From IMG/VR virus record IMGVR_UViG_3300029774_000001: 64,000 nucleotides of DNA; one strand, given 5' to 3'. Both the position numbers and the translations under genes were made by a program. How positions within the stretch are numbered: the stretch's first letter is position 1; the number at the start of each line of letters is the position of its first letter. Below the pieces are notes generated by a model. That model made no database searches and was not told where the DNA came from. It saw only the letters and a list, made by a program, of their open reading frames with translations. The DNA is from a virus. Below, one piece after another: positions 1 to 64,000 of this stretch.

Positions 1-2
1 AT

Positions 3-563
3 ATTAGAAATGCGTCCGGTATGTTTCGGAATAGTGGTTTGACTACTATAACATCATCCTTGTTTTCTGATTCTTCGCAATGTAGTTCTTACACATATTG
101 CTTCAGTGGTTGCAGGAATCTGAGGACGGCAGGTTCGCAGGGCAATCCTATCACACCGCCCGAACATTCGGTGACGGTAAATATTAATAGTATGTTTGAG
201 AATTGTTCTAATTTGTCGACAACCGAATATGCTTTCGGTGATGTGACTGTAAATAAACCTGGACCTACCGGAACAGATAATAGTTATATAGAATCGGGGG
301 TACTAAAACATATGAATAGTTGCACGGACGCATTCAGCGGTTGCTCAAATATGACGTCTCAACCGAGATGGGAATGTATAGTGGCCGGAGTAAAATTACC
401 GACAGTTTATATGCCTTTGTTCTTCTATTTTGAAAAACTATTCCAACCGTATCGATTCGGTTTTCCGGATGTTGACAGTCTCCCTAAAAGCGGATGTTTC
501 AGAGGATGTACAAGGATGTATAATTACGCAGATTTCAACAGAAATTATCCAGAATGGTTCTAA
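3..563 (+). CDS. C-terminal part of a virion (tail/receptor-binding?) protein; 5' end lies outside the window
   Basis: The frame is open to the window edge, with no stop upstream of the ATG at 21. Repeated Cys-containing motifs (CFSGCRNL, MFENCSNL, DAFSGCSNM, GCFRGCTRM) are reminiscent of BspA-type leucine-rich repeats. Confidence 0.45.
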   Translation: MRNASGMFRNSGLTTITSSLFSDSSQCSSYTYCFSGCRNLRTAGSQGNPITPPEHSVTVNINSMFENCSNLSTTEYAFGDVTVNKPGPTGTDNSYIESGVLKHMNSCTDAFSGCSNMTSQPRWECIVAGVKLPTVYMPLFFYFEKLFQPYRFGFPDVDSLPKSGCFRGCTRMYNYADFNRNYPEWF

Positions 564-589
564 TTTTGTAAATAAAAATTTATAAATAT

Positions 590-1426
590 ATGGCGCAGAT
601 AAATGTTAACAGAAACACTTTTTTAGAAAAAGAAGAAGTGATGAATATGCAGTCTTTCCTACAGAACTCTTTGCTTGGAAAGATTCTTATTGCCGGAAGT
701 TATACATTCGGCATAGTGACAAACAACCCTACAAAATTCAAGTCCGACTTTGAGACTGTGGACACCTTTATAGACAACAAGGCGTTCGAGGTGCAGCAGG
801 GAACACAGGGAGGAACGGTAAGGATATTGCCGGGTATGGCGGTAAACTCATTGGGGCAAGTAATAAACATTGTCAACATATACGATAACTTTGCCATCCC
901 GGCAGACAGCGTGTATTACTGGCTAAAAATCGGGTATTCGACAAAGAATTACGAAAACGGATATGTGAGTATCAACCAGAAGGGTGTAGTGACCGGAACC
1001 GTGGATTTTTCCGGTAAGGTGAGAGGACAGGCAGGGAAAACCCCGGTAGCGATAAAGTTTTTGAAGGACGACGGTTCACAGCCCCTAAATAATGGTGTAT
1101 ATGAGATAGTCAATATAATAGATAACAAGAATATTGTATTAACGTCCGAATCCGATTTTGTTGCGGAAACAAATTTGCAAGTCGTGATACTGGGAACGGT
1201 ACCTCTTGGAAAGGTATTCACGGACGCACAAATGGAAGGGCTTTACACCTATGATTGGTTTACGTTGGGGCTGACACAGGAAGTGACCTTGGAACAGCCG
1301 CCTACCAAGTCGGTAAACGAGTTTTACATAGCAAGAGTGAGAAACAACGGTGGTACGGTCACGATTGACAATACGGCAAAAACGGAATATTGGTCTTTGG
1401 CAGGCATGCCGAAACCGAAAGAATAA
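590..1426 (+). CDS. hypothetical protein, probable virion structural protein
   Basis: 278-aa ORF in the track with no enzymatic motif. It is placed between two other non-enzymatic ORFs at the end of a structural block. Confidence 0.55.
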   Translation: MAQINVNRNTFLEKEEVMNMQSFLQNSLLGKILIAGSYTFGIVTNNPTKFKSDFETVDTFIDNKAFEVQQGTQGGTVRILPGMAVNSLGQVINIVNIYDNFAIPADSVYYWLKIGYSTKNYENGYVSINQKGVVTGTVDFSGKVRGQAGKTPVAIKFLKDDGSQPLNNGVYEIVNIIDNKNIVLTSESDFVAETNLQVVILGTVPLGKVFTDAQMEGLYTYDWFTLGLTQEVTLEQPPTKSVNEFYIARVRNNGGTVTIDNTAKTEYWSLAGMPKPKE

Positions 1427-1440
1427 GAAAGGAGGAGAAA

Positions 1441-2001
1441 ATGAAATTATTATATACAGTAAGTTCCGGATATATGGCAGAACAGCAGAATGTTTCTTAT
1501 TCGTTGGGTGGCTTTGCATCTTCCACGACAATACCTAACGACATGTTCGGTAATTTGTTTGATGAATTGAGTGTAAACACGATAAGAAATGCGAGAAACG
1601 AATACCGGGCTATAGTGCTGCACAATGACAGCCAGGAGGTGGCAAAAGGGGTGAAGATATGGTTCGAGAATCCGGAAACAAATGTGTGTTCGTTTAAGGT
1701 AGGTGCCGTGGGAATGATGGAAGGTGCAGACGGAAGCCGATATATGGGCAGTGCACCTAATATATATAGCAGACCCTATACAGTCCAGTTTTATGAGGCT
1801 ACAGAGGAAAACCCGGTGTCTATCGGGGATATGCAGCCAGACCAGATGATAGGTATATGGGTGGAAAGGAGTATAGATAAAGAAAAGGCTTTGGAAGAGT
1901 ATAACAACGTGGCTGAGAGGGATTTAACAACCGAAACGAGATATAAGCCTATTCAGAAGGAAACACAAGAAATGTTAAATATGCAATTTTATTGGGAATA
2001 A
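1441..2001 (+). CDS. hypothetical protein, probable virion structural protein
   Basis: Track ORF 1390..2001. The start is moved to ATG 1441, which follows 'aggaggagaaa' and lies just after the stop of the upstream ORF. Confidence 0.55.
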   Translation: MKLLYTVSSGYMAEQQNVSYSLGGFASSTTIPNDMFGNLFDELSVNTIRNARNEYRAIVLHNDSQEVAKGVKIWFENPETNVCSFKVGAVGMMEGADGSRYMGSAPNIYSRPYTVQFYEATEENPVSIGDMQPDQMIGIWVERSIDKEKALEEYNNVAERDLTTETRYKPIQKETQEMLNMQFYWE

Positions 2002-2036
2002 GCTATTGCGTATGTCATAAACAAATATTATCTTTG
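2001..2036 (+). promoter_or_regulatory. promoter cassette copy 1 (partial: right palindrome arm plus -7 box)
   Basis: 'ttgcgtatgtc' at 2006..2016, then 12 nt, then TAtcTTTG at 2029..2036. The spacing is the same as in the seven full copies. A downstream hairpin aagggag/ctccctt lies around 2050-2072. Confidence 0.55.
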
Positions 2037-2110
2037 TGGTGTGATTGATAAGGGAGTGTTAAGCCTCCCTTTCTTAATCGGGTTAGACATAAACAAATAT
2101 TATCTCGAAT

Positions 2111-2407
2111 ATGAACAATATTGTAGAACTTAACGGATTGCAGGGTGTAAAGAGTGAAAAGGTTTACGCCTATTTTTCAACCGAACCGAAAGAGGTGCAG
2201 AATGCCCTGGAGCTTGGAATAGCATGTACCGGGGCTGATGATAACGGGGCGTACAACATTTATTTTGACGATGAAGAAAACATATGCTGTGAATACATGC
2301 AGCGTTGTGTCACGAAGGAGTTTAAAAAGGTGGAAACAATAGAAGAAGCTGTGTTGTGGATGGAGGGTTATTTTAATATAAAGGGTTATGACAGAAAAGA
2401 TTATTAA
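2111..2407 (+). CDS. hypothetical protein
   Basis: 98-aa ORF; the first gene downstream of cassette copy 1. Confidence 0.6.
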   Translation: MNNIVELNGLQGVKSEKVYAYFSTEPKEVQNALELGIACTGADDNGAYNIYFDDEENICCEYMQRCVTKEFKKVETIEEAVLWMEGYFNIKGYDRKDY

Positions 2408-2654
2408 AAAGGAAGATGTAGAATACAAGCTGACATGTAGTTTGTTTATGGAATGGAACCGTCCGGCAAAGTATAGATTTAAACTACAGCAAAGAGAGTG
2501 CGGAAAAAGGAAATGGTTGGATTTAAAAGGAGAGGAATGCTTGGTATATACAGAGAAAGATATTGTTTTGCAGTATGTGAGTAAAGAAGATGTGTTAGAG
2601 CTTGCTTTTGAGGAATACAAGAAATACTACCCTAATAATGAAATGCTGAAATGA
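2388..2654 (+). CDS. hypothetical protein
   Basis: 88-aa ORF overlapping its upstream neighbour by 20 nt. Confidence 0.55.
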   Translation: MTEKIIKKEDVEYKLTCSLFMEWNRPAKYRFKLQQRECGKRKWLDLKGEECLVYTEKDIVLQYVSKEDVLELAFEEYKKYYPNNEMLK

Positions 2655-2812
2655 AGACATTAATTTTTGATGTGATGCTGAATGAGCAATATATACACAC
2701 GTTCAAATATAAATACAATCCTCTGTTTCCTATTGAGGAGGAAGAGTTAAGGAAGTTTGTGGAAGAGAGATTGCCGACATTGAAAGGGAAGAAATTCAAG
2801 ATTTTGTTTTAG
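2651..2812 (+). CDS. hypothetical small protein (53 aa)
   Basis: Hand-translated (MKTLIFDVML...KFKILF); below the track cut-off. ATGA overlap with the upstream stop. Confidence 0.45.
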   Translation: MKTLIFDVMLNEQYIHTFKYKYNPLFPIEEEELRKFVEERLPTLKGKKFKILF

Positions 2813-2815
2813 GGT

Positions 2816-2980
2816 ATGAATCTGAATGCTATCATAAAGAAATGGTTCTGTCGCCATGAATGGGAGCTGATGTATGAGAGAAAGGTTACGGCATGGGATG
2901 AGTTAGGATGTAATAAATATATTGCCAGATATTACGTCTGCAAGAAATGTGGCAGATACAAGAAAACCAAAAGTTATTGA
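2816..2980 (+). CDS. hypothetical small Cys-pair protein (54 aa)
   Basis: Hand-translated (MNLNAIIKKWFCRHEW...VCKKCGRYKKTKSY). It carries C-x-H ... C-x-x-C pairs and fills the gap between neighbouring ORFs exactly. Confidence 0.45.
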   Translation: MNLNAIIKKWFCRHEWELMYERKVTAWDELGCNKYIARYYVCKKCGRYKKTKSY

Positions 2981-2981
2981 T

Positions 2982-3224
2982 ATGAAACAGACAGTAGAAA
3001 AGGCGTCAATAGAATATGCTGAATCGGTTATTCGTTCATTTGGAACATGTGGGGTACCGAATGGAATTTCTGACATCAAGGAAATGATTGCTAATGGTTT
3101 TAATAGTGGTGCTGAATGGCAGAAGGAGAAAGCTATTGAAGCTTTGTCTTCTGTACTGGAGGACTGGGTACATGGTGGTGATGCAGACTGTATAATTGCA
3201 GAATTTGAAGAAAAATTGAAATAA
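2982..3224 (+). CDS. hypothetical protein
   Basis: Track ORF 2922..3224 starts at TTG inside the previous small ORF. ATG 2982 follows that ORF's stop by 1 nt. Confidence 0.55.
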   Translation: MKQTVEKASIEYAESVIRSFGTCGVPNGISDIKEMIANGFNSGAEWQKEKAIEALSSVLEDWVHGGDADCIIAEFEEKLK

Positions 3225-3225
3225 A

Positions 3226-3480
3226 ATGGATGAAAGGAAAATTCTTTTGTTTAAGAAGGGGTGTTATGATGTTGGAACACGTTTTTCTTTTATTGTAAAT
3301 GGTAAGATTATCGAAACAGTCATAATTGATGTAATGATTGATTATCATAAAAGCATCAATTATGAAAAGCATTCTGTAAGGTATCATTTTTGCACTATGG
3401 ATAAACATACATTCGATGAATTTTCGGAAAGAGAATTAGAAGATATGATACATAGAGGGATTGTTTTATATATTGAGTAA
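3226..3480 (+). CDS. hypothetical protein
   Basis: 84-aa ORF starting 1 nt after the upstream stop. Confidence 0.55.
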   Translation: MDERKILLFKKGCYDVGTRFSFIVNGKIIETVIIDVMIDYHKSINYEKHSVRYHFCTMDKHTFDEFSERELEDMIHRGIVLYIE

Positions 3481-3491
3481 TTGAAAAAGCC

Positions 3492-3752
3492 ATGAAAGGA
3501 AATATATTTGACAAAATAAGAAAAGCATCTAATAAATACATAGAGTATATGGTTGCTTGTGACTGTGTAGCCAAAGAAGCACAAAAACATATAGATTGGG
3601 ACAATAATGTTTCGTGTGAATATTATCCCGGTGATGGAATATGTATAATGATAGACGAGCATGTTTGTTATGCTAATACATTCTTTGACTTGGTAGAAGA
3701 ATCAGAAAACGGTATGCTTGATAGGGGAACTTTTATGAGAAATTGTATTTGA
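3492..3752 (+). CDS. hypothetical protein
   Basis: 86-aa ORF in the co-directional array. Confidence 0.55.
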   Translation: MKGNIFDKIRKASNKYIEYMVACDCVAKEAQKHIDWDNNVSCEYYPGDGICIMIDEHVCYANTFFDLVEESENGMLDRGTFMRNCI

Positions 3753-3753
3753 C

Positions 3754-3927
3754 ATGGAAAGATATAGGATTGTGAAAGAAATAGGGTATAGCGGCTGTAT
3801 TCCGATAGTCGTGTATTGCGTACAAGTCAGAAAAGACAAACGTCTTTCGTCTGAATGGGTGAATGTAAAGGGGTTTGATACCTATAGGAAAGCAAGAGAG
3901 TTGTTGTTTGTTTTAAACGGTGATTGA
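3754..3927 (+). CDS. hypothetical small protein (57 aa)
   Basis: Hand-translated (MERYRIVKEIGYSGC...LLFVLNGD). It fills the gap between flanking ORFs. Confidence 0.45.
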   Translation: MERYRIVKEIGYSGCIPIVVYCVQVRKDKRLSSEWVNVKGFDTYRKARELLFVLNGD

Positions 3928-3928
3928 T

Positions 3929-4234
3929 ATGGAAATAGTTCCCGATTTGATAAAAAGTAATCTATCTAAAAACCAGGTAGAATATATTCAAAAGAAACAG
4001 CATGAATATAAATTGACGAACAAGAAGAGGAGGGTTCCGGGACATATTTTATTTTCATTCAATCTGAAAACGAAAGAGATAAAGAGAGCTTCTATTACCA
4101 AAGAAGTTTCAATTGGATTAAACGGGAAACCTATAATGAAAACTAAAATAGCTATTGAGCCGGATTGCTATTACGAACAAGCTTTGAATGAAAAGAATTT
4201 TAGAAAAAGATTAAAGAGGATTGGGTTAATATGA
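3929..4234 (+). CDS. hypothetical protein
   Basis: Track ORF 3920..4234 (GTG start). ATG 3929 lies directly after the upstream stop. Confidence 0.55.
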   Translation: MEIVPDLIKSNLSKNQVEYIQKKQHEYKLTNKKRRVPGHILFSFNLKTKEIKRASITKEVSIGLNGKPIMKTKIAIEPDCYYEQALNEKNFRKRLKRIGLI

Positions 4235-4422
4235 AAACAATTAAGATTTCAAATTTACAAGAAGGGGATTTGTTCATATATAAAGGCGTAATGTATGAAA
4301 TTGTACATAAGGACAAATGGGAAACCTATTGTAAATATGTCAATAATAAAAGTCGTTTGGGATGGTTTTCAAGCGAATATTTTTATTGTAAATTTAGTAA
4401 TTATACAAAAGTAGAGGTTTAA
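4231..4422 (+). CDS. hypothetical protein
   Basis: 63-aa ORF with an ATGA overlap. Confidence 0.5.
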   Translation: MKTIKISNLQEGDLFIYKGVMYEIVHKDKWETYCKYVNNKSRLGWFSSEYFYCKFSNYTKVEV

Positions 4423-4427
4423 GCATT

Positions 4428-4724
4428 ATGAGTAAATATAGATATAGAGAAGTGAAGAATTATATCCACAACGAACTAAAGTTGACTAAAGAGGATATAA
4501 AGGAAATTATGGTTCCAATTGTGAAAGAGGAGGTTAAACGTATCTTTCAAAACACATATGGAAACGACGTTGATATAGAGAGGTGGGTTCGTTGTATGGT
4601 TTCCAACGAGATACAAAGACATGGTGATTACTCTATGATAAGGAATTTGTGCAGGGAGATAATTAAGGAGGAAATTACCGATAGGTTGTCAATTGATATA
4701 AGCCTTAAAAAGAAAGAGGGGTAA
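4428..4724 (+). CDS. hypothetical protein
   Basis: 98-aa ORF. Confidence 0.55.
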   Translation: MSKYRYREVKNYIHNELKLTKEDIKEIMVPIVKEEVKRIFQNTYGNDVDIERWVRCMVSNEIQRHGDYSMIRNLCREIIKEEITDRLSIDISLKKKEG

Positions 4725-4727
4725 AAT

Positions 4728-4919
4728 ATGCAGAATGAAATTTCTTGGAATGAAAATACTCGTTATGAGATTTATAATCCATATAGTGATATTTCTCCTT
4801 TAGAACCGTGTGATGTACCCAAAATGAGAAAATATCGCCTAAAAGATGATAGGTGTACAAACAAACAAATTGCGAAACGCAGGAAGAGGAATAAGAACCG
4901 TAAAACACATAGGAAATGA
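4728..4919 (+). CDS. hypothetical basic protein
   Basis: 63-aa ORF with a very basic C-terminus (KRRKRNKNRKTHRK). Confidence 0.5.
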   Translation: MQNEISWNENTRYEIYNPYSDISPLEPCDVPKMRKYRLKDDRCTNKQIAKRRKRNKNRKTHRK

Positions 4920-5113
4920 GTAGGTTTGAGAAAGAAATACTTCCTTTCATGGAAGAGGAAATTATGCGAAAACTCCGTACATACAATGTGTACAGTACAA
5001 AGGAGTATGAGGACATACGGAAGGCGGTAAGGTATTCAATAAGGTTTTGCAAGAAAAATAAAATAGTTCGATGTGAAGATAAAAATTTAAACAAAGAAAG
5101 GGACAAGAAATGA
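4916..5113 (+). CDS. hypothetical protein
   Basis: 65-aa ORF with ATGA overlaps at both ends. Confidence 0.5.
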   Translation: MSRFEKEILPFMEEEIMRKLRTYNVYSTKEYEDIRKAVRYSIRFCKKNKIVRCEDKNLNKERDKK

Positions 5114-5637
5114 AAAAGTACAAGGTTTTATTTTGTGATATGGACGGCACGTTAATAGAAACTGCAAGTGGTGAGACGTTTCCAAAGGGGATATGGGACA
5201 TGAAATTTAAGTTTGATGTCCTGGATGCAATAAAGAATTTGAATCCCGAAGAAATTTTTATCGTGACAAACCAGGGAGGGATAGAAAAAGGGTTGGTTCC
5301 AGAATCATTTATTTATGTAAAATATGAGTACGTGAGTTACAGTATAATGGATTATTGCGACATTGATACGCGTTTTAAGTATTGCGGAAGCAATGACAGA
5401 AGCAACCCTATGAGAAAGCCAAATACCGGAATGCTTGAAGAACTTTTTGATAATTACAATACATGGAAAGATTTCAGTTTGGAGGTAGAAGATTGTTTAA
5501 TGATTGGTGATGCAAGCGGCCTCGAAGGGCAGTTTTCAGACAGTGACAAGAAAACAGCCGAGAATTTTGGCATAGACTATATGGATGTCAGCGAGTTCGT
5601 AAATGTTTACGGGAAAGGGTGTGATTATGGGATTTAA
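5110..5637 (+). CDS. HAD-superfamily phosphatase (HisB-N/GmhB/polynucleotide 3'-phosphatase-like)
   Basis: Motif I 'FCDMDGTLIE' (DxDGT), motif II 'IVTNQGGI', 'RKPNTGML', and motif IV 'MIGDASG'. Confidence 0.75.
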   Translation: MKKYKVLFCDMDGTLIETASGETFPKGIWDMKFKFDVLDAIKNLNPEEIFIVTNQGGIEKGLVPESFIYVKYEYVSYSIMDYCDIDTRFKYCGSNDRSNPMRKPNTGMLEELFDNYNTWKDFSLEVEDCLMIGDASGLEGQFSDSDKKTAENFGIDYMDVSEFVNVYGKGCDYGI

Positions 5638-5824
5638 TAGAGGAACAAAGTTAGGCGCAGAAAACAGAAAAGGGCATAGATGGATAAACAACCCCAACAA
5701 TGCGCATAGAAAGTGTACGAAGTGCGGCTGTATGGTCGATGTGATTTCCTCAAAAGGAGAAAGTATCTATACATACACAGATACTAAAGGTAACAAATCG
5801 GCTGAATGCCCTAATTGTATTTGA
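5627..5824 (+). CDS. hypothetical zinc-ribbon protein
   Basis: Track ORF 5603..5824 with the start moved to ATG 5627. Carries 'CTKCGC ... CPNC' Cys pairs. Confidence 0.5.
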   Translation: MGFNRGTKLGAENRKGHRWINNPNNAHRKCTKCGCMVDVISSKGESIYTYTDTKGNKSAECPNCI

Positions 5825-5826
5825 TT

Positions 5827-6036
5827 ATGGAAGTAAAGAACGGAATAATAATAGATGGAGTGCTGCATGAAGCTGCGAATTATCCAAATGACTATGAATG
5901 TACTATATGTTCTCTTCGTAAGGAATGTGATGAATTAGAGAATCGTAGTGATGAATGGATTTGCAGGCTTATTGATTGTAAGTATTTTATCAATCGTGGC
6001 AAAGTAACAGACATTAAGATAGATAAGGAGGAATAA
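5827..6036 (+). CDS. hypothetical Cys-rich protein
   Basis: Track ORF 5815..6036 (TTG start). ATG 5827 lies after the upstream stop. Contains 'CTICSLRKEC'. Confidence 0.5.
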   Translation: MEVKNGIIIDGVLHEAANYPNDYECTICSLRKECDELENRSDEWICRLIDCKYFINRGKVTDIKIDKEE

Positions 6037-6038
6037 CA

Positions 6039-6533
6039 ATGGAAAGCGATAAACTTATATTAGATGCTTGTTGTGGCAGTAGAATGTTTTGGTTTGACAA
6101 GCATAACCCTTTGGTTTTATTTGTAGACAAGCGTTCAGAAACACTTACAGCTAAGGACAAAGATAGAATCAGAACTATAGATGTAAAACCGGATGTAATA
6201 GCCGGTTTTACTAATTTGCCGTTTGAGGATAATTCTTTTTATATGGTGGTGTTTGACCCACCGCATCTAAAAACACTTGGTGAAACCTCATGGATGGCTA
6301 AGAAATACGGTAAACTGCCAAAAGATTGGAAATCACTTATACACGACGGATTTGCCGAGTGTATGCGCGTCTTGAAACCTAATGGAACGCTCATTTTCAA
6401 ATGGAACGAAAGTGAGATAAAAGCTTCAGAAGTTTTGTCCGTTATCCCTTTTAAGCCTCTATTTGGACATACCACTGGAAGGCAGAGCAAAACAATATGG
6501 ATGTGTTTTATGAAGAGAGAAGACGATGAATAA
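6039..6533 (+). CDS. small SAM-dependent methyltransferase, probable DNA N6-A/N4-C methyltransferase
   Basis: Motif I-like 'ILDACCGSRMF' and motif IV 'VVFDPPHL' ((D/N/S)PP(Y/F/H)), within a 164-aa Rossmann-sized protein. Confidence 0.6.
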   Translation: MESDKLILDACCGSRMFWFDKHNPLVLFVDKRSETLTAKDKDRIRTIDVKPDVIAGFTNLPFEDNSFYMVVFDPPHLKTLGETSWMAKKYGKLPKDWKSLIHDGFAECMRVLKPNGTLIFKWNESEIKASEVLSVIPFKPLFGHTTGRQSKTIWMCFMKREDDE

Positions 6534-6681
6534 TACAGAAGAAAAGCATTGCAGTATATGCGTGCATTATGAGATATGTGCCAATTTTCAGATGTATTGT
6601 CACGCATTGAAAAGACGCATAACGGCAAGAAAGCAGGCGAAGAACTGTAAGTATTTTGAATATAGATGGAGGAATAAATAA
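6526..6681 (+). CDS. hypothetical Cys-rich small protein (51 aa)
   Basis: Hand-translated (MNNTEEKHCSICVHYEICANFQMYCHALKRR...). Overlaps the upstream stop. Confidence 0.4.
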   Translation: MNNTEEKHCSICVHYEICANFQMYCHALKRRITARKQAKNCKYFEYRWRNK

Positions 6682-6803
6682 TGCACCAGTGTGACTATTG
6701 TTGTTGGTATAACGAAAGATACGGGAATTGCGATTGTCCGTATGCAATGAAAAAGTCGGCTTGTGATAAAGCTAAAAAGGAGAAAGAAAGGAGTGAGAAA
6801 TGA
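6681..6803 (+). CDS. hypothetical Cys-rich small protein (40 aa)
   Basis: Hand-translated (MHQCDYCCWYNERYGNCDCPYAMKKSACDK...). Abuts both neighbours. Confidence 0.35.
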   Translation: MHQCDYCCWYNERYGNCDCPYAMKKSACDKAKKEKERSEK

Positions 6804-6946
6804 AATTAAAACATCTATTAGATTGGTATAACGAAAACACACCATCAGAAGATGAAGAATACGAAAAGGGATGTCTATCTATCGCCTTGATAGTAGCAAT
6901 CATTTTCATTGCATTAACGGTTGTAATTTTATCTTACGAATTATGA
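6800..6946 (+). CDS. hypothetical small membrane protein (48 aa)
   Basis: Hand-translated, with one hydrophobic helix 'LSIALIVAIIFIALTVVILS'. ATGA overlaps at both ends. Confidence 0.4.
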   Translation: MKLKHLLDWYNENTPSEDEEYEKGCLSIALIVAIIFIALTVVILSYEL

Positions 6947-7371
6947 AATCAAAACAAGTATTATCAATAGAACAAATGAAGCACTTGCAGGAGCTTGGAT
7001 TAGATACAAGTGATGCAAGTATGTGCTGGTGTCGCGCTATCTCACATAAATCTGTAACGTGGGAGCTTGAAATCTATGAGTATGTAATAAACCAAAAACT
7101 GGATTCTAATTTTTGGGAAACAACCCCTACTTACACTTTGCAGGACATTCTGGATAAGTTACCAGAATCAGTACAGGTATATGATTTGTACATATTTAAG
7201 AAAGTAGGGTTGTGGTGGCTCAAATATGTAGACGTAACGAATAATGGAACCGTTCGTTTAGAAAAAATGCCGAAGTTGATAGATGCAGCCTATTATATGC
7301 TGTGTTGGTGCATTCAAAAGGGGTTTGTTAAAACTAATAAGGAGGTTAAAGATGGAAGAAAAGAAAATTGA
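6943..7371 (+). CDS. hypothetical protein
   Basis: Track ORF 6871..7371. The start is moved to ATG 6943 (MKSKQVL), which gives an ATGA overlap with the upstream small ORF. Confidence 0.55.
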   Translation: MKSKQVLSIEQMKHLQELGLDTSDASMCWCRAISHKSVTWELEIYEYVINQKLDSNFWETTPTYTLQDILDKLPESVQVYDLYIFKKVGLWWLKYVDVTNNGTVRLEKMPKLIDAAYYMLCWCIQKGFVKTNKEVKDGRKEN

Positions 7372-7561
7372 TTGGGAACAGAGGCGTTATGAACTGGCAA
7401 AGGCTGCAATGCAAGCTTTGATTTCAAACAGTTTCTTTATGAAAAATTTGGGTATGTATTTGGATGAACATCCAGATAAAAAGATGGATGCAATAGAAGT
7501 AGTAGCTATTGAATCAATTAATTATACTGATGTATTGATAAAGAAACTGAAAGGAGAATAA
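7352..7561 (+). CDS. hypothetical protein
   Basis: Track ORF 7283..7561. ATG 7352 (MEEKKIDW) is preceded by 'aaggaggttaaag'. Confidence 0.5.
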   Translation: MEEKKIDWEQRRYELAKAAMQALISNSFFMKNLGMYLDEHPDKKMDAIEVVAIESINYTDVLIKKLKGE

Positions 7562-7563
7562 TC

Positions 7564-8025
7564 ATGGAAGCACATGTAATGAAGCTTGAAAACAACTGTG
7601 TAATTGTTGACGAGGAATATTTTAATGAGATAAAGAAGCAGTCAGAATTTAACCAAGAAAGGATAAACGAGATTGCCGAAGAAAGGTTTTTGGAATATGT
7701 CAAAGAAAGCGGTATTGAACTTTCCTATAAAGTAAACGGAATACCTTATATGTTTCATTATGATTTGTTGAACGAAATAAATTATGAAGAGAGGGGTTAT
7801 CCAGAATCCGTATCAGAAAAGGTAAAGTATGCTATCGCAGACGATATAACCGAGGCTTTGAATGATAAGCTTAAGGGATTGAAAGACGAGGCTTTGAATT
7901 ATGCCTTAAGTGAGTTTGACAAACGGAAGCACGGTTTAGAGGCTACTGTAAAAATATGGAAATATTTCGCATTAATCTTTATCATTACGACTATTATTCT
8001 AACAATTAGATTATTTATATTGTGA
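7564..8025 (+). CDS. hypothetical protein with C-terminal transmembrane helix
   Basis: 153-aa ORF with a C-terminal 'YFALIFIITTIILTIRLFIL'. Confidence 0.55.
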   Translation: MEAHVMKLENNCVIVDEEYFNEIKKQSEFNQERINEIAEERFLEYVKESGIELSYKVNGIPYMFHYDLLNEINYEERGYPESVSEKVKYAIADDITEALNDKLKGLKDEALNYALSEFDKRKHGLEATVKIWKYFALIFIITTIILTIRLFIL

Positions 8026-8026
8026 A

Positions 8027-8143
8027 ATGATGTTAAAACAGAGACAATTTAGACATAAGCACTTGCGTATCTCATAACATAATCTTATCTTTGCATTGTG
8101 AGATTAAGAGATGAAAAGTCAAACAAATAAAAAAGATAAGGTT
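8027..8143 (+). promoter_or_regulatory. promoter/operator/leader cassette copy 2
   Basis: 'atgatgttaaaac' box; palindrome 'gacataagcacttgcgtatctc' at 8052..8073; 12-nt spacer; -7 box TAtcTTTG at 8086..8093; leader 'gtcaaacaaataaaa' at 8118..8132; ATG at 8144. Confidence 0.65.
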
Positions 8144-8308
8144 ATGAAAGCAAGATTTTTAGAAAAGTTCATTATGATGGAATTTGTGAAAGGCAATTTA
8201 AATTCACAGGAACAAGTCAATGAAATGGTTTCTTTGATACAGAGAAAGTTAGGTGTGTCAGTAGAGAATGCAAGAGAATTTTTAAGAAAAGCGGTTGGGT
8301 TGATTTAA
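8144..8308 (+). CDS. hypothetical protein
   Basis: Track ORF 8111..8308. The first 11 codons fall in the conserved non-coding leader, so ATG 8144 is preferred. Confidence 0.55.
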   Translation: MKARFLEKFIMMEFVKGNLNSQEQVNEMVSLIQRKLGVSVENAREFLRKAVGLI

Positions 8309-8334
8309 CAATAACAATTTGTTTTCTTCATATT

Positions 8335-8362
8335 ATAGGGCTATGTTTGTAGCCCTATTTTT
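8335..8362 (+). terminator. rho-independent terminator overlapping a -7 box
   Basis: Stem atagggcta (8335..8343) / tagccctat (8350..8358), loop tgtttg, then a tttt run. The same bases contain TAtgTTTG at 8342..8349, with TTTG at 8318..8321 lying 20 nt upstream. Confidence 0.6.
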
Positions 8363-8376
8363 AAATCTGAAATAAA

Positions 8377-9831
8377 ATGGCTCAAAAGTTGTCTGCCGGA
8401 TTCATGGCAGAATTATTCAAGCTTGTGTATATGGATTTGAATATCACCAGGATGGTGGTAAATAATCTGACTTATCAGTTAATACCCAAAGAGTGGCCCG
8501 GGTTCAAATTCTTGCTAAAAGAGGCAACAGAAGTATTAAAGGAAAAAGATAAGGTTCCTTCTTTGGGCGTGGTGTCCCAAAAATACGCTGATAGTGATTT
8601 TGTGATTGAAGCGATAGATGCTGTGCAGTCAGCCGCCAAAGTAGACAAGGAAATCATTATAGACCAGTTGGAAGCGTACATTAAAGATGTGGAATTCCAG
8701 CTACTTTCTAAAAAAGTACATGATTTGTACGAAGAAGGAAAGAAAGAAGATGCTATACGGGTAAATGCGGAAGAGAGCCAAAGAATTTTATCCCTATCAT
8801 TAAGGCATGAGGCAGGCGGTTTTCAGAAAGTGTTCTCTGATTTTGACAAACGAATGAAGAGGAGACGGGAAGAAGAAGAGGGGGAGGTTCCATCACGCGT
8901 AATGTTCGGACTTGATAAGATAGACCAGATTTCAGAAGGCGGTGCCACAATGGAAGATACCGTGTTATGGATAATGCGTTCGGGTGTCGGTAAGTCTACT
9001 GTATTGAGATATCACGGTATGCAGGCAGCTTTTGACGGACACCCGGTCTTGCATATACAGTTGGAGGGCGGTGCGCGTGCGTGTCTGGAAAGATACGACC
9101 AGTTTTGGACCGGGCAAAAATACGGGAACATCAGAAAAGGTGTCATAGATGACAAGTTAGCCGAGAAAATAGAAAAGGCTTTTGAAAACATGAAATCCTA
9201 TTCCAAGGACATAGATGTTTATTCTTTTGAAAAATTCGGGCAGGCTACTATGGTGGATATCCGTAACGTGATAGTTTCCTATTACAAGAAAAACGGTTAT
9301 TATCCGCATGTATTGATATTGGATTCGTTAGACCTTGTGGCAACAGGAACAAATAGAGTTGTAGACAATAACCCTACATTCAAAAAAGAAAAATTACAGA
9401 CATGTGCACAACTTTTGAAAAATTTATGTGTAGAGTTTAAAATGGTGGGATTTACGGCAGCACAAGCCGGAAATGTGCCGTTGGAAATATGGGACAATTC
9501 GGACAAAGTGATAGACAGAAGCTATACGGAAGGGGACAGGACACTTGTAAAGCCGTTTTCCTTTGTGTTTACCGGGAACCGGACAAGAGAGGAAAAGAAA
9601 CAGAACATAATGCGTATCTATATGGATAAGGTACGCGATTATGATACGGTAAAAGATACCTTCCCTATTGTGACGGATTACGGCAGGGGACGTTTTTGTG
9701 ACAAGGCGCTGACAGCCGAATATTACGGAGGTGACAAGGGTTTCACGTCCTCTACTTCTGAAAAGAAGACAAGAAAGAAAAAGGACGAAGGCGGTGAAAA
9801 GCAAAATGATGTTAAAACAGAGGTGATTTAG
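8377..9831 (+). CDS. dnaB: DnaB/T4 gp41-like replicative DNA helicase
   Basis: Walker A 'MRSGVGKSTVL' and Walker B-like 'VLILDSLD', with a ~190-aa N-terminal domain before the RecA-like core. The gene lies just upstream of the primase. Confidence 0.8.
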   Translation: MAQKLSAGFMAELFKLVYMDLNITRMVVNNLTYQLIPKEWPGFKFLLKEATEVLKEKDKVPSLGVVSQKYADSDFVIEAIDAVQSAAKVDKEIIIDQLEAYIKDVEFQLLSKKVHDLYEEGKKEDAIRVNAEESQRILSLSLRHEAGGFQKVFSDFDKRMKRRREEEEGEVPSRVMFGLDKIDQISEGGATMEDTVLWIMRSGVGKSTVLRYHGMQAAFDGHPVLHIQLEGGARACLERYDQFWTGQKYGNIRKGVIDDKLAEKIEKAFENMKSYSKDIDVYSFEKFGQATMVDIRNVIVSYYKKNGYYPHVLILDSLDLVATGTNRVVDNNPTFKKEKLQTCAQLLKNLCVEFKMVGFTAAQAGNVPLEIWDNSDKVIDRSYTEGDRTLVKPFSFVFTGNRTREEKKQNIMRIYMDKVRDYDTVKDTFPIVTDYGRGRFCDKALTAEYYGGDKGFTSSTSEKKTRKKKDEGGEKQNDVKTEVI

Positions 9832-9893
9832 ACATAAGCACTTGCGTATGTCATAACATAATCTTATCTTTGTAGTGTCTTCTTAAGGGAGGC
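9806..9893 (+). promoter_or_regulatory. promoter/operator cassette copy 3 (overlaps the helicase 3' end)
   Basis: 'aatgatgttaaaacagaggtgatttag' encodes the last helicase codons. Palindrome at 9831..9852; -7 box TAtcTTTG at 9865..9872; then 'gtcttcttaagggaggc', shared with copy 8. Confidence 0.6.
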
Positions 9894-9965
9894 AAGAAAA
9901 GAAGGTGAAAGACTGTAAAGAACATCTTTTTTGGGATATATTGTTTATGAATTAGTTTAGAGGAT

Positions 9966-10298
9966 ATGAAAAGATATAAAGTTGGAGAAGTATTTGAATA
10001 CGAAGGCATGATATTGAAAGCGATAGAAGATGATTTGAAACAAGAAGAAAGTGGATGTAAATATTGTGCTTTAAACAAATTTGTGTGCAGCCATATAGAT
10101 TGTGGTACAAGAATGAATCCAAGTATTCGTTTTATTGAAGTTTCAAAAGAAAAACTTTTTGCGGATGCACTGCCAATAATCCAAGGTGCGCCTATGCCAC
10201 CGCTTGAAGATAATACGAATTTTCTTGATGATTTGGATTTGAAGCCGAAAAAGAAAAGCTTTTGGAAACGGTTAATGTTTTGGAGGAAAGATGTTTAG
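9966..10298 (+). CDS. hypothetical protein (Cys cluster)
   Basis: 110-aa ORF containing 'CKYCALNKFVCSHIDCG'. Confidence 0.55.
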   Translation: MKRYKVGEVFEYEGMILKAIEDDLKQEESGCKYCALNKFVCSHIDCGTRMNPSIRFIEVSKEKLFADALPIIQGAPMPPLEDNTNFLDDLDLKPKKKSFWKRLMFWRKDV

Positions 10299-11292
10299 GG
10301 TTGACAAAAACGAGGTAATATCCGAATTGAATTTGTCCTTGTTCGGAGCAAAAGGTTTCATGCAGGATAGGAACAAGGAATGCCCTTTTTGTAATAAAAA
10401 AGGGAAATGGGGGATAAAATTCAACGATGCCGGGAATAATGGTGCATTCCATTGTTTCAAATGTGGCATGAAAACCACCTTAAAAAAATTCTTGGAGAAG
10501 ATAGGAAGAAAAGACCTCATAAAGCAGGATTACGAGAACACGATAAAGATGCAGAAATTGACCCCTCTAATAGACGATGAAGAAGAGGAAACAGCAGAGG
10601 AAATCAAGGAATGCACCCTTCCTAAAAAACTGGAATATATAGAAAAGGACGAATATTTGGATAAGAGGGGGTTTGTGAAAAGATATTATGAAGAATTCCG
10701 TCCGGCAGAAACAAAATTCTTTCTTGAAAGAAAGCTGCACGATAAGTTCATATTCCAGTTTACAATGAACGGCAAATTAGCCGCATGGCTGGCACGCTCA
10801 AAGAAAAGTAAGGAGTGGCACGAAGAGAACCTTCAAAGATTCAAGGAGGGCAAAGAAAAGCTTGTATTGAGGTATGAAAATTCACGTGACGGATTCTCCC
10901 ATGTGATAGGAGGATATGACAATATAACGGACGAGACGGACACGGTTATAATCGTGGAAGGAATGTTCGACTACATATCGGTAGACACGAAGCTGCACCT
11001 TTATGAATCGCCCGATATAAAGTGCGTGTTTACATTCGGTAACAATATGGGGCTAAGCCAGATAAGGTTATTGAGGGACAAACCGGGCATAAGGAATGTG
11101 ATTCTGATGTATGACCCGGACAAACCGGAAATGATTAAGACAGTATCAATGACCCTACAAAGGTACTTCAATGTGCAGATTGCCGAACTGGAAGATAAAA
11201 AGAAAGACCCTGGGGACGCAACACAGGAAGAACTCTTATGGGCGCTTGACAATATGACGGAACCGATTAATTATTATACTAAGCATTTATAG
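10291..11292 (+). CDS. dnaG: DNA primase (zinc finger + TOPRIM)
   Basis: CHC2-type finger 'CPFCNKKGKWG...FHCFKCG' and TOPRIM acidic motifs 'IIVEGMFDYISV' and 'LMYDPDKPE...KKDPGD'. Confidence 0.8.
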   Translation: MFRVDKNEVISELNLSLFGAKGFMQDRNKECPFCNKKGKWGIKFNDAGNNGAFHCFKCGMKTTLKKFLEKIGRKDLIKQDYENTIKMQKLTPLIDDEEEETAEEIKECTLPKKLEYIEKDEYLDKRGFVKRYYEEFRPAETKFFLERKLHDKFIFQFTMNGKLAAWLARSKKSKEWHEENLQRFKEGKEKLVLRYENSRDGFSHVIGGYDNITDETDTVIIVEGMFDYISVDTKLHLYESPDIKCVFTFGNNMGLSQIRLLRDKPGIRNVILMYDPDKPEMIKTVSMTLQRYFNVQIAELEDKKKDPGDATQEELLWALDNMTEPINYYTKHL

Positions 11293-11350
11293 TATTGATT
11301 TTTTGCCATTTATCCTAATTTTTGTTAGATTTGAAGTCAAAAATAAGGAT

Positions 11351-11842
11351 ATGGAAAAATCGCGGAAAATCAGTCTGGAGCAGTTTGTAATTAACTTGCA
11401 ATTGGAGTATTTGAGTTGTAGATTACGCTCGATAGTTTACAATCGTATAGAAAGTGTCGAGCTTGTGAAGATATATAAGGACATAGCGGAGAAGAAGAAA
11501 GCAAAAATTCTGAACTTGAAACAAAGGTTCCGTCTTGGTACGATGTTCGATAGCGACAAGGCGTTTTCTGATTTTTATTTGAAGGAATTTTTGCAGGAAT
11601 ACGGGTTGCCGAACTTGCAATATTCGGAGAAAACGAAAAAGTCGGTTATGTTTTGGGACAGGTTCCACCTATTGAAACCAGGCACTATAGTGATATACAA
11701 GGGAAAGGAATATAAGGTGAAAATAAACCATCCAAATGACGATAATGTGGTAATATGGGTTAATGACATACCGGAACAGATTCCTTATACCTACTTCAAA
11801 ATGAGATGGTTAGAAAAAATCGATATGAAAGATTTAAAATAA
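11351..11842 (+). CDS. hypothetical protein
   Basis: Track ORF 11303..11842 (non-ATG start). The first ATG, at 11351 (MEKSRK), is preferred. Confidence 0.55.
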   Translation: MEKSRKISLEQFVINLQLEYLSCRLRSIVYNRIESVELVKIYKDIAEKKKAKILNLKQRFRLGTMFDSDKAFSDFYLKEFLQEYGLPNLQYSEKTKKSVMFWDRFHLLKPGTIVIYKGKEYKVKINHPNDDNVVIWVNDIPEQIPYTYFKMRWLEKIDMKDLK

Positions 11843-11853
11843 TGGAGATAACA

Positions 11854-11886
11854 TTTGTTTATCTCAAAATTAAATTGTTATATTTG
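11854..11886 (+). promoter_or_regulatory. Bacteroidota-type promoter (-33 TTTG / -7 TAtaTTTG)
   Basis: TTTG at 11854..11857 and TAtaTTTG at 11879..11886, 21-nt spacing, 23 nt upstream of ATG 11910. Confidence 0.55.
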
Positions 11887-11909
11887 CAGTGTAATTAAAG
11901 AACAAAAGT

Positions 11910-12437
11910 ATGAATTATTTCGAGTATGAAGAAAAGGCGGCTACTACAGCTTGCTATAACGAAAAAGTGGCTTTGTCCTATGTGACGCTTGGCTTGTGTT
12001 CGGAGATGGGAGAAACTTACGAGAAAATCAATAACGAGGCAGAAACGGAAGAAATCTCTAAAGAAATCGGAGATATGTTTTGGTATCTCGCTATGATTCG
12101 TAAAGAATGCAATCTCGATATTGAGGGTTGGGATTGGAAAGAAGCTTTGGCAAATGCGGAAGGTGCAGGCGTGTTTGATTTGCCCGTGGAAGTCGGAAAG
12201 ATTGCAGACCAGGTTAAAAAGTGGTTGCGTGATGATTGGAAAGAAGCCGAGCAGAATGTATTCCCGGAAGCAAGAAAGAAAGCTGTTTTGGAAGCCTGGA
12301 AAAACGCCTGGAAGGTTATAAACAGTATGATTAACCGCGTCGGTCTTGATACGGAAAAGATTGCCGAGCAGAATATCGAAAAACTGTTTTCACGCAAACA
12401 GCGTGACAAAATTCATGGAGCAGGAGACAACAGATGA
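11910..12437 (+). CDS. mazG: MazG-like nucleoside triphosphate pyrophosphohydrolase
   Basis: 'GLCSEMGETYEKI' and 'EIGDMFWYLAMI' match the MazG EExxE / ElgDvlwyl helices. Confidence 0.75.
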   Translation: MNYFEYEEKAATTACYNEKVALSYVTLGLCSEMGETYEKINNEAETEEISKEIGDMFWYLAMIRKECNLDIEGWDWKEALANAEGAGVFDLPVEVGKIADQVKKWLRDDWKEAEQNVFPEARKKAVLEAWKNAWKVINSMINRVGLDTEKIAEQNIEKLFSRKQRDKIHGAGDNR

Positions 12438-13015
12438 GAAATTTTGACAAAATATTAATGACCGGGGCGCAGGGTACAGGGAAAACAACCCTATTGAAAG
12501 CCTTGCAGAACGAACCGGAATTTGACAACTGGAAGTTTTACACGAATGTTGTCAGAACGATGGTTGAAGAAGAGGGAATAGCCATCAATAAGGAGGGTAC
12601 TTCTGAATCACAAAAGAAAATATTCGACAAATACACTCAAATAATGGAAGATGCTATGAAACAACCTTCCATTAGTGACAGATGTATTATTGATGTGAAC
12701 GCGTACACTTCATGGCTTTTTGACAACTGTAATCCGAAAGACAAGGATTATAACAACCTGGCAGAAGAGGACTTCAAAGAAAAGCGCCAGATTGTAAAAC
12801 GGAAATACGAATTTCCTTTGCTTGTCTATCTTCCTATTACATTCAGATTGCAGGGTGACGGTGCGCGTTCGGAAGACGAGGAATACCAGAAGGAAATCGA
12901 CCGTAAAATAAAGCAGATTGTCGATAATTACGGAATACCATATATTTCTGTTTCCGGTTCAACGGAAGAACGTGTGCAGCAGATTAAGGATGCCGTATTT
13001 GGAAAGGAGAAGTAA
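12434..13015 (+). CDS. P-loop NTPase, NadR/AAA_28-like (putative nucleoside or nucleotide kinase)
   Basis: Walker A 'MTGAQGTGKTTLLKAL' near the N-terminus of a 193-aa protein. ATGA overlap with mazG. Confidence 0.55.
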   Translation: MRNFDKILMTGAQGTGKTTLLKALQNEPEFDNWKFYTNVVRTMVEEEGIAINKEGTSESQKKIFDKYTQIMEDAMKQPSISDRCIIDVNAYTSWLFDNCNPKDKDYNNLAEEDFKEKRQIVKRKYEFPLLVYLPITFRLQGDGARSEDEEYQKEIDRKIKQIVDNYGIPYISVSGSTEERVQQIKDAVFGKEK

Positions 13016-13019
13016 GACA

Positions 13020-13379
13020 ATGGAAGTTTCTTTGTTGACTTTGAGAAATGTGGGACGGAAGCTTGGAATGCAGAACGTTTCCGGATTTAAGAAAGAAGAC
13101 CTTTTGCAGCAGGTTGTCGAAAGACTGGAAGCAAAAGGAAAGACGATTGAAGAATATGCAAAGGAAGTTTCGATAAATACCCAAAAGGGGTATGTCAAGA
13201 AAAAGTTTAACCTTTCACCTAAAGGAAAAAACCCGTACAAGAAAGGAAGTATATCGTATAAGGTGTGGGAAGAACTCGCAAAGAATGACGGTCGTTCATT
13301 CAGCCGGATTGCAAAAGAACTGGGAACGCATTACAACGTTGTTTCCGTTTGTTGCAGGAACCATTTTAATAAATCATAA
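13020..13379 (+). CDS. hypothetical DNA-binding protein (SAP/Rho-N-like N-terminus, HTH-like C-terminus)
   Basis: Track ORF 12918..13379 with the start moved to ATG 13020. Contains 'FKKEDLLQQVVERLE' and 'SFSRIAKELGTHYNVVSV'. Confidence 0.45.
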   Translation: MEVSLLTLRNVGRKLGMQNVSGFKKEDLLQQVVERLEAKGKTIEEYAKEVSINTQKGYVKKKFNLSPKGKNPYKKGSISYKVWEELAKNDGRSFSRIAKELGTHYNVVSVCCRNHFNKS

Positions 13380-13410
13380 ACTTGCCGTTTTTATTTGGAT
13401 TTGATTTCAT

Positions 13411-13445
13411 GGGGAGTGTAAGTAAAATACACTTCACTCCCCTTT
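13411..13445 (+). terminator. hairpin/terminator candidate
   Basis: Stem ggggagtg (13411..13418) / cactcccc (13435..13442) followed by ttt. The loop is long, so the call is only moderate. Confidence 0.4.
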
Positions 13446-13458
13446 ACACCCTAAAAAT

Positions 13459-15054
13459 ATGGAAGAGTTGTATAAAGACTTAATCAAATATTTGGAAGAT
13501 AATTTTTTGTCTTTCAATGTTTTAGATAATTATATTGTAGAAATTGACGGGCAGACATTTGAATTGTTCGAGCCTTTTAAGTGGGATAAGGACGAAAACG
13601 GGATTTTCTTTGACGATTCGTTCCAGTGGGTAGGAGATAGGACAGAATGTGATAACTATGTTTTCCGGTTTGGCGATGTATGGTATTATCTGAAAAAGGG
13701 AGACGAAAACAAGGTAAAACTTAACCGATTGCAGTATATCGGAAAAGCGAATTTGTTTGACGAAAGTTTGAGGTTTGACACCTATATAGGAGTGCATGGT
13801 AATTTTGAGTTGATGAACGGGATGCACTTTTATTCCGACTGGGTGGAAAAGGCGAAATTCATGGGGATAAGGGCGCTTGGCATATGCGAAAAGAATACGC
13901 TTGCATCAGCGTTCAAGTTTCAAAATGCGTGTCTAAAAAGCGACATAAGACCTATATTCGGTATGGAAGTTACCGTATATAATGAACAGAAGGACGTTAG
14001 ATATACGGTAAAACTGATAGTCAAGAATAAGGAGGGGTGGAATAACCTATTGAAAATAAACAAAATTCTGAATGTTGACGAAAAAGGTTTTATCACGGAA
14101 AAGGAATTGCAGGAAATGAAAGACGGATGTTTTCTACTACTTGACCCGAAAACATGTACGTTTGAAAATCTCCCTATATTGTCAAGAAAATGGAATGACA
14201 CTTATTACCAGCTTGATACCGTGGAATACAAGAAGAATGACCGGGATAAAAAATATCTTGACAATCTGAAAAAGTTCGTGGGTGTGTATAAGCCCGTGGC
14301 GGTATGTGACGCTTGGTACCTGGAAAGACGGTGCGCCCCTATAAGAGAAAAGCTTAACAGATTGGCAAAGGTAGTGAATTATGAGAGTGACAACCAGTAC
14401 ATGAAGAACTATCAAGAGTATTACGAAGAACTGTCAAAACTGATATTGGACGAAGACAAGTTTTTCGGACTGTTTGAAGAAGCTTTGGTAAATCTTAATT
14501 ACATATCGGTAAATTGTAATTATTTGCTGGAGACACAAGTACGGCATGCACCCCAATATGTAATGACAGAAGAGGAGAAAAAGAAATATTCGTCCAATAC
14601 AGAAATGTTTGAATCGCTTGTATTTGACGGACTGGCAGAACATCCGGAAATACTGGATAGATACAGTGAAGAAGAACTGACGGAAAGACTGAACACGGAA
14701 ATATCCATCATAGAAGAAGGCGATGTAGTGGACTACTTTCTGATGCTGAGGGACATTATCAGATGGGGAAGGGATAATAACATTTTGGTCGGACTGGGGA
14801 GAGGCTCCTCCGCTGGCTCTTTGGTGTCCTATCTTCTTGGTATTGTTAATGTAAACCCGTTGGAATACGAACTCCTATTCAGTCGATTTTTGACAAAGGG
14901 TCGTTTAATTCGGCATGAAGAGGAAGAAGTGGTAATGATAAACGGAGAAAAAGAAATATCCGGAAATGCTTTTATAAAGATTATCAGAAATGACGAGGAA
15001 ATGATAATCAGAGCGAAAGAGCTAAAAGAAGGTGACGAACTGATAAACGAATAG
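13459..15054 (+). CDS. dnaE: DNA polymerase III alpha (DnaE) N-terminal fragment: PHP domain to start of palm
   Basis: PHP-region motif 'ALGICEKNTLASAFKFQNACLKSDIRPIFGMEVTV'. '...GRGSSAGSLVSYLLGIVNVNPLEYELLFSRFLTKGR' is colinear with bacterial DnaE up to the residue before the SMPDIDxDF motif, followed by a 49-aa non-DnaE tail. Confidence 0.8.
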   Translation: MEELYKDLIKYLEDNFLSFNVLDNYIVEIDGQTFELFEPFKWDKDENGIFFDDSFQWVGDRTECDNYVFRFGDVWYYLKKGDENKVKLNRLQYIGKANLFDESLRFDTYIGVHGNFELMNGMHFYSDWVEKAKFMGIRALGICEKNTLASAFKFQNACLKSDIRPIFGMEVTVYNEQKDVRYTVKLIVKNKEGWNNLLKINKILNVDEKGFITEKELQEMKDGCFLLLDPKTCTFENLPILSRKWNDTYYQLDTVEYKKNDRDKKYLDNLKKFVGVYKPVAVCDAWYLERRCAPIREKLNRLAKVVNYESDNQYMKNYQEYYEELSKLILDEDKFFGLFEEALVNLNYISVNCNYLLETQVRHAPQYVMTEEEKKKYSSNTEMFESLVFDGLAEHPEILDRYSEEELTERLNTEISIIEEGDVVDYFLMLRDIIRWGRDNNILVGLGRGSSAGSLVSYLLGIVNVNPLEYELLFSRFLTKGRLIRHEEEEVVMINGEKEISGNAFIKIIRNDEEMIIRAKELKEGDELINE

Positions 15055-15058
15055 TTGT

Positions 15059-17134
15059 ATGATAGTAAAAAATATTGAAATAAAACGTCGGGCAAAGACC
15101 GTATTAGGGTCAATGCCAGATATAGATACCGACTTCCCAGGCAGAAGACGAGACGAAATAAAAGCTTACATGGAAGAACGGTTCGGTAAGGAGCAGGTTT
15201 GTTCGCTTGGCACCTATACTACTCTCCAGCTAAAAGAGGCAATATCGGACATGGCGCGTGCAGACGGCATACCAGTACAGTTATACAGATGGTTTACCGC
15301 TTGTATCGGAGATGACAAGGAAAAGACGATAGAGGAGTTTTTTAAGACTGTATGCGGAAAGGAAGACCTAAAGAAGTTCGTGAAGGAACATACAGAAACG
15401 TTCAACGACATGTTGGTAGTTCTTGGTTCACCTAAAAGCCAGTCAGTGCATGCGTGTGGAACCGTAGTGTTGCCAGATGGAAAAACATCCTACGAATGGA
15501 TGCCCGTACATACACAAAAAGGACTTGTAGTTACGGACTGGGAAGGTTCGGAAGTGGAAGAGGCAGGCTTCCTAAAGGAAGATGTTTTGGGTATCATACA
15601 GTTGGATAAGTTCGAGGAAATGTTACGCTTGATAAAGGAGAACCACGGAATAGATATTGACATATACAGCTTGCCTTTGGACGATAAGCAGGTATTCGAG
15701 TATGCAGGTAAAGGATGGCTGGGAGATGTTTTTCAGCTTGGTTCAGCAGGATTATCCGGATATTGCGTAAAAATGAAACCGGAAAACATAAACGAACTGT
15801 CTGCATGTGTGGCTCTCTACAGACCTGGACCTATGGAAAACAATTTCCACAACGAATATATTTTGCGGAAGAACGGGGAAAAGGACTGGACAGAAGAAAT
15901 GCCTATAGGCGGTGAAGAAGTGGTGAAGAAAGATTTTGGACTACTTGTCTATCAAGAAAGTATAATGTTATTAGCCCAAAAACTTGCCGGATTTGATTCT
16001 GAAACAACAGACCTTTTGCGTAAATGTTTGGGGAAGAAGGATTTAAAGAAGATAAAACTTTATAAAGACAAGTTTATTACTAATTATGCAAAAAATTTTG
16101 CTTCTAAGGGTGTCACAAAGGAATACGCGGAAAATCTTTGGAACCAAATGGAAGAGTTTGCAAAATATTCGTTCAACAAATCTCATTCCGTATGCTATGG
16201 TATGACCGCTTATATATGCCTATGGCTTAAGGTACATTATCCTATTGAGTATTGGAGTGCTACATTCTCGTTTGCGAAAGATGAAAAGATACCTTATTAT
16301 GTAAACGAAATACAGCAGTCCGGTGAGATAAAGATACATCCAGTAGATATCAACAAGTCAGATATAAACATTGTGTCCGATTATCGTACAAACAGTATGT
16401 ATTGGGCATTCAACGCAGTAAAACAATGTGGGGAAAGAGCACAGGAACATATATCGGAGGAGAAAAAGAAGAACGGGCCTTTTTTCTCTTTGGAGGAATT
16501 TATAGACAGATGTGTAATTAAAGGCAGTCCGGTAAATAAATCTGTCATTGAGAATTTGATATTTGCAGGAGCGTTCGACGAATTGGAGAATATCCAGGAA
16601 CCTAAAGACCGTTTGGCGCTTATTGAGATGTACCGCGAGAACAAAAGGGTTAAGATATTGGAGGATAAGGATTTACTTACCAATATTATGAAAGTCCGCA
16701 AAGAACGCAATAATTGGTGGTGGCTGTTGCAGCAAAAAAGAACGTCCGGTTTTGCATTTTTTGATTATTACGATTTGGTAAATGAATATCATATGCCTAA
16801 ATTAGACGACGAAACGGAATTCCAGGATGTGTCGCAGATAAAATTTTGGGACATTAATTCAAAGAAAACCCGTCGTGCCGTGATAGGCGGTTATGTGATT
16901 GAGATAATAGAGAGGAAAAGCAAGAAGGGCATATTTGCCACTATAGTATTGGAAAGTAATTATGAGTTTATAAATGTAACTATTTTCCCAGAGTTGTTTG
17001 AAGAATACGGAGAGTTTTTAAGGGGTAGTAAAAAGAACATTTTGTTGGTTAACGGTGTGATTGTGTGGGATAAGTTCAGAGGAGAATATATTTTGCAGGC
17101 GAATGTTAATTCATTGTTTACAGTATTGACGTAA
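15059..17134 (+). CDS. dnaE: DNA polymerase III alpha (DnaE) C-terminal fragment: catalytic palm, fingers, HhH, OB
   Basis: After 16-18 extra residues come 'SMPDIDTDF', then 'ALYRPGPM' and 'FAKYSFNKSHSVCYG'. It is in a different frame from the N-fragment, with only 4 nt between the ORFs. Confidence 0.8.
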   Translation: MIVKNIEIKRRAKTVLGSMPDIDTDFPGRRRDEIKAYMEERFGKEQVCSLGTYTTLQLKEAISDMARADGIPVQLYRWFTACIGDDKEKTIEEFFKTVCGKEDLKKFVKEHTETFNDMLVVLGSPKSQSVHACGTVVLPDGKTSYEWMPVHTQKGLVVTDWEGSEVEEAGFLKEDVLGIIQLDKFEEMLRLIKENHGIDIDIYSLPLDDKQVFEYAGKGWLGDVFQLGSAGLSGYCVKMKPENINELSACVALYRPGPMENNFHNEYILRKNGEKDWTEEMPIGGEEVVKKDFGLLVYQESIMLLAQKLAGFDSETTDLLRKCLGKKDLKKIKLYKDKFITNYAKNFASKGVTKEYAENLWNQMEEFAKYSFNKSHSVCYGMTAYICLWLKVHYPIEYWSATFSFAKDEKIPYYVNEIQQSGEIKIHPVDINKSDINIVSDYRTNSMYWAFNAVKQCGERAQEHISEEKKKNGPFFSLEEFIDRCVIKGSPVNKSVIENLIFAGAFDELENIQEPKDRLALIEMYRENKRVKILEDKDLLTNIMKVRKERNNWWWLLQQKRTSGFAFFDYYDLVNEYHMPKLDDETEFQDVSQIKFWDINSKKTRRAVIGGYVIEIIERKSKKGIFATIVLESNYEFINVTIFPELFEEYGEFLRGSKKNILLVNGVIVWDKFRGEYILQANVNSLFTVLT

Positions 17135-17146
17135 AGATATTTTGAT

Positions 17147-17677
17147 ATGAAAATTATGGTAGAAATCGGTACCAAGACCGTTGTTTTGGTATCACCGGAC
17201 AAGGACGAAGAAATAGAACTTGACGATGTTACGACAATCAATTACTCGAACCTCTATGGAGAGGCGGTAACGGTATCTGGATTGCTTAACAAGGTCGGTC
17301 TAATGAAAGTTGAATATGAGAAGAAAGCGAAGGAAGAGAAACTGTTTTGTGATGTGTTTGCAGCTAATTTGAGGAAGAAATTAAGGCGAGAAGCGGCTAC
17401 GAATGGAGGAAGAATAACGATTGATGGAGAATCTTTTAAGCTGACTGAAAAAGGATTGGAGGACGCTATATTACTCAATGAACAGTATCAGAAAAATCTG
17501 ATGAATCTTATTGAGATAGAATCGAAGCGAGACAAGTTAGACACCCTATTTTGGGCAGTACAAAGCAAGGACAAGAAACTTAACAATTTGTTGCCAAAGA
17601 TTGTACCGCAAGACTTTGAAAAAGAGCTTATTGAAGGAAAAATAAATACTTTTAAGATAGTGAAAACCGATTATTAA
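17147..17677 (+). CDS. hypothetical protein (replication-module accessory?)
   Basis: 176-aa ORF between dnaE and the SSB gene; no motif recognised. Confidence 0.55.
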   Translation: MKIMVEIGTKTVVLVSPDKDEEIELDDVTTINYSNLYGEAVTVSGLLNKVGLMKVEYEKKAKEEKLFCDVFAANLRKKLRREAATNGGRITIDGESFKLTEKGLEDAILLNEQYQKNLMNLIEIESKRDKLDTLFWAVQSKDKKLNNLLPKIVPQDFEKELIEGKINTFKIVKTDY

Positions 17678-17696
17678 TTTTTAAAAATTTTGTGTT

Positions 17697-19034
17697 ATGG
17701 CTTTTGACAGAAGTAAGTACAAGAAAGCGAGTGTAGAATCAATTGATGAAACAGTAGGAAAAGCAGCCGCAACAATGGGCGGTGGTTTTGGACAAGGCGG
17801 CAGAGCCTCATTTTTTAATCTGAGCGAAGACGGAAGATATGTATTGCGCGTATTGCCGTCGTTGACAGGGAAACCCTATATGCCGAGAAAGACGGTTAAA
17901 CTTCCTATTGAGTGTGCGGTATATGACAAGGACGGGAAAGACACCGGGAAGAAGGAAATCAGACAAAGAGATGTCTTTACTTCTGATATCCACAGCAACC
18001 GGATGAATGGAGAAGATGCAGTGCTGACCTATATCAGCCACGTGTATAACCTGGCAAATGATATCCAGGACAAGGAAGAGCGCGCAAAATTCCTCTATCC
18101 CATCAGCGGTTACCGCAACAAGCAAAAACAATGGATATGGGGCATGAAAGCCATGCTTAACTATGTGGCTTATGTATGGGACGAAAATGACGTGTACCGT
18201 CTTGATTTGCGCCCGGATTGGTGGAAGAAAATGAAGAACATTTCTATGGAGCGCGCAGGCGGTTCTGACGATGGTATTATTAATCTTGACATCTTTTCTG
18301 ACCCGGACGAAGGTTATCCGTTGATTGTCAATGTCACCACGGACGAAAACAAAAAGAAAAATTTTGACATTACTTGTGGTATGCCGGATGCTAATAAGCG
18401 CCAGACTTGGGACGATTTCTTTGCTAAAAACCGTGTATCAGACGAAGTGTTCGGTATCATGGAAGAATTGCCTACCCTGGATGATATGTATGTAGATGTC
18501 TTTTCACGTAAAGACTGGGATATGCAGTTGGAAGGATTGGAAAGAATCGACGAGGAACAATCATACGGTATTTTCCAAGACGACGTATTCTTGAACAAAC
18601 TCGAAGAACTTGACAAATTGGTTCCGGAAGAGGACGAAATCAAGGAAAAGAAAGCTCCTAAAAAAGCCCCCGAGACAAAGAAGGTGAAAACGGAGGAACC
18701 GAAAGAAGAGCCAACAAAGACGGAAAAAAAAGCAGGCGGTTATCCTACATTGACGAACCTCAAAAAGGAACTCCGTGCCTACATTGCCGATAACTACGAA
18801 GATAAGGAATTACCGGAAGAGTTGACTGTAGCAGAACTCCGTAAATGGTACGACATTGCACAGGAAGGTGGCGAACTGCCTTTTGAGGATTACGAAGAGC
18901 CGGAAGACGAAGAAAAAGGAACAGAAGAGACGAAACCGGAAGATACGGCAGTTGAAGAAAGGGAAGCATCAGCAAGCGTTCCTAACTCTATTGCATCACG
19001 GTTGAGAAACTTGAAAGCAAGAACTTCAAAATAA
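17697..19034 (+). CDS. single-stranded DNA-binding protein, T4 gp32-like (tentative)
   Basis: 'DGRYVLRVLPS' resembles T4 gp32 'GQAVIRFLPS'. A Lys/Glu-rich linker and strongly acidic C-terminus (EDYEEPEDEEKGTEE), plus a location in the replication module. Confidence 0.5.
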   Translation: MAFDRSKYKKASVESIDETVGKAAATMGGGFGQGGRASFFNLSEDGRYVLRVLPSLTGKPYMPRKTVKLPIECAVYDKDGKDTGKKEIRQRDVFTSDIHSNRMNGEDAVLTYISHVYNLANDIQDKEERAKFLYPISGYRNKQKQWIWGMKAMLNYVAYVWDENDVYRLDLRPDWWKKMKNISMERAGGSDDGIINLDIFSDPDEGYPLIVNVTTDENKKKNFDITCGMPDANKRQTWDDFFAKNRVSDEVFGIMEELPTLDDMYVDVFSRKDWDMQLEGLERIDEEQSYGIFQDDVFLNKLEELDKLVPEEDEIKEKKAPKKAPETKKVKTEEPKEEPTKTEKKAGGYPTLTNLKKELRAYIADNYEDKELPEELTVAELRKWYDIAQEGGELPFEDYEEPEDEEKGTEETKPEDTAVEEREASASVPNSIASRLRNLKARTSK

Positions 19035-19043
19035 ATCATACAA

Positions 19044-19066
19044 GGAAGGGTAATTTCTACCCTTCC
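19044..19066 (+). terminator. stem-loop terminator candidate
   Basis: Perfect 9-bp stem ggaagggta / tacccttcc with loop atttc, 10 nt after the stop. The following tract, attatt, is U-poor. Confidence 0.5.
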
Positions 19067-19081
19067 ATTATTCCTATTATT

Positions 19082-19702
19082 ATGAAAAATCTTTACAGAA
19101 TAATTCTCATTTCGGGAATGATAATATTACTCGTATTGTTATTTCTATCTATCAAGAAGGCAAGGGAAAACGAAAGGTTGATATATGAAGTAGAATTCTA
19201 TACTGATTCTTTGAACCGATACACAAAAATTTATAATTCTGAAAGCTTTTCTAAACTGAAGAAAGAAAACAAAGAATTGTACAATCAATTGAAGGAAAAG
19301 GAAGCACTTGTAGAGGCAGTGGAATTTGAATGGAAATACAAGTATGAAGGACTGGAAAAGCAGGTTTCTGAATTAAGAAAAACGGACAGCCTCTATACAT
19401 TCAAGGAAGAAACCGATACGGTGGGATATGACTTGCAGGTATGGGCTACACACCTGGCAAAATATAAGATTAACTTTAATATAACCAACAAGTTTTTATT
19501 GACAAATCAGCGTATAGGGGACAGTAACCGTATGGAGATAACTTCCCAATTGCCCGGAAAGATAGGCGATGTCACAATGTGGACGAAACCGGAGAAAAAG
19601 AAAAGATTCGGTTTAGGGTTGTCCGTAGGTGCCGGATATGGAGTATTCAATAAAGATTTTGATGTGTTTGTAGGATTAAGTGGAACATATTTAATTTGGT
19701 AA
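19082..19702 (+). CDS. hypothetical membrane-anchored protein
   Basis: N-terminal TM helix 'IILISGMIILLVLLFLSI', a coiled-coil-like middle region, and a Gly-rich C-terminus 'GLGLSVGAGYGVF'. Confidence 0.55.
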   Translation: MKNLYRIILISGMIILLVLLFLSIKKARENERLIYEVEFYTDSLNRYTKIYNSESFSKLKKENKELYNQLKEKEALVEAVEFEWKYKYEGLEKQVSELRKTDSLYTFKEETDTVGYDLQVWATHLAKYKINFNITNKFLLTNQRIGDSNRMEITSQLPGKIGDVTMWTKPEKKKRFGLGLSVGAGYGVFNKDFDVFVGLSGTYLIW

Positions 19703-19704
19703 TT

Positions 19705-19908
19705 ATGTTTGTACAGATAAATAACAAAAGGATAAAGATTACTTCTATCAGTAGATACAATGATGAGGGGTATTCACAGTCAACCAAGAAGTTCAGAATA
19801 GCTTTAAAAATTTCCAATGTCTGGGAAAGCTTCTATTTTGACAAGGAAGTAGAGAAAGATAATGTTTTGAAAAATCTTGACAATACATTAAAGGTGACAG
19901 CGCTATGA
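19705..19908 (+). CDS. hypothetical protein
   Basis: Track ORF 19696..19908 (TTG start). ATG 19705 is preferred. Confidence 0.5.
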   Translation: MFVQINNKRIKITSISRYNDEGYSQSTKKFRIALKISNVWESFYFDKEVEKDNVLKNLDNTLKVTAL

Positions 19909-20933
19909 CCGGGAAAATGATAATAAGTACAGACTGGCACTTGAAGACGTCCAATATCGAAGAAATAACGGAATTGCAAAGGCAGGAATTGAACGTAGCG
20001 GAAGACAACGGTATAACCGACCATGTGTGGCTTGGTGACATATTCGATTCCCGTATATCACAGAGGCAGGACGTCTTAAATGCTTTTTCCTCTATACTTG
20101 ATATGTACGCGAGGATGGGACACACAGTATATTGCATTCCAGGAAATCACGATAAGAGCGATTATAGTTCGGACAGGTCGTTTCTTGATGCGTTTAAATA
20201 TCATAAAGGGTTTAAGTTGATAACTGACTTGGACGCTTTCGAGATAGGCGGTGTAATATGCTATTTTATGCCGTTTTTCGACAATGCGATATGGTTAAAA
20301 GGGATGGGTGATGTGCTGAAAGAAAAGAATCATAAGACGCATGTACTTTTTACTCATATTGCTTTCCAGGGAAGCAGGAATAATGACGGTAGCGAGGTAG
20401 AAAGCGATATAAAACCTTCTTTGTTTAAAAACTTCGGTATGGTATTTTCCGGACATTACCACGATTTCCAAGAAATAGGAAAGAATATCGTGCACTTGGG
20501 AAGCATCACTCAGAACAATTTCGGGGAAGATGATAAAAAGGGGTTTTGGTTATTGGATGATGATTTGACATACGCGTTTATTCCGTCAACAGGGAAGCGA
20601 TACAGAAAGGTTACTGTGAACCTGGAAAACACGACTTTCAAGCAAGCGGATAAGATTGTAAAAGATTTTCAGAAGAAAAACAAGGAAGATTTTGTGCGCG
20701 TGGAATTCGTAGGTACGAAAGATGCAATTTCCTCCATTGACAAGGAAGAGTATAGAAAGCTTGGTGTGGATGTCAAAGTTAAGTCCGTAGAACTGGAAAC
20801 GGAAGAGGTGGAGACAGCAGAAGAAATCAAAGCTTTGTCCGGTTCCGATATTGCAGAAAAATTCAAGGGATTTTGCGAACAGAACGATTACTCCTATAAT
20901 GAAGGAATGGAAATTTTAAAGGAGGTGTTATAA
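19905..20933 (+). CDS. sbcD: SbcD/Mre11 (T4 gp47-like) nuclease
   Basis: Calcineurin-like phosphoesterase motifs 'ISTDWHL', 'WLGDIFD', 'IPGNHD', 'FTHIAFQG' and 'FSGHYH'. Confidence 0.8.
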   Translation: MTGKMIISTDWHLKTSNIEEITELQRQELNVAEDNGITDHVWLGDIFDSRISQRQDVLNAFSSILDMYARMGHTVYCIPGNHDKSDYSSDRSFLDAFKYHKGFKLITDLDAFEIGGVICYFMPFFDNAIWLKGMGDVLKEKNHKTHVLFTHIAFQGSRNNDGSEVESDIKPSLFKNFGMVFSGHYHDFQEIGKNIVHLGSITQNNFGEDDKKGFWLLDDDLTYAFIPSTGKRYRKVTVNLENTTFKQADKIVKDFQKKNKEDFVRVEFVGTKDAISSIDKEEYRKLGVDVKVKSVELETEEVETAEEIKALSGSDIAEKFKGFCEQNDYSYNEGMEILKEVL

Positions 20934-21904
20934 TGGGATTGGAAGAATTATTTGGAAGAATAGAGAAACGTTTCGGAAAGGAAGCGGTAGTAGGCAACGA
21001 TATAAAGGTAGACACCGTGTCTTCCGGCAGCATGGCATTTGACGAGATATTAGGAGGAGGTTTTGCACTTGGAAGAATACACGAAATATACGGAGGATTT
21101 TCGAGCGGCAAAAGCTCTGCGGCATTGCATCTAAGTGCATCCGTACAGAAAACGCTTGGGAAAGCGGTAGGGTATGTAGATACGGAACAAGCACTTGACC
21201 TGGAATACGCAAAAGCGCTTGGAGTTGATTTAAGCCGCGACAAGTGGATAATGTCGCAGCCGGATAGTGCGGAACAGGCGCTTGAAATCGTGCGTGAGAT
21301 GCTGGAGGTGCCGGAAATCGGATTGGTAGTGCTTGATTCGGTTGCTGGATTGGTGCCGGAAGCTGTTTTGCAGGGTGAGGCAGGAGATGCAAAGATAGCG
21401 CTTGTTGCACGCCTTATGTCACAGCAGTTAAGCATCCTAAAAAATGTATGTAAGAAAAACGGAAACATTCTCCTATGTATCAATCAGACAAGGCAGAAAA
21501 TCGGAGGTATGGGATTCGGTCCTACGACAACCACACCAGGAGGTGAAGCCCTTAAATTCTATGCCACCCAAAGAGCGGAATTTGCCCGTATAGGCACGGA
21601 AAAGACCGATGGAGTGGCAACGGCCAATAAGACACAAATAAAAGTCGTAAAGAATAAGATTGCACCCCCTTTCCGTGTATGCCAGGTAATGTTAGAGTAT
21701 GGTGTAGGATTTGACACGATACAGGAGCTTATAGATATGTCTATAAGAGAGGGGATTTGCTCTAAAAAGGGTGCTTGGTTTTACTATGGCGAGACCCGGT
21801 TAGGACAGGGAATGGATAACGCTAAAAAAGCGTTGTCGGATAAGGATTTGTTTAATGAAATTAAAAATAAATTGACAGAGACGTTATGTATCCCGAAAGA
21901 TTGA
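20933..21904 (+). CDS. recA: RecA-family recombinase (bacterial RecA-like)
   Basis: 'GSMAFDEILGGGFALGRIHEIYGGFSSGKSSAALH' (Walker A), 'YVDTEQALDLEYAKALGVD', and 'LVVLDSVAGLVP' (Walker B). Confidence 0.85.
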   Translation: MGLEELFGRIEKRFGKEAVVGNDIKVDTVSSGSMAFDEILGGGFALGRIHEIYGGFSSGKSSAALHLSASVQKTLGKAVGYVDTEQALDLEYAKALGVDLSRDKWIMSQPDSAEQALEIVREMLEVPEIGLVVLDSVAGLVPEAVLQGEAGDAKIALVARLMSQQLSILKNVCKKNGNILLCINQTRQKIGGMGFGPTTTTPGGEALKFYATQRAEFARIGTEKTDGVATANKTQIKVVKNKIAPPFRVCQVMLEYGVGFDTIQELIDMSIREGICSKKGAWFYYGETRLGQGMDNAKKALSDKDLFNEIKNKLTETLCIPKD

Positions 21905-23886
21905 TATTAAGAAATTTTTTGTCATTTGAAGAACTTGATTACACCTTTACAAAAGAAACTTTGGGCGTGACTGGAGAGAACCGGACAGAGGAAGACCAGC
22001 TAAGCAATGGTAGCGGCAAAACGGGACTGTCACAAGGCTTGTTCTATGCGATATATGGAGTTAATCTAAGAGGAAAGGAAGACAAGAAACTGATACGTAA
22101 AGGCACGAAAGAAGCCTATACCAAGGTTGAAATATTTTGTCAAAAACGGAAAGAAACACTGATAATTGAGCGTACAATTCCGTTGAAAAGTTCTTCCAAA
22201 GTATCGCTGACCCTAAAGAAAGATGATGTGGAGACACCCGTAACGGTAGCCACTGTACTGGATGCGAATAAATACGTGATTAACTGGATTGAGATTACAC
22301 CGGAAGATGCCAAGTCCTATTATATCGTAACCAAGGGTAATTATTCGTCTTTTTTTCGTTCGTCCAATACGGAGAAACTTGCCTTGATAAGTCGCTTTGT
22401 CAATTTCTCCAATATTGACAAGACAAAAGGTGTGATTTCCGAAAAAGTCGGAATATTGGAACAAGAATTGCACAAAGAAGAATGCTTGAAAAATGTTGCG
22501 GAAGGCAAGAAACAAGCCTATGAGGAACAGATACAGCAAGTGTTAAGCGAAGACCCGGAAGAAAAGAAAAAGGGTGTAATAGGCGAAATTCAGTCCGAAA
22601 TATATTCTTTACAAATTCTTAATGAAGACCTTGTAAAGACACGCATTCCCAAAGCGGAAAAGAATATCGAAGGTGTAGACAAGGATATCGAAGGGCTTAT
22701 AAAGCTGAAAGAAGAAGTAAGTAAAGAACTTGAAAGCTTCGATATGGATGCTTACAAGGACACCTATAAGGAGATAGACACGGAAATAGCCGGATTGAAG
22801 AAAGACAAGTCGAACAAGGAAGAAAGGCGTAAAGATTACGCATTGAAATTAGCTGATTATGAGAAGAAATTACAGAAGGTCGAAGTATTGCTTTCTGGCG
22901 TCATTGTGTGCCCTAACTGCAATCATAAGTTTTTTATGGATGCTGACAAGGATTTTGAAGAACTGGAGGCTGACAAAGAGGCTTATAAAACAGCCATTGA
23001 TAAGAATACAGTAAAGAAAAACGAATATGAGACCTCTATAAACGAACTGGAAGACCTTATCTCCCAATACCAGGATGTAAGAAAAGAAACGGAAGAGGAA
23101 GAACGTAAACTGCGTGTCCGTCGTGGAAAGGTGGTTGATAAGATGATGGAGGTGGAAGACCGTATAAGGGAGCTTGAACGCGAGAAAAAGGGATATGAAA
23201 ACTCCATTGTAAAGATGCGTTCAGAAGTTGAGACAAACCGTTCTCTCATTGATTCCAAGACTGGGTATATAGAGGAATTGAAAAAGCAGAAAGCGGAAAG
23301 ACCCTCTATCAAAGACCAGGAAAAGGCGGTAGAAAAACTTTCCAAGGACATAGAGGAAGGCAACAAAAAAATTCTTGACAAGAAAAACGAGATTTTCAAA
23401 GTACAGCAATGGGATAGCCGTTTTAAAGACTTTAAGATGTATCTGGCAATGGAGCAGATAAAGAATATCCAAAGCGCGGCCAATGATGTACTAAAGAAAA
23501 TGAAAAGTGATTTACGTCTGATGATTGAAGGTTTCAAACGGAACGCGAACGGAACGTTGAAAGAGGAGATAACACCCTATGTTTTCCGTGATGAGATGGA
23601 AAGCTTTTTCTTTTATTCGGGTGGTGAACAAGCACGTGTAGAGGTAGCTCTTATCATTGCGATACAAAGCATGATTAACGCGACGAAACAGTATGGAGGC
23701 ATGGACTTTTTATTACTGGACGAGGTGCTGGAAAGTAGCGATTCTCTGGGGATAGAAAACATAATTTCCTCTACGGAATTTTTGAAACAGTCTATATTGA
23801 TTGTTACCCATGTGCCGAAACTCAATGACGAGATAAAACAACTGAAAGTAATCAAAGAAAACGGAATATCAAGATTGGAGGTGTAA
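21886..23886 (+). CDS. sbcC: SbcC/Rad50 (T4 gp46-like) ATPase
   Basis: Walker A 'SNGSGKTGL', a long coiled coil with a central 'CPNC' zinc hook, signature 'SGGEQARVEVAL', and Walker B 'FLLLDEV'. Confidence 0.85.
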   Translation: MYPERLILRNFLSFEELDYTFTKETLGVTGENRTEEDQLSNGSGKTGLSQGLFYAIYGVNLRGKEDKKLIRKGTKEAYTKVEIFCQKRKETLIIERTIPLKSSSKVSLTLKKDDVETPVTVATVLDANKYVINWIEITPEDAKSYYIVTKGNYSSFFRSSNTEKLALISRFVNFSNIDKTKGVISEKVGILEQELHKEECLKNVAEGKKQAYEEQIQQVLSEDPEEKKKGVIGEIQSEIYSLQILNEDLVKTRIPKAEKNIEGVDKDIEGLIKLKEEVSKELESFDMDAYKDTYKEIDTEIAGLKKDKSNKEERRKDYALKLADYEKKLQKVEVLLSGVIVCPNCNHKFFMDADKDFEELEADKEAYKTAIDKNTVKKNEYETSINELEDLISQYQDVRKETEEEERKLRVRRGKVVDKMMEVEDRIRELEREKKGYENSIVKMRSEVETNRSLIDSKTGYIEELKKQKAERPSIKDQEKAVEKLSKDIEEGNKKILDKKNEIFKVQQWDSRFKDFKMYLAMEQIKNIQSAANDVLKKMKSDLRLMIEGFKRNANGTLKEEITPYVFRDEMESFFFYSGGEQARVEVALIIAIQSMINATKQYGGMDFLLLDEVLESSDSLGIENIISSTEFLKQSILIVTHVPKLNDEIKQLKVIKENGISRLEV

Positions 23887-23887
23887 C

Positions 23888-24403
23888 ATGAAAGTATTTA
23901 TGGGATTTGACCCTGGAACAAAGGGGTTTGTTTCGATGATTGCGGAAGATGGGTCCTTTATCAAGGCTGAACCTATTTTCCGGGACATTAAGGTAGTGGA
24001 TATGATAGAGACGGCAAACAGGCTGCTTGCTTTTGTCGAAGGGTATGAAGTCCGGCATGTTGTGATAGAGGATGTACATGCGCTGTATGGGTCTTCTGCA
24101 AAAGGAACGTTTACATTCGGTTATAATTCATGCGTACCGGAATTTTTTTGTGCAATTGCCGGATTGCCATACACGAAGATACCGCCTAAAAAATGGCAGT
24201 CGGACATGCACAAGGGTATAAAGATGGTAACAAAAAACGATGGTACCAAGACAGTAAAGGACGTAAAGAAAATGAGTATCGTGGCTGCACACCGTATTTT
24301 CCCGGATGTGAGTTTAAAACGGTCCAGCAGGAGCCTAAAGGACGATGATAACTTTGCCGATTCTTTATTGATGGCTGAATATGGACGTAGACATTTTAAA
24401 TAA
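23888..24403 (+). CDS. ruvC: RuvC-like Holliday junction resolvase
   Basis: 'MGFDPGTKGF' (Asp 1), 'VVIEDVH' (Glu) and 'DDNFADSLLMAEYG' (C-terminal Asp pair), in an RNase H-fold-sized protein (171 aa). Confidence 0.7.
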   Translation: MKVFMGFDPGTKGFVSMIAEDGSFIKAEPIFRDIKVVDMIETANRLLAFVEGYEVRHVVIEDVHALYGSSAKGTFTFGYNSCVPEFFCAIAGLPYTKIPPKKWQSDMHKGIKMVTKNDGTKTVKDVKKMSIVAAHRIFPDVSLKRSSRSLKDDDNFADSLLMAEYGRRHFK

Positions 24404-24410
24404 CAATGGT

Positions 24411-24731
24411 ATGGAAGAGTATATAAGAAAAAGTTTTGTGGTGCCTAACGCAGCAATAAAGGTTGCTTGTTTTAAGGCAGGAATGACGGAAGAAGATTAT
24501 TATAATACATTGGGAGAATGCCGAATGTATGGTGATAATAAAGAGAAGAACAAAGAATACCAAAGGGAATTGTGCCGGAAGATATTCAGACCGACACCGG
24601 AAGAAGAGGAAGAAGATATCAACAGGTGGAAAGAAGACGGTGCAAAAGTTATGAGCTTCGAGGATTGTGTAACTTTGGTATTGGAAGGATTGCCAATTAA
24701 AACAAAGAAAGATGATATATTGGAAATGTGA
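24411..24731 (+). CDS. hypothetical protein
   Basis: Track ORF 24381..24731. The start is moved to ATG 24411, after the ruvC stop. Confidence 0.5.
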   Translation: MEEYIRKSFVVPNAAIKVACFKAGMTEEDYYNTLGECRMYGDNKEKNKEYQRELCRKIFRPTPEEEEEDINRWKEDGAKVMSFEDCVTLVLEGLPIKTKKDDILEM

Positions 24732-25044
24732 AAACAAGGAATGCACGGAGTTCGGGAAGGAAATTATAGAGACGCGCCCGATGTTTAAGTACACCGACAA
24801 GGGAACCGTGCCTATTAATGTGCCTTATTGTAAGGTATGCGGAAAACAGATGGGGTACCGGGAAGAATTGCCGGAAAGTGAAAGTGATATAAACGTGGCG
24901 TTCGCTTCTTTTGGTTCCCAGTCCAACGAAAATAAAGCCTCTATTCTCAAAGATAGATACAAGAAAGGTCTTGAAAAAGACGGTATTAGCGAGGTTATAA
25001 AGGCTAAAAGAGATAAAATGACTAAGGATTTTTTCGGTGGGTGA
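24712..25044 (+). CDS. hypothetical zinc-ribbon protein
   Basis: 'WKCENKEC ... CKVCGKQM' Cys pairs; 110 aa. Confidence 0.55.
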   Translation: MIYWKCENKECTEFGKEIIETRPMFKYTDKGTVPINVPYCKVCGKQMGYREELPESESDINVAFASFGSQSNENKASILKDRYKKGLEKDGISEVIKAKRDKMTKDFFGG

Positions 25045-25158
25045 TATGTTAAAACAGTGTTAAAATGGCATAAGCAGTTGCGTATCTCATAACATAATCT
25101 TATCTTTGCATTGTGAGATTAAGAGATGATAAGTCAAACAAATAAAAAAGATAAGGTT
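25045..25158 (+). promoter_or_regulatory. promoter/operator/leader cassette copy 4
   Basis: Begins at the nucleotide after the upstream stop. Contains 'tatgttaaaacagtgttaaaa'; palindrome at 25067..25088; -7 box TAtcTTTG at 25101..25108; leader 'gtcaaacaaataaaa' at 25133..25147. Confidence 0.65.
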
Positions 25159-25431
25159 ATGAAATCACTTGAAGAACTTAAGAACAGTATTTACGAGAAG
25201 ATAAACGAAATCAGAAATTTCGATACTGACGACTCTAAAGTCTTTAATGAGGATGAGACATACAACTATGAGGAACTGGACGCTTATCTTGAAAGAAACA
25301 AGAAAAAGAACTATATGAAAGCCGCTTGCATGAGGATGATTAAAAATTATCTTGACAGAATGTATGACGGATGGAAGTTCTACGAGAAGGATTATCTTAT
25401 TTATGTGAATGACTTTAAAAGATTTGGATAG
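25159..25431 (+). CDS. hypothetical protein
   Basis: Track ORF 25126..25431. The first 11 codons are the conserved leader, so ATG 25159 is preferred. Confidence 0.55.
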   Translation: MKSLEELKNSIYEKINEIRNFDTDDSKVFNEDETYNYEELDAYLERNKKKNYMKAACMRMIKNYLDRMYDGWKFYEKDYLIYVNDFKRFG

Positions 25432-25742
25432 TGAACGAATTAATAGAAAATATATGGACGCTTGTAGCTCTCACGGGATACAAGTTTATAACAGTGAATT
25501 TTTTAGGAACATACAAGGTGTTCCTGGTGGAAAATTTTGCTACGAAGACAAGGGATAACCCTTTCAATGAGGTACGCGGAGCGGTGGATATAACGGAAGA
25601 TGTTAAGCACCTTACTTTCCAGTTGTCTGAATTGAACCCTATCGGAATAGATACCCGGTTACAGGGAAGACCGAGAAAGGATTTTAAGTTCGGAAGTGAC
25701 GATTACATTTACTTTATTGCTAACAAGAAAAACGAATTTTGA
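25431..25742 (+). CDS. hypothetical protein (GTG start)
   Basis: 103-aa ORF with no internal Met. GTG overlaps the upstream TAG by 1 nt. Confidence 0.45.
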   Translation: MNELIENIWTLVALTGYKFITVNFLGTYKVFLVENFATKTRDNPFNEVRGAVDITEDVKHLTFQLSELNPIGIDTRLQGRPRKDFKFGSDDYIYFIANKKNEF

Positions 25743-25743
25743 T

Positions 25744-26280
25744 ATGGCAAGCGAAAGATTAACGATTAGTGAAAAAGATAGGATTGCAAAAAGCATAATC
25801 AAGCCTATTGTAGAACAATCAAGAAAAGAATTTGAAGATTTTGGAAGATTTGCCGACGAATTTTTCAAGAAAAATTTACCAAAAGATGTTATTGAATTTA
25901 TGGATAAATACCCTAATGTAGTAAAAACCAAAGAATGTATTTATCTGGTAAGTTTTACACGCGAACGAATATACAATATAGTAAGTTATATTGAAGTAAA
26001 TTATTTTGTATATTCGTTTATAACTGATGCAAAATTTGAAGAATTGAAAAATTCGACGGAAGCAAAACTTTTTGTCAATAGAATGATTGAGTTAGATAGG
26101 AAAGCATCTAATATCAAAAACCGGACAAAATGCGCACTTGAAAATATCAATACAACAAAAAAATTGAAAGATAATTTCCCAGAAGCGTATGTTATTCTCA
26201 CGGAAACTTCTAAAGAAGATGTTAAGAGGAATGAATGTGACAATATAGAAAAATTACGTGCAGAACTTTCAAAATTATAA
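25744..26280 (+). CDS. hypothetical protein
   Basis: Track ORF 25696..26280. ATG 25744 (MASERL) follows the upstream stop by 1 nt. Confidence 0.55.
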   Translation: MASERLTISEKDRIAKSIIKPIVEQSRKEFEDFGRFADEFFKKNLPKDVIEFMDKYPNVVKTKECIYLVSFTRERIYNIVSYIEVNYFVYSFITDAKFEELKNSTEAKLFVNRMIELDRKASNIKNRTKCALENINTTKKLKDNFPEAYVILTETSKEDVKRNECDNIEKLRAELSKL

Positions 26281-26284
26281 TAAT

Positions 26285-28219
26285 ATGGTTAAATCGAATT
26301 TAGACCCTAAAGTATTGGAGGGTAAAATAAAAGAATATAACAACGCCTATCGTAGAGGCGAACCGGAAATAACGGATGCGGAATTTGACGCGCTTGTAGA
26401 ACAATTGCATGAGGTCAACCCAGATGCGGATTGGTTCAAGAAAGGGGTTAATGACGAGGTTTCGGGAAGAAAAGAAACCCTTCCTATCCCCATGTACAGC
26501 CTGGAAAAGGTAAAAACTTATGACGAGATTGTAAGGTGGATAAAGTCATGTGGACTGAAAAATGAAGACCGACTGATTATCACTCCTAAATTTGATGGAA
26601 TTTCCTTATGCGTGGACGAATATAACAAGAAGGCGTGGACGCGCGGAAATGGCGAGGTAGGACAGAATTGTACTTCTCATTTTGAACAGATGATTAACCA
26701 CGGATTTAAGGACGTGAAAAGGACAGAAGGATATTATACTTTCGGAGAAGCCATTTTCCGTAATTCCACTTTCTTGACATTAAAGAAGCGGACAAATTAC
26801 AAGTCAGCGAGAAATGCGGTAGCAGGTCTTGTCAATTCTCCTACTGTATCTCCGAATATGAGGGATGTGCAGTATGTAAGGTATGGATATTCTAACGAGG
26901 ATTGGGACAAGGTAAGCATGATTGCCTTTATGAATGACAATTCATCTGTAAAAGTTCGTTATGTAGAAACATTCGTAGAAATAATCATTCATAGCGAAAA
27001 GATGTTTAATGAATATATGGACAATATTTTCAAGGGCATAACAAATGATTACAAATGCGATGGTCTTGTTATAGACGTGGATAGCGCAAAAATAAGAAAA
27101 GAGCTTGGAAGATTGCCGAACGGCAACCCACGTTATGCAATTGCCTACAAGAACCCGGATTGGTCGGAAAGAGAGGAAACAGAGGTAGAAAATGTAAGAT
27201 GGCAGATTTCAAAGGACGGCAGATTATCCCCGGTAATCGACATTACACCCGTTGAATTGTGCGGAGCTACGGTTTCCAAATGTACAGCATATAATGCCCG
27301 TTATGTAAAGGATAATTTTATTATGCCAGGTTCACGTGTCATTATTTGCCGTTCTGGTGATGTGATACCGAAACATATATTTACCGTGTCTTGGACTACT
27401 TTAAAAAGTTGTTTGCCCGACAAGTGTCCCATTTGTGGGAAACCTTTGGAGATGGACAGAAACAATGTGGACTTGATTTGTTTCAACAAAAATTGTGACG
27501 GTGTAATGCTTGCCAAATGTGTATATTTTTTCAATACTTTGGGTTTTGAAGAGTTCGGAGAACCGACAATAAAGAAGCTATTCAATGCCGGGTACAAGAC
27601 ACCGGACAGCATTCTCCTATTATCGGAAGAAGACCTTAAGAAGATTGAAGGCATAGGAAATGTAGGTGCAAAGGTACTGTCAAGACAGTTTGAAAACTTA
27701 AAAAAGAAAGGTACGAACTTTGCAAAATTATTGACAGCCTATAATAAATTTGGGGGTGTAATAGCCGAAAAGACATGCCAAAAAATTCTTGACGGATTAA
27801 AGTTATATACTTGTAAAGATGTAGCTGATTTTGCAAAAGAATGTGATGAAAGTTGGGCGGCTGACATTGAAGACAAAGTTGAAGGTGTCGGATTTAATAC
27901 AGCTTTAGCATTTGTTTTAGGTATTGAAGATTGGTGGGCGAATGACGATGATTCTGCACATATCCCTATAACTTATTACGGACTGGAAGAAAAGACCTTT
28001 GAAGGACAAATGACGGTTGTATTTACCGGATTTCGTTCACCGGACACGGAAAAGAAATTGACGGATATGGGGCATAAGATAGGTTCTTCTGTAAGCAAGA
28101 AAACAACATGCTTGGTAGTGAAGGAAAAAGGATTGGGAACCATCAAGGAAAAGAAAGCGGAGCAATACGGAATACCCGTTTTCACGTTTGAGGAATTTAA
28201 GGAAAAATTCAATGTTTGA
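26285..28219 (+). CDS. ligA: NAD-dependent DNA ligase (LigA-type)
   Basis: N-terminal 'YNNAYRRGEPEITDAEFDALVEQL' (Ia domain), adenylation 'TPKFDGISL' (KxDG), Zn finger 'CPICGKPLE...LICFNKNC', an HhH region, and a C-terminal BRCT-like 'VVFTGF...LVVKEKG'. Confidence 0.85.
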   Translation: MVKSNLDPKVLEGKIKEYNNAYRRGEPEITDAEFDALVEQLHEVNPDADWFKKGVNDEVSGRKETLPIPMYSLEKVKTYDEIVRWIKSCGLKNEDRLIITPKFDGISLCVDEYNKKAWTRGNGEVGQNCTSHFEQMINHGFKDVKRTEGYYTFGEAIFRNSTFLTLKKRTNYKSARNAVAGLVNSPTVSPNMRDVQYVRYGYSNEDWDKVSMIAFMNDNSSVKVRYVETFVEIIIHSEKMFNEYMDNIFKGITNDYKCDGLVIDVDSAKIRKELGRLPNGNPRYAIAYKNPDWSEREETEVENVRWQISKDGRLSPVIDITPVELCGATVSKCTAYNARYVKDNFIMPGSRVIICRSGDVIPKHIFTVSWTTLKSCLPDKCPICGKPLEMDRNNVDLICFNKNCDGVMLAKCVYFFNTLGFEEFGEPTIKKLFNAGYKTPDSILLLSEEDLKKIEGIGNVGAKVLSRQFENLKKKGTNFAKLLTAYNKFGGVIAEKTCQKILDGLKLYTCKDVADFAKECDESWAADIEDKVEGVGFNTALAFVLGIEDWWANDDDSAHIPITYYGLEEKTFEGQMTVVFTGFRSPDTEKKLTDMGHKIGSSVSKKTTCLVVKEKGLGTIKEKKAEQYGIPVFTFEEFKEKFNV

Positions 28220-28301
28220 TTGAGTTTCTTTTGTTTGTTTGACATAGTGGGAGAGGCTGGTTTGAGAAAATAAGCCTCTTATTTTTGTAAATCTTTTGGT
28301 A

Positions 28302-29993
28302 ATGAGATATTGGTATAGAGATAAGGACTACGTTTATATTGGCTTTAATTATAACGCCAATTTTGTAAATAAAATGAAACGTGATTTCGGAGCCAAATAT
28401 AACCCGGCTTTGAAAGAGTGGTATTTTGAACCTTCTTTAGAAAAATCTCTATTGTTAAAATATTTCTTGGATGGAAACGGCTTCAAGAACAAAAAGCCGG
28501 AAAGACAGATAGAAATACCTCTAAAGGAAATCAAGCCCCTTGTAAACGAAAAGGAGTTGAAAGAAATGTTTGATTACCTGGGATTACCGCTACATCTAAG
28601 AGATTATCAGATAGAGGGCGTGTCCTATATGGTTAATCATGGGAATTGCCTTAATGGTTGCGGACCAGGTGTAGGGAAAACGAGGCAGTCTATAGCACTG
28701 GCAGAATTGCTTAACCTATTCCCCTGCATTGTGGTTTGTCCGGCAACGGTAAAACAAAGCTGGGTCAACGAATGGAAGCTGTGCAACCCTAACAGAACGG
28801 TACATGTGATTGATTCAAAGGACGAGACCAACACGGACTGGAAAGCGGATGTTACGGTAATAAATTATGACTATCTTTTCAAACGTAGTGCAAAGGAAGA
28901 AGGTAAGAAAGAAGTAAAACTTCGTTACAGTCGTTCGCTTACCAAGAAATGGGGATTGGCGGTAATCGACGAAATACATCTATGTAAGAACCCGAAATCT
29001 ATACGCTCTAAATGTGTGCAGAAAATTGTGGAGAATGCAGAAAAAACAATAGGATTAAGCGGTACGGCAATTATGAACAGACCCCAGGAGCTTATCAATA
29101 TATTGCGGATTCTTGGAAGGTTCAAGGAGATATTCCCGGATTCGTTATATTATCTCTACAGATATTGCGCTGCAAAGAAAACGCGGTTTGGACTTGTATG
29201 TACCGGGGCTTCGTGTACGATGGAGCTGAACAAGGTAATAAAGCATTACTGTTATTTCCGGAAGGAATTGCGCGACGTGGTGAACGAATTGCCGCCTATA
29301 ATCAAACAGACGGTGAATGTGCCGATAACCAATAAAAAGGAGTATCGGAAGGCAGAAAAGGATTTTATCGAATGGCTTGCTAATATTGACATAGAGGCGG
29401 CAGAACGTGCCATACGTGCGGAGCAGCTTGTAAGGTTGTCCGGATTGAAGAAACTGTCTATAAATGGAAAAATAAAGTTTATTATCCAGTTTTTGAAGGA
29501 GTGGAGCGAGGCGAACGAGGATGAGAAAATGATAGTGTTCGGTATCACGACCGACATACTGGAAAGGCTTGGAAAGGAGTTCAAGAACAGTGAGGTTGTG
29601 ACCGGGAAATACAGCACGGAAGAAAAGATGCGAAAGGTTGAGACATGGAAGAAAGAAAAGACCTTCCTATTTGCCAACATTGCATCATTATCTACGGGTA
29701 TAGACGGTTTGCAGAAACATTGTTACAACATGGCGTTTATTGAATTGCCGCAACGTCCGGCAGAACTGGAACAGGCGACAGGACGTATAGACCGCATGGG
29801 GCAAACGCAGACTATGAACGTCTATTTTTTGCTGTCCAGTGACACAATAGACACGCAGATACGCGAATTATTAGACGGAAAGATAAAAGTAACGGATGCG
29901 GTCAACAAGGGTATTGACGTACAGGTAAGCCGTGACGATTCGATGGATATTGCATTGATAAAGAAGTTGAAAGAATGGAAAGAAAAGAAATAA
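28302..29993 (+). CDS. SNF2-family helicase/translocase
   Basis: 'DYQIEGVSYM', 'GPGVGKTRQSIA' (motif I), 'VIDEIHLCKN' (DExH), 'LSGTAIMNRPQEL', and 'QATGRIDRMGQTQ' (motif VI). The track start at 28296 is TTG; ATG 28302 is used. Confidence 0.85.
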   Translation: MRYWYRDKDYVYIGFNYNANFVNKMKRDFGAKYNPALKEWYFEPSLEKSLLLKYFLDGNGFKNKKPERQIEIPLKEIKPLVNEKELKEMFDYLGLPLHLRDYQIEGVSYMVNHGNCLNGCGPGVGKTRQSIALAELLNLFPCIVVCPATVKQSWVNEWKLCNPNRTVHVIDSKDETNTDWKADVTVINYDYLFKRSAKEEGKKEVKLRYSRSLTKKWGLAVIDEIHLCKNPKSIRSKCVQKIVENAEKTIGLSGTAIMNRPQELINILRILGRFKEIFPDSLYYLYRYCAAKKTRFGLVCTGASCTMELNKVIKHYCYFRKELRDVVNELPPIIKQTVNVPITNKKEYRKAEKDFIEWLANIDIEAAERAIRAEQLVRLSGLKKLSINGKIKFIIQFLKEWSEANEDEKMIVFGITTDILERLGKEFKNSEVVTGKYSTEEKMRKVETWKKEKTFLFANIASLSTGIDGLQKHCYNMAFIELPQRPAELEQATGRIDRMGQTQTMNVYFLLSSDTIDTQIRELLDGKIKVTDAVNKGIDVQVSRDDSMDIALIKKLKEWKEKK

Positions 29994-30436
29994 CAATATT
30001 TACCGACGGCAGTTGTGAATGGAAGTCACGTCTTGGCGGTTGCGGTGTGTATATCCAGGAAGAAGGAAAAGAATACTTTATTTCCAAGGGCTACAGTGAC
30101 ACCACCATAAGCAGATGTGAATTAAGGGCGATATTGCATGCCGTGCAGAGTATGAAAAAGGATGTACCTCTAAAGGTTACGATATGGAGCGACAGCCAGT
30201 ATGCGGTTAGCTGTATGACAGACCCGGAATTAAGACCGACGGTAAACAAGGATATTATAGAAAAGATAAGACAAGAGCTGGGCGAGCGTAGACGGATGGT
30301 CGTGCGTTTCATGAAAGTACGGGGACACGAAAAAGATGTAAACAACCCTATAATATACGGGAACCATGTAGCCGATATGCTGGCAGATTATAAGAATTTT
30401 GATAATTACGAACTTGATAAAATAATAGAATTATGA
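29975..30436 (+). CDS. rnhA: RNase HI
   Basis: 'IFTDGSC...GGCGVYI' (Asp), 'SRCELRAILHAV' (Glu), 'IWSDSQYAV' (Asp), and 'KVRGHE...GNHVADMLA' (His/Asp). Confidence 0.8.
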   Translation: MERKEITIFTDGSCEWKSRLGGCGVYIQEEGKEYFISKGYSDTTISRCELRAILHAVQSMKKDVPLKVTIWSDSQYAVSCMTDPELRPTVNKDIIEKIRQELGERRRMVVRFMKVRGHEKDVNNPIIYGNHVADMLADYKNFDNYELDKIIEL

Positions 30437-30903
30437 ATGAGGATTTTGTTTTTACTAAAGAAGAGAAAGTTAACAAATTGTTTAAAGTTTTGAACGTATT
30501 AAGGAACAGTTTGCAGTGTAAACGTATGGTTGTGGGTGGAAGTATGGCTATGTATATACATGGATTCAATGTGGAACCGCACGACCTGGATATAGAAATA
30601 GAAGGGATAAGTGACGATTCATTACGCGTTTTAAAGACAATGGCAAGGATAAACAAGGACATGAAAAGCGACATCCTTTCCGAATATCCGGAAACAAATC
30701 CTCTATATCGTATAAAGATAGAGGATGTGGACGTAGACATATGGGTAATGAATAAGATAGACTACAACAGGACTGTTTTCTACAATAATATAGAATTCGG
30801 TGATGTTCTAAGCGTAGTTAAAAAGAAAATGGACATGAAGCGCGAAAAAGACTATAAATCATTGGTAGATTATATCAATCAGTTAACCTATTTTACAAGA
30901 TGA
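30433..30903 (+). CDS. minimal Pol-beta-superfamily nucleotidyltransferase
   Basis: 'VVGGSMAMYIHGFNVEPHDLDIEI' fits the G-S ... D-x-D NTase signature. 156 aa, with ATGA overlaps at both ends. Confidence 0.55.
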   Translation: MNEDFVFTKEEKVNKLFKVLNVLRNSLQCKRMVVGGSMAMYIHGFNVEPHDLDIEIEGISDDSLRVLKTMARINKDMKSDILSEYPETNPLYRIKIEDVDVDIWVMNKIDYNRTVFYNNIEFGDVLSVVKKKMDMKREKDYKSLVDYINQLTYFTR

Positions 30904-32351
30904 AATGGAGTGACAGACAATTAGCCATTTTCGACGCATACGAAAATACACGGAAAAACATTGCCATAGAAGCAACAGCAGGCAGCAGCAAGACAACTTG
31001 CATAGTGGAGTGTTGCAGAAGGACACCACCTAATAAAAAGGTTCTGTTTATGGCATTCAACAAAAGCATTGCGGAAGAATTGAGGGAACGTTTGCCGTCC
31101 CATATAGACGTCAACACCTTTCACTCTAAAGGTTTGCGCGTGCTGCTTTCCAATTTCCGTATAAAACCGAAAATCAACGAGAATAAATGCTTTGTTATCG
31201 GGAAGAAAATTCTGGACACAAAGGATATGGACGTGAAGCAGCAGATTCGATACCTATTCGAGATTCAAATAATATGGAACTACATAAGGGTCAACCTTAT
31301 TACGGATTACGAGAAGGAAATACCGGGTATCTGTATTGAAAAGAATATCGAATTCCAGGAACGTATGGTAGGGGACATGGAACAAATTAGAAATGCCTGG
31401 CACAAGGAAATGAAGAAGATAAATTCAGTAAAAGAAATTAACATTGATTTTACTGATATGCTTTATTTCCCTTACCAACTACTTGATAGTGAGGATTTCC
31501 CTAAATATGATATTGTTACCTTGGACGAACAACAAGATGCGAATACCTTACAAAAAGAGCTTGCTTTACGCTATATAAAGAAAAGCGGTCGATTTGTAGT
31601 TGTTGGTGATTCCAGGCAATGTATATACGGTTTCCAGGGGAGTTCTTTAGAGGTTTTCAAGTCCTTCCAATCTTATCCCAACACCATAGTATTACCGTTG
31701 GATATTACATACAGATGCGGCAAGAACATAGTCGAAGAAGCTCGAAAAGTTTTTAACAACGGGATTGTTGCTGCATCTAATGCGATAGACGGTATTGTAA
31801 GAAAAGGAGAGTTTGATGAAGCGGAAAACGGGGATTTTATTCTATGCCGGAACAACCTACCTTTGACAACTGTCTTTCTCTATTTGTTAGAAATGGGAAA
31901 GAAAGCGACAATAAAAGGTAAGGATTACGGTGATGCACTTGTGGCGTTGGTGGATAAGATAAAACATATTGAAGACTTGGACACGATGTGCGAGAAGAAA
32001 ATTTCGGAACTCAAAGAACGGGGTTTTACTGATATCCAGGCAAAAAATAACCCTTCCTATGTAACCCTTCTTGAAAAGTGTACTATATTGAAAATGCTTT
32101 ACAAGAACTGGGGAGACATGAAGAAGCTGGAAGACAATATAAAGGAGATATATAAGGACGATACGGAAGGTATCGTATTATCCACTATCCACAAGTCTAA
32201 AGGACTGGAAGCAGACCGTGTTTTCTTGCTGAACAAGAGTTTGATACCCAGCAAGTATGCGAACACGGAAGAAGCATTATATAATGAAAAATGTTTATTG
32301 TTTGTGGCCATAACAAGAGCAAGAAAGGAGCTTGTATATTGCAATGTTTAA
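30900..32351 (+). CDS. UvrD/Rep/PcrA-like superfamily 1 helicase
   Basis: 'QLAIFDAY', Walker A 'ATAGSSKTTCIVE', 'VTLDEQQD', 'GDSRQCIYGFQG', 'TIHKSKGLEADRVFLL', and 'LLFVAITRARKEL'. Confidence 0.85.
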   Translation: MKWSDRQLAIFDAYENTRKNIAIEATAGSSKTTCIVECCRRTPPNKKVLFMAFNKSIAEELRERLPSHIDVNTFHSKGLRVLLSNFRIKPKINENKCFVIGKKILDTKDMDVKQQIRYLFEIQIIWNYIRVNLITDYEKEIPGICIEKNIEFQERMVGDMEQIRNAWHKEMKKINSVKEINIDFTDMLYFPYQLLDSEDFPKYDIVTLDEQQDANTLQKELALRYIKKSGRFVVVGDSRQCIYGFQGSSLEVFKSFQSYPNTIVLPLDITYRCGKNIVEEARKVFNNGIVAASNAIDGIVRKGEFDEAENGDFILCRNNLPLTTVFLYLLEMGKKATIKGKDYGDALVALVDKIKHIEDLDTMCEKKISELKERGFTDIQAKNNPSYVTLLEKCTILKMLYKNWGDMKKLEDNIKEIYKDDTEGIVLSTIHKSKGLEADRVFLLNKSLIPSKYANTEEALYNEKCLLFVAITRARKELVYCNV

Positions 32352-32562
32352 CGATGAACCTAAGAAAACCGTATATACGGAAATAGACCGTGAATTCAAG
32401 CGCATGAAACCGGGCACGGAATTTTGCCGGATTGAATTTATCTCAAAGATAAAGGATTTCCACCCCGGTTCCGTAAGAAGTGGAATAGACCACTTCCTAT
32501 TAAAGAAAATGAGTAAAGGAGAAGTAAAAAGAATTGACAAAGGTAAATACTTGAAGTTATGA
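32344..32562 (+). CDS. hypothetical protein
   Basis: Track ORF 32332..32562. The ATG at 32344 is an equally possible start. Confidence 0.5.
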   Translation: MFNDEPKKTVYTEIDREFKRMKPGTEFCRIEFISKIKDFHPGSVRSGIDHFLLKKMSKGEVKRIDKGKYLKL

Positions 32563-32897
32563 AAAAACAAAAAATGTATATCCCCGTACTTGAACCGGGA
32601 AAGAGTGTATCACTTGTGTGTGCAAATAAAGTAACGGGATTGGAGGACCATTTGCCGACCCAGGAAATGCTGAATATCCACATGGAACAGCAGAAGATAA
32701 TGATACAGAAGGATAAGGATTATAAGGTACATCCTTTATATCTTTTCGTGGAAAAAGAAGAATTCAATGATTTGGTAAGAAGGATAAGAGGAAAGAACAA
32801 GAACGCGGAAACGGCTTGTATTCCGCTTGTATGCCAATATCCGGCTGTGCCTATATGTGTGCTTTGTCCCAAACAGAAAGAGGAGGCGAAAGAATGA
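32559..32897 (+). CDS. hypothetical protein
   Basis: 112-aa ORF with an ATGA overlap. Confidence 0.55.
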   Translation: MKKQKMYIPVLEPGKSVSLVCANKVTGLEDHLPTQEMLNIHMEQQKIMIQKDKDYKVHPLYLFVEKEEFNDLVRRIRGKNKNAETACIPLVCQYPAVPICVLCPKQKEEAKE

Positions 32898-33322
32898 TAT
32901 TCGAGTGCACGTTTACCTACATGGCACCCGACCCGAATTCGACAAGCGGTAATTATAAAAAGTTTGTCGATGTCATAGCGGTACAGGCAGAAAACTATAT
33001 GGATGCCGAAACAATGGCAACCGAATACGGGATGTTCAATATAGACGCGGACTTTGCCATATCTCCTATTAAGGAGGTGATTATAGATTCGGTGCAGCGT
33101 AACGAAAAGCACGGGGGACGATGGTACAAATGCACGGGCGTATACAGTGAGGCAACCGTTTCTGGAAAGCTGAAACAATACAAGCTGGTTATATTGCAAC
33201 AGCATGAGGACTTTATAAAAGCCTCTACTAAAGCGCTGGAATACATGCAAGACCTTGTAGGCGAATGCAGACTGACGAAGGTAGAGGAAACTCCTATAAT
33301 CGAATATGTGGAAAAGGACTGA
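32894..33322 (+). CDS. hypothetical protein
   Basis: Track ORF 32816..33322. ATG 32894 (MIFECTF) gives an ATGA overlap with the upstream stop. Confidence 0.55.
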   Translation: MIFECTFTYMAPDPNSTSGNYKKFVDVIAVQAENYMDAETMATEYGMFNIDADFAISPIKEVIIDSVQRNEKHGGRWYKCTGVYSEATVSGKLKQYKLVILQQHEDFIKASTKALEYMQDLVGECRLTKVEETPIIEYVEKD

Positions 33323-33433
33323 TATGTTAATTATATGTTAAAACGACATAAGCAGTTGCGTATGTCATAACATAATCTTATCTTTGTGGTGTGATAAGGA
33401 AAACGATAAGTCAAACAACAAAAAGATAAGATT
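33322..33433 (+). promoter_or_regulatory. promoter/operator/leader cassette copy 5
   Basis: Starts at the upstream stop codon. Contains 'tgatatgttaattatatgttaaaac'; palindrome at 33345..33366; -7 box TAtcTTTG at 33379..33386; leader 'gtcaaacaacaaaaa' at 33410..33424. Confidence 0.65.
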
Positions 33434-33661
33434 ATGAATTCAGTATTTAAAGCCAAGAAACAAATGTTAGAAAACACTCTTTCAAAGGTTGCAAAAGTTA
33501 GTGTTGAAATAACTTTTGCCCGTGTTAACATGATAACGATAGCTTGGGATGAAGAAAACAAAAGCGCATTTGAAAGATTGCAGAACTACTTCAAAGGAAA
33601 ACTTTTTGGCTACGAATACGACGAGGAATGCGATATGTCTGTTTGTTGTTTGAATTTATAA
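33434..33661 (+). CDS. hypothetical protein
   Basis: 75-aa ORF directly after the cassette leader. Confidence 0.55.
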   Translation: MNSVFKAKKQMLENTLSKVAKVSVEITFARVNMITIAWDEENKSAFERLQNYFKGKLFGYEYDEECDMSVCCLNL

Positions 33662-33664
33662 CAA

Positions 33665-33686
33665 GAAGGGCTTTTAAAAGCCCTTC
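33665..33686 (+). terminator. perfect palindromic hairpin (terminator-like, no U-run)
   Basis: 'gaagggcttttaaaagcccttc' is a perfect 22-nt palindrome lying 3 nt after the stop. Confidence 0.4.
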
Positions 33687-33700
33687 ACAATTACAATACT

Positions 33701-33928
33701 ATGATAAGAATAACCAACCCCAAAGGAGAAACCCAGGTGCATACGGAAGAAAGCTATGAAAAGCTTCTGTGGCAGTTTGCAGAATCTAAAATGATGGATA
33801 TGTGGTGCCAGAAACACCATCTTATTCCTATCTATATACACCAGGGAGAACAAATACTTAACAAGATGGTGGTAGAATCATTTTTGGAAGCGTTTAACTA
33901 TAAAGTAGAAAAGAATTATGAAAACTAA
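33701..33928 (+). CDS. hypothetical protein
   Basis: 75-aa ORF. Confidence 0.5.
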   Translation: MIRITNPKGETQVHTEESYEKLLWQFAESKMMDMWCQKHHLIPIYIHQGEQILNKMVVESFLEAFNYKVEKNYEN

Positions 33929-34124
33929 GAAATTCGGAGTAGGCGACAAGGTAAAGATACTCCATTGTTCTGATATGATGCTAATCGGACAGATTACAGA
34001 AGTGGCAAGTATATGCGGAACGGAGAGCAACCGCTATTATCACTTGAAGATAGACGGTGAACAAAGGGCGTTCATTCCGCAAAATTTGGAATTGGTAGAA
34101 AAGCATGAGGAGGATAAAGAATGA
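33918..34124 (+). CDS. hypothetical protein
   Basis: 68-aa ORF. Confidence 0.5.
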   Translation: MKTKKFGVGDKVKILHCSDMMLIGQITEVASICGTESNRYYHLKIDGEQRAFIPQNLELVEKHEEDKE

Positions 34125-34288
34125 CCTACACAGAAGAAAGAACCTATTGGCTGGAATGCATGATAAAGGCAAGCAGATACGGACTTGAACCGGAAGTAGC
34201 TGTTACAGCACTTGAATACCTAAAGGAAGACCCGAAGCTAAGCATAAGCCAATGCCTGGAAATGGCGTTAAAAGATTGGGATATATGA
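34121..34288 (+). CDS. hypothetical small protein (55 aa)
   Basis: Hand-translated (MTYTEERTYWLECMIKASRYGLEPE...KDWDI). ATGA overlaps at both ends. Confidence 0.45.
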   Translation: MTYTEERTYWLECMIKASRYGLEPEVAVTALEYLKEDPKLSISQCLEMALKDWDI

Positions 34289-34680
34289 TACAGAAGATAA
34301 TCGCTTACCTCTATCAAAAGAAGGTTACGAAGACTTATAACGACAACAACGACGGTTTTATTTGCAATTTCGTACTTGAATACAAGGATAAGGGGGATTT
34401 TGTACATAAGATGGCATGCTATGCCGTCAACTTTGAACCCGTTGTTATTGGAAAGGAGAACCGCTATTTGGTAGAGGTGGATGTGCATGCGGTCCAGAAT
34501 GTCAAGTACAACAATGACAGGGTATGGATGCCTCAATGCAAAGTTATGAAAATGGACTTGTTGTTACAGCCGTGGGAACTTACATTAGCAGAAAACGAAA
34601 TAGAAACGTATTACGATGGACAGAGAAAAATTTGCGGAACCAGATATGACAGCAAAACCGGAAGAAATGCTGTGGTTTGA
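34285..34680 (+). CDS. hypothetical protein
   Basis: Track ORF 34252..34680. ATG 34285 (MIQKII) overlaps the upstream stop. Confidence 0.55.
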   Translation: MIQKIIAYLYQKKVTKTYNDNNDGFICNFVLEYKDKGDFVHKMACYAVNFEPVVIGKENRYLVEVDVHAVQNVKYNNDRVWMPQCKVMKMDLLLQPWELTLAENEIETYYDGQRKICGTRYDSKTGRNAVV

Positions 34681-34784
34681 ATCAACAATCAGTGAAAATG
34701 TGGAACCGGAGTTTTCATTCGTTGAACAGGAAAAGGAAGAAGTTTTGGTTTCGTGTACATGGTATTGATTTGGTGAAATAACTA

Positions 34785-34815
34785 TTGTTTATTTCCCTAT
34801 TAAAACCTACCTTTG
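34785..34815 (+). promoter_or_regulatory. Bacteroidota-type promoter (-33 TTG / -7 TAccTTTG)
   Basis: TTG at 34785..34787 and TAccTTTG at 34808..34815, 20-nt spacing, 18 nt upstream of ATG 34834. Confidence 0.55.
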
Positions 34816-34833
34816 TAGGTAAAACTTCTATAT

Positions 34834-35970
34834 ATGGCAAAAAAGATAGAATATACTAAAGAGGACATCTTAAAGGATGCGCCCGATTTCGTGCTTATCG
34901 CTTCACCCTACATGCAAGACAAGTATGTAGCTTATGAGATGGTAAGAAGGGAGCTTGACGAGCACCCCGACCGTTTCATGCAGTACGAAGGAAACGAAGG
35001 GTACACCTACGTGATAGACCTTAAGCTTGTCAATATAAAGGGTATCATGGCGAAACGCGGAGCGTCCCAGGAAGCCATAAACGATGCCACGGAAATCCGT
35101 ACAAATGTGATGTTACCCCTTCTTGCCAAGTTCCACAGGGTAAAGAGCGAGTATTTCCATGCCTTTGATTTGCACAATGACAAGGCAAAGGCGCTTGCCA
35201 AGCTGACACCTATGCTTCTGGACTTGTTCGGTTCCATGCACAACCCCAAAGATATAATCAAGATTATACGTAAAAAGGAGGGTTATTCGCTTGGAGAAGA
35301 AGATTTGGTAAAATTCTTCAACAACCACAAATCCTTGATAGAGGCAAGGCAAAGCAAGTACGTGATGCGTTCTGACCGCTATAAGGTGGCAACGGAAGCC
35401 GGAAGACTGGAAATCATAAATGACTGTATGACAGACTTGCAGCTTAAATATGAAGAGTTCTGGAGCAAAGGGAATGTGGGAAGTGCACTCAATATCCTAA
35501 AGGAAATACGCGCCTTGTTGGAAGCCGCACGGAAGGAAGTAAAAGGTAATGAAATTAAACTTACAGTTGACGGAAAGATAGACATAAACGCGACACTGCA
35601 CGGTGAGGAGAACATAAGCCGCGTAATGCGCGACATCCCCGTAAACAGTCTTATAGTGGGTATGGTGGCTGCAAAATCGGGAATAAAGCCCGAAATACTG
35701 ATGCACCAGCTCTGCACATCCTATTACAAGGACTTTAACGGCTTTGCAAGTAACCCGGTTTTGGGTTCCGAAAAGGTGATGCTGCCAGGAGCACTCATAA
35801 AAACCTATGACTGGAAAGAAATAGAAACGGAAAACAAGAAGTTTGTGGAAGAAATGATACCCGAAGTGGTCGAGGCCGAGATAATAGAAGAACCTTCCAA
35901 ATCAAAGACAAGAGAACGGCTTCTTAACCGCCTGCGACAGATGAAGGGTGTGGAAATTGGAAAGAAATAA
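34834..35970 (+). CDS. hypothetical protein (378 aa)
   Basis: A large ORF with its own promoter; no motif recognised. Confidence 0.6.
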   Translation: MAKKIEYTKEDILKDAPDFVLIASPYMQDKYVAYEMVRRELDEHPDRFMQYEGNEGYTYVIDLKLVNIKGIMAKRGASQEAINDATEIRTNVMLPLLAKFHRVKSEYFHAFDLHNDKAKALAKLTPMLLDLFGSMHNPKDIIKIIRKKEGYSLGEEDLVKFFNNHKSLIEARQSKYVMRSDRYKVATEAGRLEIINDCMTDLQLKYEEFWSKGNVGSALNILKEIRALLEAARKEVKGNEIKLTVDGKIDINATLHGEENISRVMRDIPVNSLIVGMVAAKSGIKPEILMHQLCTSYYKDFNGFASNPVLGSEKVMLPGALIKTYDWKEIETENKKFVEEMIPEVVEAEIIEEPSKSKTRERLLNRLRQMKGVEIGKK

Positions 35971-36079
35971 TTACATTTTGTTTTGACTTTTAGTTAGATT
36001 ATGATTTTCAAAATTCATGCGGTGCATGGTCTGCGACAGATAGTGTACCTATTTATAAACAATTAAAAAACAAGTAGTT

Positions 36080-36247
36080 ATGGTAAAGATATATGTTGAG
36101 GAAGTAATGAAATGCGTAATGGAAAGACTTACAAAAGAATACGGTCTGACCGAACAACAGGCATTGAAAGAAATTGACATGTGCATGGAAAAACTGTATG
36201 TGAAATGGATGCAGAACGAACCGATACCGGAAGAAAACAACGATTAA
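36080..36247 (+). CDS. hypothetical small protein (55 aa)
   Basis: Hand-translated (MVKIYVEEVMKCVMERLTKEYGLTEQQALKEIDM...). Confidence 0.4.
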   Translation: MVKIYVEEVMKCVMERLTKEYGLTEQQALKEIDMCMEKLYVKWMQNEPIPEENND

Positions 36248-36273
36248 TTAATCCTATAATAATAATAAATAGT

Positions 36274-36471
36274 ATGATAGTAGCAATCGCAACAATGAGA
36301 ATGGACGAGGACACAACGGTACAGGTACATGTGCCTATGGATGTGGAAATAATGCAGGTTCCTCCTACAGACAAGGAAGTAGAGAAAATAAAATCAGTCC
36401 TGGAAGAGGAAACCGGGTATAAATTCGTATCTTTGGATTCGATAACATGGGATGTGGACTACGAGATTTAA
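36274..36471 (+). CDS. hypothetical protein
   Basis: Track ORF 36181..36471 overlaps the previous small ORF. ATG 36274 (MIVAIATM) is preferred. Confidence 0.45.
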   Translation: MIVAIATMRMDEDTTVQVHVPMDVEIMQVPPTDKEVEKIKSVLEEETGYKFVSLDSITWDVDYEI

Positions 36472-36530
36472 AATCAAACGAAAAACTTTATGTTCATTTT
36501 TTGAGTATTAGTAGTTAATATCTAATTGAC

Positions 36531-36564
36531 AGCCAGCAGTTTGTGATAAATAGCTGGCTTTTAT
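36531..36564 (+). terminator. rho-independent terminator candidate
   Basis: Stem agccagc (36531..36537) / gctggct (36553..36559) followed by tttta. Confidence 0.45.
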
Positions 36565-36576
36565 TATATCCTTTTA

Positions 36577-36685
36577 TATGTTAATTATATGTTAAAAGCA
36601 CATAAGCACTTGCTTATGTCTAAATAAGGTCTTATATTTGCAATGTGATAAGAAAACGAAGTCAAACAAATAAAAACAAAAGATT
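36577..36685 (+). promoter_or_regulatory. promoter/operator/leader cassette copy 6
   Basis: 'tatatgttaattatatgttaaaa'; the best palindrome, 'acataagca ct tgcttatgt', within 36599..36620; -7 box TAtaTTTG at 36633..36640; leader 'gtcaaacaaataaaa' at 36661..36675. Confidence 0.65.
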
Positions 36686-36946
36686 ATGGCAAGCCCCAAA
36701 GTAAGACTGGAAGGAAAGAAAATCGCAGAAAAGGTGATGGAGTTTATGGACGAATATTCATTTGACCCTATCTATAAGGAGATAGGGAAGAACGGGGACG
36801 ACACCTATATCAGCGAGATACTGCGCTGCTTCCCTACAAGAAGAATAATAAACGATTTGGACGAACGCGGAGAACTCCATGAAGCATACAAGGAATATGT
36901 AGACATGAACGGAGTAACTCTCGTAAAGGACATAGCAAGAGAATGA
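36686..36946 (+). CDS. hypothetical protein
   Basis: 86-aa ORF directly after the cassette leader. Confidence 0.55.
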   Translation: MASPKVRLEGKKIAEKVMEFMDEYSFDPIYKEIGKNGDDTYISEILRCFPTRRIINDLDERGELHEAYKEYVDMNGVTLVKDIARE

Positions 36947-37090
36947 CAAACAAGGAAAAGCTCGAACTCGTATCGGAACTTTTCAAGATACCTTACCTGG
37001 CAAGTCCGGAAGAATACGGGGAAGCGATAGCGAAGGCAGCAAGGGAACAATATTACAGATAATCAATAACCAGCAAAAAAGCAGAACAAA

Positions 37091-37393
37091 ATGAAGACCT
37101 ATACAGTATATTTCAGTGAACCCGTAACAATAAAGTACAAGGGTGACAGATTCAACAAGGAATTGAAAAAGTGGGAACACGATGTGGACTGCGAAGAGAC
37201 AAGCCCTATGTTCACCTTCCATTCCCTGGCACCTGCAAAGAAGCTTATCAAGGAGAATATGGACAAGTACATAGATTCCATCATAACGAAAACATGGGCA
37301 AACGGTGACTGGGAGAACCTGGGTCCGATAAAGCTTGCCGGAAACAACAAGACTTTCGTCGCCAATACCCGTCAAAAGGTCGCAAATTATTAA
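37091..37393 (+). CDS. hypothetical protein
   Basis: 100-aa ORF. Confidence 0.55.
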   Translation: MKTYTVYFSEPVTIKYKGDRFNKELKKWEHDVDCEETSPMFTFHSLAPAKKLIKENMDKYIDSIITKTWANGDWENLGPIKLAGNNKTFVANTRQKVANY

Positions 37394-37484
37394 GAGCACG
37401 GAAAGAAGGGGTGAAAATCAAAGTAACCCCTATCTTTTTGATTTCCAATACAGATATTTTACAAAACTTAAAAATAAAAAGATT

Positions 37485-38408
37485 ATGGATAGAGAAGAAT
37501 TCCAGAAAAAGTACGATAACAGTATTCTGGTGTGCTGTACAGAAAACAGTATCAAGAAAGTATTCAATATTTGCGATTTAATGGACTTAACAGTCTCTAA
37601 ATCAAAACAGATTACTGCTGTATTGATAGGAGAACAAACAGCAAAAAGTCCATTGTTCCACGTGGAACAATTCCTCAGTGATTTCTACAGGGGGATAGAA
37701 GAAGGAGAAAGGAAAGAGACAAAGATGTTTGAACAGAGGATGAACAATGCCATATACAAGCTAAAGCAGAAGTACGGAGACACGTATATAATCAAGGGAA
37801 CCGATATGGCCACATTGATGTGCACAACGGAACTCGGCATGAATGCAGTCTATAAAGAGGGGGAAGATGTGATACTCATAGAAGAAAAGGGCAGCATACC
37901 ATGTGTAAGACATTCTGTAAGACAGTTTATTACTGACGTGATGTCCGGCATGATTGACGTACTGGACCCATTCATAAACAAGGAGACAACGATTGAAATA
38001 AAGGAAGAAGAAGACACGAAAAACATGATTAGTGAAACAATCTTCCATCTCACCCATACCCTAACAAAGCTCCTGCTTAAGGTATACGACACGGAAAGAA
38101 TGGTCTATTCAATTGGATTCGGAAACAAGGAAAGGGTAATGATAGACAAGGACGATTTCTATGTGTTCCGGAAAGCGGTGCGCCTCCTATATATATGCAA
38201 CAAGTGGGTAACGAAGGACAACGAGAAGCAATCCAAGGAACCGGATTTCAAGAAAGGAAACAAAATAATGTACACCATCAAGGACAGCAACGGCAACACA
38301 TACCCGGTAAGCAGACTGTCGGAAAGAGTGTATGAATCAAAGGAGCACAAGACCCTATTCATAATGGACGAAGAAGGGATAGTAACCGGGATATACAAGG
38401 AGAAATAA
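37485..38408 (+). CDS. hypothetical protein (307 aa)
   Basis: Track ORF 37335..38408. The start is moved to ATG 37485, preceded by the A-rich leader 'aaaataaaaagatt'. Confidence 0.55.
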   Translation: MDREEFQKKYDNSILVCCTENSIKKVFNICDLMDLTVSKSKQITAVLIGEQTAKSPLFHVEQFLSDFYRGIEEGERKETKMFEQRMNNAIYKLKQKYGDTYIIKGTDMATLMCTTELGMNAVYKEGEDVILIEEKGSIPCVRHSVRQFITDVMSGMIDVLDPFINKETTIEIKEEEDTKNMISETIFHLTHTLTKLLLKVYDTERMVYSIGFGNKERVMIDKDDFYVFRKAVRLLYICNKWVTKDNEKQSKEPDFKKGNKIMYTIKDSNGNTYPVSRLSERVYESKEHKTLFIMDEEGIVTGIYKEK

Positions 38409-38728
38409 AAAGAGAAAACACCCTCCACGACACCCTACAGACCATATTTTATTATTAACCCGTTATACATTTGTTACAATGGTAATAGGGTGTCAAAAGA
38501 GGGTATAAAACAATGATAAGAAGAACCGGAAAGGGACAGACCCTTTGGCATAAAGGAAAAGGGTTGTTATGTCCGACCCCTACAACATGATTATAAACCG
38601 TCAACCTATAATTGTTAATTTGCAAAAGAAAGGGAAAGGACATATGGAAAGCCGATATGGCGTAGGGAACAGTCCTGGAACGGTTCTTGTATCATTGTAA
38701 AACGTGGAACAATCATAAAAATAACATC

Positions 38729-39133
38729 ATGAAAAGAGAAAAGGAATTCAAGGAGTATCTGAAAGACAAGCGCATAGACCTAACGTCTTGCATAAGGACA
38801 TATGAGGACTACAATCTGAGAATAACAGAAGTATTGGATGCACTGGAAGAACTGGGAATGTCGTACCAAGCAGCATCAAACGTGGTAGACGGAAATATAG
38901 AAGTCCTTGTTATTCAGATATCGAACTGGGGAAAGGACACGGAAACGATAGACTATGATACATTCGTAGAGAAGTACAGGGAATATGACAAGGAATATGA
39001 ACCGGAACACTATATAAAGAGCGAAAACGGCAATATGGTACGTGTAGAACTGGTATGTGTCAGTGCAGGAAAGGACATTGTGATAACATGGAAGGATGCG
39101 GAGACCGGGAAGACATACAAGACAACGGAATAA
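38729..39133 (+). CDS. hypothetical protein
   Basis: Track ORF 38687..39133 (TTG start). The first ATG, at 38729 (MKREKE), is preferred. Confidence 0.55.
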   Translation: MKREKEFKEYLKDKRIDLTSCIRTYEDYNLRITEVLDALEELGMSYQAASNVVDGNIEVLVIQISNWGKDTETIDYDTFVEKYREYDKEYEPEHYIKSENGNMVRVELVCVSAGKDIVITWKDAETGKTYKTTE

Positions 39134-39160
39134 CTCTAATATATTAAAAGACAAAAGATT

Positions 39161-39646
39161 ATGGAAAAGGATTTGAGAAACAACGTCAAGTTTATTTTGT
39201 TCTGTACGGAGTGTTTGCAGGCAGGCGTGGTAATGACACCTAAAGAATATGAAGTGGCATTCATGGCGGCAGAAAAGTTTGAAGGATTCGACAACAAGGC
39301 ATTCGAGAACATGAAGCCGGAACAGTTTGCACCCCGTATGAATGCTATGTTGCAAGCTATGTCAAAGCGGAAACAAATCATTGAAGGATTGACATTTAAT
39401 CTACTGACAAAACGTAATCTCGACGAGCTGGCAAACAATGAAAACCTTGTGGAGGAAGTGATGAAAGCAAAACACGTAGCGGCAGCAATGGCAGACGAGA
39501 TGCTGGAACCGGACGAGAAACTGGAAAAGGTTGTGGAGGACGGACGACGTGTAATCGAGCATTTCATTGACCAATGGAAGAGCACCCCTAAAGAAGAAGA
39601 GAAGAAGGAATACGAGCCGGAAAGTGACGCGGAAATCGTGGAATAA
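39161..39646 (+). CDS. hypothetical protein
   Basis: 161-aa ORF preceded by 'aaaagacaaaagatt'. Confidence 0.55.
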   Translation: MEKDLRNNVKFILFCTECLQAGVVMTPKEYEVAFMAAEKFEGFDNKAFENMKPEQFAPRMNAMLQAMSKRKQIIEGLTFNLLTKRNLDELANNENLVEEVMKAKHVAAAMADEMLEPDEKLEKVVEDGRRVIEHFIDQWKSTPKEEEKKEYEPESDAEIVE

Positions 39647-39673
39647 TCTTTCCGTATACTTATTATTTTCACA

Positions 39674-39697
39674 AAAGCCCCGAAATGGGGCTTTATT
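39674..39697 (+). terminator. rho-independent terminator
   Basis: Stem aaagcccc (39674..39681) / ggggcttt (39687..39694), loop gaaat, then att. Confidence 0.55.
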
Positions 39698-39708
39698 ATC
39701 AATCAGTT

Positions 39709-39942
39709 ATGGACAAGTCGAAATTAAAAGAAGCAAATAGGTTGCACAATAAAATCGAATATTTGAAAGACCAATTAGAACGAATTTCCAGGTTTGAGAT
39801 GGAGGGAAAGATACAAATAACGAACTCCTACGATTCCTATTTCTACATTGACGAGGATATAGTGAAAACCTATTTCCCGATGATAAAAGAAAGCATGAAG
39901 AAGAAATTGGAGGAGTACGAGCGATTATTTTCAGAACTTTAG
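39709..39942 (+). CDS. hypothetical coiled-coil protein
   Basis: Track ORF 39685..39942 starts inside the terminator hairpin. ATG 39709 (MDKSKLKE) is preferred. Confidence 0.5.
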   Translation: MDKSKLKEANRLHNKIEYLKDQLERISRFEMEGKIQITNSYDSYFYIDEDIVKTYFPMIKESMKKKLEEYERLFSEL

Positions 39943-39975
39943 CTCGTTTTGAGATAAAAACACTATCTTTGTTGA

Positions 39976-40099
39976 CGTGATAGATAACTGGTAGGGTTGT
40001 ATCACGTTGTATTTAAAGGTTAACAAAGGCGGTAGGGGTTGCAAGTCTGTTATGGCTGGGGGTGAAAGCCTGGTTCAGATAGCTGCAACCCCTATTTTT
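39976..40099 (+). promoter_or_regulatory. structured leader with terminator-like hairpin upstream of the endolysin gene
   Basis: Hairpin 1: cgtgata (39976..39982) / tatcacg (40000..40006). Hairpin 2: aggggttgca (40034..40043) / tgcaacccct (40084..40093) followed by attttt. A possible -7 box TAtcTTTG sits at 39964..39971. Confidence 0.45.
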
Positions 40100-40118
40100 A
40101 TTCAAATTTTGTATCATT

Positions 40119-40586
40119 ATGGAAAGAAAAGAGATTATTGGAAGACTGGGAAAGTATTTCACGCTTCCCGAACTTGTATGCCCCCACGTATACGGCAAGT
40201 ATTCAGAATCGCAGATATGGAGCTTTTTCACGACCGAGGCACTGAAAACGCTTCTTGTATTGAGAGAAGAAATCCTATGCAAACCCTTCATTATCAACAA
40301 CTGGAAGAACGGAGGCAGCTATTCCCAGCGTGGTTTGCGGTGTAATGTATGCGTTCTGTGTAAGGAAAAGACAATGCTTGAAAAGCCGTATATGAGCGCG
40401 CACACATTAGGTCGCGCATTTGACGTTACTGTGTCCGGTATGGAAGCGGAAGCGGCACGGAAAATCATTGTGGACGATTCCGACAAGCTTCCTTATCCTA
40501 TCAGACTGGAAGATGGTGTTAATTGGCTGCATGTAGACACTATGGACCTATGCAACGGCAAGAAAGTGACGCTATTTAATGCGTAA
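40119..40586 (+). CDS. peptidase M15 (VanY/L-Ala-D-Glu peptidase-like) endolysin
   Basis: 'YFTLPELVC', 'SQRGLRC' and 'SAHTLGRAFDV' (SxHxxGxAxD zinc-ligand motif); 155 aa. Confidence 0.7.
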   Translation: MERKEIIGRLGKYFTLPELVCPHVYGKYSESQIWSFFTTEALKTLLVLREEILCKPFIINNWKNGGSYSQRGLRCNVCVLCKEKTMLEKPYMSAHTLGRAFDVTVSGMEAEAARKIIVDDSDKLPYPIRLEDGVNWLHVDTMDLCNGKKVTLFNA

Positions 40587-40845
40587 ATATATTTTACTAT
40601 ATTCAGAAAGTATTCTCCCTTATAGGGCAATCGATACTACAGTATGCTGTAGCCGCGATTTTGCAAATTTCGTATTTTTATCATTTGTAAATTTAAATTG
40701 AAATAATTATGTATCCTACTAAAATAAATATAGCAAACAGCAGTAGAAGAATTCGTTTGTCCCTATCCTTTGATGGATGAAGACGAAATCAACGGTTCCG
40801 GTGACTGGAAAAGTGAAGAAGGGGTAATTTGATTGTTTTCGGGAT

Positions 40846-40886
40846 GCCGGGAATTTCGGGTGTTTTGTCCGGTTCCCGGTTTTTCA
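40846..40886 (+). terminator. hairpin plus U-run
   Basis: ccgggaa ... ttcccgg arms followed by ttttt, inside a ~430-nt ORF-free region. Confidence 0.4.
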
Positions 40887-41007
40887 TTTTCCTTATTTTA
40901 TTGTACACCGAAAAACAACACAATTTTCAGAGTTAGTGTTAACTGTCTGATAATCACATACCATTTTCTTCTATTTCTAAAAAATATAATGTCACTGAAA
41001 GAAAGGT

Positions 41008-41118
41008 TATGTTAATCTTATGTTAAAACGACATAAGCACTTGCGTATGTCTGATTAAGTACCTATATTTGCAATGTGATAAGGAAACAAGGTCAAACAA
41101 ATTAAAAGAAATAAGGTT
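41008..41118 (+). promoter_or_regulatory. promoter/operator/leader cassette copy 7
   Basis: 'ttatgttaatcttatgttaaaac'; palindrome at 41030..41051; -7 box TAtaTTTG at 41064..41071; leader 'gtcaaacaaattaaa' at 41092..41106. Confidence 0.65.
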
Positions 41119-41343
41119 ATGAAAGCAGAATTTTACAAGGTGAGAGGTACGGAAATGGAAGAGATGATGAAGAGAGGTAATAACAACGAAATCTCCTCTA
41201 TGATTTCCAAGAAACAACAAGCACTTGCCGAGGCACTTGAAAATGTGGAGTTCTATAAGTCTATCGGGAATATGGAGTTTGCATCCAACGAGCAAAGCCG
41301 CGCTAATCTCCTTCAAAGACAACTCGAAATGTTGAACAAATAA
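41119..41343 (+). CDS. hypothetical protein
   Basis: 74-aa ORF directly after the cassette leader. Confidence 0.55.
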   Translation: MKAEFYKVRGTEMEEMMKRGNNNEISSMISKKQQALAEALENVEFYKSIGNMEFASNEQSRANLLQRQLEMLNK

Positions 41344-41356
41344 AAATTAAAGAAAT

Positions 41357-41533
41357 ATGAAACTTTTGGAAATACACAAAAACGGAATTAACGCCAATAA
41401 CAAAACAGTAAGTTACTACGGTTTGGATTATGAGAAAAAGAAAGTGCTGTTTGAAGTAAAGACACTGGAAGAAGCCATTGAGAAGGGGTCTTGTCTTGGC
41501 TATAAAAACGGTGAAATAGTAATAATGTTCTAA
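41357..41533 (+). CDS. hypothetical small protein (58 aa)
   Basis: Hand-translated (MKLLEIHKNGINANNKTVSYYGLDYEKKK...GEIVIMF). Confidence 0.45.
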   Translation: MKLLEIHKNGINANNKTVSYYGLDYEKKKVLFEVKTLEEAIEKGSCLGYKNGEIVIMF

Positions 41534-41542
41534 ATTTAATCC

Positions 41543-41560
41543 GGTAGCCTTCGGGCTACC
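41543..41560 (+). other. stable UUCG-tetraloop hairpin
   Basis: ggtagcc ttcg ggctacc, 10 nt after the stop of the small ORF, with no U-run. Confidence 0.5.
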
Positions 41561-41575
41561 ACAATATACACAGTT

Positions 41576-41821
41576 ATGAAAGCAATTGTAGAAAACCCGT
41601 TGAATGCCTATCATTCACCAACAGCAATCTCTATTTATGTCAATATACTTAACGAAATTACCGAATGTAATGACGAAAAAGAATTAAGAAAGGCAATGAA
41701 ATTCATTTCTGCGAATTACCCGATTACATTCAATTCTCTTTTTGATTACGGTTTCGGTTCCAACCATATGTGGGTCAGTGAGAAGGAAAGCGGTAAACGT
41801 CTTATTCTTGTTGAATTCTAA
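41576..41821 (+). CDS. hypothetical protein
   Basis: 81-aa ORF. Confidence 0.55.
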   Translation: MKAIVENPLNAYHSPTAISIYVNILNEITECNDEKELRKAMKFISANYPITFNSLFDYGFGSNHMWVSEKESGKRLILVEF

Positions 41822-41833
41822 AAATTTTACATT

Positions 41834-42016
41834 ATGAAAAAACAGCTTATAAATTTCTTCAACGGCCGTTTCGGCAAGAAAATATTGAAAGCCAAATATC
41901 GTGAATGGTGGGTACGTTTCTGGTACGGAGTAGGAGCAATCGTTTGCACTTTCCTATTCTTTGGAATGATACAGTTTATGTCCTGGATTTCTGATTTGAT
42001 TAATTATGTTTTCTAA
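41834..42016 (+). CDS. hypothetical small membrane protein
   Basis: 60-aa ORF with the hydrophobic segment 'GVGAIVCTFLFFGMIQFMSWI'. Confidence 0.5.
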   Translation: MKKQLINFFNGRFGKKILKAKYREWWVRFWYGVGAIVCTFLFFGMIQFMSWISDLINYVF

Positions 42017-42035
42017 TAAAAAATATTTTACAATT

Positions 42036-42710
42036 ATGAAAAAGGTATTATGTGACAAAGACGGGAAATTTATTTCCATACATGATAGTGATTACTATTT
42101 AATGGAGCTTAACGACGGCGATTGTCTGACGCATGAAGACGGTACGATAGTGATATACAAGGAAAGTGAAGAAGACCCGTTGCTGGAAAACATGTACTTC
42201 CATGCCTATTATAAAAACGGCAGACTTCATCTTTCAAAAAGAGCTTCTTCCTTTTATGATTATGTCAGTTGTGGATACAGATTCTCTACAGAAGAAGAAA
42301 AGAAGCGTATAAACAACGCTCTTTCTGAAAATGAGTTATACTATGACGAGAAAGAGAAATGCCTTAAAAAGCTTCGTTGGCGTGCTGTAATAGGTAATCA
42401 TTATTACAGTATCAATTTTGATTCTTTTACAATCTTCCAAGCTACGGAAACGGACGAATCGATAGACAATTCGCGATACAAGAACCTTACTATTTCCAGA
42501 CAAAGGAAGAAGCGGAAAAGAAACTGTTTGAGATTAAAGCGGCTCTCAATGATTAAGAAGGAGTGTTACGTGTGGGTCGGACATATTGTCGAATACCAGG
42601 GAATGACGTTACGAAAAGTCCGACCGGGCAAATACGTAATCATTTCTCCGTGTTCCCTGGTTTCTCGACCCGTCTATATTGACAGGAACGAAAATTTGCA
42701 CGTTCTTTAG
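42036..42710 (+). CDS. hypothetical protein; the continuous ORF is probably two genes joined by a frame problem (see findings)
   Basis: Track ORF 42006..42710 with ATG 42036 preferred. After about 42485 the annotated frame turns into a poly-basic stretch, while the adjacent frame reads 'YYFQTKEEAEKKLFEIKAALND*' (stop at 42554..42556). ATG 42549 starts a 53-aa ORF in the annotated frame. Confidence 0.4.
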   Translation: MKKVLCDKDGKFISIHDSDYYLMELNDGDCLTHEDGTIVIYKESEEDPLLENMYFHAYYKNGRLHLSKRASSFYDYVSCGYRFSTEEEKKRINNALSENELYYDEKEKCLKKLRWRAVIGNHYYSINFDSFTIFQATETDESIDNSRYKNLTISRQRKKRKRNCLRLKRLSMIKKECYVWVGHIVEYQGMTLRKVRPGKYVIISPCSLVSRPVYIDRNENLHVL

Positions 42711-42747
42711 TATCAATTATTTGTTTTATTTTTATATATTTGCAGCT

Positions 42748-43050
42748 ATGGTAACAGCGATTTTTGTGTGTTTGATTGTTCTTACGGTAGTCCTTATCAC
42801 TCTCCTTTTGTGGTGCATAGGGGCGGTTACGGGAATTCAGAAAAGAATGAATGTTCTTCTTTATACGGTCTCCTATATAGACCTTATCCAAAGAAAGCGG
42901 TTCATCCGGTATCTGGACCAGCTTTCCAGGAAGATGAGCTGTAATGAGGACGAGATGGAGGACAATCAGAAACAATTCCTATTCCATTTAAGCCAGGAAT
43001 TGACGAGCGAAATAAAAAGGATGGAAGACGATTATAAAGACTTGATATGA
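42748..43050 (+). CDS. hypothetical membrane protein
   Basis: Track ORF 42679..43050. ATG 42748 lies 6 nt after a TAtaTTTG box (42735..42742). N-terminal TM 'AIFVCLIVLTVVLITLLLWCIGAV'. Confidence 0.5.
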   Translation: MVTAIFVCLIVLTVVLITLLLWCIGAVTGIQKRMNVLLYTVSYIDLIQRKRFIRYLDQLSRKMSCNEDEMEDNQKQFLFHLSQELTSEIKRMEDDYKDLI

Positions 43051-43448
43051 GCAAAAAGAATGAATTCACATACGACGGGGGAAGCATGTACATAGATTGG
43101 CTTTGTTATTCCAACAAGCTTATTTTGCTTCGTGACAGCCACATTATAAGCGGTGAGGACAGAACGTCTGTTGCCCGTGCCCTAAAATGCAAGACTGGTG
43201 ATATCCTTTGTCTTGTGCTGGGACAGAACATCAGCTATTTCGGATATAGCAAGCTGATTGAGGATATGGGGGGACGGACAACGGAAAGTATCGTAAAGTC
43301 CGAGAACCCGGTATTTTCTTCCGTCTACTGGACTGGCGACAAGAAAGCGGCTATCACATCACACACTATTTTCATTCCCTGGAAAGAACTTAAGGAGATT
43401 ATCAAGGAATGGGACTATCCGACATACTTTCATCCCGACATAGTTTAG
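43047..43448 (+). CDS. hypothetical protein
   Basis: 133-aa ORF with an ATGA overlap. Confidence 0.55.
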   Translation: MSKKNEFTYDGGSMYIDWLCYSNKLILLRDSHIISGEDRTSVARALKCKTGDILCLVLGQNISYFGYSKLIEDMGGRTTESIVKSENPVFSSVYWTGDKKAAITSHTIFIPWKELKEIIKEWDYPTYFHPDIV

Positions 43449-43542
43449 AACCTTCTTTCTCTAAATTTTATATATATTTGTTTGACTGACACCCGGTTAC
43501 GCTCTTCGTGAAAGAATGTTTCTGGGTGTTTTCTTTGTGGTT

Positions 43543-43656
43543 ATATGTTAAAATAGTGTTAAAATGACATACGCAGTTGCTTATGTCCAAATAAGTCCTT
43601 ATATTTGCAATGTCTTCTTAAGGGAGGCGGTTAATTAAGTCAAACAAATAAAGATT
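43543..43656 (+). promoter_or_regulatory. promoter/operator/leader cassette copy 8
   Basis: 'ttatatgttaaaatagtgttaaaa'; palindrome 'gacatacgcagttgcttatgtc' at 43566..43587; -7 box TAtaTTTG at 43600..43607; 'gtcttcttaagggaggc'; leader 'gtcaaacaaataaag' at 43639..43653. Confidence 0.65.
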
Positions 43657-43887
43657 ATGGAAAAGGAAGTTAAAGTAGTAAGAGGTTTTACAGTCAGCAT
43701 GGGTGATGATTATGTAGAATTTTTCAATAATATCGAGGACGCAAAGAACAATTACGAAATGATGAAAGAACGTTTTGTTGGCGTCCATCTCTATTATGCC
43801 AAGAAATCTTATAACACTAAAGGTTATCCAAACGTGAACATCTCTTTGGTGGAAATTTACCGTAACAATTACGGTCTTCCCTATTAA
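43657..43887 (+). CDS. hypothetical protein
   Basis: 76-aa ORF directly after the cassette leader. Confidence 0.55.
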   Translation: MEKEVKVVRGFTVSMGDDYVEFFNNIEDAKNNYEMMKERFVGVHLYYAKKSYNTKGYPNVNISLVEIYRNNYGLPY

Positions 43888-43922
43888 TCTACAATTGTCA
43901 AACAAATAAAATTTTGAAAATC

Positions 43923-44276
43923 ATGGTACACAGCAAAGAACAAATCGAGGAAATTATGTTGTCTCTTTATGAACAACTTGGAGGACACAAATTCATAGTA
44001 GCAACCGGAAGCAAGTTTACTGGATATGCAGAAGACAAAAACGGTAATCTCGAACAATACATTTCCCTGGCACGCAATGCCAGCAGTGCAAACAAACTTA
44101 AAATCACTTATGACGAAGGTTTAGACCTCTATAACGTACTCTTTGAGAGACAGACGTTCAACAAAAAGACATTCCAGATAAGCAAGAAAGAAATCGCTTC
44201 CTACAATGGCATCTATTGCGACCAATTGGTACCTATTTTCGAGAGTGTAACCGGGATGTACACAAGACTGTTTTAA
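43923..44276 (+). CDS. hypothetical protein
   Basis: Track ORF 43914..44276 (TTG start). ATG 43923 is preceded by a stand-alone leader motif 'gtcaaacaaataaaa' at 43897..43911. Confidence 0.55.
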   Translation: MVHSKEQIEEIMLSLYEQLGGHKFIVATGSKFTGYAEDKNGNLEQYISLARNASSANKLKITYDEGLDLYNVLFERQTFNKKTFQISKKEIASYNGIYCDQLVPIFESVTGMYTRLF

Positions 44277-44301
44277 TCACAATAAAATATTTTACAAGAA
44301 C

Positions 44302-44493
44302 ATGAGAACATTAAGCAAAGGAAATTTCCGGGTCGTATATGACCCGGCAAAGGACGAAAGCATGAGCATGATTGCCGTCTACAAGAAGAACCTGGACGGC
44401 ACGTTATCCCTAATCAGTAAGGAGATGGGAGAAGAAAATGATAACGAGGTTCTGAGAGAACAAGCAATGAAAATCATTAATGAACTTAAATAA
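44302..44493 (+). CDS. hypothetical protein
   Basis: 63-aa ORF. Confidence 0.5.
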   Translation: MRTLSKGNFRVVYDPAKDESMSMIAVYKKNLDGTLSLISKEMGEENDNEVLREQAMKIINELK

Positions 44494-44508
44494 TAGGAGG
44501 ATTAAATT

Positions 44509-44733
44509 ATGAATGCAGGTATCATATTTTTAACTATCATTATTTTTATCGTTCATCTTATGCTGAGTGCCGAGGTAGGTTCTACGGCAGAAAGGATGAA
44601 CCGAAGTTTCGGAGTGTGGATGCTTATGGCACTTATCATTTCCCCGTTTATCGCAGCCATCTTTGTTCACTGCCTGGGGACTATTCCGGTTCCCGAAAAG
44701 AAGGAGGATTCAAAGAATGAAACCGAGAAGTAA
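44509..44733 (+). CDS. hypothetical two-pass membrane protein
   Basis: Two hydrophobic helices, 'AGIIFLTIIIFIVHLML' and 'VWMLMALIISPFIAAIFVHCLG'. Confidence 0.55.
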   Translation: MNAGIIFLTIIIFIVHLMLSAEVGSTAERMNRSFGVWMLMALIISPFIAAIFVHCLGTIPVPEKKEDSKNETEK

Positions 44734-45052
44734 TAGGTATATCTACTATTATGACAAGCGGTCTAAAAACAAGCCGTACCGGGTTATAATAGAAGTTGAG
44801 AAGAAGAAGTACAATATCGGTTATTTCCGAACCGTGGAAGAAGCGAGGACAGCCCGTGACGAGTTCATCCGGAATCATTTTTCCGTCTCCATAAGCTGGC
44901 AACGGTTACAGGAAATGAATGTGATTGTGGATAAGATTGCCGAACTTTCGGAAATACTGTCTTCCTATAGGGATATTTCTACGAATGAGGTTTGCCGGAA
45001 AATCGGGAATATCAAGCGGAACGCGGTTTCCATAAAGAAAATTATAGTATAA
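44717..45052 (+). CDS. AP2-like DNA-binding domain protein
   Basis: Track ORF 44663..45052 with ATG 44717 preferred. 'YRVIIEVEKKKYNIGYFRTVEEARTARDEF' fits the AP2 beta-sheet/helix pattern (x-a-x-I...lG-x-F-x-t-x-eeA-x-x-A). Confidence 0.55.
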   Translation: MKPRSNRYIYYYDKRSKNKPYRVIIEVEKKKYNIGYFRTVEEARTARDEFIRNHFSVSISWQRLQEMNVIVDKIAELSEILSSYRDISTNEVCRKIGNIKRNAVSIKKIIV

Positions 45053-45129
45053 ATATACACTCAATTTGTATAATTATTCATTTTTGTTTTGTAGTATGAG
45101 AACCTGGGTTTAGCGAAACCCGACAGACT

Positions 45130-45158
45130 GGGACGTTGTGAAACGTCCCTTTTCTTTT
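45130..45158. terminator. bidirectional terminator between convergent genes
   Basis: Stem gggacgt (45130..45136) / acgtccc (45143..45149) followed by ttttctttt. It lies between the + strand gene ending at 45052 and the - strand gene ending at 45178. Confidence 0.6.
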
Positions 45159-45177
45159 CTAAATCTTGACAACCGAG

Positions 45178-45633
45178 TTAATAATACTTGAAGAATGACA
45201 AAAAACCATAATCTACCAGTCCTTTTTCTACTGCATTCGCTTCTTGTTCAAACACGATTGCATGGTAACAGTCATGGTTTATAGCCTTGATTCTCTTAAT
45301 CCATTTCTTTATACCGCCACTGAAACCAGGGTGATACTTGATTAAGGCTCCTATTACACGTACAAACCATTCCAGGGCGTAATACAGATAGAACGTCAAC
45401 GGGATAAGGAGAAGTAGCCAGGGGCACGAGAAAACGCCTGCAAGACCGCTAAAAAGCACGGTGCCCGGTATCATTAATGATTTCCATTGATAGGAATGCG
45501 TTTCTTCATGTTTTAGGAATTCTTCGTCATAATACTCTTTCGTTTTCTTGCAAAGCAACCAGCAAAAAATTAGGATTGCGGAAAAGGTCGGAATGATAAT
45601 TTTCGCAATTTTCGATTCATAAACTACTTTCAT
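45178..45633 (-). CDS. membrane protein with HExxH motif (putative zinc metalloprotease)
   Basis: The only convincing minus-strand gene. 151 aa with about 3 hydrophobic helices, 'LKHEETHSYQW' (HExxH), and a downstream 'VFEQEA' as a possible third ligand. Confidence 0.5.
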   Translation of the reverse strand: MKVVYESKIAKIIIPTFSAILIFCWLLCKKTKEYYDEEFLKHEETHSYQWKSLMIPGTVLFSGLAGVFSCPWLLLLIPLTFYLYYALEWFVRVIGALIKYHPGFSGGIKKWIKRIKAINHDCYHAIVFEQEANAVEKGLVDYGFLSFFKYY

Positions 45634-45820
45634 ATTTTACAATTTTTAAGATTAAACACGTGTAAAGGTAGGCTTTTTCGAGGAAATTTCTGTCAATATT
45701 TATTACTATTTATAACTATCTGGAAATCAACACTTTGACATTTTACCATAAGGGTATTATCTAACCCCTAAAGGGGTACGTAGTTCCCTTTCTTCTTTTA
45801 CCCTTACGGGTATATTAATA

Positions 45821-45990
45821 GGAGGAAGAACTGCAATATAGCAATAGGGGGTTTGGGGGAGGAAGGGGAAAGAGTGAAAAATGGGGAAGGGGGATAAAGT
45901 GAGATATGGAAAGTGTTAACGGAAGTAAAAAAGAAAGGGGAGACGAAGCGAAAGAAAGAAGACGAAAACAAGAAGGGATTTTGGGAAAAA
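45821..45990 (+). repeat. polypurine (G/A-rich) tract
   Basis: ~170 nt, almost entirely purine on the + strand (ggaggaagaa...gggggaggaaggggaaagag...aaagaaagaagacgaaaacaagaaggg), ending next to GGCGCGCC at 45991..45998. Confidence 0.7.
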
Positions 45991-46022
45991 GGCGCGCCCG
46001 GCAAAAATTTTCTCGAAAAAAT

Positions 46023-46053
46023 TTTGTGGATTGAAAAATAATCCCTATGTTTG
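46023..46053 (+). promoter_or_regulatory. Bacteroidota-type promoter (-33 TTTG / -7 TAtgTTTG)
   Basis: TTTG at 46023..46026 and TAtgTTTG at 46046..46053, 19-nt spacing. It would give a ~200-nt leader for the gene starting at 46266. Confidence 0.5.
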
Positions 46054-46119
46054 CAGTGCTTAAACAAATGGCGGCTCAGTTCTGAAAAGAGCTGGGAACC
46101 GCAAAAGAAAAGGGGTTAT

Positions 46120-46262
46120 CTGTAGATTACGCTTTTACAAATACCGCTTTTAAAAATTTCCCCTTTTCTTTTTGTTTTGTAAGCAGGTGTTTGTAGGCGT
46201 TAATATCCTTGAGCAAGATATTTGTAAAAATGGAAATTTTGTAAAAGAAGCGTAATCTATAG
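46120..46262. repeat. long-range inverted repeat plus TTTGTAAAA iteron-like motifs
   Basis: Arm 1 'ctgtagattacgcttttacaa' (46120..46140) is complementary to arm 2 'ttgtaaaagaagcgtaatctatag' (46239..46262), with one G-U pair and a 3-nt bulge. TTTGTAAAA occurs at 46221..46229 and 46238..46246. Its reverse complement occurs at 46133..46141 and (8 of 9 nt) at 45635..45642. Confidence 0.65.
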
Positions 46263-46265
46263 AAA

Positions 46266-47564
46266 ATGAAAAAAGATACAGAAAAATCGGCATCACGCCA
46301 GGACATTCCAGAAAAGATTAAATCTCCTATTAAGGATTTTAAGAATATACAGACTATCCAGGATTATGAGTATTGCTGCGTATTGTGCGCTATTAGATTG
46401 ATAAACAACAAGTATTGCAAGAGAAATCAGAAGAAGTATCAGTATAAGACGTTTTGGAAAAGAAGTTTTACTACACAAGAACTGTCATTGAAGATTGCGG
46501 AAGAAGTGGGTATTTCCTACAGAAAAGCGAAGGATTATATCAAGTTTTTAAGACTGAATGACTACATTAAATTCCCCGAAAAGGATGTATGTACAATCAT
46601 AAACAAGGATTTCAAGGATGTAACGGAAGAGATGTATTTACCGGATTATTTGCGTTATGTGATTAAGGAGAAAGGGGTAAAATGGTCTCCTATTTTTACA
46701 AGGATATTGAATTACATTTCAAAGAAGATAAGATATTACAAGTATTGTAAAGAGATTGCAGAGTATAATTTGGACGTATGGAATGACGAGGAATCAAAGA
46801 AAGACGAGATTTTAAAGATAGTTGAATGGCTGTACAATAACGAGGACTGGAAGGAATCGGATTATGACAAGGTTTATGAAAAGGCTGTAAAGATGGCGCA
46901 TAAGCACGCATTAGAGGCTATAAAATGGAACAATTGCGAAGTATCGTTCTATGAAAGCCCTAAACGTATTGCAAGCCGTATGAAATGCAGTGTAGACACA
47001 GTGAGAAAGTTTATAAAGGCATTGAAAGAGATTTTTGGAGAAAGAGTATACATGAAGCCGGAAAAGGCGACTAAATCAATGAGATACAACCCTAATTTGA
47101 ATAACTATACAATATCATTGCCGGACAGGGAAGAATGGAAGAATATGTTTGCAAGAAGATTCGAGAAGATTAAGGAAGGTGTTTCAAGGGTAAAGGATTC
47201 TGTTTATTATCTCAAAAGAGTTTGGTTCAGAAAAGAAAAGGGTTATTTGTGGGAAGACAAGGAGTTCAATAGAATAGCAAAAAGAAGTGCTACTGTAACG
47301 TGTGGAGAAAAGGAATTGCCGTGCAAAAAGAGGTTGAGTTTTTATTACACCCTAAAAAAGAACTTGGAATACTGGGAGGACAATTTCGAGAAGGAAAAGG
47401 AAATAGAAGAAGAAAAGGAACGTTTTTATAAGTCTGAAATACAAAGGGAGGTTGAAGAAAACAGCAGAATTGATTTGGTGGCGAAATATCGCTGTCACGA
47501 GGCACCCGAATATGAAAATTACAACCCTAATGAATTTGAAGCATATAGAGTATGGAAACGGTAA
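46266..47564 (+). CDS. hypothetical protein with two HTH/winged-helix-like segments (candidate initiator or regulator)
   Basis: 432 aa. 'TTQELSLKIAEEVGISYRKAKDYIKFL' and 'SPKRIASRMKCSVDTVRKFIKALKE' look like HTH units. The gene lies downstream of the iteron- and IR-rich region. Confidence 0.4.
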   Translation: MKKDTEKSASRQDIPEKIKSPIKDFKNIQTIQDYEYCCVLCAIRLINNKYCKRNQKKYQYKTFWKRSFTTQELSLKIAEEVGISYRKAKDYIKFLRLNDYIKFPEKDVCTIINKDFKDVTEEMYLPDYLRYVIKEKGVKWSPIFTRILNYISKKIRYYKYCKEIAEYNLDVWNDEESKKDEILKIVEWLYNNEDWKESDYDKVYEKAVKMAHKHALEAIKWNNCEVSFYESPKRIASRMKCSVDTVRKFIKALKEIFGERVYMKPEKATKSMRYNPNLNNYTISLPDREEWKNMFARRFEKIKEGVSRVKDSVYYLKRVWFRKEKGYLWEDKEFNRIAKRSATVTCGEKELPCKKRLSFYYTLKKNLEYWEDNFEKEKEIEEEKERFYKSEIQREVEENSRIDLVAKYRCHEAPEYENYNPNEFEAYRVWKR

Positions 47565-47794
47565 GTGAATACATATACAATGACTATGAAAGCGAAGACG
47601 TAGAACTGTACGCGGAACAGATGATAAGGGAACGCATAGCGCGTGACGAGAAGCGACGCGAACAGATAGAAAAGGCTTTGGCGAAAGCCGAAAGGGACAG
47701 GAAACGGATTGCCAACAGAAGAAGGAAGTATGTAAAGGACAATCCTATAAGGGCGAAGTATAAATACCCAGGACTGGGGAAATATTCAAGTTAA
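47552..47794 (+). CDS. hypothetical basic coiled-coil protein
   Basis: 80-aa ORF overlapping the upstream gene by 13 nt. Confidence 0.5.
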   Translation: METVSEYIYNDYESEDVELYAEQMIRERIARDEKRREQIEKALAKAERDRKRIANRRRKYVKDNPIRAKYKYPGLGKYSS

Positions 47795-47873
47795 AAGCTT
47801 GGTTATTTGGATGATAATGCCTATTTTTACCGTTGTAATTGCAATTTCGTTATAACTTAAAAAGGCATTATTC

Positions 47874-48566
47874 ATGGATAATAATAGAAAAGAAGAGAAA
47901 GTGTTCGGACGTGCACAATTTGAACAATTTCTCATTGACAACGACTACGAAGCGTTCACCGCAAAGCAGGTAGCGGCTTTTGCTACTGATGTTTTGAACA
48001 AGTCAGAAAACAACGAGATGGACGAGTTCGAGAAAGCATGTGCGGCTGCGGACTGGAAATCACTTGAAACGGTTAAAGTGCTGAATGACATTTACGAGGA
48101 AGAACCTATGTTCATAAGACCCTCACAAGTGGAAGTGATACCGGGAAAGGAAGGAATTTTCAAATCAATGTCCGAGAACCGGGACATGTTGCGATACAAG
48201 GAAACCCCTCTAAACATTTTCAAGGGCATAGCCGGAATGTGCGTATCTGACAATATAGAGAAGGCACGGAAGGGCGAACCAATCGGAACTGTCAAAAGCT
48301 GGGGAGGGAAGGAATATGTGAAGACCGCGAACGGCTGGGTACGACGCCAGGGAATCAAGACAAAGGAGACCGCGAAGGAGGAGAAGCCGAAAGAAAAGAA
48401 AGGCGGTTTCCCTACAGTTGAAAAACTCGTGGCTGCGGCCGCAAAGTCGGGGCACAACCCTAAAGAGGCAGAGAACGTTATCAGAGAACGCTATGACTAT
48501 CTGAAAAAGAAATATCCGGAAGCCTCACCAAGTAAACTTGTACACATTGCATATACAATTTCCTAA
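47874..48566 (+). CDS. hypothetical protein
   Basis: 230-aa ORF. Confidence 0.55.
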   Translation: MDNNRKEEKVFGRAQFEQFLIDNDYEAFTAKQVAAFATDVLNKSENNEMDEFEKACAAADWKSLETVKVLNDIYEEEPMFIRPSQVEVIPGKEGIFKSMSENRDMLRYKETPLNIFKGIAGMCVSDNIEKARKGEPIGTVKSWGGKEYVKTANGWVRRQGIKTKETAKEEKPKEKKGGFPTVEKLVAAAAKSGHNPKEAENVIRERYDYLKKKYPEASPSKLVHIAYTIS

Positions 48567-48579
48567 AATTCCGTCGCAT

Positions 48580-49083
48580 ATGATTATGGGAAAACTACAT
48601 AAAATAAGGGAATACGTAATGAGTTTATATTTTCCCGTGTTGTTGAGCATACCTATCTCTTTTTCCAACACGGCATCCTTCATTGAGAAATATGTGTTTC
48701 GGGACTGGGAGTTCTTGAAATACCTAATGATTCTTATAGTGATAGACACACTTGTAAGCTGGGTATATCATATCAAGAACAAGGACTTTTCAAGCAAGGG
48801 CTTTTCAATGATTATCACAAAGCTTTTCATTTATTCCGCTATTCTGATTGTTTCGCATGTGATGGGGAACTTTACGGTGGAAGGCGGCAATGTGGAGATA
48901 TACACATGGTTCCGTGCCGTGGTGTGTAACGCGCTTATAATACGAGAATCAATCTCAATCGTGGAGAACGCGGCAAAGGTAAGCCCTACTTTGGTACCTC
49001 AGAGAATAAGAAAATATCTGTCTGATTTCGACGAATTCGGAGACAAGAAACCGGAGACGATAAAGGAAATGAAAGGAGAATGA
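48580..49083 (+). CDS. holin (Phage_holin_4_1 / toxin-secretion-lysis holin-like)
   Basis: Several TM helices. 'VIDTLVSWVYHIKNKDFSSKGFSMIITKLFIY' and 'IIRESISIVENAAKV' resemble the D-x-x-tG...k-x-x-S-x-x-g...E-x-x-SI-x-EN pattern of that family. The track start is 48538; the first ATG after the upstream stop is used. Confidence 0.6.
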   Translation: MIMGKLHKIREYVMSLYFPVLLSIPISFSNTASFIEKYVFRDWEFLKYLMILIVIDTLVSWVYHIKNKDFSSKGFSMIITKLFIYSAILIVSHVMGNFTVEGGNVEIYTWFRAVVCNALIIRESISIVENAAKVSPTLVPQRIRKYLSDFDEFGDKKPETIKEMKGE

Positions 49084-49430
49084 CTATGGCACAAGGCGAT
49101 TATTTGCCCGGAACCTATTCAAGGGTCGGAACGGAAGAAAACCCGGGCACATACCTTGGAGGAGGTTCGGGCGGTACTTCACAAACAATGCCGCCAAAGG
49201 TGAAGAAGGTATGGGTACTGGACAACGATAGATGGAACATGCGCAATTATTGGATTTCCGGAGGGAAGTTCAGTATTCCGGCAGTATGGGTACTTACCAA
49301 AGGGGTTTGGGACAACTTCGGCAAATGGATGAAAGACGGAGTTTGGAGAATGGGACAGCTCATTTTCTCTACAGACAATATTTGGCATGATAATTTCGTA
49401 TGGTATAACGATTTAAAGTTTAAATTTTAG
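49080..49430 (+). CDS. hypothetical Trp-rich protein
   Basis: 116 aa with 10 Trp residues. ATGA overlap with the holin gene. Confidence 0.5.
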   Translation: MTMAQGDYLPGTYSRVGTEENPGTYLGGGSGGTSQTMPPKVKKVWVLDNDRWNMRNYWISGGKFSIPAVWVLTKGVWDNFGKWMKDGVWRMGQLIFSTDNIWHDNFVWYNDLKFKF

Positions 49431-49435
49431 AGATT

Positions 49436-49957
49436 ATGAAAAAAGCAGCTTTTTATCAAATACAGGACGGTGATACCGGGGCACAGGTTGCACAGGGATT
49501 GCAAGGCAATTTCGAGGCTTTGCAACAGGAGATAGAGGCAATTCCTTCCTATTCATTGCCTATTAAGATGGACCCTAATAGTGGAATTATCAACAGTGAG
49601 GAGGACTATAACAGTATTCTTCCCGAATCCTATCTGACGGAATATCCGTGGCAGGCTGAATATGCAGGCGGTCTTCCTTGGTTATGGATGAACTTCAAGG
49701 CGAAGGTATCGGAAGGTACTCAGATTTGTATTAAGCATAACAACAAGTTCTGCGAGTTCACCAACATTCCAGAAACTATCGGCATCGTATCTGTTGACAA
49801 GAAGATTCTGACAATGAAGGAGAAGAACGAATATCTGGGTTTCGAGTGTCAGAAGGATTTGGGTGTACAGAAAGTGGACTTGAAAGGCATTTACCAGGTT
49901 TACGTACTGGGTGCTGACGGTTCCGTGGAACAGGAAATTGTATTTGAATGTAAATAA
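49436..49957 (+). CDS. hypothetical protein (virion?)
   Basis: 173-aa ORF. Confidence 0.55.
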   Translation: MKKAAFYQIQDGDTGAQVAQGLQGNFEALQQEIEAIPSYSLPIKMDPNSGIINSEEDYNSILPESYLTEYPWQAEYAGGLPWLWMNFKAKVSEGTQICIKHNNKFCEFTNIPETIGIVSVDKKILTMKEKNEYLGFECQKDLGVQKVDLKGIYQVYVLGADGSVEQEIVFECK

Positions 49958-49980
49958 AAACCATTAAAAAAGAAAAGATT

Positions 49981-50553
49981 ATGAGACTATACAGATTTTT
50001 GGACGAAGACAAGAATATTGATGTGACATTGGTAACGGACGGAAGTTGCGACCAGAAGAAAGTATTCATTACCGAATCACCGCGCGGAATTACCCCTAAA
50101 GGAAACGTGACGGACCCGGAAGGCGGTTCAGAGCTTTTGAAGCTTGGTTTCAAATGGAATGTAGGTGAAGCCGTGATGCACGAGGAACTTGTAGCATTTG
50201 CAGAAGAAAAGGGTTTGGAATTAATTATCGACCCCCAGGGATTGAATGAAATCGTTGCGGTAACGGCAGAATGGAACGATGCAGATGCGTGTGTAATCAC
50301 CATTAAAACAAGTGTTCCGGCAAAGAAGGATGTCGACATTTATTTCCCTAATAGCGTGAATCTGAATGAGAGCGCAGAAAGATTCGGTGTAATCAGAGGA
50401 GACCGCAAAACCCTCTCTACAAAAGTTATGTCCGGTAAACCTATGGCGTTCACGTTGACTGACCTTGGTCTGGATGCAAAGGAGGATTTGAATGTAGTTG
50501 TAATGACCGACAATAATACGTGGCGTGAAGAACTTGTGGCACAAAACGCATAA
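49981..50553 (+). CDS. hypothetical protein, paralogous to the N-terminus of the next gene
   Basis: 'MRLYRFLDEDKNIDVTLVTDGSCDQKKVFITESPRG' compares with 'MLRLLFTTEDNVHQMTVVTDGIDGQMKVFVTESLYG' in the next ORF. Confidence 0.55.
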   Translation: MRLYRFLDEDKNIDVTLVTDGSCDQKKVFITESPRGITPKGNVTDPEGGSELLKLGFKWNVGEAVMHEELVAFAEEKGLELIIDPQGLNEIVAVTAEWNDADACVITIKTSVPAKKDVDIYFPNSVNLNESAERFGVIRGDRKTLSTKVMSGKPMAFTLTDLGLDAKEDLNVVVMTDNNTWREELVAQNA

Positions 50554-50557
50554 GGAT

Positions 50558-52060
50558 ATGTTACGGTTATTGTTTACAACAGAGGACAATGTTCACCAAA
50601 TGACCGTCGTAACCGACGGAATCGACGGTCAGATGAAGGTTTTCGTTACAGAAAGCCTCTATGGTGACGTGGAATATTATAAGGGGCTGGGTATCGTGAT
50701 TGAACCCGGACACACCTATAATATCGGACAGTTCAAGGAATGGGCGTTTAAGGCGCTTGTTAAGCTTATCTCATATCCGGAAGGATTCGGAGAAGAAGGC
50801 GCGGTATTGTCGGACGTGCAGGAAGTTGTGGAATACGTATTGGAGACTAAAGAACCTACACTCAATTTCCCTGCAAAGGGAGGTGATGATATGTGCGTAG
50901 TGACGTCTTCAAAGCAGACTTTCAAGAATGGACAACCAGTAGGACATCCGGAAGGCGTACCAGTGGAATTCTCAATATCTGGGGCAGGATTCAAGGTTGA
51001 CGGTGGAGGACAAGTAACGGTTGACGAGAACCCCAACAACACGACAAGAAAAGCGGTAGTGACGGTTAAACAGAATGAAAGCGGAAAGACATTGCAGATT
51101 ACATGCAACCAGGCTGCATCTACTGTAACCTACGAATATGCGCTTACAGTAGACCCGACAGCGGTAACGTTCGACGGTGCAGGAGGTGAAAAGCTGGTTA
51201 CCGTGACTTCTACAAGAACAAAAGTTCTGAACGGGGTAAAACAGCAGGCAGAAAGCTATCCTACGGACATAGAGCTTGCAGGTGAGGGATTCAGCTATGA
51301 AGTGAGCGGAAACAACTACAATCTGAAAGCCGAGGAGAATACCGGGACCTCACAGAGAACAGGAAAGGCAACCATTTCACAGGAAGGCGGAAAGACCGTA
51401 CAGATGAACTTGACACAGAATGCGGCTACGGTGACGTATGACTATGCACTTACAGCCAACTCACAGACCATACAGTTTGTAGCGCTTGGAGAAACGAAGA
51501 GTTTACAAGTTGTTTCAACAAGACAGAAAAAAGTTAACGGTAAACCGTCTGGTGATGTCGAGAAGGTAGATACGACTGCACAAATTACCGGAACCGGATT
51601 TAGCGAGACTTCATCAGAAACCACCAATGGAGAGAATTATAGCATAGTGGCAGCAGAGAACAAGGCAGAAACAGCTAATAACGGTTCTATTACCATTACA
51701 CAGACTGGAAGTAACAAGACGGTAAAGGTTACGTTAACACAGCTTGCAGCGACAGTTACCTATGAATATACATTGACTACAGACCCGACAACACTTTCAT
51801 TTGCAGCAGCAGGAGAAACAAAGATATTCGGTGTTTCAAGCAAGAAGCAGAAGAAAGTGAATGGGAAGAATGACGGTTCACCTATGACGGTTGACTACAC
51901 TACTGTAGTGAGTGGTACGGGATTTACCAAGGGTTCTACTGAATATTCTGTAGTGGCGGATGCAAATACTGGCGCACAGCGTACCGGAACGGCAGTTGTT
52001 ACGGCAGTAGAAGGAGGAAAGAAAGCGACGGTAAACCTTACACAATTGGCTGGAGAATAA
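50558..52060 (+). CDS. virion decoration/adhesion-type protein with four tandem Ig-like (BACON/Big-like) repeats
   Basis: Track ORF 50525..52060 with ATG 50558 preferred. Four repeats of about 100-108 aa each end in 'v-x-v-x-L-T-Q-x-A-A' and start 'TVTY(E/D)YaLT'. Confidence 0.6.
   Translation: MLRLLFTTEDNVHQMTVVTDGIDGQMKVFVTESLYGDVEYYKGLGIVIEPGHTYNIGQFKEWAFKALVKLISYPEGFGEEGAVLSDVQEVVEYVLETKEPTLNFPAKGGDDMCVVTSSKQTFKNGQPVGHPEGVPVEFSISGAGFKVDGGGQVTVDENPNNTTRKAVVTVKQNESGKTLQITCNQAASTVTYEYALTVDPTAVTFDGAGGEKLVTVTSTRTKVLNGVKQQAESYPTDIELAGEGFSYEVSGNNYNLKAEENTGTSQRTGKATISQEGGKTVQMNLTQNAATVTYDYALTANSQTIQFVALGETKSLQVVSTRQKKVNGKPSGDVEKVDTTAQITGTGFSETSSETTNGENYSIVAAENKAETANNGSITITQTGSNKTVKVTLTQLAATVTYEYTLTTDPTTLSFAAAGETKIFGVSSKKQKKVNGKNDGSPMTVDYTTVVSGTGFTKGSTEYSVVADANTGAQRTGTAVVTAVEGGKKATVNLTQLAGE
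50855..52057 (+). repeat. four tandem coding repeats (~300-325 nt each)
   Basis: Repeat boundaries are near 50855, 51119, 51427 and 51751. Recurring peptide blocks are TVTYEYALT, SxRxKKVNGK and LTQxAA. Confidence 0.7.
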
Positions 52061-52072
52061 AAATTGTTTACA

Positions 52073-55000
52073 ATGGGAAAGAGAAAAGGAAAGATAATAC
52101 AAAAAGCGGAAAAGCCGGATTTGGTTGCAAGTCTTTCGAGTTTGTCCATTGAAGAGATAGACATGCTGCAAAAGGCTGCACCTATGGCATTCCAAAGCAA
52201 ATTGCAGGCTGCGTTAAACTCAAACGATGCAGGGGAGATAATGAAGGCTAATTTGTATCTGGGAGAAATCAATAGACAGCCTACAAAAATTCAGTCTGTT
52301 TTCTTTGACCCTAACGACATATCTGGTAACGGAAGAGGATTCAAGGATTCTAAAGGGGTTCTGTCCTTTTCCGTATTGCGCCGGATGGGGGACATTCATA
52401 TAGTGAAAAGTATCGTGTCTACACGCGTGGAGCAGATAATGAACTTTATGGACTTTTCGGAAGACGAGCAGAAGGAGGGTTTCACAATCAGAAAGAAGAA
52501 GAGCCTTTTTTCTACCGGGGATGAGAAATTGACAAACGAGGACAAGAAAAAGATTTCAAAGATAGTTGATTTCCTGGAAAAGGGAGGATGGACGGACAAA
52601 TGGGACAATGTGGACAGTTTGCAGGAATTTGTAAGTAAAATAATGTCGGATAGTCTTACATTAGACCAGTTGGCCTTTGAAATGGTCCGCAACAGAATGT
52701 GGGAATTGCAGAAGTTCCGCGCTGTGGATGCTTCTCTGATACGTTTTCTTGACAGCGTAGACCCCAGACAAAGGGAAGGTTTCGAGCAGTACAGATTCAA
52801 GGGGCATTTGCCGCGTTACTGCATGGTGTGGGATGAAATGATTCTTCATAACCCTATAACGAAGGAACCGATATTGTATTACCCATGGGAGCTTGGATTC
52901 GGTATCAGAAACAAGACATCTGATGTAAGAAGAAACGGGTATGGAGTATCGGAATTGGAAACGTTGGTGAATATCATAACCTGGATATTATGGGGCTTTT
53001 CTTATAATGCGAATTTCTTTTGCGTTTCACCGGAAACACTCGTTACGACGAATAAGGGTTTAAGAAGAATAAAGGATTTGGTAGGTACAGAATTTGAAGT
53101 TTTTGACGGTGTGGAATACTGTAAGGCATCCGCATATAAGACAAGAATAGATGATTTGTACGAAACAAGACTGTATAACGGCTTAAAGATAAGAACAAGC
53201 CGCGAACACAGATTCTTGACTATAACGGATAAAGATAAATCTCCTAAATGGAAAGAACAAAAGGATTTGACTACGGATGATTATTGTTTAGTAGATATAA
53301 ATACTTATGGAGATTTTCATGAGGAAGATTATTTCATAGGAAGAGAATATTTTAGAGAATTTACTAACCCAACAAAGGAAGCTGTTCTTAAAAAAGAAAA
53401 AACTTTTACCCCTTCTTTGGAGATGGTGAAAGATAAGTATTTTTGGGAAATGATTGGTTTTGCTTTAGGGGATGGTACCTGGTTGGAACATATACTTGAA
53501 ATTTTCCCACACCATACAAAAGATAAAAAACTTTTTGGTGATTTCTCTAAAGTGTTGGATAAATACGGAATAAATTATCGTATAAAGAAAGGCAATCCTT
53601 CCACACAAAGAAGTGACGGGGAATATGGATATCCGTATATATTCATATATGACACATGCTTTATCGACTGGCTTATAAGCATAGGATTCGGATATACAAG
53701 AGATAAGAAGATACCCGTTTCCGTATTTAACTTGCCGGAAGAGTTGAGATGCGCGTTTTTGAGAGGATTGTTTTCGGCAGACGGACATACTTCTGCAAAT
53801 ATAATGGGATATAAAACTCCTACTATATGTTGTGTGAATAATGATTTGAGGCAAGATATATTACAATTATTATTAAGCGTTGGGGTTGCTGCGAGAGAGT
53901 GCAATAGAAGTAAAAGCAGATATAATGACCCAGTAACACTTGTTATTCAAGATGTAATGTCTTTTGTTGATAAAATAGGTTATTTGCAAGACTATAAAAA
54001 TGAAGGTATATCAAGAGGAGAAAGGACAAAGGGCAAATGGGATTTGGTACCTAATTCTTTGGCTTTGGATATACTGGAAAACAACAGGGGAGGTGACATA
54101 TCTTTCTCGAAGCATCATGTGAAAAAAGGTGGAAGGATAAGCAGAGGTAAGCTTATAAGGGTTCTGACAGAGGCGGGATGTAGCGTGCCGGAAATATTGA
54201 ATTATCATTTCTATAAGGTAATGGACAATTCCAGACTTGTAAAGGAGAAGGAACAACTTTATGATATAGAGGTATTCAATGACAAGCATATATTTCTTGC
54301 CAATTATACGGCAGTCCATAACTGCCAGGGTTCACAGCCTAAAGGGTTTATTAACATAAAGAACCCTAATATATCAAACAGTACATTGCAGGAGTTTAGG
54401 CAGGCATGGACGCAAACGATGGCGGGGGTTAGCAACAGTCACCGCACACCCGTTATAAACGGTATAGATTTGGAATGGGTTGATTTACAGAAACTTAGCA
54501 ATCGTGATATGGAATTCAACGAGTGGATAAAATTCCTTATCATAATGACATGTTCCGTATACCGTATAGACCCATCCGAACTTGGATTTAATTTCAAGGA
54601 AAGTCAGCAGATATTCGGACAGGACGGACAGCGCGAAAGATTGAAGCACAGCCGGGAAAAAGGATTGAAGCCTCTATTGATATTCTTGCAGGGTGTCATT
54701 ACAAAGTACATTGTGAGCGAGTTGGACGAAAACTACGAGTTTGCATTTACCGGAATAGAGGTGGAAGACGAAGAAGCACAGGTAAAACTGGATTCTGAAA
54801 AACTGAGTAGCGGCATGGTTGCCATGCAGGATATATTCAAGAAGTATAACGGAAGGGATTTTGACCCGGAAAAGGACATCATTCTTAACCAGGTGTACCA
54901 GGGGATGAAACAGGCAGAAGAACAGAATAAAATGTTCGGAGCTTCACAGCCTGGACAGCAGCCGGAAGGTGTACCGGAAGACGAGGAAGACCCGTTCGCA

Positions 55001-55075
55001 CAATACAAATCGTTTAACGATAATCCTATAATGAAACCAGCAGTTGACTATTATTTAAAAAATCTTTACAAATAA
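52073..55075 (+). CDS. portal protein (tentative) interrupted by an intein
   Basis: 1000 aa from ATG 52073 (the track start at 52064 is TTG), or about 566 aa without the intein. It is the first large gene of a portal ... protease, scaffold, capsid series. The portal assignment rests on size and synteny only. Confidence 0.6.
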   Translation: MGKRKGKIIQKAEKPDLVASLSSLSIEEIDMLQKAAPMAFQSKLQAALNSNDAGEIMKANLYLGEINRQPTKIQSVFFDPNDISGNGRGFKDSKGVLSFSVLRRMGDIHIVKSIVSTRVEQIMNFMDFSEDEQKEGFTIRKKKSLFSTGDEKLTNEDKKKISKIVDFLEKGGWTDKWDNVDSLQEFVSKIMSDSLTLDQLAFEMVRNRMWELQKFRAVDASLIRFLDSVDPRQREGFEQYRFKGHLPRYCMVWDEMILHNPITKEPILYYPWELGFGIRNKTSDVRRNGYGVSELETLVNIITWILWGFSYNANFFCVSPETLVTTNKGLRRIKDLVGTEFEVFDGVEYCKASAYKTRIDDLYETRLYNGLKIRTSREHRFLTITDKDKSPKWKEQKDLTTDDYCLVDINTYGDFHEEDYFIGREYFREFTNPTKEAVLKKEKTFTPSLEMVKDKYFWEMIGFALGDGTWLEHILEIFPHHTKDKKLFGDFSKVLDKYGINYRIKKGNPSTQRSDGEYGYPYIFIYDTCFIDWLISIGFGYTRDKKIPVSVFNLPEELRCAFLRGLFSADGHTSANIMGYKTPTICCVNNDLRQDILQLLLSVGVAARECNRSKSRYNDPVTLVIQDVMSFVDKIGYLQDYKNEGISRGERTKGKWDLVPNSLALDILENNRGGDISFSKHHVKKGGRISRGKLIRVLTEAGCSVPEILNYHFYKVMDNSRLVKEKEQLYDIEVFNDKHIFLANYTAVHNCQGSQPKGFINIKNPNISNSTLQEFRQAWTQTMAGVSNSHRTPVINGIDLEWVDLQKLSNRDMEFNEWIKFLIIMTCSVYRIDPSELGFNFKESQQIFGQDGQRERLKHSREKGLKPLLIFLQGVITKYIVSELDENYEFAFTGIEVEDEEAQVKLDSEKLSSGMVAMQDIFKKYNGRDFDPEKDIILNQVYQGMKQAEEQNKMFGASQPGQQPEGVPEDEEDPFAQYKSFNDNPIMKPAVDYYLKNLYK
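53021..54322 (+). mobile_element. intein with LAGLIDADG homing-endonuclease domain (434 codons)
   Basis: N-junction 'NANFF|CVSPETLVTT' and C-junction 'ANYTAVHN|CQGSQ'. Block B 'TSREHRFL'. LAGLIDADG blocks 'WEMIGFALGDGTW' and 'AFLRGLFSADGHT'. In frame with the host ORF. Confidence 0.85.
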
Positions 55076-55081
55076 GGAATT

Positions 55082-56011
55082 ATGGAAAGTTTCGATGATT
55101 TAAAGTTAGAAAGATATATAAACAAGGCTCTTTTGGAAAAGAGTTTGGGAAGACCAGAAATGTATGACGGGCTTCTGGAGATTGCGAAGGCACAACAAGG
55201 CGTATATGTGAACAACGCGGTAAACCGGAAGCTTGGCATTGTTGGGCTGCCATACAAGAAAAGAAAGGCTACGGAGGAAGAGAAAGCCGATTTAACCAAG
55301 ACAACAGAAGACCTTTATAAGGAAGGTAGTGCGTGGAAACGAGACAGACAGATTAAAGTACATAACAAAGTGAAGTCTGAATATCGGAAGAAAATGCTAT
55401 TTGAGACAAAACCGCGTGCTTACTTAATGCTTGGCGGTGGTGGTTCGGGCAAAGGGTATTATCTTAAGAAGATGAAGGAGAAAGACCCTTCTATTGATAA
55501 ACTTCCAGTTATTGATGTGGACGATATGCGTGACATGATACCGGATTATGAAAGGGTGAAGGGAATAGACCCAAAGAAAGCTTCATCCTATGTGCATGAG
55601 GAAGTATCGGATATAGGTAAAGCGATAGACAAGGAATATATAAAATCTAAATCTTCTTTTGTAAAAGATGCTGTATTTGGAAACCCGGCAAAACTTGAAA
55701 AATTGGTTGATGAATTGAAGGCACAAGGTTACGATGTCCATTTGGTAGGCGTGGCAACCGATTTCAGTACGGTTTTGGATAGAATACAGAAACGTTTTGA
55801 GAGAACGAAACGGTATGTTCCTACAGAAGTGGCGAAAAAAGGACATAAAGGAGCGTCCGAATCTTTCAAGAAAGTTATCGAAACTCCGTTGAAAGATAAA
55901 TTCAAGTCCGTTAAATTGTATGACGGAAATTCCGATAATGGAGTGATTTATGATAACAAAGTGTTAAATCAAAAAGAACTTGATAGGTTTCTTAAAAAAA
56001 TAGACTTATAA
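55082..56011 (+). CDS. zeta-toxin-like P-loop kinase with N-terminal 'NRKLGIVG' motif
   Basis: Walker A 'LMLGGGGSGKGYYL', 'PVIDVDDMRDMIPDY', 'GYDVHLVGVATDFSTVLDRIQKRFERTKRYVP'. The N-terminal 'GVYVNNAVNRKLGIVGLPY' is a motif I associate with phage polyvalent/MuF-linked proteins. Confidence 0.6.
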   Translation: MESFDDLKLERYINKALLEKSLGRPEMYDGLLEIAKAQQGVYVNNAVNRKLGIVGLPYKKRKATEEEKADLTKTTEDLYKEGSAWKRDRQIKVHNKVKSEYRKKMLFETKPRAYLMLGGGGSGKGYYLKKMKEKDPSIDKLPVIDVDDMRDMIPDYERVKGIDPKKASSYVHEEVSDIGKAIDKEYIKSKSSFVKDAVFGNPAKLEKLVDELKAQGYDVHLVGVATDFSTVLDRIQKRFERTKRYVPTEVAKKGHKGASESFKKVIETPLKDKFKSVKLYDGNSDNGVIYDNKVLNQKELDRFLKKIDL

Positions 56012-56012
56012 A

Positions 56013-56044
56013 TTTGTTCAATTCTGAACAGTTTTGTATATTTG
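56013..56044 (+). promoter_or_regulatory. Bacteroidota-type promoter (-33 TTTG / -7 TAtaTTTG)
   Basis: TTTG at 56013..56016 and TAtaTTTG at 56037..56044, 20-nt spacing, 29 nt upstream of ATG 56074. Confidence 0.55.
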
Positions 56045-56073
56045 CATAGAAACTTAAAGAAAGGAGTAAAATT

Positions 56074-56310
56074 ATGGCAAAGAAAAAGTACGGAATTGAT
56101 ATGACGGCTGACGAATGGTTTGAGATTGAAGAACGTGGAATGGGCGAAGGTTGGACGATGGAAGAAGTTGCAGCTTTAGGTCCAGAAGGTAGAGAGTTTC
56201 ATAGAAGCGCTCCATATAATCCTTACTTCCCGAAACCAGATATGTCTATTTTTAACGAAGACCTTTATGATGGTTATAAGATAAAGAAGAATGTCGGAAA
56301 AGAAAGTTGA
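56074..56310 (+). CDS. hypothetical protein
   Basis: 78-aa ORF. Confidence 0.55.
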   Translation: MAKKKYGIDMTADEWFEIEERGMGEGWTMEEVAALGPEGREFHRSAPYNPYFPKPDMSIFNEDLYDGYKIKKNVGKES

Positions 56311-56491
56311 TGGTATAAGAACCCCTTTGGTATCGCGTCTTATTGGAGTGAAAAGACACGTGAAAGACCCTATCAGATATCCGAAAATACAATGCGGTTA
56401 TGAAGGTCTTGCACAGACCATGTTTGCCACACAGTCGGACGCGATGATAAAGGAGCTTGTAAAGGAAATGATAAAATCGGTTGAAAGATGA
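56291..56491 (+). CDS. hypothetical protein
   Basis: 66-aa ORF overlapping both neighbours. Confidence 0.45.
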   Translation: MSEKKVDGIRTPLVSRLIGVKRHVKDPIRYPKIQCGYEGLAQTMFATQSDAMIKELVKEMIKSVER

Positions 56492-57441
56492 TATTCACAC
56501 CGGAAGAGATACAAAAACTATATGATATAATAGACTACCGTCTTGCAAGAATTGTAGCCGATGTAATGGGGGATGAACTGTTGACACCGGAAGACAAGTC
56601 TTTGTTAAGACGGTATGGCTATAAATGGAGAAGGGAGATAGAAAAGTTACCACCCTATTTTCAATCCTATCTGTTTGGAAGGTTGAGTGCACAACTGACG
56701 CCTTCCCAATTGTCTACACTCAATTTTGACGATTTTACCAAGTATATAGACCGTCATCAGTGGGCAGCACTTACACCGTTGGAACAGGAAGTGTATTATG
56801 CAGCAGCAACACGTACATACTCCTATATAAAGACGATGGGAGAACGGTCCAAAACGATAATGTCTAATGCCGTATCGGAAGAAGAAGTAAAAGTTCTTGT
56901 GGAACAGCAAAGACAATTGGAGCTTGGAACGATAAAGAAGGAAATGATAGAAGGCGCTCTGAAAAAGAAGTCCGTGCAGAACATTGTCAGTAATATAGGG
57001 CATTCCCTGGAAGACTGGAACCGTGATTGGGGGCGTATAGTGGAAACCGAAATGCAGAACATATATCAAACTGGGGTAGCCCAGCAGATAATGAAGGAAC
57101 AGGGAGCGGACGCGCTTGTATATAAAGAGGTATTCAGTGGAGCGTGCCAGCACTGTATAAAGTTTTACACCACGGCAGGGATAGGAAGTAAACCGAGGAT
57201 ATTCAAGCTTATAGACCTTATAAACAACGGGGACAATATAGGGAAGAAAGTTAAAGATTGGAAACCAGTGTTAAATAGTGTTCACCCATTCTGTCGTTGT
57301 GACCTTAAGGAGGTACCTAAAGGTATGGTTTGGAATGACGAGACGCATTCGTTTGAACCGCCTAAAGAACCATACAAGAGACAGGTAGAGAGAAAGAGTA
57401 AAGTAAAAATATATGTTGGAGATAAAAAGTTTGAGGTATGA
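56488..57441 (+). CDS. Mu F / SPP1 gp7-like minor head protein
   Basis: C-terminal 'ACQHCIKFY ... NSVHPFCRCDLKEV' matches the C-x-x-C ... HPxCRC signature of the MuF family. Located in the head module. Confidence 0.7.
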   Translation: MIFTPEEIQKLYDIIDYRLARIVADVMGDELLTPEDKSLLRRYGYKWRREIEKLPPYFQSYLFGRLSAQLTPSQLSTLNFDDFTKYIDRHQWAALTPLEQEVYYAAATRTYSYIKTMGERSKTIMSNAVSEEEVKVLVEQQRQLELGTIKKEMIEGALKKKSVQNIVSNIGHSLEDWNRDWGRIVETEMQNIYQTGVAQQIMKEQGADALVYKEVFSGACQHCIKFYTTAGIGSKPRIFKLIDLINNGDNIGKKVKDWKPVLNSVHPFCRCDLKEVPKGMVWNDETHSFEPPKEPYKRQVERKSKVKIYVGDKKFEV

Positions 57442-58046
57442 GGTTCGGATATAAAGGAGATGTAGAGGTGTTGACCCTACGGAAGACAAGGGTAACAAAG
57501 GAATATGTAAAGGAAAGCGCGGAAGAGGTGGATGTGTACAACTGGGAGATTGTCCCGGTACGTCTGGACCAGATAAAGGAGGATGAGTATGTATTACTCT
57601 ATTGCATGATGAACAGTACGAACCTATTCAAGAAGGGGGTAAAGTGTATCGATTTCAAAGGCGAGATGGAAAATATTGTGTTAGACAATGGAGCGATAAT
57701 TTCTGTATGTGAAGATGCAAAACATCTCGTTTTTACAATGCCGCATCAAGTAACGATACCGCTTGTTGATGAAAAGACATTCGATGAATGGACCGATGAA
57801 GATTGTTTTGGAATAAATAGCGGAAGCAGTCGAAGGGGTGCTGATAAGGAGATAGAACAAGGAGATGTAGAGGAATACATAAAATTCTATAATGATAATC
57901 CGGAATATATGCATATGGGTGTGAGAACGGTAAAGATAAAGGAAAGAAGATTATCATTATATGAAGGGAAACTGTATAACATAGAGGCTGGTCCCGAATA
58001 CGCGCTTATAACTAAAAAAGGTTTGTTTTTGAAAACGGAGCATTGA
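57438..58046 (+). CDS. hypothetical protein with Hint-like sequence features
   Basis: 'CIDFKGEMENIVLDNGAIISVCEDAKHLVFT' and the C-terminal 'GKLYNIEAGPEYALITKKGLFLKTEH' resemble Hint N- and C-terminal blocks. This is an eye-level similarity only. Confidence 0.5.
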   Translation: MRFGYKGDVEVLTLRKTRVTKEYVKESAEEVDVYNWEIVPVRLDQIKEDEYVLLYCMMNSTNLFKKGVKCIDFKGEMENIVLDNGAIISVCEDAKHLVFTMPHQVTIPLVDEKTFDEWTDEDCFGINSGSSRRGADKEIEQGDVEEYIKFYNDNPEYMHMGVRTVKIKERRLSLYEGKLYNIEAGPEYALITKKGLFLKTEH

Positions 58047-58047
58047 T

Positions 58048-58473
58048 ATGATGGAAGGAGGGTTTAATACCGGGTTTGTGGAAATAAGGACGCTTGAAGG
58101 CGAGAAATTCCTAAAGGATATAAGGATTAATGAAGCCGTGAAGACAAGACATTCCTATACGCTTGTGGAAGGCTTGCATGTACGTGAAATGAAACCGCAA
58201 GAATCAGTGTATAACATCTATTTTAATGCAGGTAAGGAAGGTGTTCTTAACAGGATTTCGGGCGAACAAATGGTATGGACGTATGGAAAGAACTATCTTG
58301 TTCCGGTAAAAGTAAAGGAATTGAACATTTCCGACAGAATTGTTCTGTATGGGAACAAGAGGGGTAGGATTGACCGGATAGAAAAGGTGGAGACACTTAA
58401 CAGGTATTTTTATAAGCCCGAATTGAAGAAAAACACTTCCTATTATATTGATAATGTCTGTATTTTTGGATAG
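58048..58473 (+). CDS. hypothetical protein with Hint-like sequence features
   Basis: 'VKELNISDRIVLYG' and the C-terminal 'RYFYKPELKKNTSYYIDNVCIFG' resemble Hint blocks. This is an eye-level similarity only. Confidence 0.5.
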   Translation: MMEGGFNTGFVEIRTLEGEKFLKDIRINEAVKTRHSYTLVEGLHVREMKPQESVYNIYFNAGKEGVLNRISGEQMVWTYGKNYLVPVKVKELNISDRIVLYGNKRGRIDRIEKVETLNRYFYKPELKKNTSYYIDNVCIFG

Positions 58474-58513
58474 ATTGTGCAAAATTCGTATTTTAGCAGA
58501 AAAATTTGTAGCT

Positions 58514-60313
58514 ATGAATTTAAAGAAATTATTTCATTTACAGACAGCAGAACAAAAGGTGTCTGAATACAGGGAGTTGCTGAGACGCTCCGAAAAGATA
58601 GAAGCAAGAACAGAAGAGCTTGCAAACGAATTTGCCGAAAGAAGCCAGGTATTGAAAAGCTTCTCCCTGCTTGACAAGGACGAAAGAGAGATTTCGGAAG
58701 AGAAATACAACGAGTTCTTGAAGGAGCATACTTTACGGGTTGCACAATTGCAGAAAGACAGGGACAAGGTTTTCAAGGCTATTGCCGCCTTCCAGAAAGA
58801 CGAAGATATAGCGGAAGCCATTGCGGATGTATATGCGGTTCATGTAGCAAAGAAAGCATGGAAAAGCAAGAAGCTTTCCAAAAGTGCATACGATGATATC
58901 ATGAAGGCAAAGACCGGGGTAGTCAAGTATGCGGACGTGCTTTTGTTCAGAGGCAGTAAGTTGCTTATCCTACAAAGAGCAGGGGAACACATGAACTATA
59001 CACCCGATTGGTGCATACCTGGGGGACATGTTGACGAAGGAGAAGATTTCCGTACAGCCGCACAAAGAGAGCTTTTCGAGGAGACCGGGATAGACGTTCC
59101 GGAAGATACTCTTATGGAGGTCGGTGTAGCTAAAACGAAGAATGCGGAAATCCATTACTTCATGGGACACGTCGACGATGAATCCCCGGCTTTTGTGGTG
59201 GTTGACGGTGAGGAAGAAATCGGCAGTATGTGGATTGACCCAGTTACCGAACTGGAAGACTACGATTTCATCTTTGACATGAAAGACAATATCAAGAAGA
59301 TTTTGGGCTTGGAAGTGAAACCCAGCCCAGTAGAAATCGTGATGAAGGCTTTCCAGGAAAAGAAGGTGACGGAAGATGTGGTAAAGTCCGTGTGCGAGAA
59401 ATACCCTAAGGAGATACGGAAAGCGAACAACAAGACCGATTTTTCACACAGTGAAAGAAAGGACTTGGCAAAGAAAGGCGAGGCAATGCCGAACGGGAAA
59501 TACCCTATCAGAAATAGACAGGATTTGAAGGACGCTATTAAGTTGTCCGGTGCTTCTGATATGCCGAAAGAAAAGGTTAAGGCGTGGATTAAGAAACGTG
59601 CTAAAGAACTGGGTCTTGAAAGCGAATTGCCGGAAGACTGGAAAAGTAAGGAAGTTGAAAAGACGATGGACTGTAACGATGCGAATGCTATTTGCAAGGA
59701 AGATTTGGACGACAAGCCAAAAGTCCCGGAAGGTGACGGAATAGCAAAGAACGAGGAAACGGAAACTACGAACGAAGAAGCGAACAGCGAGGAAATAGAG
59801 AAGTCGGAAGATGGACTGACGGTTTCTATGAAGTTTTCTTCTGTGGAAGACGCGATGATATTCAAAAGTGTTATTTCCGAAATGATTCAAGAGGGGAAGG
59901 TGAAAGCCGATGTACTGGAAAAGGCAAAGAAGGAGGACAGTATGTATACGGTGTTTGCCGATTTCGCTAATTTCCTGGAAGGCGTTAAGACGCGTTCAAA
60001 AAATGTGCATTGGAAAGAGGAAGACAATGCCAAGCACAAGTATCTGGACGATTTGTTAGAGGAGCTTTCCGACTATGAAGATAAGATAATGGAAGCCGGA
60101 CAAAGCGGTTTCGGCCGTTTCAAGGACGGGGAGATAAACGGTGAAGAAATAGAGGTCAACGACCCTATAGAATTGGTGGACCTCATTATAGACCGTACAA
60201 GAGAATTCTATTCCAAGCTTGACAATAACCCCGAATATGCCGGGGAAAAGTCGTGGGTAGAAGACTTCATGGCAACACTCAAGCAAACTAAATATCGTTT
60301 ACAATTGCATTAA
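58514..60313 (+). CDS. large head-module protein with an internal Nudix hydrolase domain
   Basis: Track ORF 58448..60313 with ATG 58514 preferred. A perfect Nudix box 'GHVDEGEDFRTAAQRELFEETGI' (GX5EX7REUXEEXGU) lies at 59024..59092. It also has an N-terminal coiled coil, an acidic middle region, and a C-terminal 'NVHWKEEDNAKHKYLDDLLEELSDYEDKIME' Dps-like helix pattern. Confidence 0.7.
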   Translation: MNLKKLFHLQTAEQKVSEYRELLRRSEKIEARTEELANEFAERSQVLKSFSLLDKDEREISEEKYNEFLKEHTLRVAQLQKDRDKVFKAIAAFQKDEDIAEAIADVYAVHVAKKAWKSKKLSKSAYDDIMKAKTGVVKYADVLLFRGSKLLILQRAGEHMNYTPDWCIPGGHVDEGEDFRTAAQRELFEETGIDVPEDTLMEVGVAKTKNAEIHYFMGHVDDESPAFVVVDGEEEIGSMWIDPVTELEDYDFIFDMKDNIKKILGLEVKPSPVEIVMKAFQEKKVTEDVVKSVCEKYPKEIRKANNKTDFSHSERKDLAKKGEAMPNGKYPIRNRQDLKDAIKLSGASDMPKEKVKAWIKKRAKELGLESELPEDWKSKEVEKTMDCNDANAICKEDLDDKPKVPEGDGIAKNEETETTNEEANSEEIEKSEDGLTVSMKFSSVEDAMIFKSVISEMIQEGKVKADVLEKAKKEDSMYTVFADFANFLEGVKTRSKNVHWKEEDNAKHKYLDDLLEELSDYEDKIMEAGQSGFGRFKDGEINGEEIEVNDPIELVDLIIDRTREFYSKLDNNPEYAGEKSWVEDFMATLKQTKYRLQLH

Positions 60314-60324
60314 TTGTTTTGGGG

Positions 60325-60349
60325 AGGGGTGTAAACACCCCTTCTTTTT
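60325..60349 (+). terminator. rho-independent terminator
   Basis: Stem aggggtg (60325..60331) / cacccct (60336..60342), loop taaa, then tcttttta. Confidence 0.6.
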
Positions 60350-60362
60350 ATTAAAGGAAGAC

Positions 60363-61397
60363 ATGGAAAAGGATATACTGAAAAGCATTTTGTGTGACAA
60401 GCTGGAAAAGGCAGTATCGCACAAGTATGTACGGAAAGAACTGGACGGAAAAGGCGGTTTCAGATACATATATACCGAAAAGGAAAGAGAATCGACAAAC
60501 CAGGTCATTAACAGAAGCGGTGACAGGTCCATAGAGAAGACAGGAACGAACCCGGCAGCAGTTACCAAGGGACTGAAAGCATGGTTGAACAAGAATAACA
60601 TAGATTACGATTACAACAAGGCGAAAACAACCGCGAGCAGTTATTTTAAGTTTGAGACAGGAAAAGGAAGCTATGAGATACGTGTTTCCAACCACACCAA
60701 GGCGAATGCAGACGAGAAAGGCGGTATAGATATTCAACCCTATGGTTCAAACGACGGGTTTAGTGTTGATATAGATACGGCATACGGGTTCACTTCCAAA
60801 GATATTCAGAATATCATTAAAGACGCTGAAAGGATAAATGGGGAAGTCCACAAGAATGAGAAGTTAAAGAAGATGCTGGAGGATGAAACCCTATTGGAGA
60901 GATATTATAATGAAAGGTATATACCTTCCAAGCATACAAAGTTTATTGAAGATGTTGTTAACAGTATTGGAATAGAAGAATCGGAGTTTGGGATATTGGG
61001 AGATATTGTAAATAATATGTTCGACCAAAGTTTACACAAAAGCGGTGTATATAAAAAGATGGTTGAGGAAAGAGAGAAGAAGATACAAGAACAAAAGGAG
61101 AAAGAGGCGAAAGAAAAAGAAAGCAAGAAGGAGAGAAGGGACAGGGTGATGGAAGAATTGAACAACCATATATTCAAGCAGGAAAATTCAACCACACCAC
61201 CAGAAGAGTTCGAGAAGATTGTACAAGAAAGAAGTAACGGAAGGGCAAAGGGCTTTACGGTAATTGGAGAACTGGGAGAAGGAGACAGAAAGAAGTATTT
61301 CTATGAATGGGCGTACCCGGTACCGGAAGGTAAAAAGAATTACACTAAGCCTTCTGATAAGTTCGTAGATAACTACCTAAAAAGTAAGGATGAATAA
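60363..61397 (+). CDS. hypothetical protein with polyvalent-protein-type motifs
   Basis: N-terminal 'HKYVRKELDGKGGFRYIYTEKE' (the K-Y-x-R-x-x-x-G-x-x-x-Y-x-Y pattern) and 'SYEIRVSNHTKA'. The middle is Lys/Glu-rich. Confidence 0.5.
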   Translation: MEKDILKSILCDKLEKAVSHKYVRKELDGKGGFRYIYTEKERESTNQVINRSGDRSIEKTGTNPAAVTKGLKAWLNKNNIDYDYNKAKTTASSYFKFETGKGSYEIRVSNHTKANADEKGGIDIQPYGSNDGFSVDIDTAYGFTSKDIQNIIKDAERINGEVHKNEKLKKMLEDETLLERYYNERYIPSKHTKFIEDVVNSIGIEESEFGILGDIVNNMFDQSLHKSGVYKKMVEEREKKIQEQKEKEAKEKESKKERRDRVMEELNNHIFKQENSTTPPEEFEKIVQERSNGRAKGFTVIGELGEGDRKKYFYEWAYPVPEGKKNYTKPSDKFVDNYLKSKDE

Positions 61398-61410
61398 TTT
61401 TTGCATAAAG

Positions 61411-61442
61411 TTTGGCTATTTGCATAATAATTCATATTTTTG
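61411..61442 (+). promoter_or_regulatory. Bacteroidota-type promoter (-33 TTTG / -7 TAttTTTG)
   Basis: TTTG at 61411..61414 and TAttTTTG at 61435..61442, 20-nt spacing, upstream of the protease-scaffold-capsid genes. Confidence 0.5.
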
Positions 61443-61547
61443 AATCGGTAAATACGTAAATAAATTTTATTCGGCATAAAATGCTGATTATAAGATATTT
61501 ACATAAAAGCGTTTATTTTAATTCGTTGTGTCACAGATTATTAAAAG

Positions 61548-62324
61548 ATGTTTGAAGTAGATTCAAAATTTAATTTTTTCACAGAAGCAAACTTTGAAAA
61601 ATCAGATTTCAATCCTATGGATTACCCGGTAGGGGATGATAGAAGATACGAAAAAATGATTTTTGAAGGTTTGGCATCCGATTCTTCCATAGATTCGGAG
61701 GATGAATCTATGAATCCCAACGGATTTGTAATAGACCGCTTTTTAAAACACGGTCTTATTAATTTGGACCATTTGCCGTCAAGAAGTCCTATCAATAAAT
61801 CAAGGTTCTGGATAGGACATCCATTAGACGCATATGTAAAGAATAACAAGTTCTACGTGCGTTGCCAGTTATGGAAGAAATCACCGGAAGCAAGAGCGTT
61901 TTATGACAAGGCACTGGAAATGCTTGCAAGCGGTACAGACCGGAAGCCGGGTTTCTCCGTTGAAGGAAGAGCACTTGAAAGAGACAAAAACAATCCTAAA
62001 AAGGTGACAAAAGCGCTCATAACAAACGTAGCAATGACAATGACGCCCGTAAATGCAAATTCGTTTGCCGATATAGTAAAGGGCGTGCAGACAGTAGATT
62101 TCGTAGAGGACAATAAAGAAGAAATTAACAACGGTTCTAATAACGTTCTTGTAGAGCTACAGAAGGACGGATATAATATAAAAATAGACAAATCTTTCAA
62201 CGTTACCATTAACCCTATCATAGTGGAAAGAGACGAAAGATTTCAAGAGCTTTATAATTATTATCTGAACGGTAATGTAGGATTGAACGTTATAAAGGAC
62301 TATTTGAGAACCGTTAATAAATAA
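61548..62324 (+). CDS. prohead protease (T4 gp21-like, tentative)
   Basis: 'HGLINLDHLP' versus T4 gp21 'LGELNHPP', and 'PGFSVEGRAL' versus 'PGVSSRGLG'. It is located immediately before the scaffold and capsid genes. Confidence 0.55.
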   Translation: MFEVDSKFNFFTEANFEKSDFNPMDYPVGDDRRYEKMIFEGLASDSSIDSEDESMNPNGFVIDRFLKHGLINLDHLPSRSPINKSRFWIGHPLDAYVKNNKFYVRCQLWKKSPEARAFYDKALEMLASGTDRKPGFSVEGRALERDKNNPKKVTKALITNVAMTMTPVNANSFADIVKGVQTVDFVEDNKEEINNGSNNVLVELQKDGYNIKIDKSFNVTINPIIVERDERFQELYNYYLNGNVGLNVIKDYLRTVNK

Positions 62325-62353
62325 GTTTGTACACAATTAAAAGTTTAATAAAG

Positions 62354-63028
62354 ATGGACGAAAAATATTTGAACGACCCTATCGTATCTCTGATGAAGTC
62401 TATGGGATTTTCTGACGAGTACATTATGGCGAACGTGAAAATCGAAAAGTCTGAAAACGGAGCAGCAGCAGGAGACCATGAATCCGAAACCAAAGAGGAA
62501 AAGGATATCAACAAGCTGGAAAAGGAAGCCGTGAAGGACGAAGAAAAGGTGAAGGAAGACGAAAAGAATACTGCTAAGGATAAGAATGCAGAAGACGAAA
62601 AAGTGGAGAAATCCGACAAGGAAGACATCATGAAATCTTTGGGTTCTGTATTCGCACCTCTGATGGAGAATTTTCAAAAGTCTATTGACAAGTTCCAGGA
62701 AACAGTGGACGGTATCAACGACAAGTTGGACAAAATGTCTGGCGTTACCCCTATGTTCCGTTCAGAAGGACTTAACAATATGACAGCTATTCAGAAATCT
62801 TTCGAGGAAAGAAAGGACGAAGCAGGTAAATACGAAGTTAACGTAGTGAAAGACAGACCTATGGCAGTAAAGCTTATTGAAAAGTCTTTGGAAGAGGCAC
62901 CGGAAGCTATCGCTAAGTCACTGGAAAGTGATGCGCTTGCATATCTTATCAATCCGGACGCTGAAACAGTAGGTGAAAACTTGGCGCGTTACATGTACGA
63001 AAAGAACGGTGTAAAATTCGTGAAATAA
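62354..63028 (+). CDS. scaffolding protein
   Basis: Track ORF 62327..63028 (TTG start) with ATG 62354 preferred. A highly charged Glu/Lys-rich, helical-looking protein between the protease and capsid genes. Confidence 0.6.
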   Translation: MDEKYLNDPIVSLMKSMGFSDEYIMANVKIEKSENGAAAGDHESETKEEKDINKLEKEAVKDEEKVKEDEKNTAKDKNAEDEKVEKSDKEDIMKSLGSVFAPLMENFQKSIDKFQETVDGINDKLDKMSGVTPMFRSEGLNNMTAIQKSFEERKDEAGKYEVNVVKDRPMAVKLIEKSLEEAPEAIAKSLESDALAYLINPDAETVGENLARYMYEKNGVKFVK

Positions 63029-63049
63029 ACTCTATTAAAATAAAAGAAT

Positions 63050-64000
63050 ATGGATTTGTATAATTATAGCAATCAAAACGGTACGGGTGATGTACTGGGC
63101 GGCATGGATTCGGCAGAAATCTTGAAAGCGATGGAAGCAGGTCTTAAGACCGGAATGCAGTATAACAACGAAATCAACAACGGTGGTGGTCTGAAAGTTG
63201 AATCTCTGGATTCAGTATTGAAGATTTTGGGCAACCGTATGAACCAGTTGGTTTACTATATGGAAATGCCTAAACATAAGATTGACAATACTGTACACCA
63301 ATACAACCAGTTGTACAAGTATGGTGAGGAAGTCGGTATTTTTAACGCAGAAGGTGAGACACCGCAGGAAACCGATTCTCAATACAGACGTAAATCAATC
63401 GTGACTAAGTTCATGGGTGTTTCCGGACAGGTTACACATCCGGGAATGTTGGCTAAATTGGCTGGTAACATGGATATGTATCAGAAGGAAGTGGAAAATA
63501 AGACTATCCTTTTGAGTACAATTATCGATACACGTCTGGTTGACGCTGATTCTTCTTGTGTGGAAGAACAGTTTGATGGTGTGTTCCGTCAACACATGTT
63601 GGGTATCAATGAAATGGACGGTGGCACGGCAGAAGGTAAGACTTCTGAACAACTGTTGGATGGTTATTTCAACAGTCCGGCAGTTATCGACGCACAAGGT
63701 TCTGTATTGAACGACAGTCTGATTCAAGACGCTGCAAACGTTGTAGTGAACGTTTATAACGGTTATATCGACCGCATCATTTCTAACCCGATTGTGTTCA
63801 ACAACTACGTTAAGATGTTCCACGAAAGCAAGCGAGTTATTGTAGGTCTTGCTGCCTCTGTAACTGGTGCAACAATGGGACAGTCTGTAAACGACGTTAC
63901 AACTCAGTTCGGTAAGATTAACATCAAGAATGACCGTTTCTTCGACGAACGCAAGCCTATTATGGTAGGCAAGGGCGCCACAAGTGCTAAAGCTCCGGTT
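63050..64000 (+). CDS. major capsid protein, N-terminal 317 codons (3' end outside window)
   Basis: ATG 63050, with the frame open to the window end, so it is absent from the ORF track. Hand translation gives MDLYNYSNQNGTGDVLGG...GGGLKVESLDSVLK.... Its position after the scaffold gene is typical. Confidence 0.6.
   Translation, partial: MDLYNYSNQNGTGDVLGGMDSAEILKAMEAGLKTGMQYNNEINNGGGLKVESLDSVLKILGNRMNQLVYYMEMPKHKIDNTVHQYNQLYKYGEEVGIFNAEGETPQETDSQYRRKSIVTKFMGVSGQVTHPGMLAKLAGNMDMYQKEVENKTILLSTIIDTRLVDADSSCVEEQFDGVFRQHMLGINEMDGGTAEGKTSEQLLDGYFNSPAVIDAQGSVLNDSLIQDAANVVVNVYNGYIDRIISNPIVFNNYVKMFHESKRVIVGLAASVTGATMGQSVNDVTTQFGKINIKNDRFFDERKPIMVGKGATSAKAPV

Follow-up and report, generated by a model that had tools for sequence, protein, structure and literature searches.

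What is the element of about 100 nt that recurs in front of gene blocks in the genome of an uncultured gut phage, and what is the role of the palindrome that it carries? We address this in a stretch of 64,000 nucleotides from IMG/VR record IMGVR_UViG_3300029774_000001, called the window below. Its plus strand is A-rich and almost every gene points rightwards. The replication genes occupy the 8–33 kb region (DnaB, primase, a DnaE-type polymerase in two ORFs, SbcC, an NAD-dependent ligase, two helicases, RecA and RNase H), and the portal, protease and major head genes are found from about 46 kb onward. The nearest relatives of the DnaE protein are encoded by uncultured human-gut phages, and the next is that of Cellulophaga phiST; this kinship, with the presence of DnaG, SbcCD, RecA and a Dps-like domain, fits a phage that is like the proposed 'Gratiaviridae'. 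The predicted hosts of that group are Bacteroides and Parabacteroides, and the paper that proposed it does not mention promoters (PMC8008677). There is no integrase or other lysogeny signal within the window, and the phage was not found as a prophage in a scan of the genomes of 185,579 species.

Several genes of this phage have unusual structures. The two adjacent polymerase ORFs (13459-15054 and 15059-17134) lie in different frames and match a single PHROG family, the first in its N-terminal part (profile positions 47-439) and the second in its C-terminal part (441-1057). The portal protein (52073-55075) is unusually long at 1000 aa, and its middle region matches an NrdD-like PHROG (E = 1.5e-7). 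In the structural module a 619-aa protein (58454-60313) has a Nudix domain fused to a Dps-like domain.

A sequence-only reading of the window had listed eight copies of the element at the heads of small-ORF blocks. All eight are present where it placed them, seven of them full and one partial, all on the plus strand, and every copy does head a gene block (Table 1); they are intergenic or at the 3' ends of genes, always on the coding strand. An unguided repeat search of the window returned the identical eight-member family, and the palindrome pattern ACATAMGCASTTGCKTATSTC has 13 matches at seven sites, six of which match on the reverse strand as well; in shuffled sequence 0.01 would be expected. 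The eight copies align well, and an nhmmer profile built from 103 unique copies from relatives, with the window itself excluded, recovers all of them (seven full copies with E <= 1e-16, the partial one at 1992-2043). The same scan adds a single weak site at 11848-11892, and on both strands of the window it found nothing further except the reverse-strand reflections of the palindromes, so the original list of cassettes is complete. Rfam and tRNA scans gave no match. The cassettes are not fragments of a duplicated gene, as the coding sequences that flank them are unrelated and only about 100 nt are shared. Some of them fit very tightly against the gene upstream: stop codons end at 8025, 25044 and 33322, directly before the cassette or one base inside it as had been noticed, and the box region of cassette 3 does encode the final eight codons of the helicase (NDVKTEVI and stop).

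Table 1. Promoter cassettes and the diverged ninth member in the window (positions in nt from the first base of the window).
Element	Position	Strand	GTTAA boxes	Palindrome	-7 box	ATG	Remarks
Cassette 1 (partial variant)	1992..2110	+	one, displaced (ATGTTAAA)	left arm degenerate (GAATAAGCT), right arm intact	TATCTTTG 2029-2036		nhmmer E = 7e-8; heads small-ORF block 2111-8025
Cassette 2	8026..8143	+	distal only	8053-8073	TATCTTTG 8086-8093	8144	predicted +1 ~8098; leader unstructured
Cassette 3	9806..9965	+	distal only	9832-9852	TATCTTTG 9865-9872		heads 9966-10298 and primase gene; longer leader, opens GTCTTCTTAAGGGAGGC
Ninth member (diverged)	11848..11909	+	none	imperfect, GAGATAACA-TT-TGTTTATCTC, centred on TTTG, same register	TATATTTGCAGTGT after 12-nt spacer		nhmmer E = 0.009; also in repeat search; kept in relatives; heads operon of MazG, kinases and split DnaE polymerase
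Cassette 4	25042..25158	+	two	25068-25088	TATCTTTG 25101-25108	25159	leader 97% identical to cassette 2 leader; heads ligase/helicase/RNase H block
Cassette 5	33319..33433	+	two, 11 nt apart	33346-33366	TATCTTTG 33379-33386	33434	
Cassette 6	36576..36685	+		perfect-palindrome variant, 36600-36620	TATATTTG 36633-36640	36686	terminator-like hairpin upstream, ~36530-36560
Cassette 7	41005..41118	+		41031-41051	TATATTTG 41064-41071	41119	terminator-like hairpin 40841-40885, ~110 nt upstream
Cassette 8	43541..43656	+		43567-43587	TATATTTG 43600-43607	43657	leader opens GTCTTCTTAAGGGAGGC, then GTCAAACAAATAAA; terminator hairpin 43488-43530 directly upstream

The variant form of cassette 1 is kept in eight unique copies from relatives. 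Its leader contains a hairpin at about 2050-2075 (AAGGGAG...CTCCCTT; fold -15.6 kcal/mol), and the hairpin is followed at 2077-2105 by a second partial copy of the promoter spacer region. Behind cassette 2 there is a 54-aa ORF, then a terminator at 8335-8358 (-15 kcal/mol, z = -3.7) and then the DnaB helicase gene at 8377; with so strong a terminator directly before it, expression of the helicase may depend on read-through.

The relatives in which these copies were found form a shallow clade, with proteins 84–100% identical; the cassette-bearing IMG/VR contigs measure 53–108 kb. Two more distant DnaE-encoding relatives, MT835601 and MT835494, have neither the cassette nor an analogous repeat. 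Bacteroides phage C3_41T2LP was considered as a cultured relative and rejected, as it has a single gene in common with the window and no cassette. The gene in question (7564-8025) is 86–89% identical in DNA sequence to its counterpart in this otherwise unrelated Bacteroides uniformis phage and in MT835742, and the homology (window 7127-8020; about 13965-14298 in C3_41T2LP, our L117) ends just 5' of cassette 2. C3_41T2LP has a promoter palindrome of its own, TTTTGGAACTTTCCAAAA, 5' of the -7 boxes at L117 positions 22011 and 28855.

The cassettes have the parts of a promoter for the host polymerase. The Bacteroidota sigma-ABfr consensus is -33 TTTG / -7 TAnnTTTG, and Baez et al. place the G of TAnnTTTG at -5 (PMC6847099). 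The -7 box had been correctly assigned: the consensus is present in all copies, with no G at the two middle positions (TAHHTTTG), and the eight copies and the diverged ninth member (the 11879 variant below) have TATCTTTG or TATATTTG. An nTTG lies 20 nt 5' of TAnnTTTG in every copy, and the corresponding distance in other promoters of the window is 19–21 nt; in Bacteroidota promoters a TTTG-like element is expected about 19–21 bp upstream of the -7 box. The 12 nt reported between palindrome and -7 box are exact in every copy, and the same gap was found in 141 unique copies from relatives with 10–14 nt allowed, the retrieval pattern having fixed it at 12 for the seeded copies. On the published numbering (PMC6847099) TAnnTTTG is at -12 to -5 and the palindrome at -45 to -25, with its centre TTG at -35 to -33, and the G at -5 puts the predicted +1 on the TGT that, as had been noted, follows the -7 box in all copies. 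The GTTAA boxes are at about -65 and -54, 11 nt apart; cassettes 1–3 have a single box each. Thus the main host sigma factor, sigma-ABfr, would contact the TTG and TAnnTTTG elements and read each cassette as a strong promoter, transcription would begin at the conserved TGT, and the GTTAA boxes, one helical turn apart, are probably UP-like elements.

The transcribed part of the cassette is 53% A and, according to folding calculations, unstructured in the common leader types. The motif GTCAAACAA, which had been said to occur in most copies, is present in 6 of the 8 in the window and in 126 of 139 unique copies from the clade. It lies 15–18 nt 5' of the ATG in 119 of these 126, but 16–33 nt from +1; it is therefore fixed relative to the start codon and not to the transcription start, and so is part of the translation-start region. 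The phylum of Bacteroides is without Shine-Dalgarno sites (PMC6847099), and the A-rich, unstructured leader with GTCAAACAA would serve ribosome loading in their stead. The repeated unit therefore combines a promoter with a 5' leader, and our confidence that the promoter is of the host type is high. One such unit would have been copied before every non-structural operon of this 'Gratiaviridae'-like Bacteroides phage.

The sequence-only reading did not recognise the extended consensus among described Bacteroides phage promoters, and this opinion must be revised. A search of IMG/VR used a pattern of the outer frame alone (GTTAAAA, a fixed gap, TTATMTTTG, nnn and TGT) and excluded the canonical palindrome. 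It returned 106 stretches that agree with the cassettes in boxes, spacer type, -7 box, TGT and A-rich leader and differ from them in the centre, mostly on contigs of 45–47 kb and often several per contig, with some on contigs of about 216–221 kb. One of these contigs is Bacteroides phage B124-14 (100% identity), whose genome contains three such promoters. Phage Bf12P1 (47,370 bp) would be expected to have this promoter type too, as its closest relative, Barc2635 (89% identical), matches the DNA of B124-14 at 93%. The engineered promoter P_BfP1E6 was reportedly derived from the B124-14 promoter family by Whitaker et al. in 2017. Its sequence, printed in PMC13634575, is 100% identical to B124-14 positions 4282-4183 and is one of the three. 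P_BfP1E6 is widely used, is strong and constitutive in uninfected B. thetaiotaomicron and other Bacteroides, and has been described as having UP elements and a -7 consensus; we infer that the GTTAA boxes are those published UP elements. In a published sgRNA design the transcript is placed directly after TTTGCAG of P_BfP1E6 (PMC13634575), a start within 1 nt of the +1 predicted here.

The cassettes agree with the B124-14 family in their boxes and the spacing of these from the -7 box, in spacer type, in CTTATATTTGCAnTGT and in having an A-rich leader. In both there are two GTTAA boxes 11 nt apart at an equal distance from the -7 box, a TTG near -33, an A-rich 12-nt spacer that ends in CT (compare AAATTAAGTCCT with CAAATAAGTCCT), the sequence TTATATTTGCAnTGT, and a leader that is rich in A, contains AAACAAA and reads ..TTATG at the start codon; several copies per genome head gene blocks. 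The cassette TTG is 1 nt farther from the -7 box, however, and the central 21 bp are unrelated: here they hold a 9+2+9 palindrome that is the best-conserved segment. Cassettes 4–8 share 14–16 of 22 bases with P_BfP1E6 in the box region and 7–8 of 8 in the -7 box; in the centre the figure falls to 5 of 21, which is the random level, so the cassettes are a variant of the P_BfP1E6 type of promoter and not a copy of it. The phages themselves are unrelated, a DnaE-encoding 'Gratiaviridae'-like phage of about 100 kb on one side and the 47-kb siphovirus B124-14 on the other. By this comparison the new part of the unit is the palindrome, and the remainder is an already-known promoter type; since its frame is shared with the constitutive P_BfP1E6, the host polymerase alone probably suffices to transcribe from the cassettes. 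Repressible derivatives of P_BfP1E6 have been built by inserting operators and leaving the UP elements and -7 box intact (bioRxiv 10.1101/2025.03.18.644028). They have the same frame as the cassettes, with an operator that spares those elements, but theirs are designed TetR, LacI or PhlF operators, whereas the operator-like palindrome here is natural.

The palindrome had been given as 22 bp. It is real, but its size is that of a 9+2+9 inverted repeat centred on the -33 TTG, with one arm position usually mismatched and a tenth, outer G/C pair in only about half of the copies. Among the seven full copies in the window, mean pairwise identity is 0.90 in the palindrome centre, 0.85 in the -7 box and start region, 0.60 in the spacer and 0.46 in the leader; in the B124-14-type promoters conservation of the centre (0.73–0.74) does not exceed that of the spacer. 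Changes at the two variable arm positions are uncompensated, with A.G or C.T mismatches in 107 of 141 unique copies, and the RNA of the palindrome folds inconsistently among copies, at -9.9 to -2.5 kcal/mol, with no U tract after it; these features argue for a protein site in duplex DNA and not for a hairpin. In the 11879 variant both arms have changed symmetrically, with symmetry and register kept. At the loci of the clade the canonical palindrome is present at 131 of 183 unique -7-box sites, and only about five family members have one or two changes in it, in a sample that is biased by retrieval: most of the copies from relatives were retrieved with a pattern that fixes the palindrome, so its invariance across the clade is partly circular, and the unbiased support comes from the window's own copies and the frame-only scan. 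Against the genomes of 185,579 representative bacterial and archaeal species the palindrome gave four unrelated matches, none with a -7 box and none in Bacteroides, and the idea that the exact consensus marks a host regulon was rejected on these grounds. The conservation, the uncompensated arms, the inconsistent folding, the symmetry of the 11879 variant and the absence from bacterial genomes together point, with moderate confidence, to a putative operator for a dimeric DNA-binding protein encoded by the phage.

With less confidence, we think that the bound regulator would act as a repressor. Repression is the more economical assumption, as the site covers the -33 element, the frame is active without phage proteins, and every visible non-structural operon has the site. 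With a dimer on the site (-45 to -25), RNA polymerase would be blocked, and all operons that bear the palindrome would be shut down or throttled together. Our preferred reading, to which we assign a probability of roughly 0.6, is thus a strong promoter read by the host polymerase and joined to a translation module, with the palindrome as a putative operator through which all of these operons could be shut down or throttled. The structural genes have promoters without the palindrome: those that open the structural module, at 46046 and 56040, have the -7 box and lack the cassette palindrome. The cassette may be a dedicated temporal promoter class, as had been suggested; this draws partial support from its confinement to the non-structural operons at 2–44 kb and the plain promoters of the structural module, and the shared frame is constitutive with host polymerase alone.

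Other parts of the window have possible control features of their own. The plain promoter before 56074 has a perfect palindrome, TGTTCAATTCTGAACA, at 56015-56030 just 5' of TATATTTG, and this palindrome occurs only once in the window. The 1.2-kb region 45050-46270 has no plus-strand ORF and contains a G-rich tract at about 45840-45990, as well as the window's sole convincing minus-strand ORF (45178-45633; 151 aa, hydrophobic, without a Pfam match); AAATTTYCTCGAAAAA is present there in inverted orientation at 45674 and 46005, beside the plain promoter 46046 at the start of the structural module. Divergent control by promoters of another class is one possible role of this region; alternatively, it may be an end or origin of the genome. 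The ORF-free gap at 38405-38730 (326 nt) folds at -88.6 kcal/mol as against -63.6 for shuffled sequence (z = -5.1); it has no Rfam match and may be a structured non-coding RNA.

A search for the regulator in the window yielded weak candidates. Pfam found no confident HTH or sigma domain in 75 ORFs, and permissive Pfam and PHROGs thresholds applied to ten small basic proteins gave only sub-threshold HTH matches. The candidates are the 129-aa product of 12990-13379 (three HTH families on residues 97-129, E = 0.03–0.18; AlphaFold model poor, pLDDT 60), that of 44717-45052 (AP2-like) and that of 46266-47564 (four HTH families on residues 231-266). The 54-aa first ORF behind cassette 2 is predicted by AlphaFold as a confident three-helix bundle, for which Foldseek found no structural match in PDB or BFVD. 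Presence or absence of the candidates across the relatives does not discriminate among them because the clade is shallow and syntenic. The regulator gene may lie outside the window. Dispersed repressor operators are familiar from temperate phages with known repressors, as in the P1 C1 operators, the conserved inverted repeats of phiC31 and the stoperators of mycobacteriophage L5. The cassettes resemble these systems in that one short site is repeated at many promoters, by which one regulator could act on many operons. They differ in that the site here has a fixed position within a copied promoter unit, and in that no repressor for the palindrome was found within the window, nor any integrase or lysogeny signal.

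The same site could instead serve activation, with a phage dimer that recruits or re-programmes the host polymerase; the cassettes would then form a middle class of promoters, inactive before synthesis of the activator. Overlap with the -35 region is a feature that the palindrome shares with class II activator sites and MotA boxes, the -33 element is only nTTG and not TTTG, and the cassette is limited to the non-structural operons. On the other hand, P_BfP1E6 has the same frame, an nTTG just as weak as that of the cassettes and an unrelated centre, and it needs no phage protein for strong constitutive activity; moreover, all eight non-structural operons in the window carry the site, which leaves no operator-free operon visible to supply the activator first (an early operon of this kind could lie outside the 64 kb); we consider activation unlikely. 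Nor do we favour, and we think it distinctly improbable, that there is no dedicated regulator at all and the centre is only this lineage's version of the -33 and proximal UP region, kept uniform by gene conversion and with a symmetry that has no function. The sub-modules of the cassette clearly recombine among copies, the B124-14-type centre is likewise specific to its lineage and works without phage factors, and Pfam, PHROGs and Foldseek did not find a regulator. But chance alone would hardly produce a 9+9 inverted repeat, the 11879 member has remained symmetrical despite changed bases in both arms, and conversion would also homogenise the spacer and leader, which are far more variable than the centre. 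A role for the palindrome as a hairpin in nucleic acid, whether a cruciform or a signal that ends or processes the transcript from upstream, draws on copies 3 and 6, which fold at -8.7 and -9.9 kcal/mol (z about -3). Copy 2, however, reaches just -2.5 kcal/mol, no better than shuffles, and separate, stronger terminators lie upstream of three copies; with the uncompensated arms, the inconsistent folding and the missing U tract, the hairpin was rejected and has almost no probability left.

The sharp boundaries of the cassettes had also suggested a likeness to the PeSL units of T4-type phages, in which a promoter is combined with a terminator stem-loop (PMC2839356, PMC4122927). In both cases short conserved regulatory units that use a host sigma factor lie in regions of small accessory ORFs, terminators precede some units, and traces of exchange between copies are seen. 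The types of upstream, spacer and leader module are found here in most combinations, so the copies have exchanged parts, and 27 of 110 unique first ORFs behind the cassettes of relatives have no counterpart in the window. In one relative the first ORF behind a cassette (f105, 404 aa, from the set L001-L115) is, by eye, TnpB / IS605 OrfB-like. To this extent the proposed shuffling stands, as sub-modules reassort and first genes vary, but homology breakpoints are not commoner at the cassettes: the rate per 1000 covered bases is 2.15 at cassettes as against 2.9 at ordinary gene boundaries, and it drops to 1.0 in other gaps and to 0.13 inside genes. Terminator hairpins with a U tract, called by direct folding (the counts of a simple scanner were about those in shuffles, and it missed long loops), precede only 3 of the 8 cassettes, namely 6, 7 and 8, and show no sequence conservation; the remaining five cassettes abut or overlap the upstream gene. 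Unlike PeSL units, then, the conserved unit has its hairpins outside it, and the one stem-loop-like element that it contains lies within the promoter over -33 and looks like a protein site. Since there is no excess of breakpoints and the hairpins at three cassettes are not conserved, the resemblance to PeSL is best taken as a loose analogy, with little to suggest membership. One could go further and regard the cassettes as mobile units of the PeSL kind, dispersed repeats of about 100 bp at which recombination shuffles accessory blocks among phages. The reassorted modules, the varying first ORFs with the TnpB-like gene among them, the hairpins before cassettes 6–8 and an outer frame common to unrelated phage families are all compatible with this. 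The breakpoint rates speak against it, cassettes 1, 4, 6 and 7 show 0–2 breakpoints each in 9–20 spanning alignments, and the conserved unit contains no terminator; such a role is quite improbable, and it would in any case supplement the promoter function and not supplant it.

A broader interpretation, which is speculative and rather unlikely, is that unrelated Bacteroides phage families share a portable promoter scaffold of high strength, made up of phased GTTAA boxes, an extended -7 box, a TGT at the start and an A-rich leader for translation, in which the swappable 21-bp centre is a lineage 'address', here a palindrome read by a repressor. The reader of the address would be a phage repressor, possibly of a new fold, through which all non-structural operons are switched at once. 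Phased GTTAA boxes, in some cases as runs of three, are also present before TTATMTTTG-nnn-TGT in IMG/VR contigs of 215–221 kb (L147, L149, L184 and L204) and in short contigs from other samples (L150, L163, L166, L194, L199 and L205). Since they occur on contigs of jumbo-phage size as well as on short ones, the arrangement appears to be widespread among presumed Bacteroidota phages. If the scaffold interpretation is true, the scaffold has been exchanged horizontally among phages, and the palindrome and its binding protein would form a natural, orthogonal pair of operator and repressor for the strongest Bacteroides promoter known.

With the preferred reading of a host-read promoter under a putative operator, these results are the first to map regulation in a group of Bacteroides gut phages that is common but has not been cultured: the same promoter unit stands before each non-structural operon, and all of these operons could be controlled through one conserved site. 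The architecture of the strong promoter most used for expression in Bacteroides is found beyond B124-14, in unrelated phages, with a centre specific to the lineage. The promoter profile can aid the annotation of transcription units and the prediction of hosts in metagenomic phage contigs, and if a binding protein is found, the palindrome and its binder would be a natural, ready-made switch for promoters of the P_BfP1E6 type in the engineering of gut bacteria.

Follow-up and report, generated by a model that had tools for sequence, protein, structure and literature searches.

A split phage dnaE gene with intein-derived peptides at a break in the palm domain, and their probable role as a docking pair

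Inteins are usually regarded as either splicing or lost, and the cyanobacterial DnaE split intein (Ssp/Npu DnaE), which is encoded by two genes lying far apart, is fully active in trans-splicing. Several other systems are known in which a mobile element has left a gene in pieces. In the so-called fractured genes, split-intein halves surround a free-standing homing endonuclease, and in the report describing them (Dassa et al. 2009, PMC2677866), three metagenomic DnaE loci are included, the N-terminal intein halves are 88 to 105 aa long, and split inteins are described as acidic in their N-half and basic in their C-half. In Aeromonas phage Aeh1, NrdA is split into NrdA-a and NrdA-b by the endonuclease mobE, and the tails at the break are essential without any splicing and dispensable for heterodimer formation (Crona et al. 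2011, PMC3045599). The topoisomerase encoded by T4 gene 39/60 is split in association with mobA and a 50-nt bypass element (Manning and Atkins 2022, bioRxiv 10.1101/2022.08.31.505936).

Here, we analyzed a dnaE gene located in a 64,000-nt stretch of viral DNA (IMG/VR record IMGVR_UViG_3300029774_000001), referred to below as the window. Consistent with the first-pass annotation, the gene was found to consist of two ORFs, ORF-N and ORF-C, in different frames and 4 nt apart (Table 1). The break had been placed between ..LLFSRFLTKGR and SMPDIDTDF, and the Pfam DNA_pol3_alpha profile confirmed this to the precision of one residue, the match in ORF-N ending at profile position 98 and that in ORF-C resuming at position 100. 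The lengths of the two extra peptides at the junction, called the tail and the head here, also agreed with those reported previously. All of the C-family polymerase domains (PHP, palm with PDxDxDF, fingers, HhH, and OB) were found by Pfam across the two ORFs, and a model of the fused junction superposed on the Pol III alpha-type structures 2hpi, 4iqj, and 2hnh in a Foldseek search. The break is situated within the palm, three residues ahead of the catalytic aspartates of PDxDxDF, so that a single active site has to be built from the two chains together. The initial suggestion that the split separates a PHP/exonuclease part from the polymerase core was thus wrong in detail. The break is also not at the cyanobacterial split-intein site, as had been recognized; that site, ..FAEY|CFNKSH in the fingers, has an intact counterpart in ORF-C.

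Table 1. Coordinates of the split dnaE gene and its junction in the window
Feature	Position	Strand	Content or property	Pfam
DnaE N-fragment ORF (ORF-N), 531 aa	13459..15054	+	PHP domain, start of palm (to ..LLFSRFLTKGR), and 49-aa tail; stop TAG 15052-15054	PF02811 (PHP); PF07733 profile positions 14-98
GLGRGSSAGS codons	14791..14820	+	unbroken in the window
Tail, 49 aa, LIRHEEEEVVMINGEKEISGNAFIKIIRNDEEMIIRAKELKEGDELINE	14905..15051	+	net charge -7
Spacer TTGT, stop to start, 4 nt	15055..15058	+
Head, 17 aa, MIVKNIEIKRRAKTVLG	15059..15109	+	net charge +4; predicted single long beta-strand
DnaE C-fragment ORF (ORF-C), 691 aa	15059..17134	+	head, remaining palm with catalytic PDIDTDF, thumb, fingers, HhH, and OB fold; ATG start 15059	PF07733 profile positions 100-260; PF17657; PF14579
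SMPDIDTDF codons	15110..15136	+	unbroken in the window
FAKYSFNKSH codons	16157..16186	+	intein-free in the window

The tail showed clear homology to inteins. When the tails of the short class, with the window sequence first, were used as the query against canonical IntN, hhalign gave 97% with an E value of 1.2e-10, aligning tail residues 5 to 49 with IntN positions 46 to 92. The tail thus matches the C-terminal half of an intein N-fragment, from the strand before block B to the canonical split or HEG-insertion point. A profile search against the PDB placed inteins in the top three positions (5o9j, E = 8.4e-5), and the 5o9j alignment spanned the head as well. An exhaustive HMMER search of 1.84 billion representatives returned 52 matches, which were DnaE tails and canonical inteins, the latter being confirmed by Pfam and residing in RNR, PolB, PolA, and DnaE hosts (E = 1e-8 to 1e-3). 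Pfam found no match for the tail alone and sub-threshold Intein_splicing/PT-HINT matches for the fused tail and head, which were later confirmed by the profile methods. The head occupies the position of the first strand of IntC, and on its own it showed no significant similarity to canonical IntC in hhalign (0.6%). About half of the Hint fold is left in the tail and head. With the tail homology, the intein-like modeled junction, and the absence of the catalytic residues described below, a split-intein origin of the junction peptides is well supported.

We consider it probable that this splicing-dead remnant has been kept as a noncovalent docking pair between the two DnaE halves. Both peptides are under purifying selection, with pN/pS values of 0.108 (tail) and 0.183 (head), compared to 0.05 to 0.075 for the core, at a synonymous divergence of 0.17 to 0.38. 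Of 26 loci, 25 had an acidic tail and 23 had a basic head, the same polarity as that of a canonical split intein found in a close relative of the window (L085, see below). This polarity was kept, together with the motif V.R.geE..I.A.EL.EGD.I, across clades that are less than 30% identical. In an AlphaFold2 model of the junction, built as an artificial single-chain fusion in which the insert was covered by only 3 to 4 homologues, the tail/head region was all-beta with a pLDDT of 81 to 90, and a Foldseek search with this model listed nothing but inteins at ranks 20 to 36, immediately after the polymerases. Modeled without the polymerase, the tail and head had a pLDDT of 46, too low to be informative. 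The tail-head contacts are those suggested by the secondary structure of the model only. From the selection, the charge complementarity, and the confident all-beta model, we infer that the remnant may be required for, or contribute to, assembly of the polymerase. The earlier proposal of a decayed split intein acting as a docking pair is partly supported: its statement of origin is upheld by the homology, the model, and the lost catalytic residues, and the docking is a putative function.

The probable sequence of events is as follows. A split intein would have arrived together with a free-standing homing endonuclease, as part of a fractured-gene cassette. Its remnant, from which all of the splicing residues and roughly half of the Hint fold are missing, would make no peptide bond. 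The two dnaE genes, which are translationally adjacent, would each yield one polypeptide of Pol III alpha, and the acidic tail and basic head would zip into a small intermolecular beta-sheet, in the manner of associating split-intein halves, with this beta-sheet module clamping the two palm halves together.

Alternatively, the tail and head may be functionless leftovers of the cassette, with the palm halves meeting via their native domain interface. The unsplit relatives manage with a 3-residue linker at the junction (GR-VKV-SLPD), and the Aeh1 NrdA halves dimerize without their tails (PMC3045599). The extra peptides, which are absent from the unsplit homologues, also vary between clades in the split relatives, from 39 to 91 aa for the tail and from 17 to 32 aa for the head. 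However, the low pN/pS of both peptides at the synonymous divergence given above, the motif and charge polarity retained across highly diverged clades, and the confident all-beta model of the junction all argue against a neutral leftover, which we regard as unlikely.

The residues required for splicing were missing from the junction, in agreement with the earlier remark that neither Cys/Ser1 nor a terminal HN is present. In the alignments to inteins, the block A nucleophile was absent, the first tail residue being Leu and the segment aligned with block A being missing. Block B had S-G-N-A in the window in place of T-x-x-H, and its His was lost in all of the 26 tails compared. Blocks F and G were absent along with the penultimate His and the terminal Asn, the head ending with ..AKTVLG. 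It could still be argued that the remnant joins the two chains by a noncanonical form of protein trans-splicing. The +1 residue is Ser (the Ser of SMPD, 15110-15112), and in the relatives of the long class the first residue is Cys or Ala and the last ones are H-G/A/S or G-G/A-G, never H-N. Ser or Thr is native to this position in unsplit DnaE as well, and hence the +1 Ser is not diagnostic. Given the Leu at position 1, the missing block A region, the replaced block B His, and the absence of blocks F/G and the terminal Asn, trans-splicing in the window is very improbable, and a docking pair that has lost its chemistry stays our preferred reading.

Of the 84 related loci covered by a survey, about 70 were split in the same way and had homologous tails and heads. 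The split was common to more than 60 independent phage contigs, including IMG/VR contigs, and was also present in cultured phages, namely Cellulophaga phage phi13:1 (gp038/gp039), Tenacibaculum phage Larrie, and Bacteroides phage BS-TP1. We failed to find any single-ORF DnaE carrying the insert, the full-coverage matches being unsplit enzymes with short linkers, and a homologue search with the tail-plus-head profile gave only 25 short fragments, with no fused or full-intein version at the break site. In some relatives, 0.7 to 3.3 kb of other genes lie between the dnaE halves, indicating that the halves are separate proteins.

The possibility that a single polypeptide is restored by an event at the RNA or ribosome level, i.e., by a group I intron, a frameshift, or a bypass, was considered in view of the insert of about 205 nt, which begins after U and ends with G, and of the bypass-like gaps found elsewhere in the gene in relatives. 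No Rfam match was found in the whole window at the gathering thresholds, and a search of positions 14600 to 15400 at E ≤ 10 yielded only a chance snoRNA match on the opposite strand. With no credible match across the insert, a group I intron or other structured RNA over 14905-15109 was ruled out. A simple frameshift cannot join the two ORFs because TGA TAA occurs in the ORF-C frame at 15041-15046, just upstream of ORF-C, and a frameshift or read-through fusion was ruled out by these stops together with the triple stops (TAA TAA TAA) of some relatives. With the insert being under protein-level selection and kilobases of genes intervening in some relatives, any such event is extremely unlikely. 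Nothing beyond its a priori possibility favors an assembly or sequencing indel or a pseudogene, the chance of which is practically negligible considering the identical junction in many independent contigs from several data sets, the two CDS annotated in isolate genomes, and the strong purifying selection on both ORFs.

In the window, only the 4-nt spacer separates the halves, and no endonuclease gene lies between them. In two near-identical relatives (L010 and L020), a 686-nt block is located exactly between the stop and start codons, at the position of this spacer, and contains a 233-aa endonuclease-like ORF that is HNH-like and has no Pfam match. Elsewhere, the halves flank a GIY-YIG endonuclease (L050 and L059) or an HNH_3+NUMOD4 endonuclease (L004). 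The indel could be seen directly between a split locus (L055) and an unsplit one (L062), whose sequences on either side of a 1,088-nt block are 96% identical. In the locus L085, roughly 95% identical to the window, a canonical split intein has been inserted along with a GIY-YIG endonuclease after GLGRG (after 14805 in the window), 33 codons upstream of the palm break, giving a DnaE in three pieces. In addition, cis-inteins of 136 to 277 aa were found at FNK|SHS in L010, L030, and L055. The gene family contains a series of unsplit genes, a canonical split intein with an endonuclease, long dead remnants, and short dead remnants. On these sequence comparisons, the split is best read as the footprint of a homing-endonuclease cassette, which is still present at the junction in near-identical relatives; the first-pass annotation had not anticipated this.

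Many relatives have a non-triplet insert of 1 to 40 nt between the PD and ID codons (window equivalent, 15119-15127). The candidate bypass signals in relatives are a strong stem-loop whose end coincides with the presumed take-off codon, an adjacent stop or rare codon, and, often, cognate take-off and landing codons. To judge from the nucleotide sequences, such coding gaps look like translational bypass elements. At the junction of the window itself, nothing interrupts the SMPDIDTDF codons, and there is only a weak 5′ stem (z = -1.9). The position of the gap is presumably the target of the endonuclease or its immunity site.

A broader but tentative reading, which we hold to be somewhat short of an even chance, is that the junction represents the cured, empty-site state of a still-active cassette family comprising a Hint-remnant tail, a stop, an endonuclease, a start, a head, and a short gap, that the half-Hint has been domesticated as a heterodimerization module, and that the head mRNA in relatives programs ribosomes to hop over gaps of 6 to 40 nt within the catalytic PD|IDxDF codons. 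If so, this would be the smallest natural heterodimerization module derived from a split intein, building a polymerase active site from two chains. The bypass would be unrelated in sequence to T4 gene 60 and its homologues, to the yeast mitochondrial byps, and to the candidate in Streptomyces phage Hau3, and the unbroken stretch at 15110-15136 in the window would be the homing target of the endonuclease.

At the break of an essential enzyme, selection seems to maintain a split intein that is devoid of its chemistry and of half of its fold. If the docking holds, an intein remnant would here have been exapted in nature for protein-protein docking, and it would offer a candidate minimal orthogonal dimerization tag. 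The stepwise series within one gene family would show a route by which genes in pieces become fixed, and the codons for the catalytic motifs of phage dnaE appear to be a battleground for homing endonucleases.

Compared with known systems, the locus most resembles the fractured genes of Dassa et al. 2009, in that an essential replication gene is broken at a conserved site into adjacent same-strand ORFs with intein-derived ends of the same charge polarity, and in that an endonuclease gene lies between the halves in the five relatives mentioned above (L010, L020, L050, L059, and L004). L085 is a textbook fractured-gene case within the same dnaE gene, with canonical catalytic residues. Unlike the fractured genes, the window has no endonuclease, its Hint halves are cut to 49 and 17 aa, compared with 88 to 105 aa for the N-terminal halves in PMC2677866, and it lacks all five of the catalytic residues reported there as conserved.

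The Aeh1 NrdA is similar in being a gene-in-pieces enzyme that involves no RNA or protein splicing and has C- and N-terminal tails made by a mobile insertion, which are interaction domains in Aeh1. However, those tails are described as unique sequences rather than as Hint-derived ones, the enzyme is a ribonucleotide reductase instead of a polymerase, and the tail function was shown by experiment in Aeh1, whereas we infer that of the tail and head in the window. The cyanobacterial DnaE is also a two-piece Pol III alpha that has intein halves at its break, but the site differs and the intein is active there. As in T4 gene 39/60, the two subunits of a replication enzyme result from splitting by an endonuclease cassette, and the relatives of the window share with T4 gene 60 a short untranslatable gap at the downstream edge of the cassette, near a stop codon and stem-loops. 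On the other hand, the window has no gap, the gene and the sequences and lengths (1 to 40 nt) of the gaps in relatives are unrelated to those of T4, and the split ends are Hint-derived.

The two-gene arrangement, first raised as a possibly undescribed one, is already on record in Cellulophaga phage genomes, where it is annotated as two CDS. The Cbastvirus phages (Cellulophaga phages phi13:1 [gp038/gp039], phiST, and phi19:2 and Tenacibaculum phage Larrie) are split at the same residue and have a homologous tail (..VVKIIRNKKEISIFIHDIIEGDDLIKY) and head (MKIINIEQNTAPKLVNG). In the literature searched, we found no published interpretation of this split or of the tails. Both halves in these phages are annotated as DNA polymerase III alpha subunit, and they are only 38 to 45% identical to the window.

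The DNA polymerase III alpha subunit (DnaE) is encoded by two adjoining genes, ORF-N and ORF-C, in different frames with 4 nt (TTGT) between them, as the first-pass annotation had described. A TGA TAA at 15041-15046 closes the ORF-C frame upstream, so that a single slip would be unable to fuse the two. The Pfam model DNA_pol3_alpha is matched by ORF-N over positions 14-98 and by ORF-C over positions 100-260, which fixes the break at single-residue precision, with ..LLFSRFLTKGR on one side and SMPDIDTDF on the other, exactly where it had been proposed. The PHP domain is also present in ORF-N, and the remaining palm, the fingers, the HhH domain, and the OB fold are in ORF-C. An earlier suggestion that the split separates the PHP part from the polymerase core was not borne out, because the break instead sits within the palm, three residues ahead of the PDxDxDF motif, which in E. 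coli DnaE holds the catalytic Asp401 and Asp403. The 49-aa extension ending ORF-N (tail) and the 17-aa extension opening ORF-C (head) were identical to the peptides quoted at first pass, and FAKYSFNKSH is uninterrupted in the C-fragment, as had been noted. The two genes are surrounded by a phage replication and recombination module (8377-28219); no tRNA genes were found in the 64 kb.

Coordinates of the DnaE ORFs, their extensions, and neighboring genes in the window
Feature	Position	Strand	Details
DnaB-like helicase	8377-9831		Pfam, weak (E 3.3e-4, below Pfam cut-off)
Toprim primase	10291-11292		Pfam
MazG	11910-12437		Pfam
AAA_28 ATPase	12434-13015		Pfam
ORF-N	13459-15054	+	531 aa; ends TAG
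Tail	14905-15051	+	C-terminus of ORF-N
ORF-C	15059-17134	+	691 aa; frame differs from ORF-N
Head	15059-15109	+	N-terminus of ORF-C
Calcineurin-like phosphoesterase	19905-20933		Pfam
RecA	20933-21904		Pfam
NAD-dependent ligase	26258-28219		Pfam

An artefact, an intron, or a recoding site at the junction was rejected, since Rfam gave no match over the whole window at gathering thresholds and no relevant match around the junction at E ≤ 10, and since the identical split recurs in cultured phages and many loci. A same-residue split with alignable tails and heads was found in Cellulophaga phages phi13:1, phiST, and phi19:2, where both CDS are annotated 'DNA polymerase III alpha subunit', in Tenacibaculum phage Larrie, Bacteroides phage BS-TP1, and a human-gut phage scaffold, with 80 further loci coming from an IMG/VR scan. 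The split at this residue is shared by about 70 of the 84 loci, and 14 are unsplit, with a GR-VKV-SLPD junction that has no insert. In many split loci, the DnaE halves are separated by 0.7-3.3 kb of other genes, including GIY-YIG and HNH endonucleases, a methyltransferase, a Dda helicase, a PAPS reductase, and a nucleotide-metabolism gene block, and must therefore be separate proteins. Split loci without inserted genes have 1-4 nt from stop to start, suggesting the two ORFs are translationally coupled. In BS-TP1 (PQ571274.1), the C-fragment (6038-7570), downstream of a Dda-like helicase gene, has no CDS annotation and appears to extend past the start of the linear record, and the N-fragment carries no annotation beyond 'DNA polymerase'.

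Several profile searches pointed to an intein ancestry of the tail. Fused tail and head sequences repeatedly gave Pfam matches below threshold, at E 7e-4 to 0.02 for Intein_splicing and at E 0.003 for PT-HINT. A profile of 26 tail-head pairs searched against PDB sequences had inteins as its top three matches, namely, the TFIIB mini-intein 5o9j (E 8.4e-5), the Aes123 PolB1 split intein 9hth, and PI-PkoII; with 5o9j, the alignment covered the tail, then the intein linker, and then the head. An exhaustive HMMER search of 1.84 billion representatives with a tail-only profile (E ≤ 1e-3) yielded 52 proteins, mostly DnaE N-fragments terminating in the tail; the remaining matches inspected were bona fide intein N-halves in ribonucleotide reductases, PolB, PolA, and DnaE, all but one with Pfam Intein_splicing support and with the canonical T..H in those sequences read. 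When 16 tails of the short class, headed by that of the window, were compared by hhalign with canonical N-half (IntN) sequences, residues 5-49 aligned with positions 46-92 of a 92-aa IntN (97% probability, E 1.2e-10), which makes the tail the C-terminal half of an IntN, with its end at the canonical split/endonuclease-insertion point. The head alone showed no significant similarity to the C-half (IntC); its position, which is that of the first IntC strand, and the 5o9j profile alignment suggest that it too derives from an intein.

All splicing residues are missing in the window: block A and Cys/Ser1 are absent, with Leu at position 1, the block B T..H is replaced by S-G-N-A, and blocks F/G and the His-Asn are absent. 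The long class, in Bacteroides-type phages, has tails of 77-91 aa that start with Cys or Ala and keep more of the fold, and heads of 30-32 aa ending in H-G/A/S, G-G, or A-G. It likewise has neither the block B His nor the terminal Asn, and appears to be at an intermediate point in the decay. Outside DnaE, Hint segments that resemble the tail and lack T..H were also seen in a 122-aa metagenomic protein (P0192), whose IntC-like start is followed by a short extein and a decayed tail, and in a 254-aa PolA-like protein (P0181) with a decayed internal segment upstream of a canonical IntN, so dead intein remnants may be more widespread than DnaE.

The remnant is probably functional, judging from selection, charge, and a modeled structure. 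Among window-like alleles (synonymous divergence 0.17-0.38), pN/pS was 0.108 for the tail, 0.183 for the head, and 0.05-0.075 for the adjacent polymerase core. Tails were acidic in 25 of the 26 lineages (mean charge -6.8; window, -7) and heads basic in 23 (mean +2.5; window, +4), a polarity shared by a canonical split intein in the same gene (-5/+4) and described for the halves in split-intein association (PMC2677866). An AlphaFold2 model of an artificial fusion (tail and head flanked by 66 aa of N core and 170 aa of C core) had a mean pLDDT of 81.6, with 81-90 in 10-residue blocks over residues 71-130, most of the tail and head, an insert covered by few homologues. At the level of secondary structure, this region was all-beta, with tail strands at 68-78, 82-85, 89-94, and 97-102 and a head strand at 121-131. 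Tail and head modeled without the core folded poorly (pLDDT 46). In Foldseek, the fused model matched Pol III alpha or PolC at ranks 1-19 and only inteins at ranks 20-36.

The split probably originated in a mobile cassette, as comparison of related loci suggests. Two contigs with ~87-93% nucleotide identity to the window around the junction (L010 and L020) carry a 686-nt block precisely between the N stop and the head ATG, with a 233-aa ORF having an HNH-like motif (DH..N..N by eye) and no Pfam match. Two further IMG/VR contigs, the split L055 and the unsplit L062, share 96% identity on both flanks of a 1088-nt block comprising the tail, stop, a GIY-YIG-like ORF (motif by eye, no Pfam match), head, SLPD, and a 40-nt gap; the entire block is therefore one recent indel, bounded by the Arg codon (left) and the DxD codons (right). 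dnaE is a hot spot for selfish elements. In a ~95% identical relative (L085 2777-5354; Logan SRR25247232), the N-fragment is split again at GLGRG/SSAGS (window 14805/14806) by a canonical split intein (CFLPDEKV...TKDHKF...; IntC MKLIKKKYSHYTGNVYDLEINNRRHSYVVGGALVHN/S); the ORF of its N-half runs on into a GIY-YIG endonuclease, leaving DnaE in three pieces. Canonical cis-inteins of 136, 274-277, and 360 aa occupy the C-fragment in other relatives, at FNK/SHS (window 16157-16186; L010, L030, and L055), three residues from the cyanobacterial DnaE split-intein site, and at DFGLL/VYQE (L020). The window is intein-free at both sites, keeping the dead remnant alone without these selfish elements.

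In several dozen related contigs from several datasets (L004, L007, L010, L014, L017, L018, L020, L021, L026, L030-L035, L039-L045, L047-L049, L052-L055, L071/73/75, L081, and L085-L108), short inserts break up the C-fragment between its PD and ID codons, at a site corresponding to 15119-15127 in the window, which has no insert. The inserts, a non-triplet class, are 1, 6, 7, 8, 23, 24, 37, or 40 nt long; the 23/24-nt insert alone occurs in 23 contigs found by an IMG/VR scan, and because its two forms are independent length variants, it is not translated as codons. These gaps resemble translational bypass elements of the gene-60 type tied to homing-endonuclease cassettes, since they present the hallmarks of bypassing. 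A stop codon usually comes first (AGG in one family), and all 10 insert-bearing alleles folded have a strong stem-loop of ~8-13 bp in the head coding sequence, ending at or within ~5 nt of the proposed take-off codon, with a second GC hairpin inside the longer inserts. Take-off and pre-resume codons are cognate in several families (GAC/GAC, GAU/GAC, CCG/CCG, and AUC/AUU); the commonest family has a landing codon that is not cognate. Past the insert, the frame runs open for 650-1030 codons in all alleles whose locus extends to the next stop, and it is under strong purifying selection (pN/pS 0.018-0.12). Beyond T4 gene 60 with its homologues, yeast mitochondria, and a Streptomyces phage candidate, no bypassing was described in the literature searched. 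One contig (L047 4790-4815) has CTT CCC TGA C ATC, a prfB-like CCC_UGA_C +1 frameshift context that restores ..LPDID..; its DnaE halves are 3.3 kb apart, with seven ORFs of 87-301 aa between them.

The first-pass annotation had raised a decayed split intein acting as a docking pair; tail homology and the lost splicing residues uphold the decayed intein, and docking is a proposal from selection, charge, and the model. The adjacent genes would yield two chains in roughly equal amounts, whose acidic tail and basic head would pair like split-intein halves into an intermolecular beta module. This module would keep ..TKGR beside SMPD.., so that the palm could close around the catalytic aspartates, the chains being joined without any bond formation. 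Such a mechanism would unite two arrangements already known, the fractured genes (PMC2677866) and the tails that serve Aeh1 NrdA without splicing (PMC3045599); no description of a splicing-dead split-intein remnant in such a role was found in the literature searched.

Follow-up and report, generated by a model that had tools for sequence, protein, structure and literature searches.

What does a 22-bp palindrome do when it lies across the -33 element of a phage promoter? The palindrome at 36,599 to 36,620 belongs to a 64,000-nt stretch of DNA, here called the window, from an uncultured ~105-kb human-gut Bacteroidota phage. An earlier note proposed that it is one of eight operators at which a single dimeric regulator occludes -33 recognition and thereby controls eight transcription units at once. 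In the best reading of our analysis, a strong promoter scaffold for the host RNA polymerase is overlaid by the 22-mer, which acts as a dyad-symmetric operator specific to the clade. That a phage-encoded dimer binds this operator, occludes -33 recognition, and shuts the early promoters off together is a tentative proposal, to which we assign a probability of roughly 0.4.

Megablast of 20 kb of the window against 50,697 GenBank phage records gave no match, and the nearest named relatives by DnaE-type polymerase are the Cellulophaga phages phi13:1 and phiST, at 40% identity. To our knowledge, no operator or regulator of gene-expression timing has been characterised in Bacteroidota phages; a literature search by keyword and sequence string for such an operator or regulator returned nothing relevant, and a full-text search with the cassette and dyad strings returned no paper with a match. 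Coordinated control through a dyad is a familiar kind of phage regulation, and the phage group is little studied. If the dyad is an operator, eight early units would form one regulon in a human-gut phage clade that is abundant, and the 22-bp sequence would serve as a concrete bait for the regulator.

A 22-bp dyad over the -33 element of eight promoter cassettes

A search of the window for the pattern GACATAAGCAnTTGCKTATGTC, with up to 3 mismatches, recovered all eight sites of the earlier note at the same coordinates (1995, 8052, 9831, 25067, 33345, 36599, 41030, and 43566). All eight are on the + strand and 0 on the - strand; 100 dinucleotide-preserving shuffles yielded 0 matches, so that none is expected by chance. 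Each 22-mer is embedded in a 75-nt cassette composed of one or two TGTTAAA boxes, the dyad around the -33 TTGC, and TTATnTTTGCAnTGT. The cassettes, their dyads (with complementary pairs counted over 11 positions and within the 9-bp arms), and a possible further site are:

1973..2047, + strand: cassette 1, with distal TGTTAAA box 1973-1979, dyad 1995-2016, -7 box TATCTTTG at 2029-2036, and start region GTGGTGTGA
1995..2016, + strand: dyad copy 1, GGAATAAGCTATTGCGTATGTC, 7/11 pairs, 5/9 in the arms, left arm degenerate
8031..8104, + strand: cassette 2, with TGTTAAA 8031-8037, dyad 8052-8073, and -7 box 8086-8093, driving the 54-aa ORF 8144-8308
8052..8073, + strand: dyad copy 2, GACATAAGCACTTGCGTATCTC, 8/11 pairs, 7/9 in the arms
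9810..9883, + strand: cassette 3, with TGTTAAA 9810-9816 within the 3' end of a DnaB-like gene, dyad 9831-9852, and -7 box 9865-9872
9831..9852, + strand: dyad copy 3, GACATAAGCACTTGCGTATGTC, 9/11 pairs, 8/9 in the arms
25047..25119, + strand: cassette 4, with TGTTAAA 25047-25053 and 25058-25064, dyad 25067-25088, and -7 box 25101-25108
25067..25088, + strand: dyad copy 4, GGCATAAGCAGTTGCGTATCTC, 7/11 pairs, 6/9 in the arms
33325..33397, + strand: cassette 5, with TGTTAAA 33325-33331 and 33336-33342, dyad 33345-33366, and -7 box 33379-33386
33345..33366, + strand: dyad copy 5, GACATAAGCAGTTGCGTATGTC, 9/11 pairs, 8/9 in the arms
36579..36651, + strand: cassette 6, with TGTTAAA 36579-36585 and 36590-36596, dyad 36599-36620, and -7 box TATATTTG at 36633-36640
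36599..36620, + strand: dyad copy 6, CACATAAGCACTTGCTTATGTC, perfect 9-bp arms ACATAAGCA and TGCTTATGT, 9/11 pairs, 9/9 in the arms
41010..41082, + strand: cassette 7, with TGTTAAA 41010-41016 and 41021-41027, dyad 41030-41051, and -7 box 41064-41071
41030..41051, + strand: dyad copy 7, GACATAAGCACTTGCGTATGTC, 9/11 pairs, 8/9 in the arms
43546..43618, + strand: cassette 8, with TGTTAAA 43546-43552 and 43557-43563, dyad 43566-43587, and -7 box 43600-43607
43566..43587, + strand: dyad copy 8, GACATACGCAGTTGCTTATGTC, 9/11 pairs, 8/9 in the arms, with the states at positions 7 (A/C) and 16 (G/T) swapped relative to most copies
34773..34815, + strand: possible ninth, degenerate site, an AT-rich sequence resembling the dyad, GAAATAACTATTGTTTATTTC, at 12 nt 5' of TACCTTTG; relatives have CAAATAAACTATTGCTTATTTC

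The -33/-7 consensus of Bacteroides sigma-A (sigma-ABfr) is said to come from work by Bayley et al. in 2000 and Vingadassalom et al. in 2005. It is quoted as TTTG-N19-21-TAnnTTTG in PMC10620806. The -7 box of the cassettes, TATCTTTG or TATATTTG, fits TAnnTTTG in all eight copies, and the -33 element, C/G/A-TTG, matches TTTG at three of four positions. In every copy, the 22-mer ends 12 nt before TAnnTTTG, as the earlier note had it, and 20 nt separate TTG from TA, a spacing within the 19-21 nt of the consensus. The centre of the palindrome does indeed lie over the -33-like TTG(C). Cassettes 4-8 have two TGTTAAA boxes 11 nt apart, with the proximal box exactly 35 nt from TTATnTTTG, while cassettes 1-3 have the distal box only. 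All dyad cassettes are intergenic and on the coding strand, and they are mosaics that have exchanged segments, with breakpoints near the dyad. The early region opens with cassette 1 as its first promoter, downstream of late-type genes, and cassette 8 serves the final early unit, which ends at a terminator at 45130-45149. Just 5' of cassette 6, a hairpin followed by a T-run (~36530-36565) was read by eye as a terminator.

The dyad consists of 9-bp arms with 2 bp between them, which places the half-site centres 11 bp apart and therefore both arms on one face of the helix; the 22-mer is thus an inverted repeat whose half-sites are separated by about one turn of the helix. Its core is ACATAMGCA-nT-TGCKTATGT. 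The outermost G1-C22 pair, which had been counted as part of the dyad, is not kept, position 1 being G in 54 of 95 unique relatives and C in 37. The perfect 9-bp arms of copy 6 were confirmed. Elsewhere, the pairing was overstated at 9-10 of 11, with our counts ranging from 7 to 9, and copy 1, described earlier as a right arm only, does have a degenerate left arm, GGAATAAGCT, that matches 7 of 10 consensus positions. An inverted repeat as perfect as that of copy 6 arose in 6 of 20,000 mononucleotide shuffles of the 35-nt region (p = 3e-4), or p ~0.01 once the 42 lineage clusters examined are allowed for. No isolated half-site ACATAMGCA is present in the window outside the cassettes. Positions 7 (A/C) and 16 (G/T) vary independently of each other, with all four combinations present, which fits a degenerate half-site and not base pairing. 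Copy 8 keeps the central TTG despite its swapped positions. The possible ninth site at 34773 is without TGTTAAA boxes, and its arm complementarity is kept in two different registers.

The dyad is confined to the early and middle region, at 2-45 kb, and small orphan ORFs, typical of early genes, open the units behind the dyad promoters. The dyad does not govern all of the transcription in the region; the window contains 5-6 intergenic promoters without it. These dyad-free promoters head the replication operon and the late module, and include:

11854..11886, + strand: plain promoter, TTTG-N21-TATATTTG then GCAGTGT, without dyad or TGTTAAA boxes
46023..46053, + strand: plain promoter, TTTG-N19-TATGTTTG then GCAGTG, without dyad, opening the late (structural) module
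56013..56044, + strand: plain promoter-like site between genes of the late module, without dyad
61411..61442, + strand: plain promoter-like site between genes of the late module, without dyad

The phage has two promoter classes, dyad promoters with sTTG at -33 and plain promoters with TTTG. The operon behind the promoter at 11854 encodes MazG, a DnaE polymerase, RecA, and SbcCD.

A shared promoter scaffold and a clade-specific dyad

The cassette aligns gaplessly to promoters of Bacteroides phage B124-14, from the UP-like TGTTAAA boxes through the start region. TGTTAA-N5-TGTTAAA, the 35-nt interval, TTATnTTTG, GCAnTGT, and an A-rich leader are collinear in the two phages, the -33 sTTGC is at equal spacing, and both have multiple copies per genome ahead of transcription units. 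In contrast, B124-14 has no 22-bp dyad, and its paralogous promoters have variable, AT-rich sequence at the equivalent positions. The genomes themselves are unrelated in size (47 kb for B124-14 and ~105 kb here), and blastn of the cassette against the 50,697 GenBank phage records found no match. The scaffold is common to at least 34 other phage lineages. In 34 other scaffold-sharing lineage clusters, the positions of both arms carry at most 1 bit of information and are AT-rich; both arms are therefore specific to this clade and are not generic RNA-polymerase contacts. Two further repeats were considered as extra half-sites and rejected: a second dyad, ATAAG/CTTAT, by the -7 box also occurs in B124-14 promoters and so is a component of the scaffold, and GATAAG repeats in the leader are not enriched genome-wide (55 observed, 41 expected).

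The promoter P_BfP1E6 reportedly became a synthetic-biology promoter through work by Whitaker, Shepherd and Sonnenburg in Cell in 2017. P_BfP1E6, for which UP elements and a -7 box have been described, is strong and constitutive in uninfected B. thetaiotaomicron (bioRxiv 10.1101/2025.03.18.644028), and B124-14 is stated to be the source of this strong constitutive Bacteroides promoter (PMC10746243). Because a promoter derived from B124-14 is strong in uninfected cells, the scaffold probably needs no activator.

In four of ~41 other lineages, the 35-nt region contains a dyad as well, unrelated to the one described here (p <= 0.01). Dyads of other lineages at the -33 position are TCCGCAA-N7-TTGCGGA in lineages L255 and L295, GGTATGA-N15-TCATACC in L243, TTACATAA-N8-TTATGTAA in L251, and AAAGTTTAA-N1-TTAAACTTT in L263. 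The L255 dyad is repeated in two promoters, with its arms conserved and its spacer variable. A T-run follows the dyads of L255 and L243 and gives them a terminator-like look. It is conceivable, although we consider it rather doubtful, that the TGTTAAA boxes, -33 TTGC, and -7 TTATnTTTG form a portable scaffold into which lineages have plugged different -33 dyad operators, each with its own small orphan regulator. If so, these phages would offer a natural library of orthogonal repressor-operator pairs on a promoter family already used for Bacteroides engineering, and the first described early-gene shut-off circuit among Bacteroidota phages.

Within the clade, many gut samples yielded contigs with the dyad, more than 100 in all and up to ~108 kb long. 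The dyad is conserved across the eight paralogues and in each of the related contigs examined. Its spacing to TAnnTTTG is the same in 136 of 136 unique contexts that have a -7 box, from relatives whose polymerases are 87-100% identical. Among 95 unique cassettes, the dyad positions are conserved like the -7 box and TGTTAAA boxes while the flanking spacers vary, and positions 4-6, 8-9, 13-15, 17-19, and 21-22 are each at least 97% conserved. The earlier note had raised the prospect of relatives keeping one arm only. Both arms are conserved in them, with the left arm about 3 times more variable than the right, and the right arm and TTGC nearly invariant. Degenerate copies 1 and 4, with 5-6 of 9 arm pairs, are themselves conserved in relatives. 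At the dyad centre, T12 is invariant and asymmetric, which breaks the symmetry and indicates that conservation at least partly reflects directional promoter function. Most arm changes within the clade affect one side; a single possible exception, in the degenerate site of the 34773 type, changes C3 to A and G20 to T together. The polymerases of relatives from IMG/VR and JGI/ENA metagenomes are either 87-100% or at most 48% identical, with nothing between, and MT835601, the closest GenBank record at 50% polymerase identity, has no cassette. In a sister clade, strongly conserved non-palindromic boxes flank the -33, so clade-specific conservation around the -33 is possible without a dyad.

A putative operator, its candidate regulators, and rival explanations

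In the proposed mechanism, a putative dimeric DNA-binding protein, most likely encoded by the phage and made early or mid-infection, would recognise the two 9-bp half-sites ACATAMGCA. Placing the TA of the -7 box at -12 gives the bound protein an expected footprint of roughly -46 to -25 and puts the dyad centre at -35.5, a value that follows from the assumed start and may be off by several bp. The inner contacts, GCA and TGC, would coincide with the -33 TTGC itself, and the left arm would take the place of the AT-rich sequence found in other lineages at the position of the proximal UP subsite. A protein covering both the -33 TTGC and the UP position would therefore be expected to exclude sigma region 4 and the alpha-CTD. 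The eight early and middle transcription units would be shut off together, and the plain TTTG promoters at 11854, 46023, 56013, and 61411 would escape. Protein binding, the dimeric state, phage origin, repression, and early timing of the dyad promoters are all steps that we infer, as is the need for a separate protein at all, and the choice of a repressor over an activator is a call from geometry alone.

This reading draws on the eight sites with none expected by chance, on the constant -7 offset that recurs in all 136 contexts, on the clade-specific conserved arms, the dyads that other lineages have of their own, and the distribution limited to the early and middle region, and on the independence of positions 7 and 16 and the strength of the B124-14-derived promoter in uninfected cells. 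We count against it the variability of the left arm, the degenerate yet conserved copies 1 and 4, the invariant T12, and the conserved non-palindromic boxes of the sister clade. The lack of a cognate protein in Pfam and PHROG scans of ~100 ORFs counts against it as well. The earlier idea of a dimeric occluder over the -33 thus agrees with the geometry, conservation, and clade-specific arms, but no protein to match it emerged from these scans.

Those Pfam and PHROG scans returned no classical repressor family. Cro/CI, RHH, sigma, MotA, and AsiA are absent among the 25 Pfam families returned for 84 ORFs (E <= 0.001), the MotA and AsiA families are also absent from 20 further ORF scans, and the window has no lysogeny module. 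One sub-threshold HTH_11 match in the ORF scans is not tied to a single ORF. Three small proteins were considered:

13020..13379, + strand: 119-aa protein found in this clade only, the first candidate put forward earlier
44717..45052, + strand: 111-aa protein with no Pfam match, the second candidate put forward earlier
32344..32562, + strand: 72-aa stand-alone winged-helix protein downstream of cassette 4, a candidate regulator at the level of fold only

Both earlier candidates proved weak. The N-terminal 40 residues of the 119-aa protein are Rho_N/HeH-like, and its AlphaFold2 model is Rho_N-like at the N terminus only, with no model for the C-terminal part; its Rho_N and HTH_38 matches are sub-threshold. 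By eye, the C-terminal SFSRIAKELGTHYNVVSVCCRN has the look of a helix-turn-helix. The 111-aa protein partly matches PHROG families annotated as HNH endonucleases (E = 9e-8), with the nuclease part left uncovered, and from this alignment we read the match as the likely DNA-binding module of those families. For the 72-aa protein, a single-sequence AlphaFold2 model (pLDDT 82) has the topology H-S-H-H-wing, and its best Foldseek matches in the PDB are DNA-binding domains of the GntR family (TM 0.64, E 0.013), with no match in Pfam. The 54-aa product of 8144-8308 is also present in B124-14-like phages that have no dyad and is therefore not dyad-specific. The first gene after copy 6, at 36686-37062, is an orphan, 125 aa long in relatives and split here into 86 and 39 aa.

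The conserved block could instead be an optimum for the host RNA polymerase, contacted by sigma-A region 4 and the alpha-CTD with no separate regulator, in which case the palindrome would be a by-product, for example of similar alpha-CTD and sigma-4 preferences, or of chance plus gene conversion among cassettes. Such an intrinsic element would account for the near invariance of the right arm and TTGC beside a drifting left arm, for the asymmetry of T12, which runs in the direction expected of a -33 TTG, and for the equally conserved, non-palindromic -33 boxes of the sister clade. The exchange of segments among mosaic cassettes would homogenise the copies, and B124-14-type promoters are strong without phage proteins. 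We nevertheless regard this explanation as somewhat unlikely, because the same positions are unconstrained across 34 other lineages with Bacteroidota hosts on the same scaffold, the perfect 9-bp inverted repeat is rare in shuffles (p = 3e-4), different dyads have evolved at the same place in independent lineages, and the left arm, which contains G/C, takes the place of an AT-rich stretch from which better UP-element function would be expected. Another possibility is that a phage protein on the dyad recruits or remodels the host RNA polymerase, as at the T4 MotA box at -30 or with class II activators. In that case the plain TTTG promoters would be the early ones, and the eight units would consist of middle genes. 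The existence of two promoter classes, the sTTG in place of the consensus TTTG at the -33 of dyad promoters, and the location of the motif at a -35-type position like that of the MotA box are compatible with activation. However, B124-14 promoters share the -33 sTTGC and the derived promoter is very strong without phage factors, the dyad units open with early-typical small orphan ORFs and the replication operon has a plain promoter, and no MotA, AsiA, or sigma domain is among the 25 Pfam families from 84 ORFs. In addition, a dimer over ~-46 to -25 would leave sigma region 4 no room unless it were displaced. Activation or sigma appropriation is accordingly unlikely in our view.

A host transcription factor could occupy the dyad, tying early promoters to a Bacteroides regulator so that the phage senses host physiology or the host silences the phage. 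There is no evident repressor gene in the phage, and the dyad geometry would suit many bacterial dimeric factors, but the motif is missing from other Bacteroides phages that share the scaffold. In 185,579 species (one genome each, 596 Gb), ACATAMGCANNTGCKTATGT occurs at 48 loci, a chance-level result (~35 expected), in a scan that is a weak test because it used the exact pattern only and real operators often deviate from consensus. Many of the matches are in Bradyrhizobium, and 7 loci inspected are isolated palindromes with no Bacteroides promoter set and no phage cassette, leaving a host factor improbable. We consider it very improbable that the repeat acts as a nucleic-acid structure or recombination site, whether as a cruciform, hairpin, terminator, processing site, N4-like hairpin promoter, or crossover point by which cassettes spread. 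The cassettes are mosaic with breakpoints near the dyad, the dyads of L255 and L243 with their T-runs resemble terminators, and site 34773 pairs in two registers, all of which could be expected of such an element. Against these points, folding of the dyad as single-stranded DNA is predicted to yield only -0.2 to -5.8 kcal/mol, and for 3 of 8 copies shuffled sequences fold at least as well. The dyad is not followed by a U/T tract. Positions 7 and 16 form an A-G mismatch in most copies, with C-T also found, and changes restoring pairing are not favoured. Separate hairpin-plus-T-run terminators, identified by eye, already lie 5' of cassettes 6 and 8. On the grounds of weak folding, the missing T tract, and the independent and mostly mismatched positions 7 and 16, the hairpin or terminator reading was rejected. 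Rfam and tRNA scans of the window gave no matches.

If the operator reading is correct, a natural operator and its protein on a B124-14-type scaffold would give Bacteroides engineering a directly usable strong promoter that can be repressed. If the dyad proves to be an intrinsic promoter element instead, it would still refine the rules of promoter strength for the phylum.

Comparison with known regulatory systems

The dyad promoters resemble sigma-ABfr promoters in their TAnnTTTG -7 box (8/8), the TTG 20 nt upstream of it, and their intergenic position on the coding strand. They differ in that the -33, C/G-TTG-C, is inside a 22-bp dyad and extra TGTTAAA boxes lie upstream. T4-type phages are said to carry mobile promoter cassettes with a "promoter-early stem-loop" (PeSL), as reported by Arbiol et al. 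in 2010. These likewise are near-identical early-promoter cassettes scattered in the early region, with signs of recombination between copies, but the PeSL stem-loop is downstream of the promoter, whereas the palindrome here is upstream of the start site and folds weakly.

T4 middle promoters have a MotA box at -30 in place of the -35 element and also depend on AsiA. As in the cassettes, a phage-specific motif at a -35-type position stands beside a host-type downstream element in a subset of promoters. The MotA box, however, spans 9 bp, is asymmetric, and is recognised by a monomer, while the motif here is symmetric and keeps a usable -33 TTG. Operators in many copies, through which one regulator acts at many promoters, are known from P1 C1, from the operator and "stoperator" sites of mycobacteriophage L5 gp71, from RK2 KorA and KorB, and from lambdoid cI and Cro. 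All share with the 22-mer a short conserved site that recurs at many promoters and overlaps the core promoter. The KorA, KorB, and cI/Cro operators also share its dyad symmetry with half-sites one helical turn apart, while the P1 and L5 sites are asymmetric, unlike the dyad. The phage studied here differs from these systems in having no lysogeny module in the window and in the placement of the operator centre exactly on the -33, at a fixed offset in every copy.

A dyad within a recurrent promoter cassette

The eight copies of the 22-bp palindrome over the -33 element (hereafter the dyad) all lie on the + strand at the positions assigned to them in the earlier note, and the 22-mer, GACATAAGCAnTTGCKTATGTC, has no match in 100 dinucleotide-preserving shuffles. 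Alignment of the copies showed each to be part of a longer cassette, in which one or two TGTTAAA boxes precede the 22-mer and a spacer of 12 nt, the -7 box TAnnTTTG, GCAnTGT, and an A-rich leader follow it; the leader is conserved in part and has AGATAAGGTTATG at its 3' end. The proposed fixed geometry also holds, with 12 nt between the 22-mer and TAnnTTTG, and 20 nt between the central TTG and TA, in 8/8 copies. No isolated half-sites occur outside the cassettes across the window.

Copies of the dyad (start, strand, complementary pairs between the arms)
Copy 1: 1995, + strand, 7 of 11
Copy 2: 8052, + strand, 8 of 11
Copy 3: 9831, + strand, 9 of 11
Copy 4: 25067, + strand, 7 of 11
Copy 5: 33345, + strand, 9 of 11
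Copy 6: 36599, + strand, 9 of 11; the only copy with perfect 9-bp arms, as first described
Copy 7: 41030, + strand, 9 of 11
Copy 8: 43566, + strand, 9 of 11

These counts, at 7 to 9, run below the 9 to 10 pairs previously attributed to the imperfect copies, and copy 1, thought to have a right arm only, retains a degenerate left arm. With these small corrections, the observation is confirmed.

The cassettes and their orthologues in related contigs (L001-L189, L239-L334) are mosaics of upstream box variants, the dyad's alternative bases (A/C and G/T), three spacer modules (ATAACATAATC, TAAATAAGGTC, TGATTAAGTRCC), and several leader modules. These parts occur in many combinations, both between paralogues and at orthologous positions, which implies frequent gene conversion.

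Comparison with related promoters

P_BfP1E6, a strong constitutive "phage promoter" for Bacteroides engineering, contains UP elements and a -7 box (bioRxiv 10.1101/2025.03.18.644028), and its stated origin is phage B124-14 (PMC10746243). The promoter copies of B124-14, with the arrangement GTGTTAAA-N3-GTGTTAAAA, 13 nt, TTGC, 18 nt, TATATTTGCAaTGTCAAAAGGAAACAA, align without gaps to the window cassettes from the first TGTTAA box through the start region, but have no 22-bp dyad. When IMG/VR was scanned for TGTTAA-N5-TGTTAAA-N33-37-TTATNTTTG, without regard to the dyad, this scaffold also turned up in many unrelated contigs, which after clustering represent 34 lineages outside the dyad clade. The positions of both arms carry <=1 bit in these 34 lineages, whereas they are nearly invariant in the dyad clade. 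Both arms therefore count as additions peculiar to this clade, made to a generic scaffold that host RNA polymerase probably recognises.

Two further features of the cassettes touch on B124-14. The 54-aa product of 8144-8308, the first gene behind cassette 2, is not dyad-specific, with homologues at 47% identity in B124-14-like contigs of 46-47 kb (L246, L297, L298, L312) that have the same promoter type without the dyad; promoter and gene may thus move together as one unit between unrelated groups of phages. The 5' leaders of cassettes 2, 4, 5, 6, and 7 (e.g. 33393-33433) contain GATAAG two or three times, with 9 copies in ~1.5 kb of cassette sequence against ~1 expected; it is absent from B124-14 leaders.

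Among 95 unique cassettes of the clade, the right arm and TTGC are near-invariant, and the left arm is ~3 times more variable than the right. Dyad position 1 is G or C, while T12 is invariant, making the dyad centre directional, as expected of a -33 TTG. Positions 7 (A/C) and 16 (G/T) vary independently, with 4/4 combinations present, and the half-site is therefore ACATAMGCA, with no selection for base pairing.

Inverted repeats at p < 0.05 in the 35-nt region were found in 5/42 lineage clusters, against ~2 expected. Besides the dyad clade, four lineages have dyads at p <= 0.01, located around the -33 of the TGTTAAA scaffold and unrelated to that of the window:

L243: GGTATGA-N15-TCATACC
L251: TTACATAA-N8-TTATGTAA
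L263: AAAGTTTAA-N1-TTAAACTTT
L255/L295: TCCGCAA-N7-TTGCGGA

The L255 dyad is present in two promoters (about 8048 and 10150, - strand), where the arms are conserved and the spacer varies. Some of these other-lineage dyads have a T-run downstream and may serve as terminators too. A sister clade of ~108-kb human-gut contigs (L364-L412; 40-43% polymerase identity) has the promoter signature gaatTTCGGGGAA, 4-6 nt, TCTTTG, ataATTCGAA, then TTACCTTTG, which around -33 is non-palindromic and kept across copies and genomes. Sequence peculiar to one lineage is thus common around -33, with dyads as a recurrent but less frequent solution.

Genome context and candidate regulators

All long ORFs of the window are on the + strand. 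A replication/recombination region encodes a DnaB-like helicase, a DnaE-type polymerase in two ORFs, RecA/UvsX, SbcCD, an NAD-dependent ligase, and several helicases, and from ~46 kb onward a structural module encodes portal, protease, holin, and endolysin. No close relatives were found among GenBank phages, with the nearest named polymerases, at 40% identity, in Cellulophaga phages; scans of IMG/VR and metagenomes found the same cassettes in an abundant clade of human-gut contigs of up to ~108 kb.

Scanning the window for (T)TTG-N18-22-TAnnTTTG separated promoters with the dyad, all eight within 2-45 kb and most followed by small orphan ORFs, from those that lack it and have a complete TTTG. 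The dyad thus marks a subset of promoters. The plain intergenic promoter-like sites are:

11302
11854, at the head of the polymerase/RecA/SbcCD operon
46023, at the start of the late module, downstream of the terminator at 45130-45149
56013
61411

At 34773-34815 lies an AT-rich sequence that is related to the dyad but degenerate. At 8318-8349, a canonical promoter consensus match falls inside the loop of ATAGGGCTA-TGTTTG-TAGCCCTAT, followed by TTTTT; this site, which comes after the 54-aa gene, is more likely a terminator, with a loop that matches the -7 consensus by chance, than a DnaB promoter. The early/late boundary (45053-46265) contains the + strand terminator, the only sizeable minus-strand ORF (45178-45633), an odd purine-rich stretch (~45830-45990), and the plain promoter (46023-46053), followed by a 213-nt leader with a hairpin and the first late gene. 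The polymerase ORFs (13459-15054 and 15059-17134) are 4 nt apart, and the second matches 2481-2898 nt in related contigs (L135-L137, L147-L168) compared with 2073 nt here, suggesting that some relatives carry inserted sequence, for instance an intein or a mobile element. In the 1000-aa portal protein (52073-55075), portal homology falls in two blocks (residues 103-322 and 755-972), and the middle, which matches an anaerobic ribonucleotide reductase PHROG weakly at residues 449-606, may be an intein or inserted domain. Three diverged repeats at 51077-51779 in gene 50558-52060 (period ~306-324 nt, 62-71% identity over 73 nt) are probably tandem protein domains of a structural gene.

Pfam searches of 84 ORFs at E <= 0.001 identified 25 families, with no Cro/CI, RHH, sigma, MotA, or AsiA, and one sub-threshold HTH_11 match was not assignable to a member. 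PHROG scans gave no transcription regulator among the best 25 of 32 families. Both small HTH- or AP2-like proteins previously put forward are weak candidates, and we add a third; a connection of any of the three with the dyad is hypothetical:

13020-13379: found in the dyad clade only; N terminus Rho_N/HeH-like, C terminus helix-turn-helix-like by eye but not modellable
44717-45052: matches PHROG families of annotated HNH endonucleases, over a part of them only
32344-32562: 72 aa, predicted winged helix (pLDDT 82), with GntR-family DNA-binding domains as the best structural matches

The first gene behind copy 6 encodes 125 aa in most relatives but 86 + 39 aa here (36686-36946, 36943-37062) owing to a frameshift, and its 425 clusters at 90% identity make it unusually diverse.

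Possible functions of the dyad

On the most economical reading, a dimeric protein uses the dyad as its operator. The half-sites lie one helical turn apart, their inner bases GCA/TGC fall on the -33 TTGC, and the left arm takes up a stretch that is AT-rich in other lineages, where a proximal UP subsite would be expected. A promoter of the B124-14 family, built on the scaffold seen here, needs no phage factors to be strong, and the dyad units look early; we therefore favour repression, in which the early promoters would be shut off together, at a probability of roughly 0.4. An activator or appropriation site at the same position seems rather improbable to us, and an intrinsic determinant of RNA polymerase, acting with no separate regulator, is unlikely but a more serious contender.

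We doubt strongly that the dyad is the site of a host factor: ACATAMGCANNTGCKTATGT has 48 loci in bacterial and archaeal genomes totalling 596 Gb, against ~35 expected by chance, in a weak test that required exact matches. Many of these loci are in Bradyrhizobium records, and the seven inspected are isolated palindromes, with the phage cassette at 0/7 and the Bacteroides promoter set at 0/7. A role in structure or recombination is the least credible. Single-stranded DNA of the dyad folds at just -0.2 to -5.8 kcal/mol, no better than shuffles for 3/8 copies, and no T tract follows it; the weak folding and missing T tract argue against a hairpin, cruciform, or terminator. The operator interpretation, in which the bound protein, its dimeric state, and the sign and timing of regulation are inferred, is unproven but plausible, having withstood the tests that could be run.

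To our knowledge, no such operators have been described in this phage group. A multi-copy operator across a phage core promoter would nonetheless be a familiar kind of element, and the scaffold beneath the dyad corresponds to that of the B124-14 promoters, B124-14 being the phage named as the origin of a promoter used in engineering.
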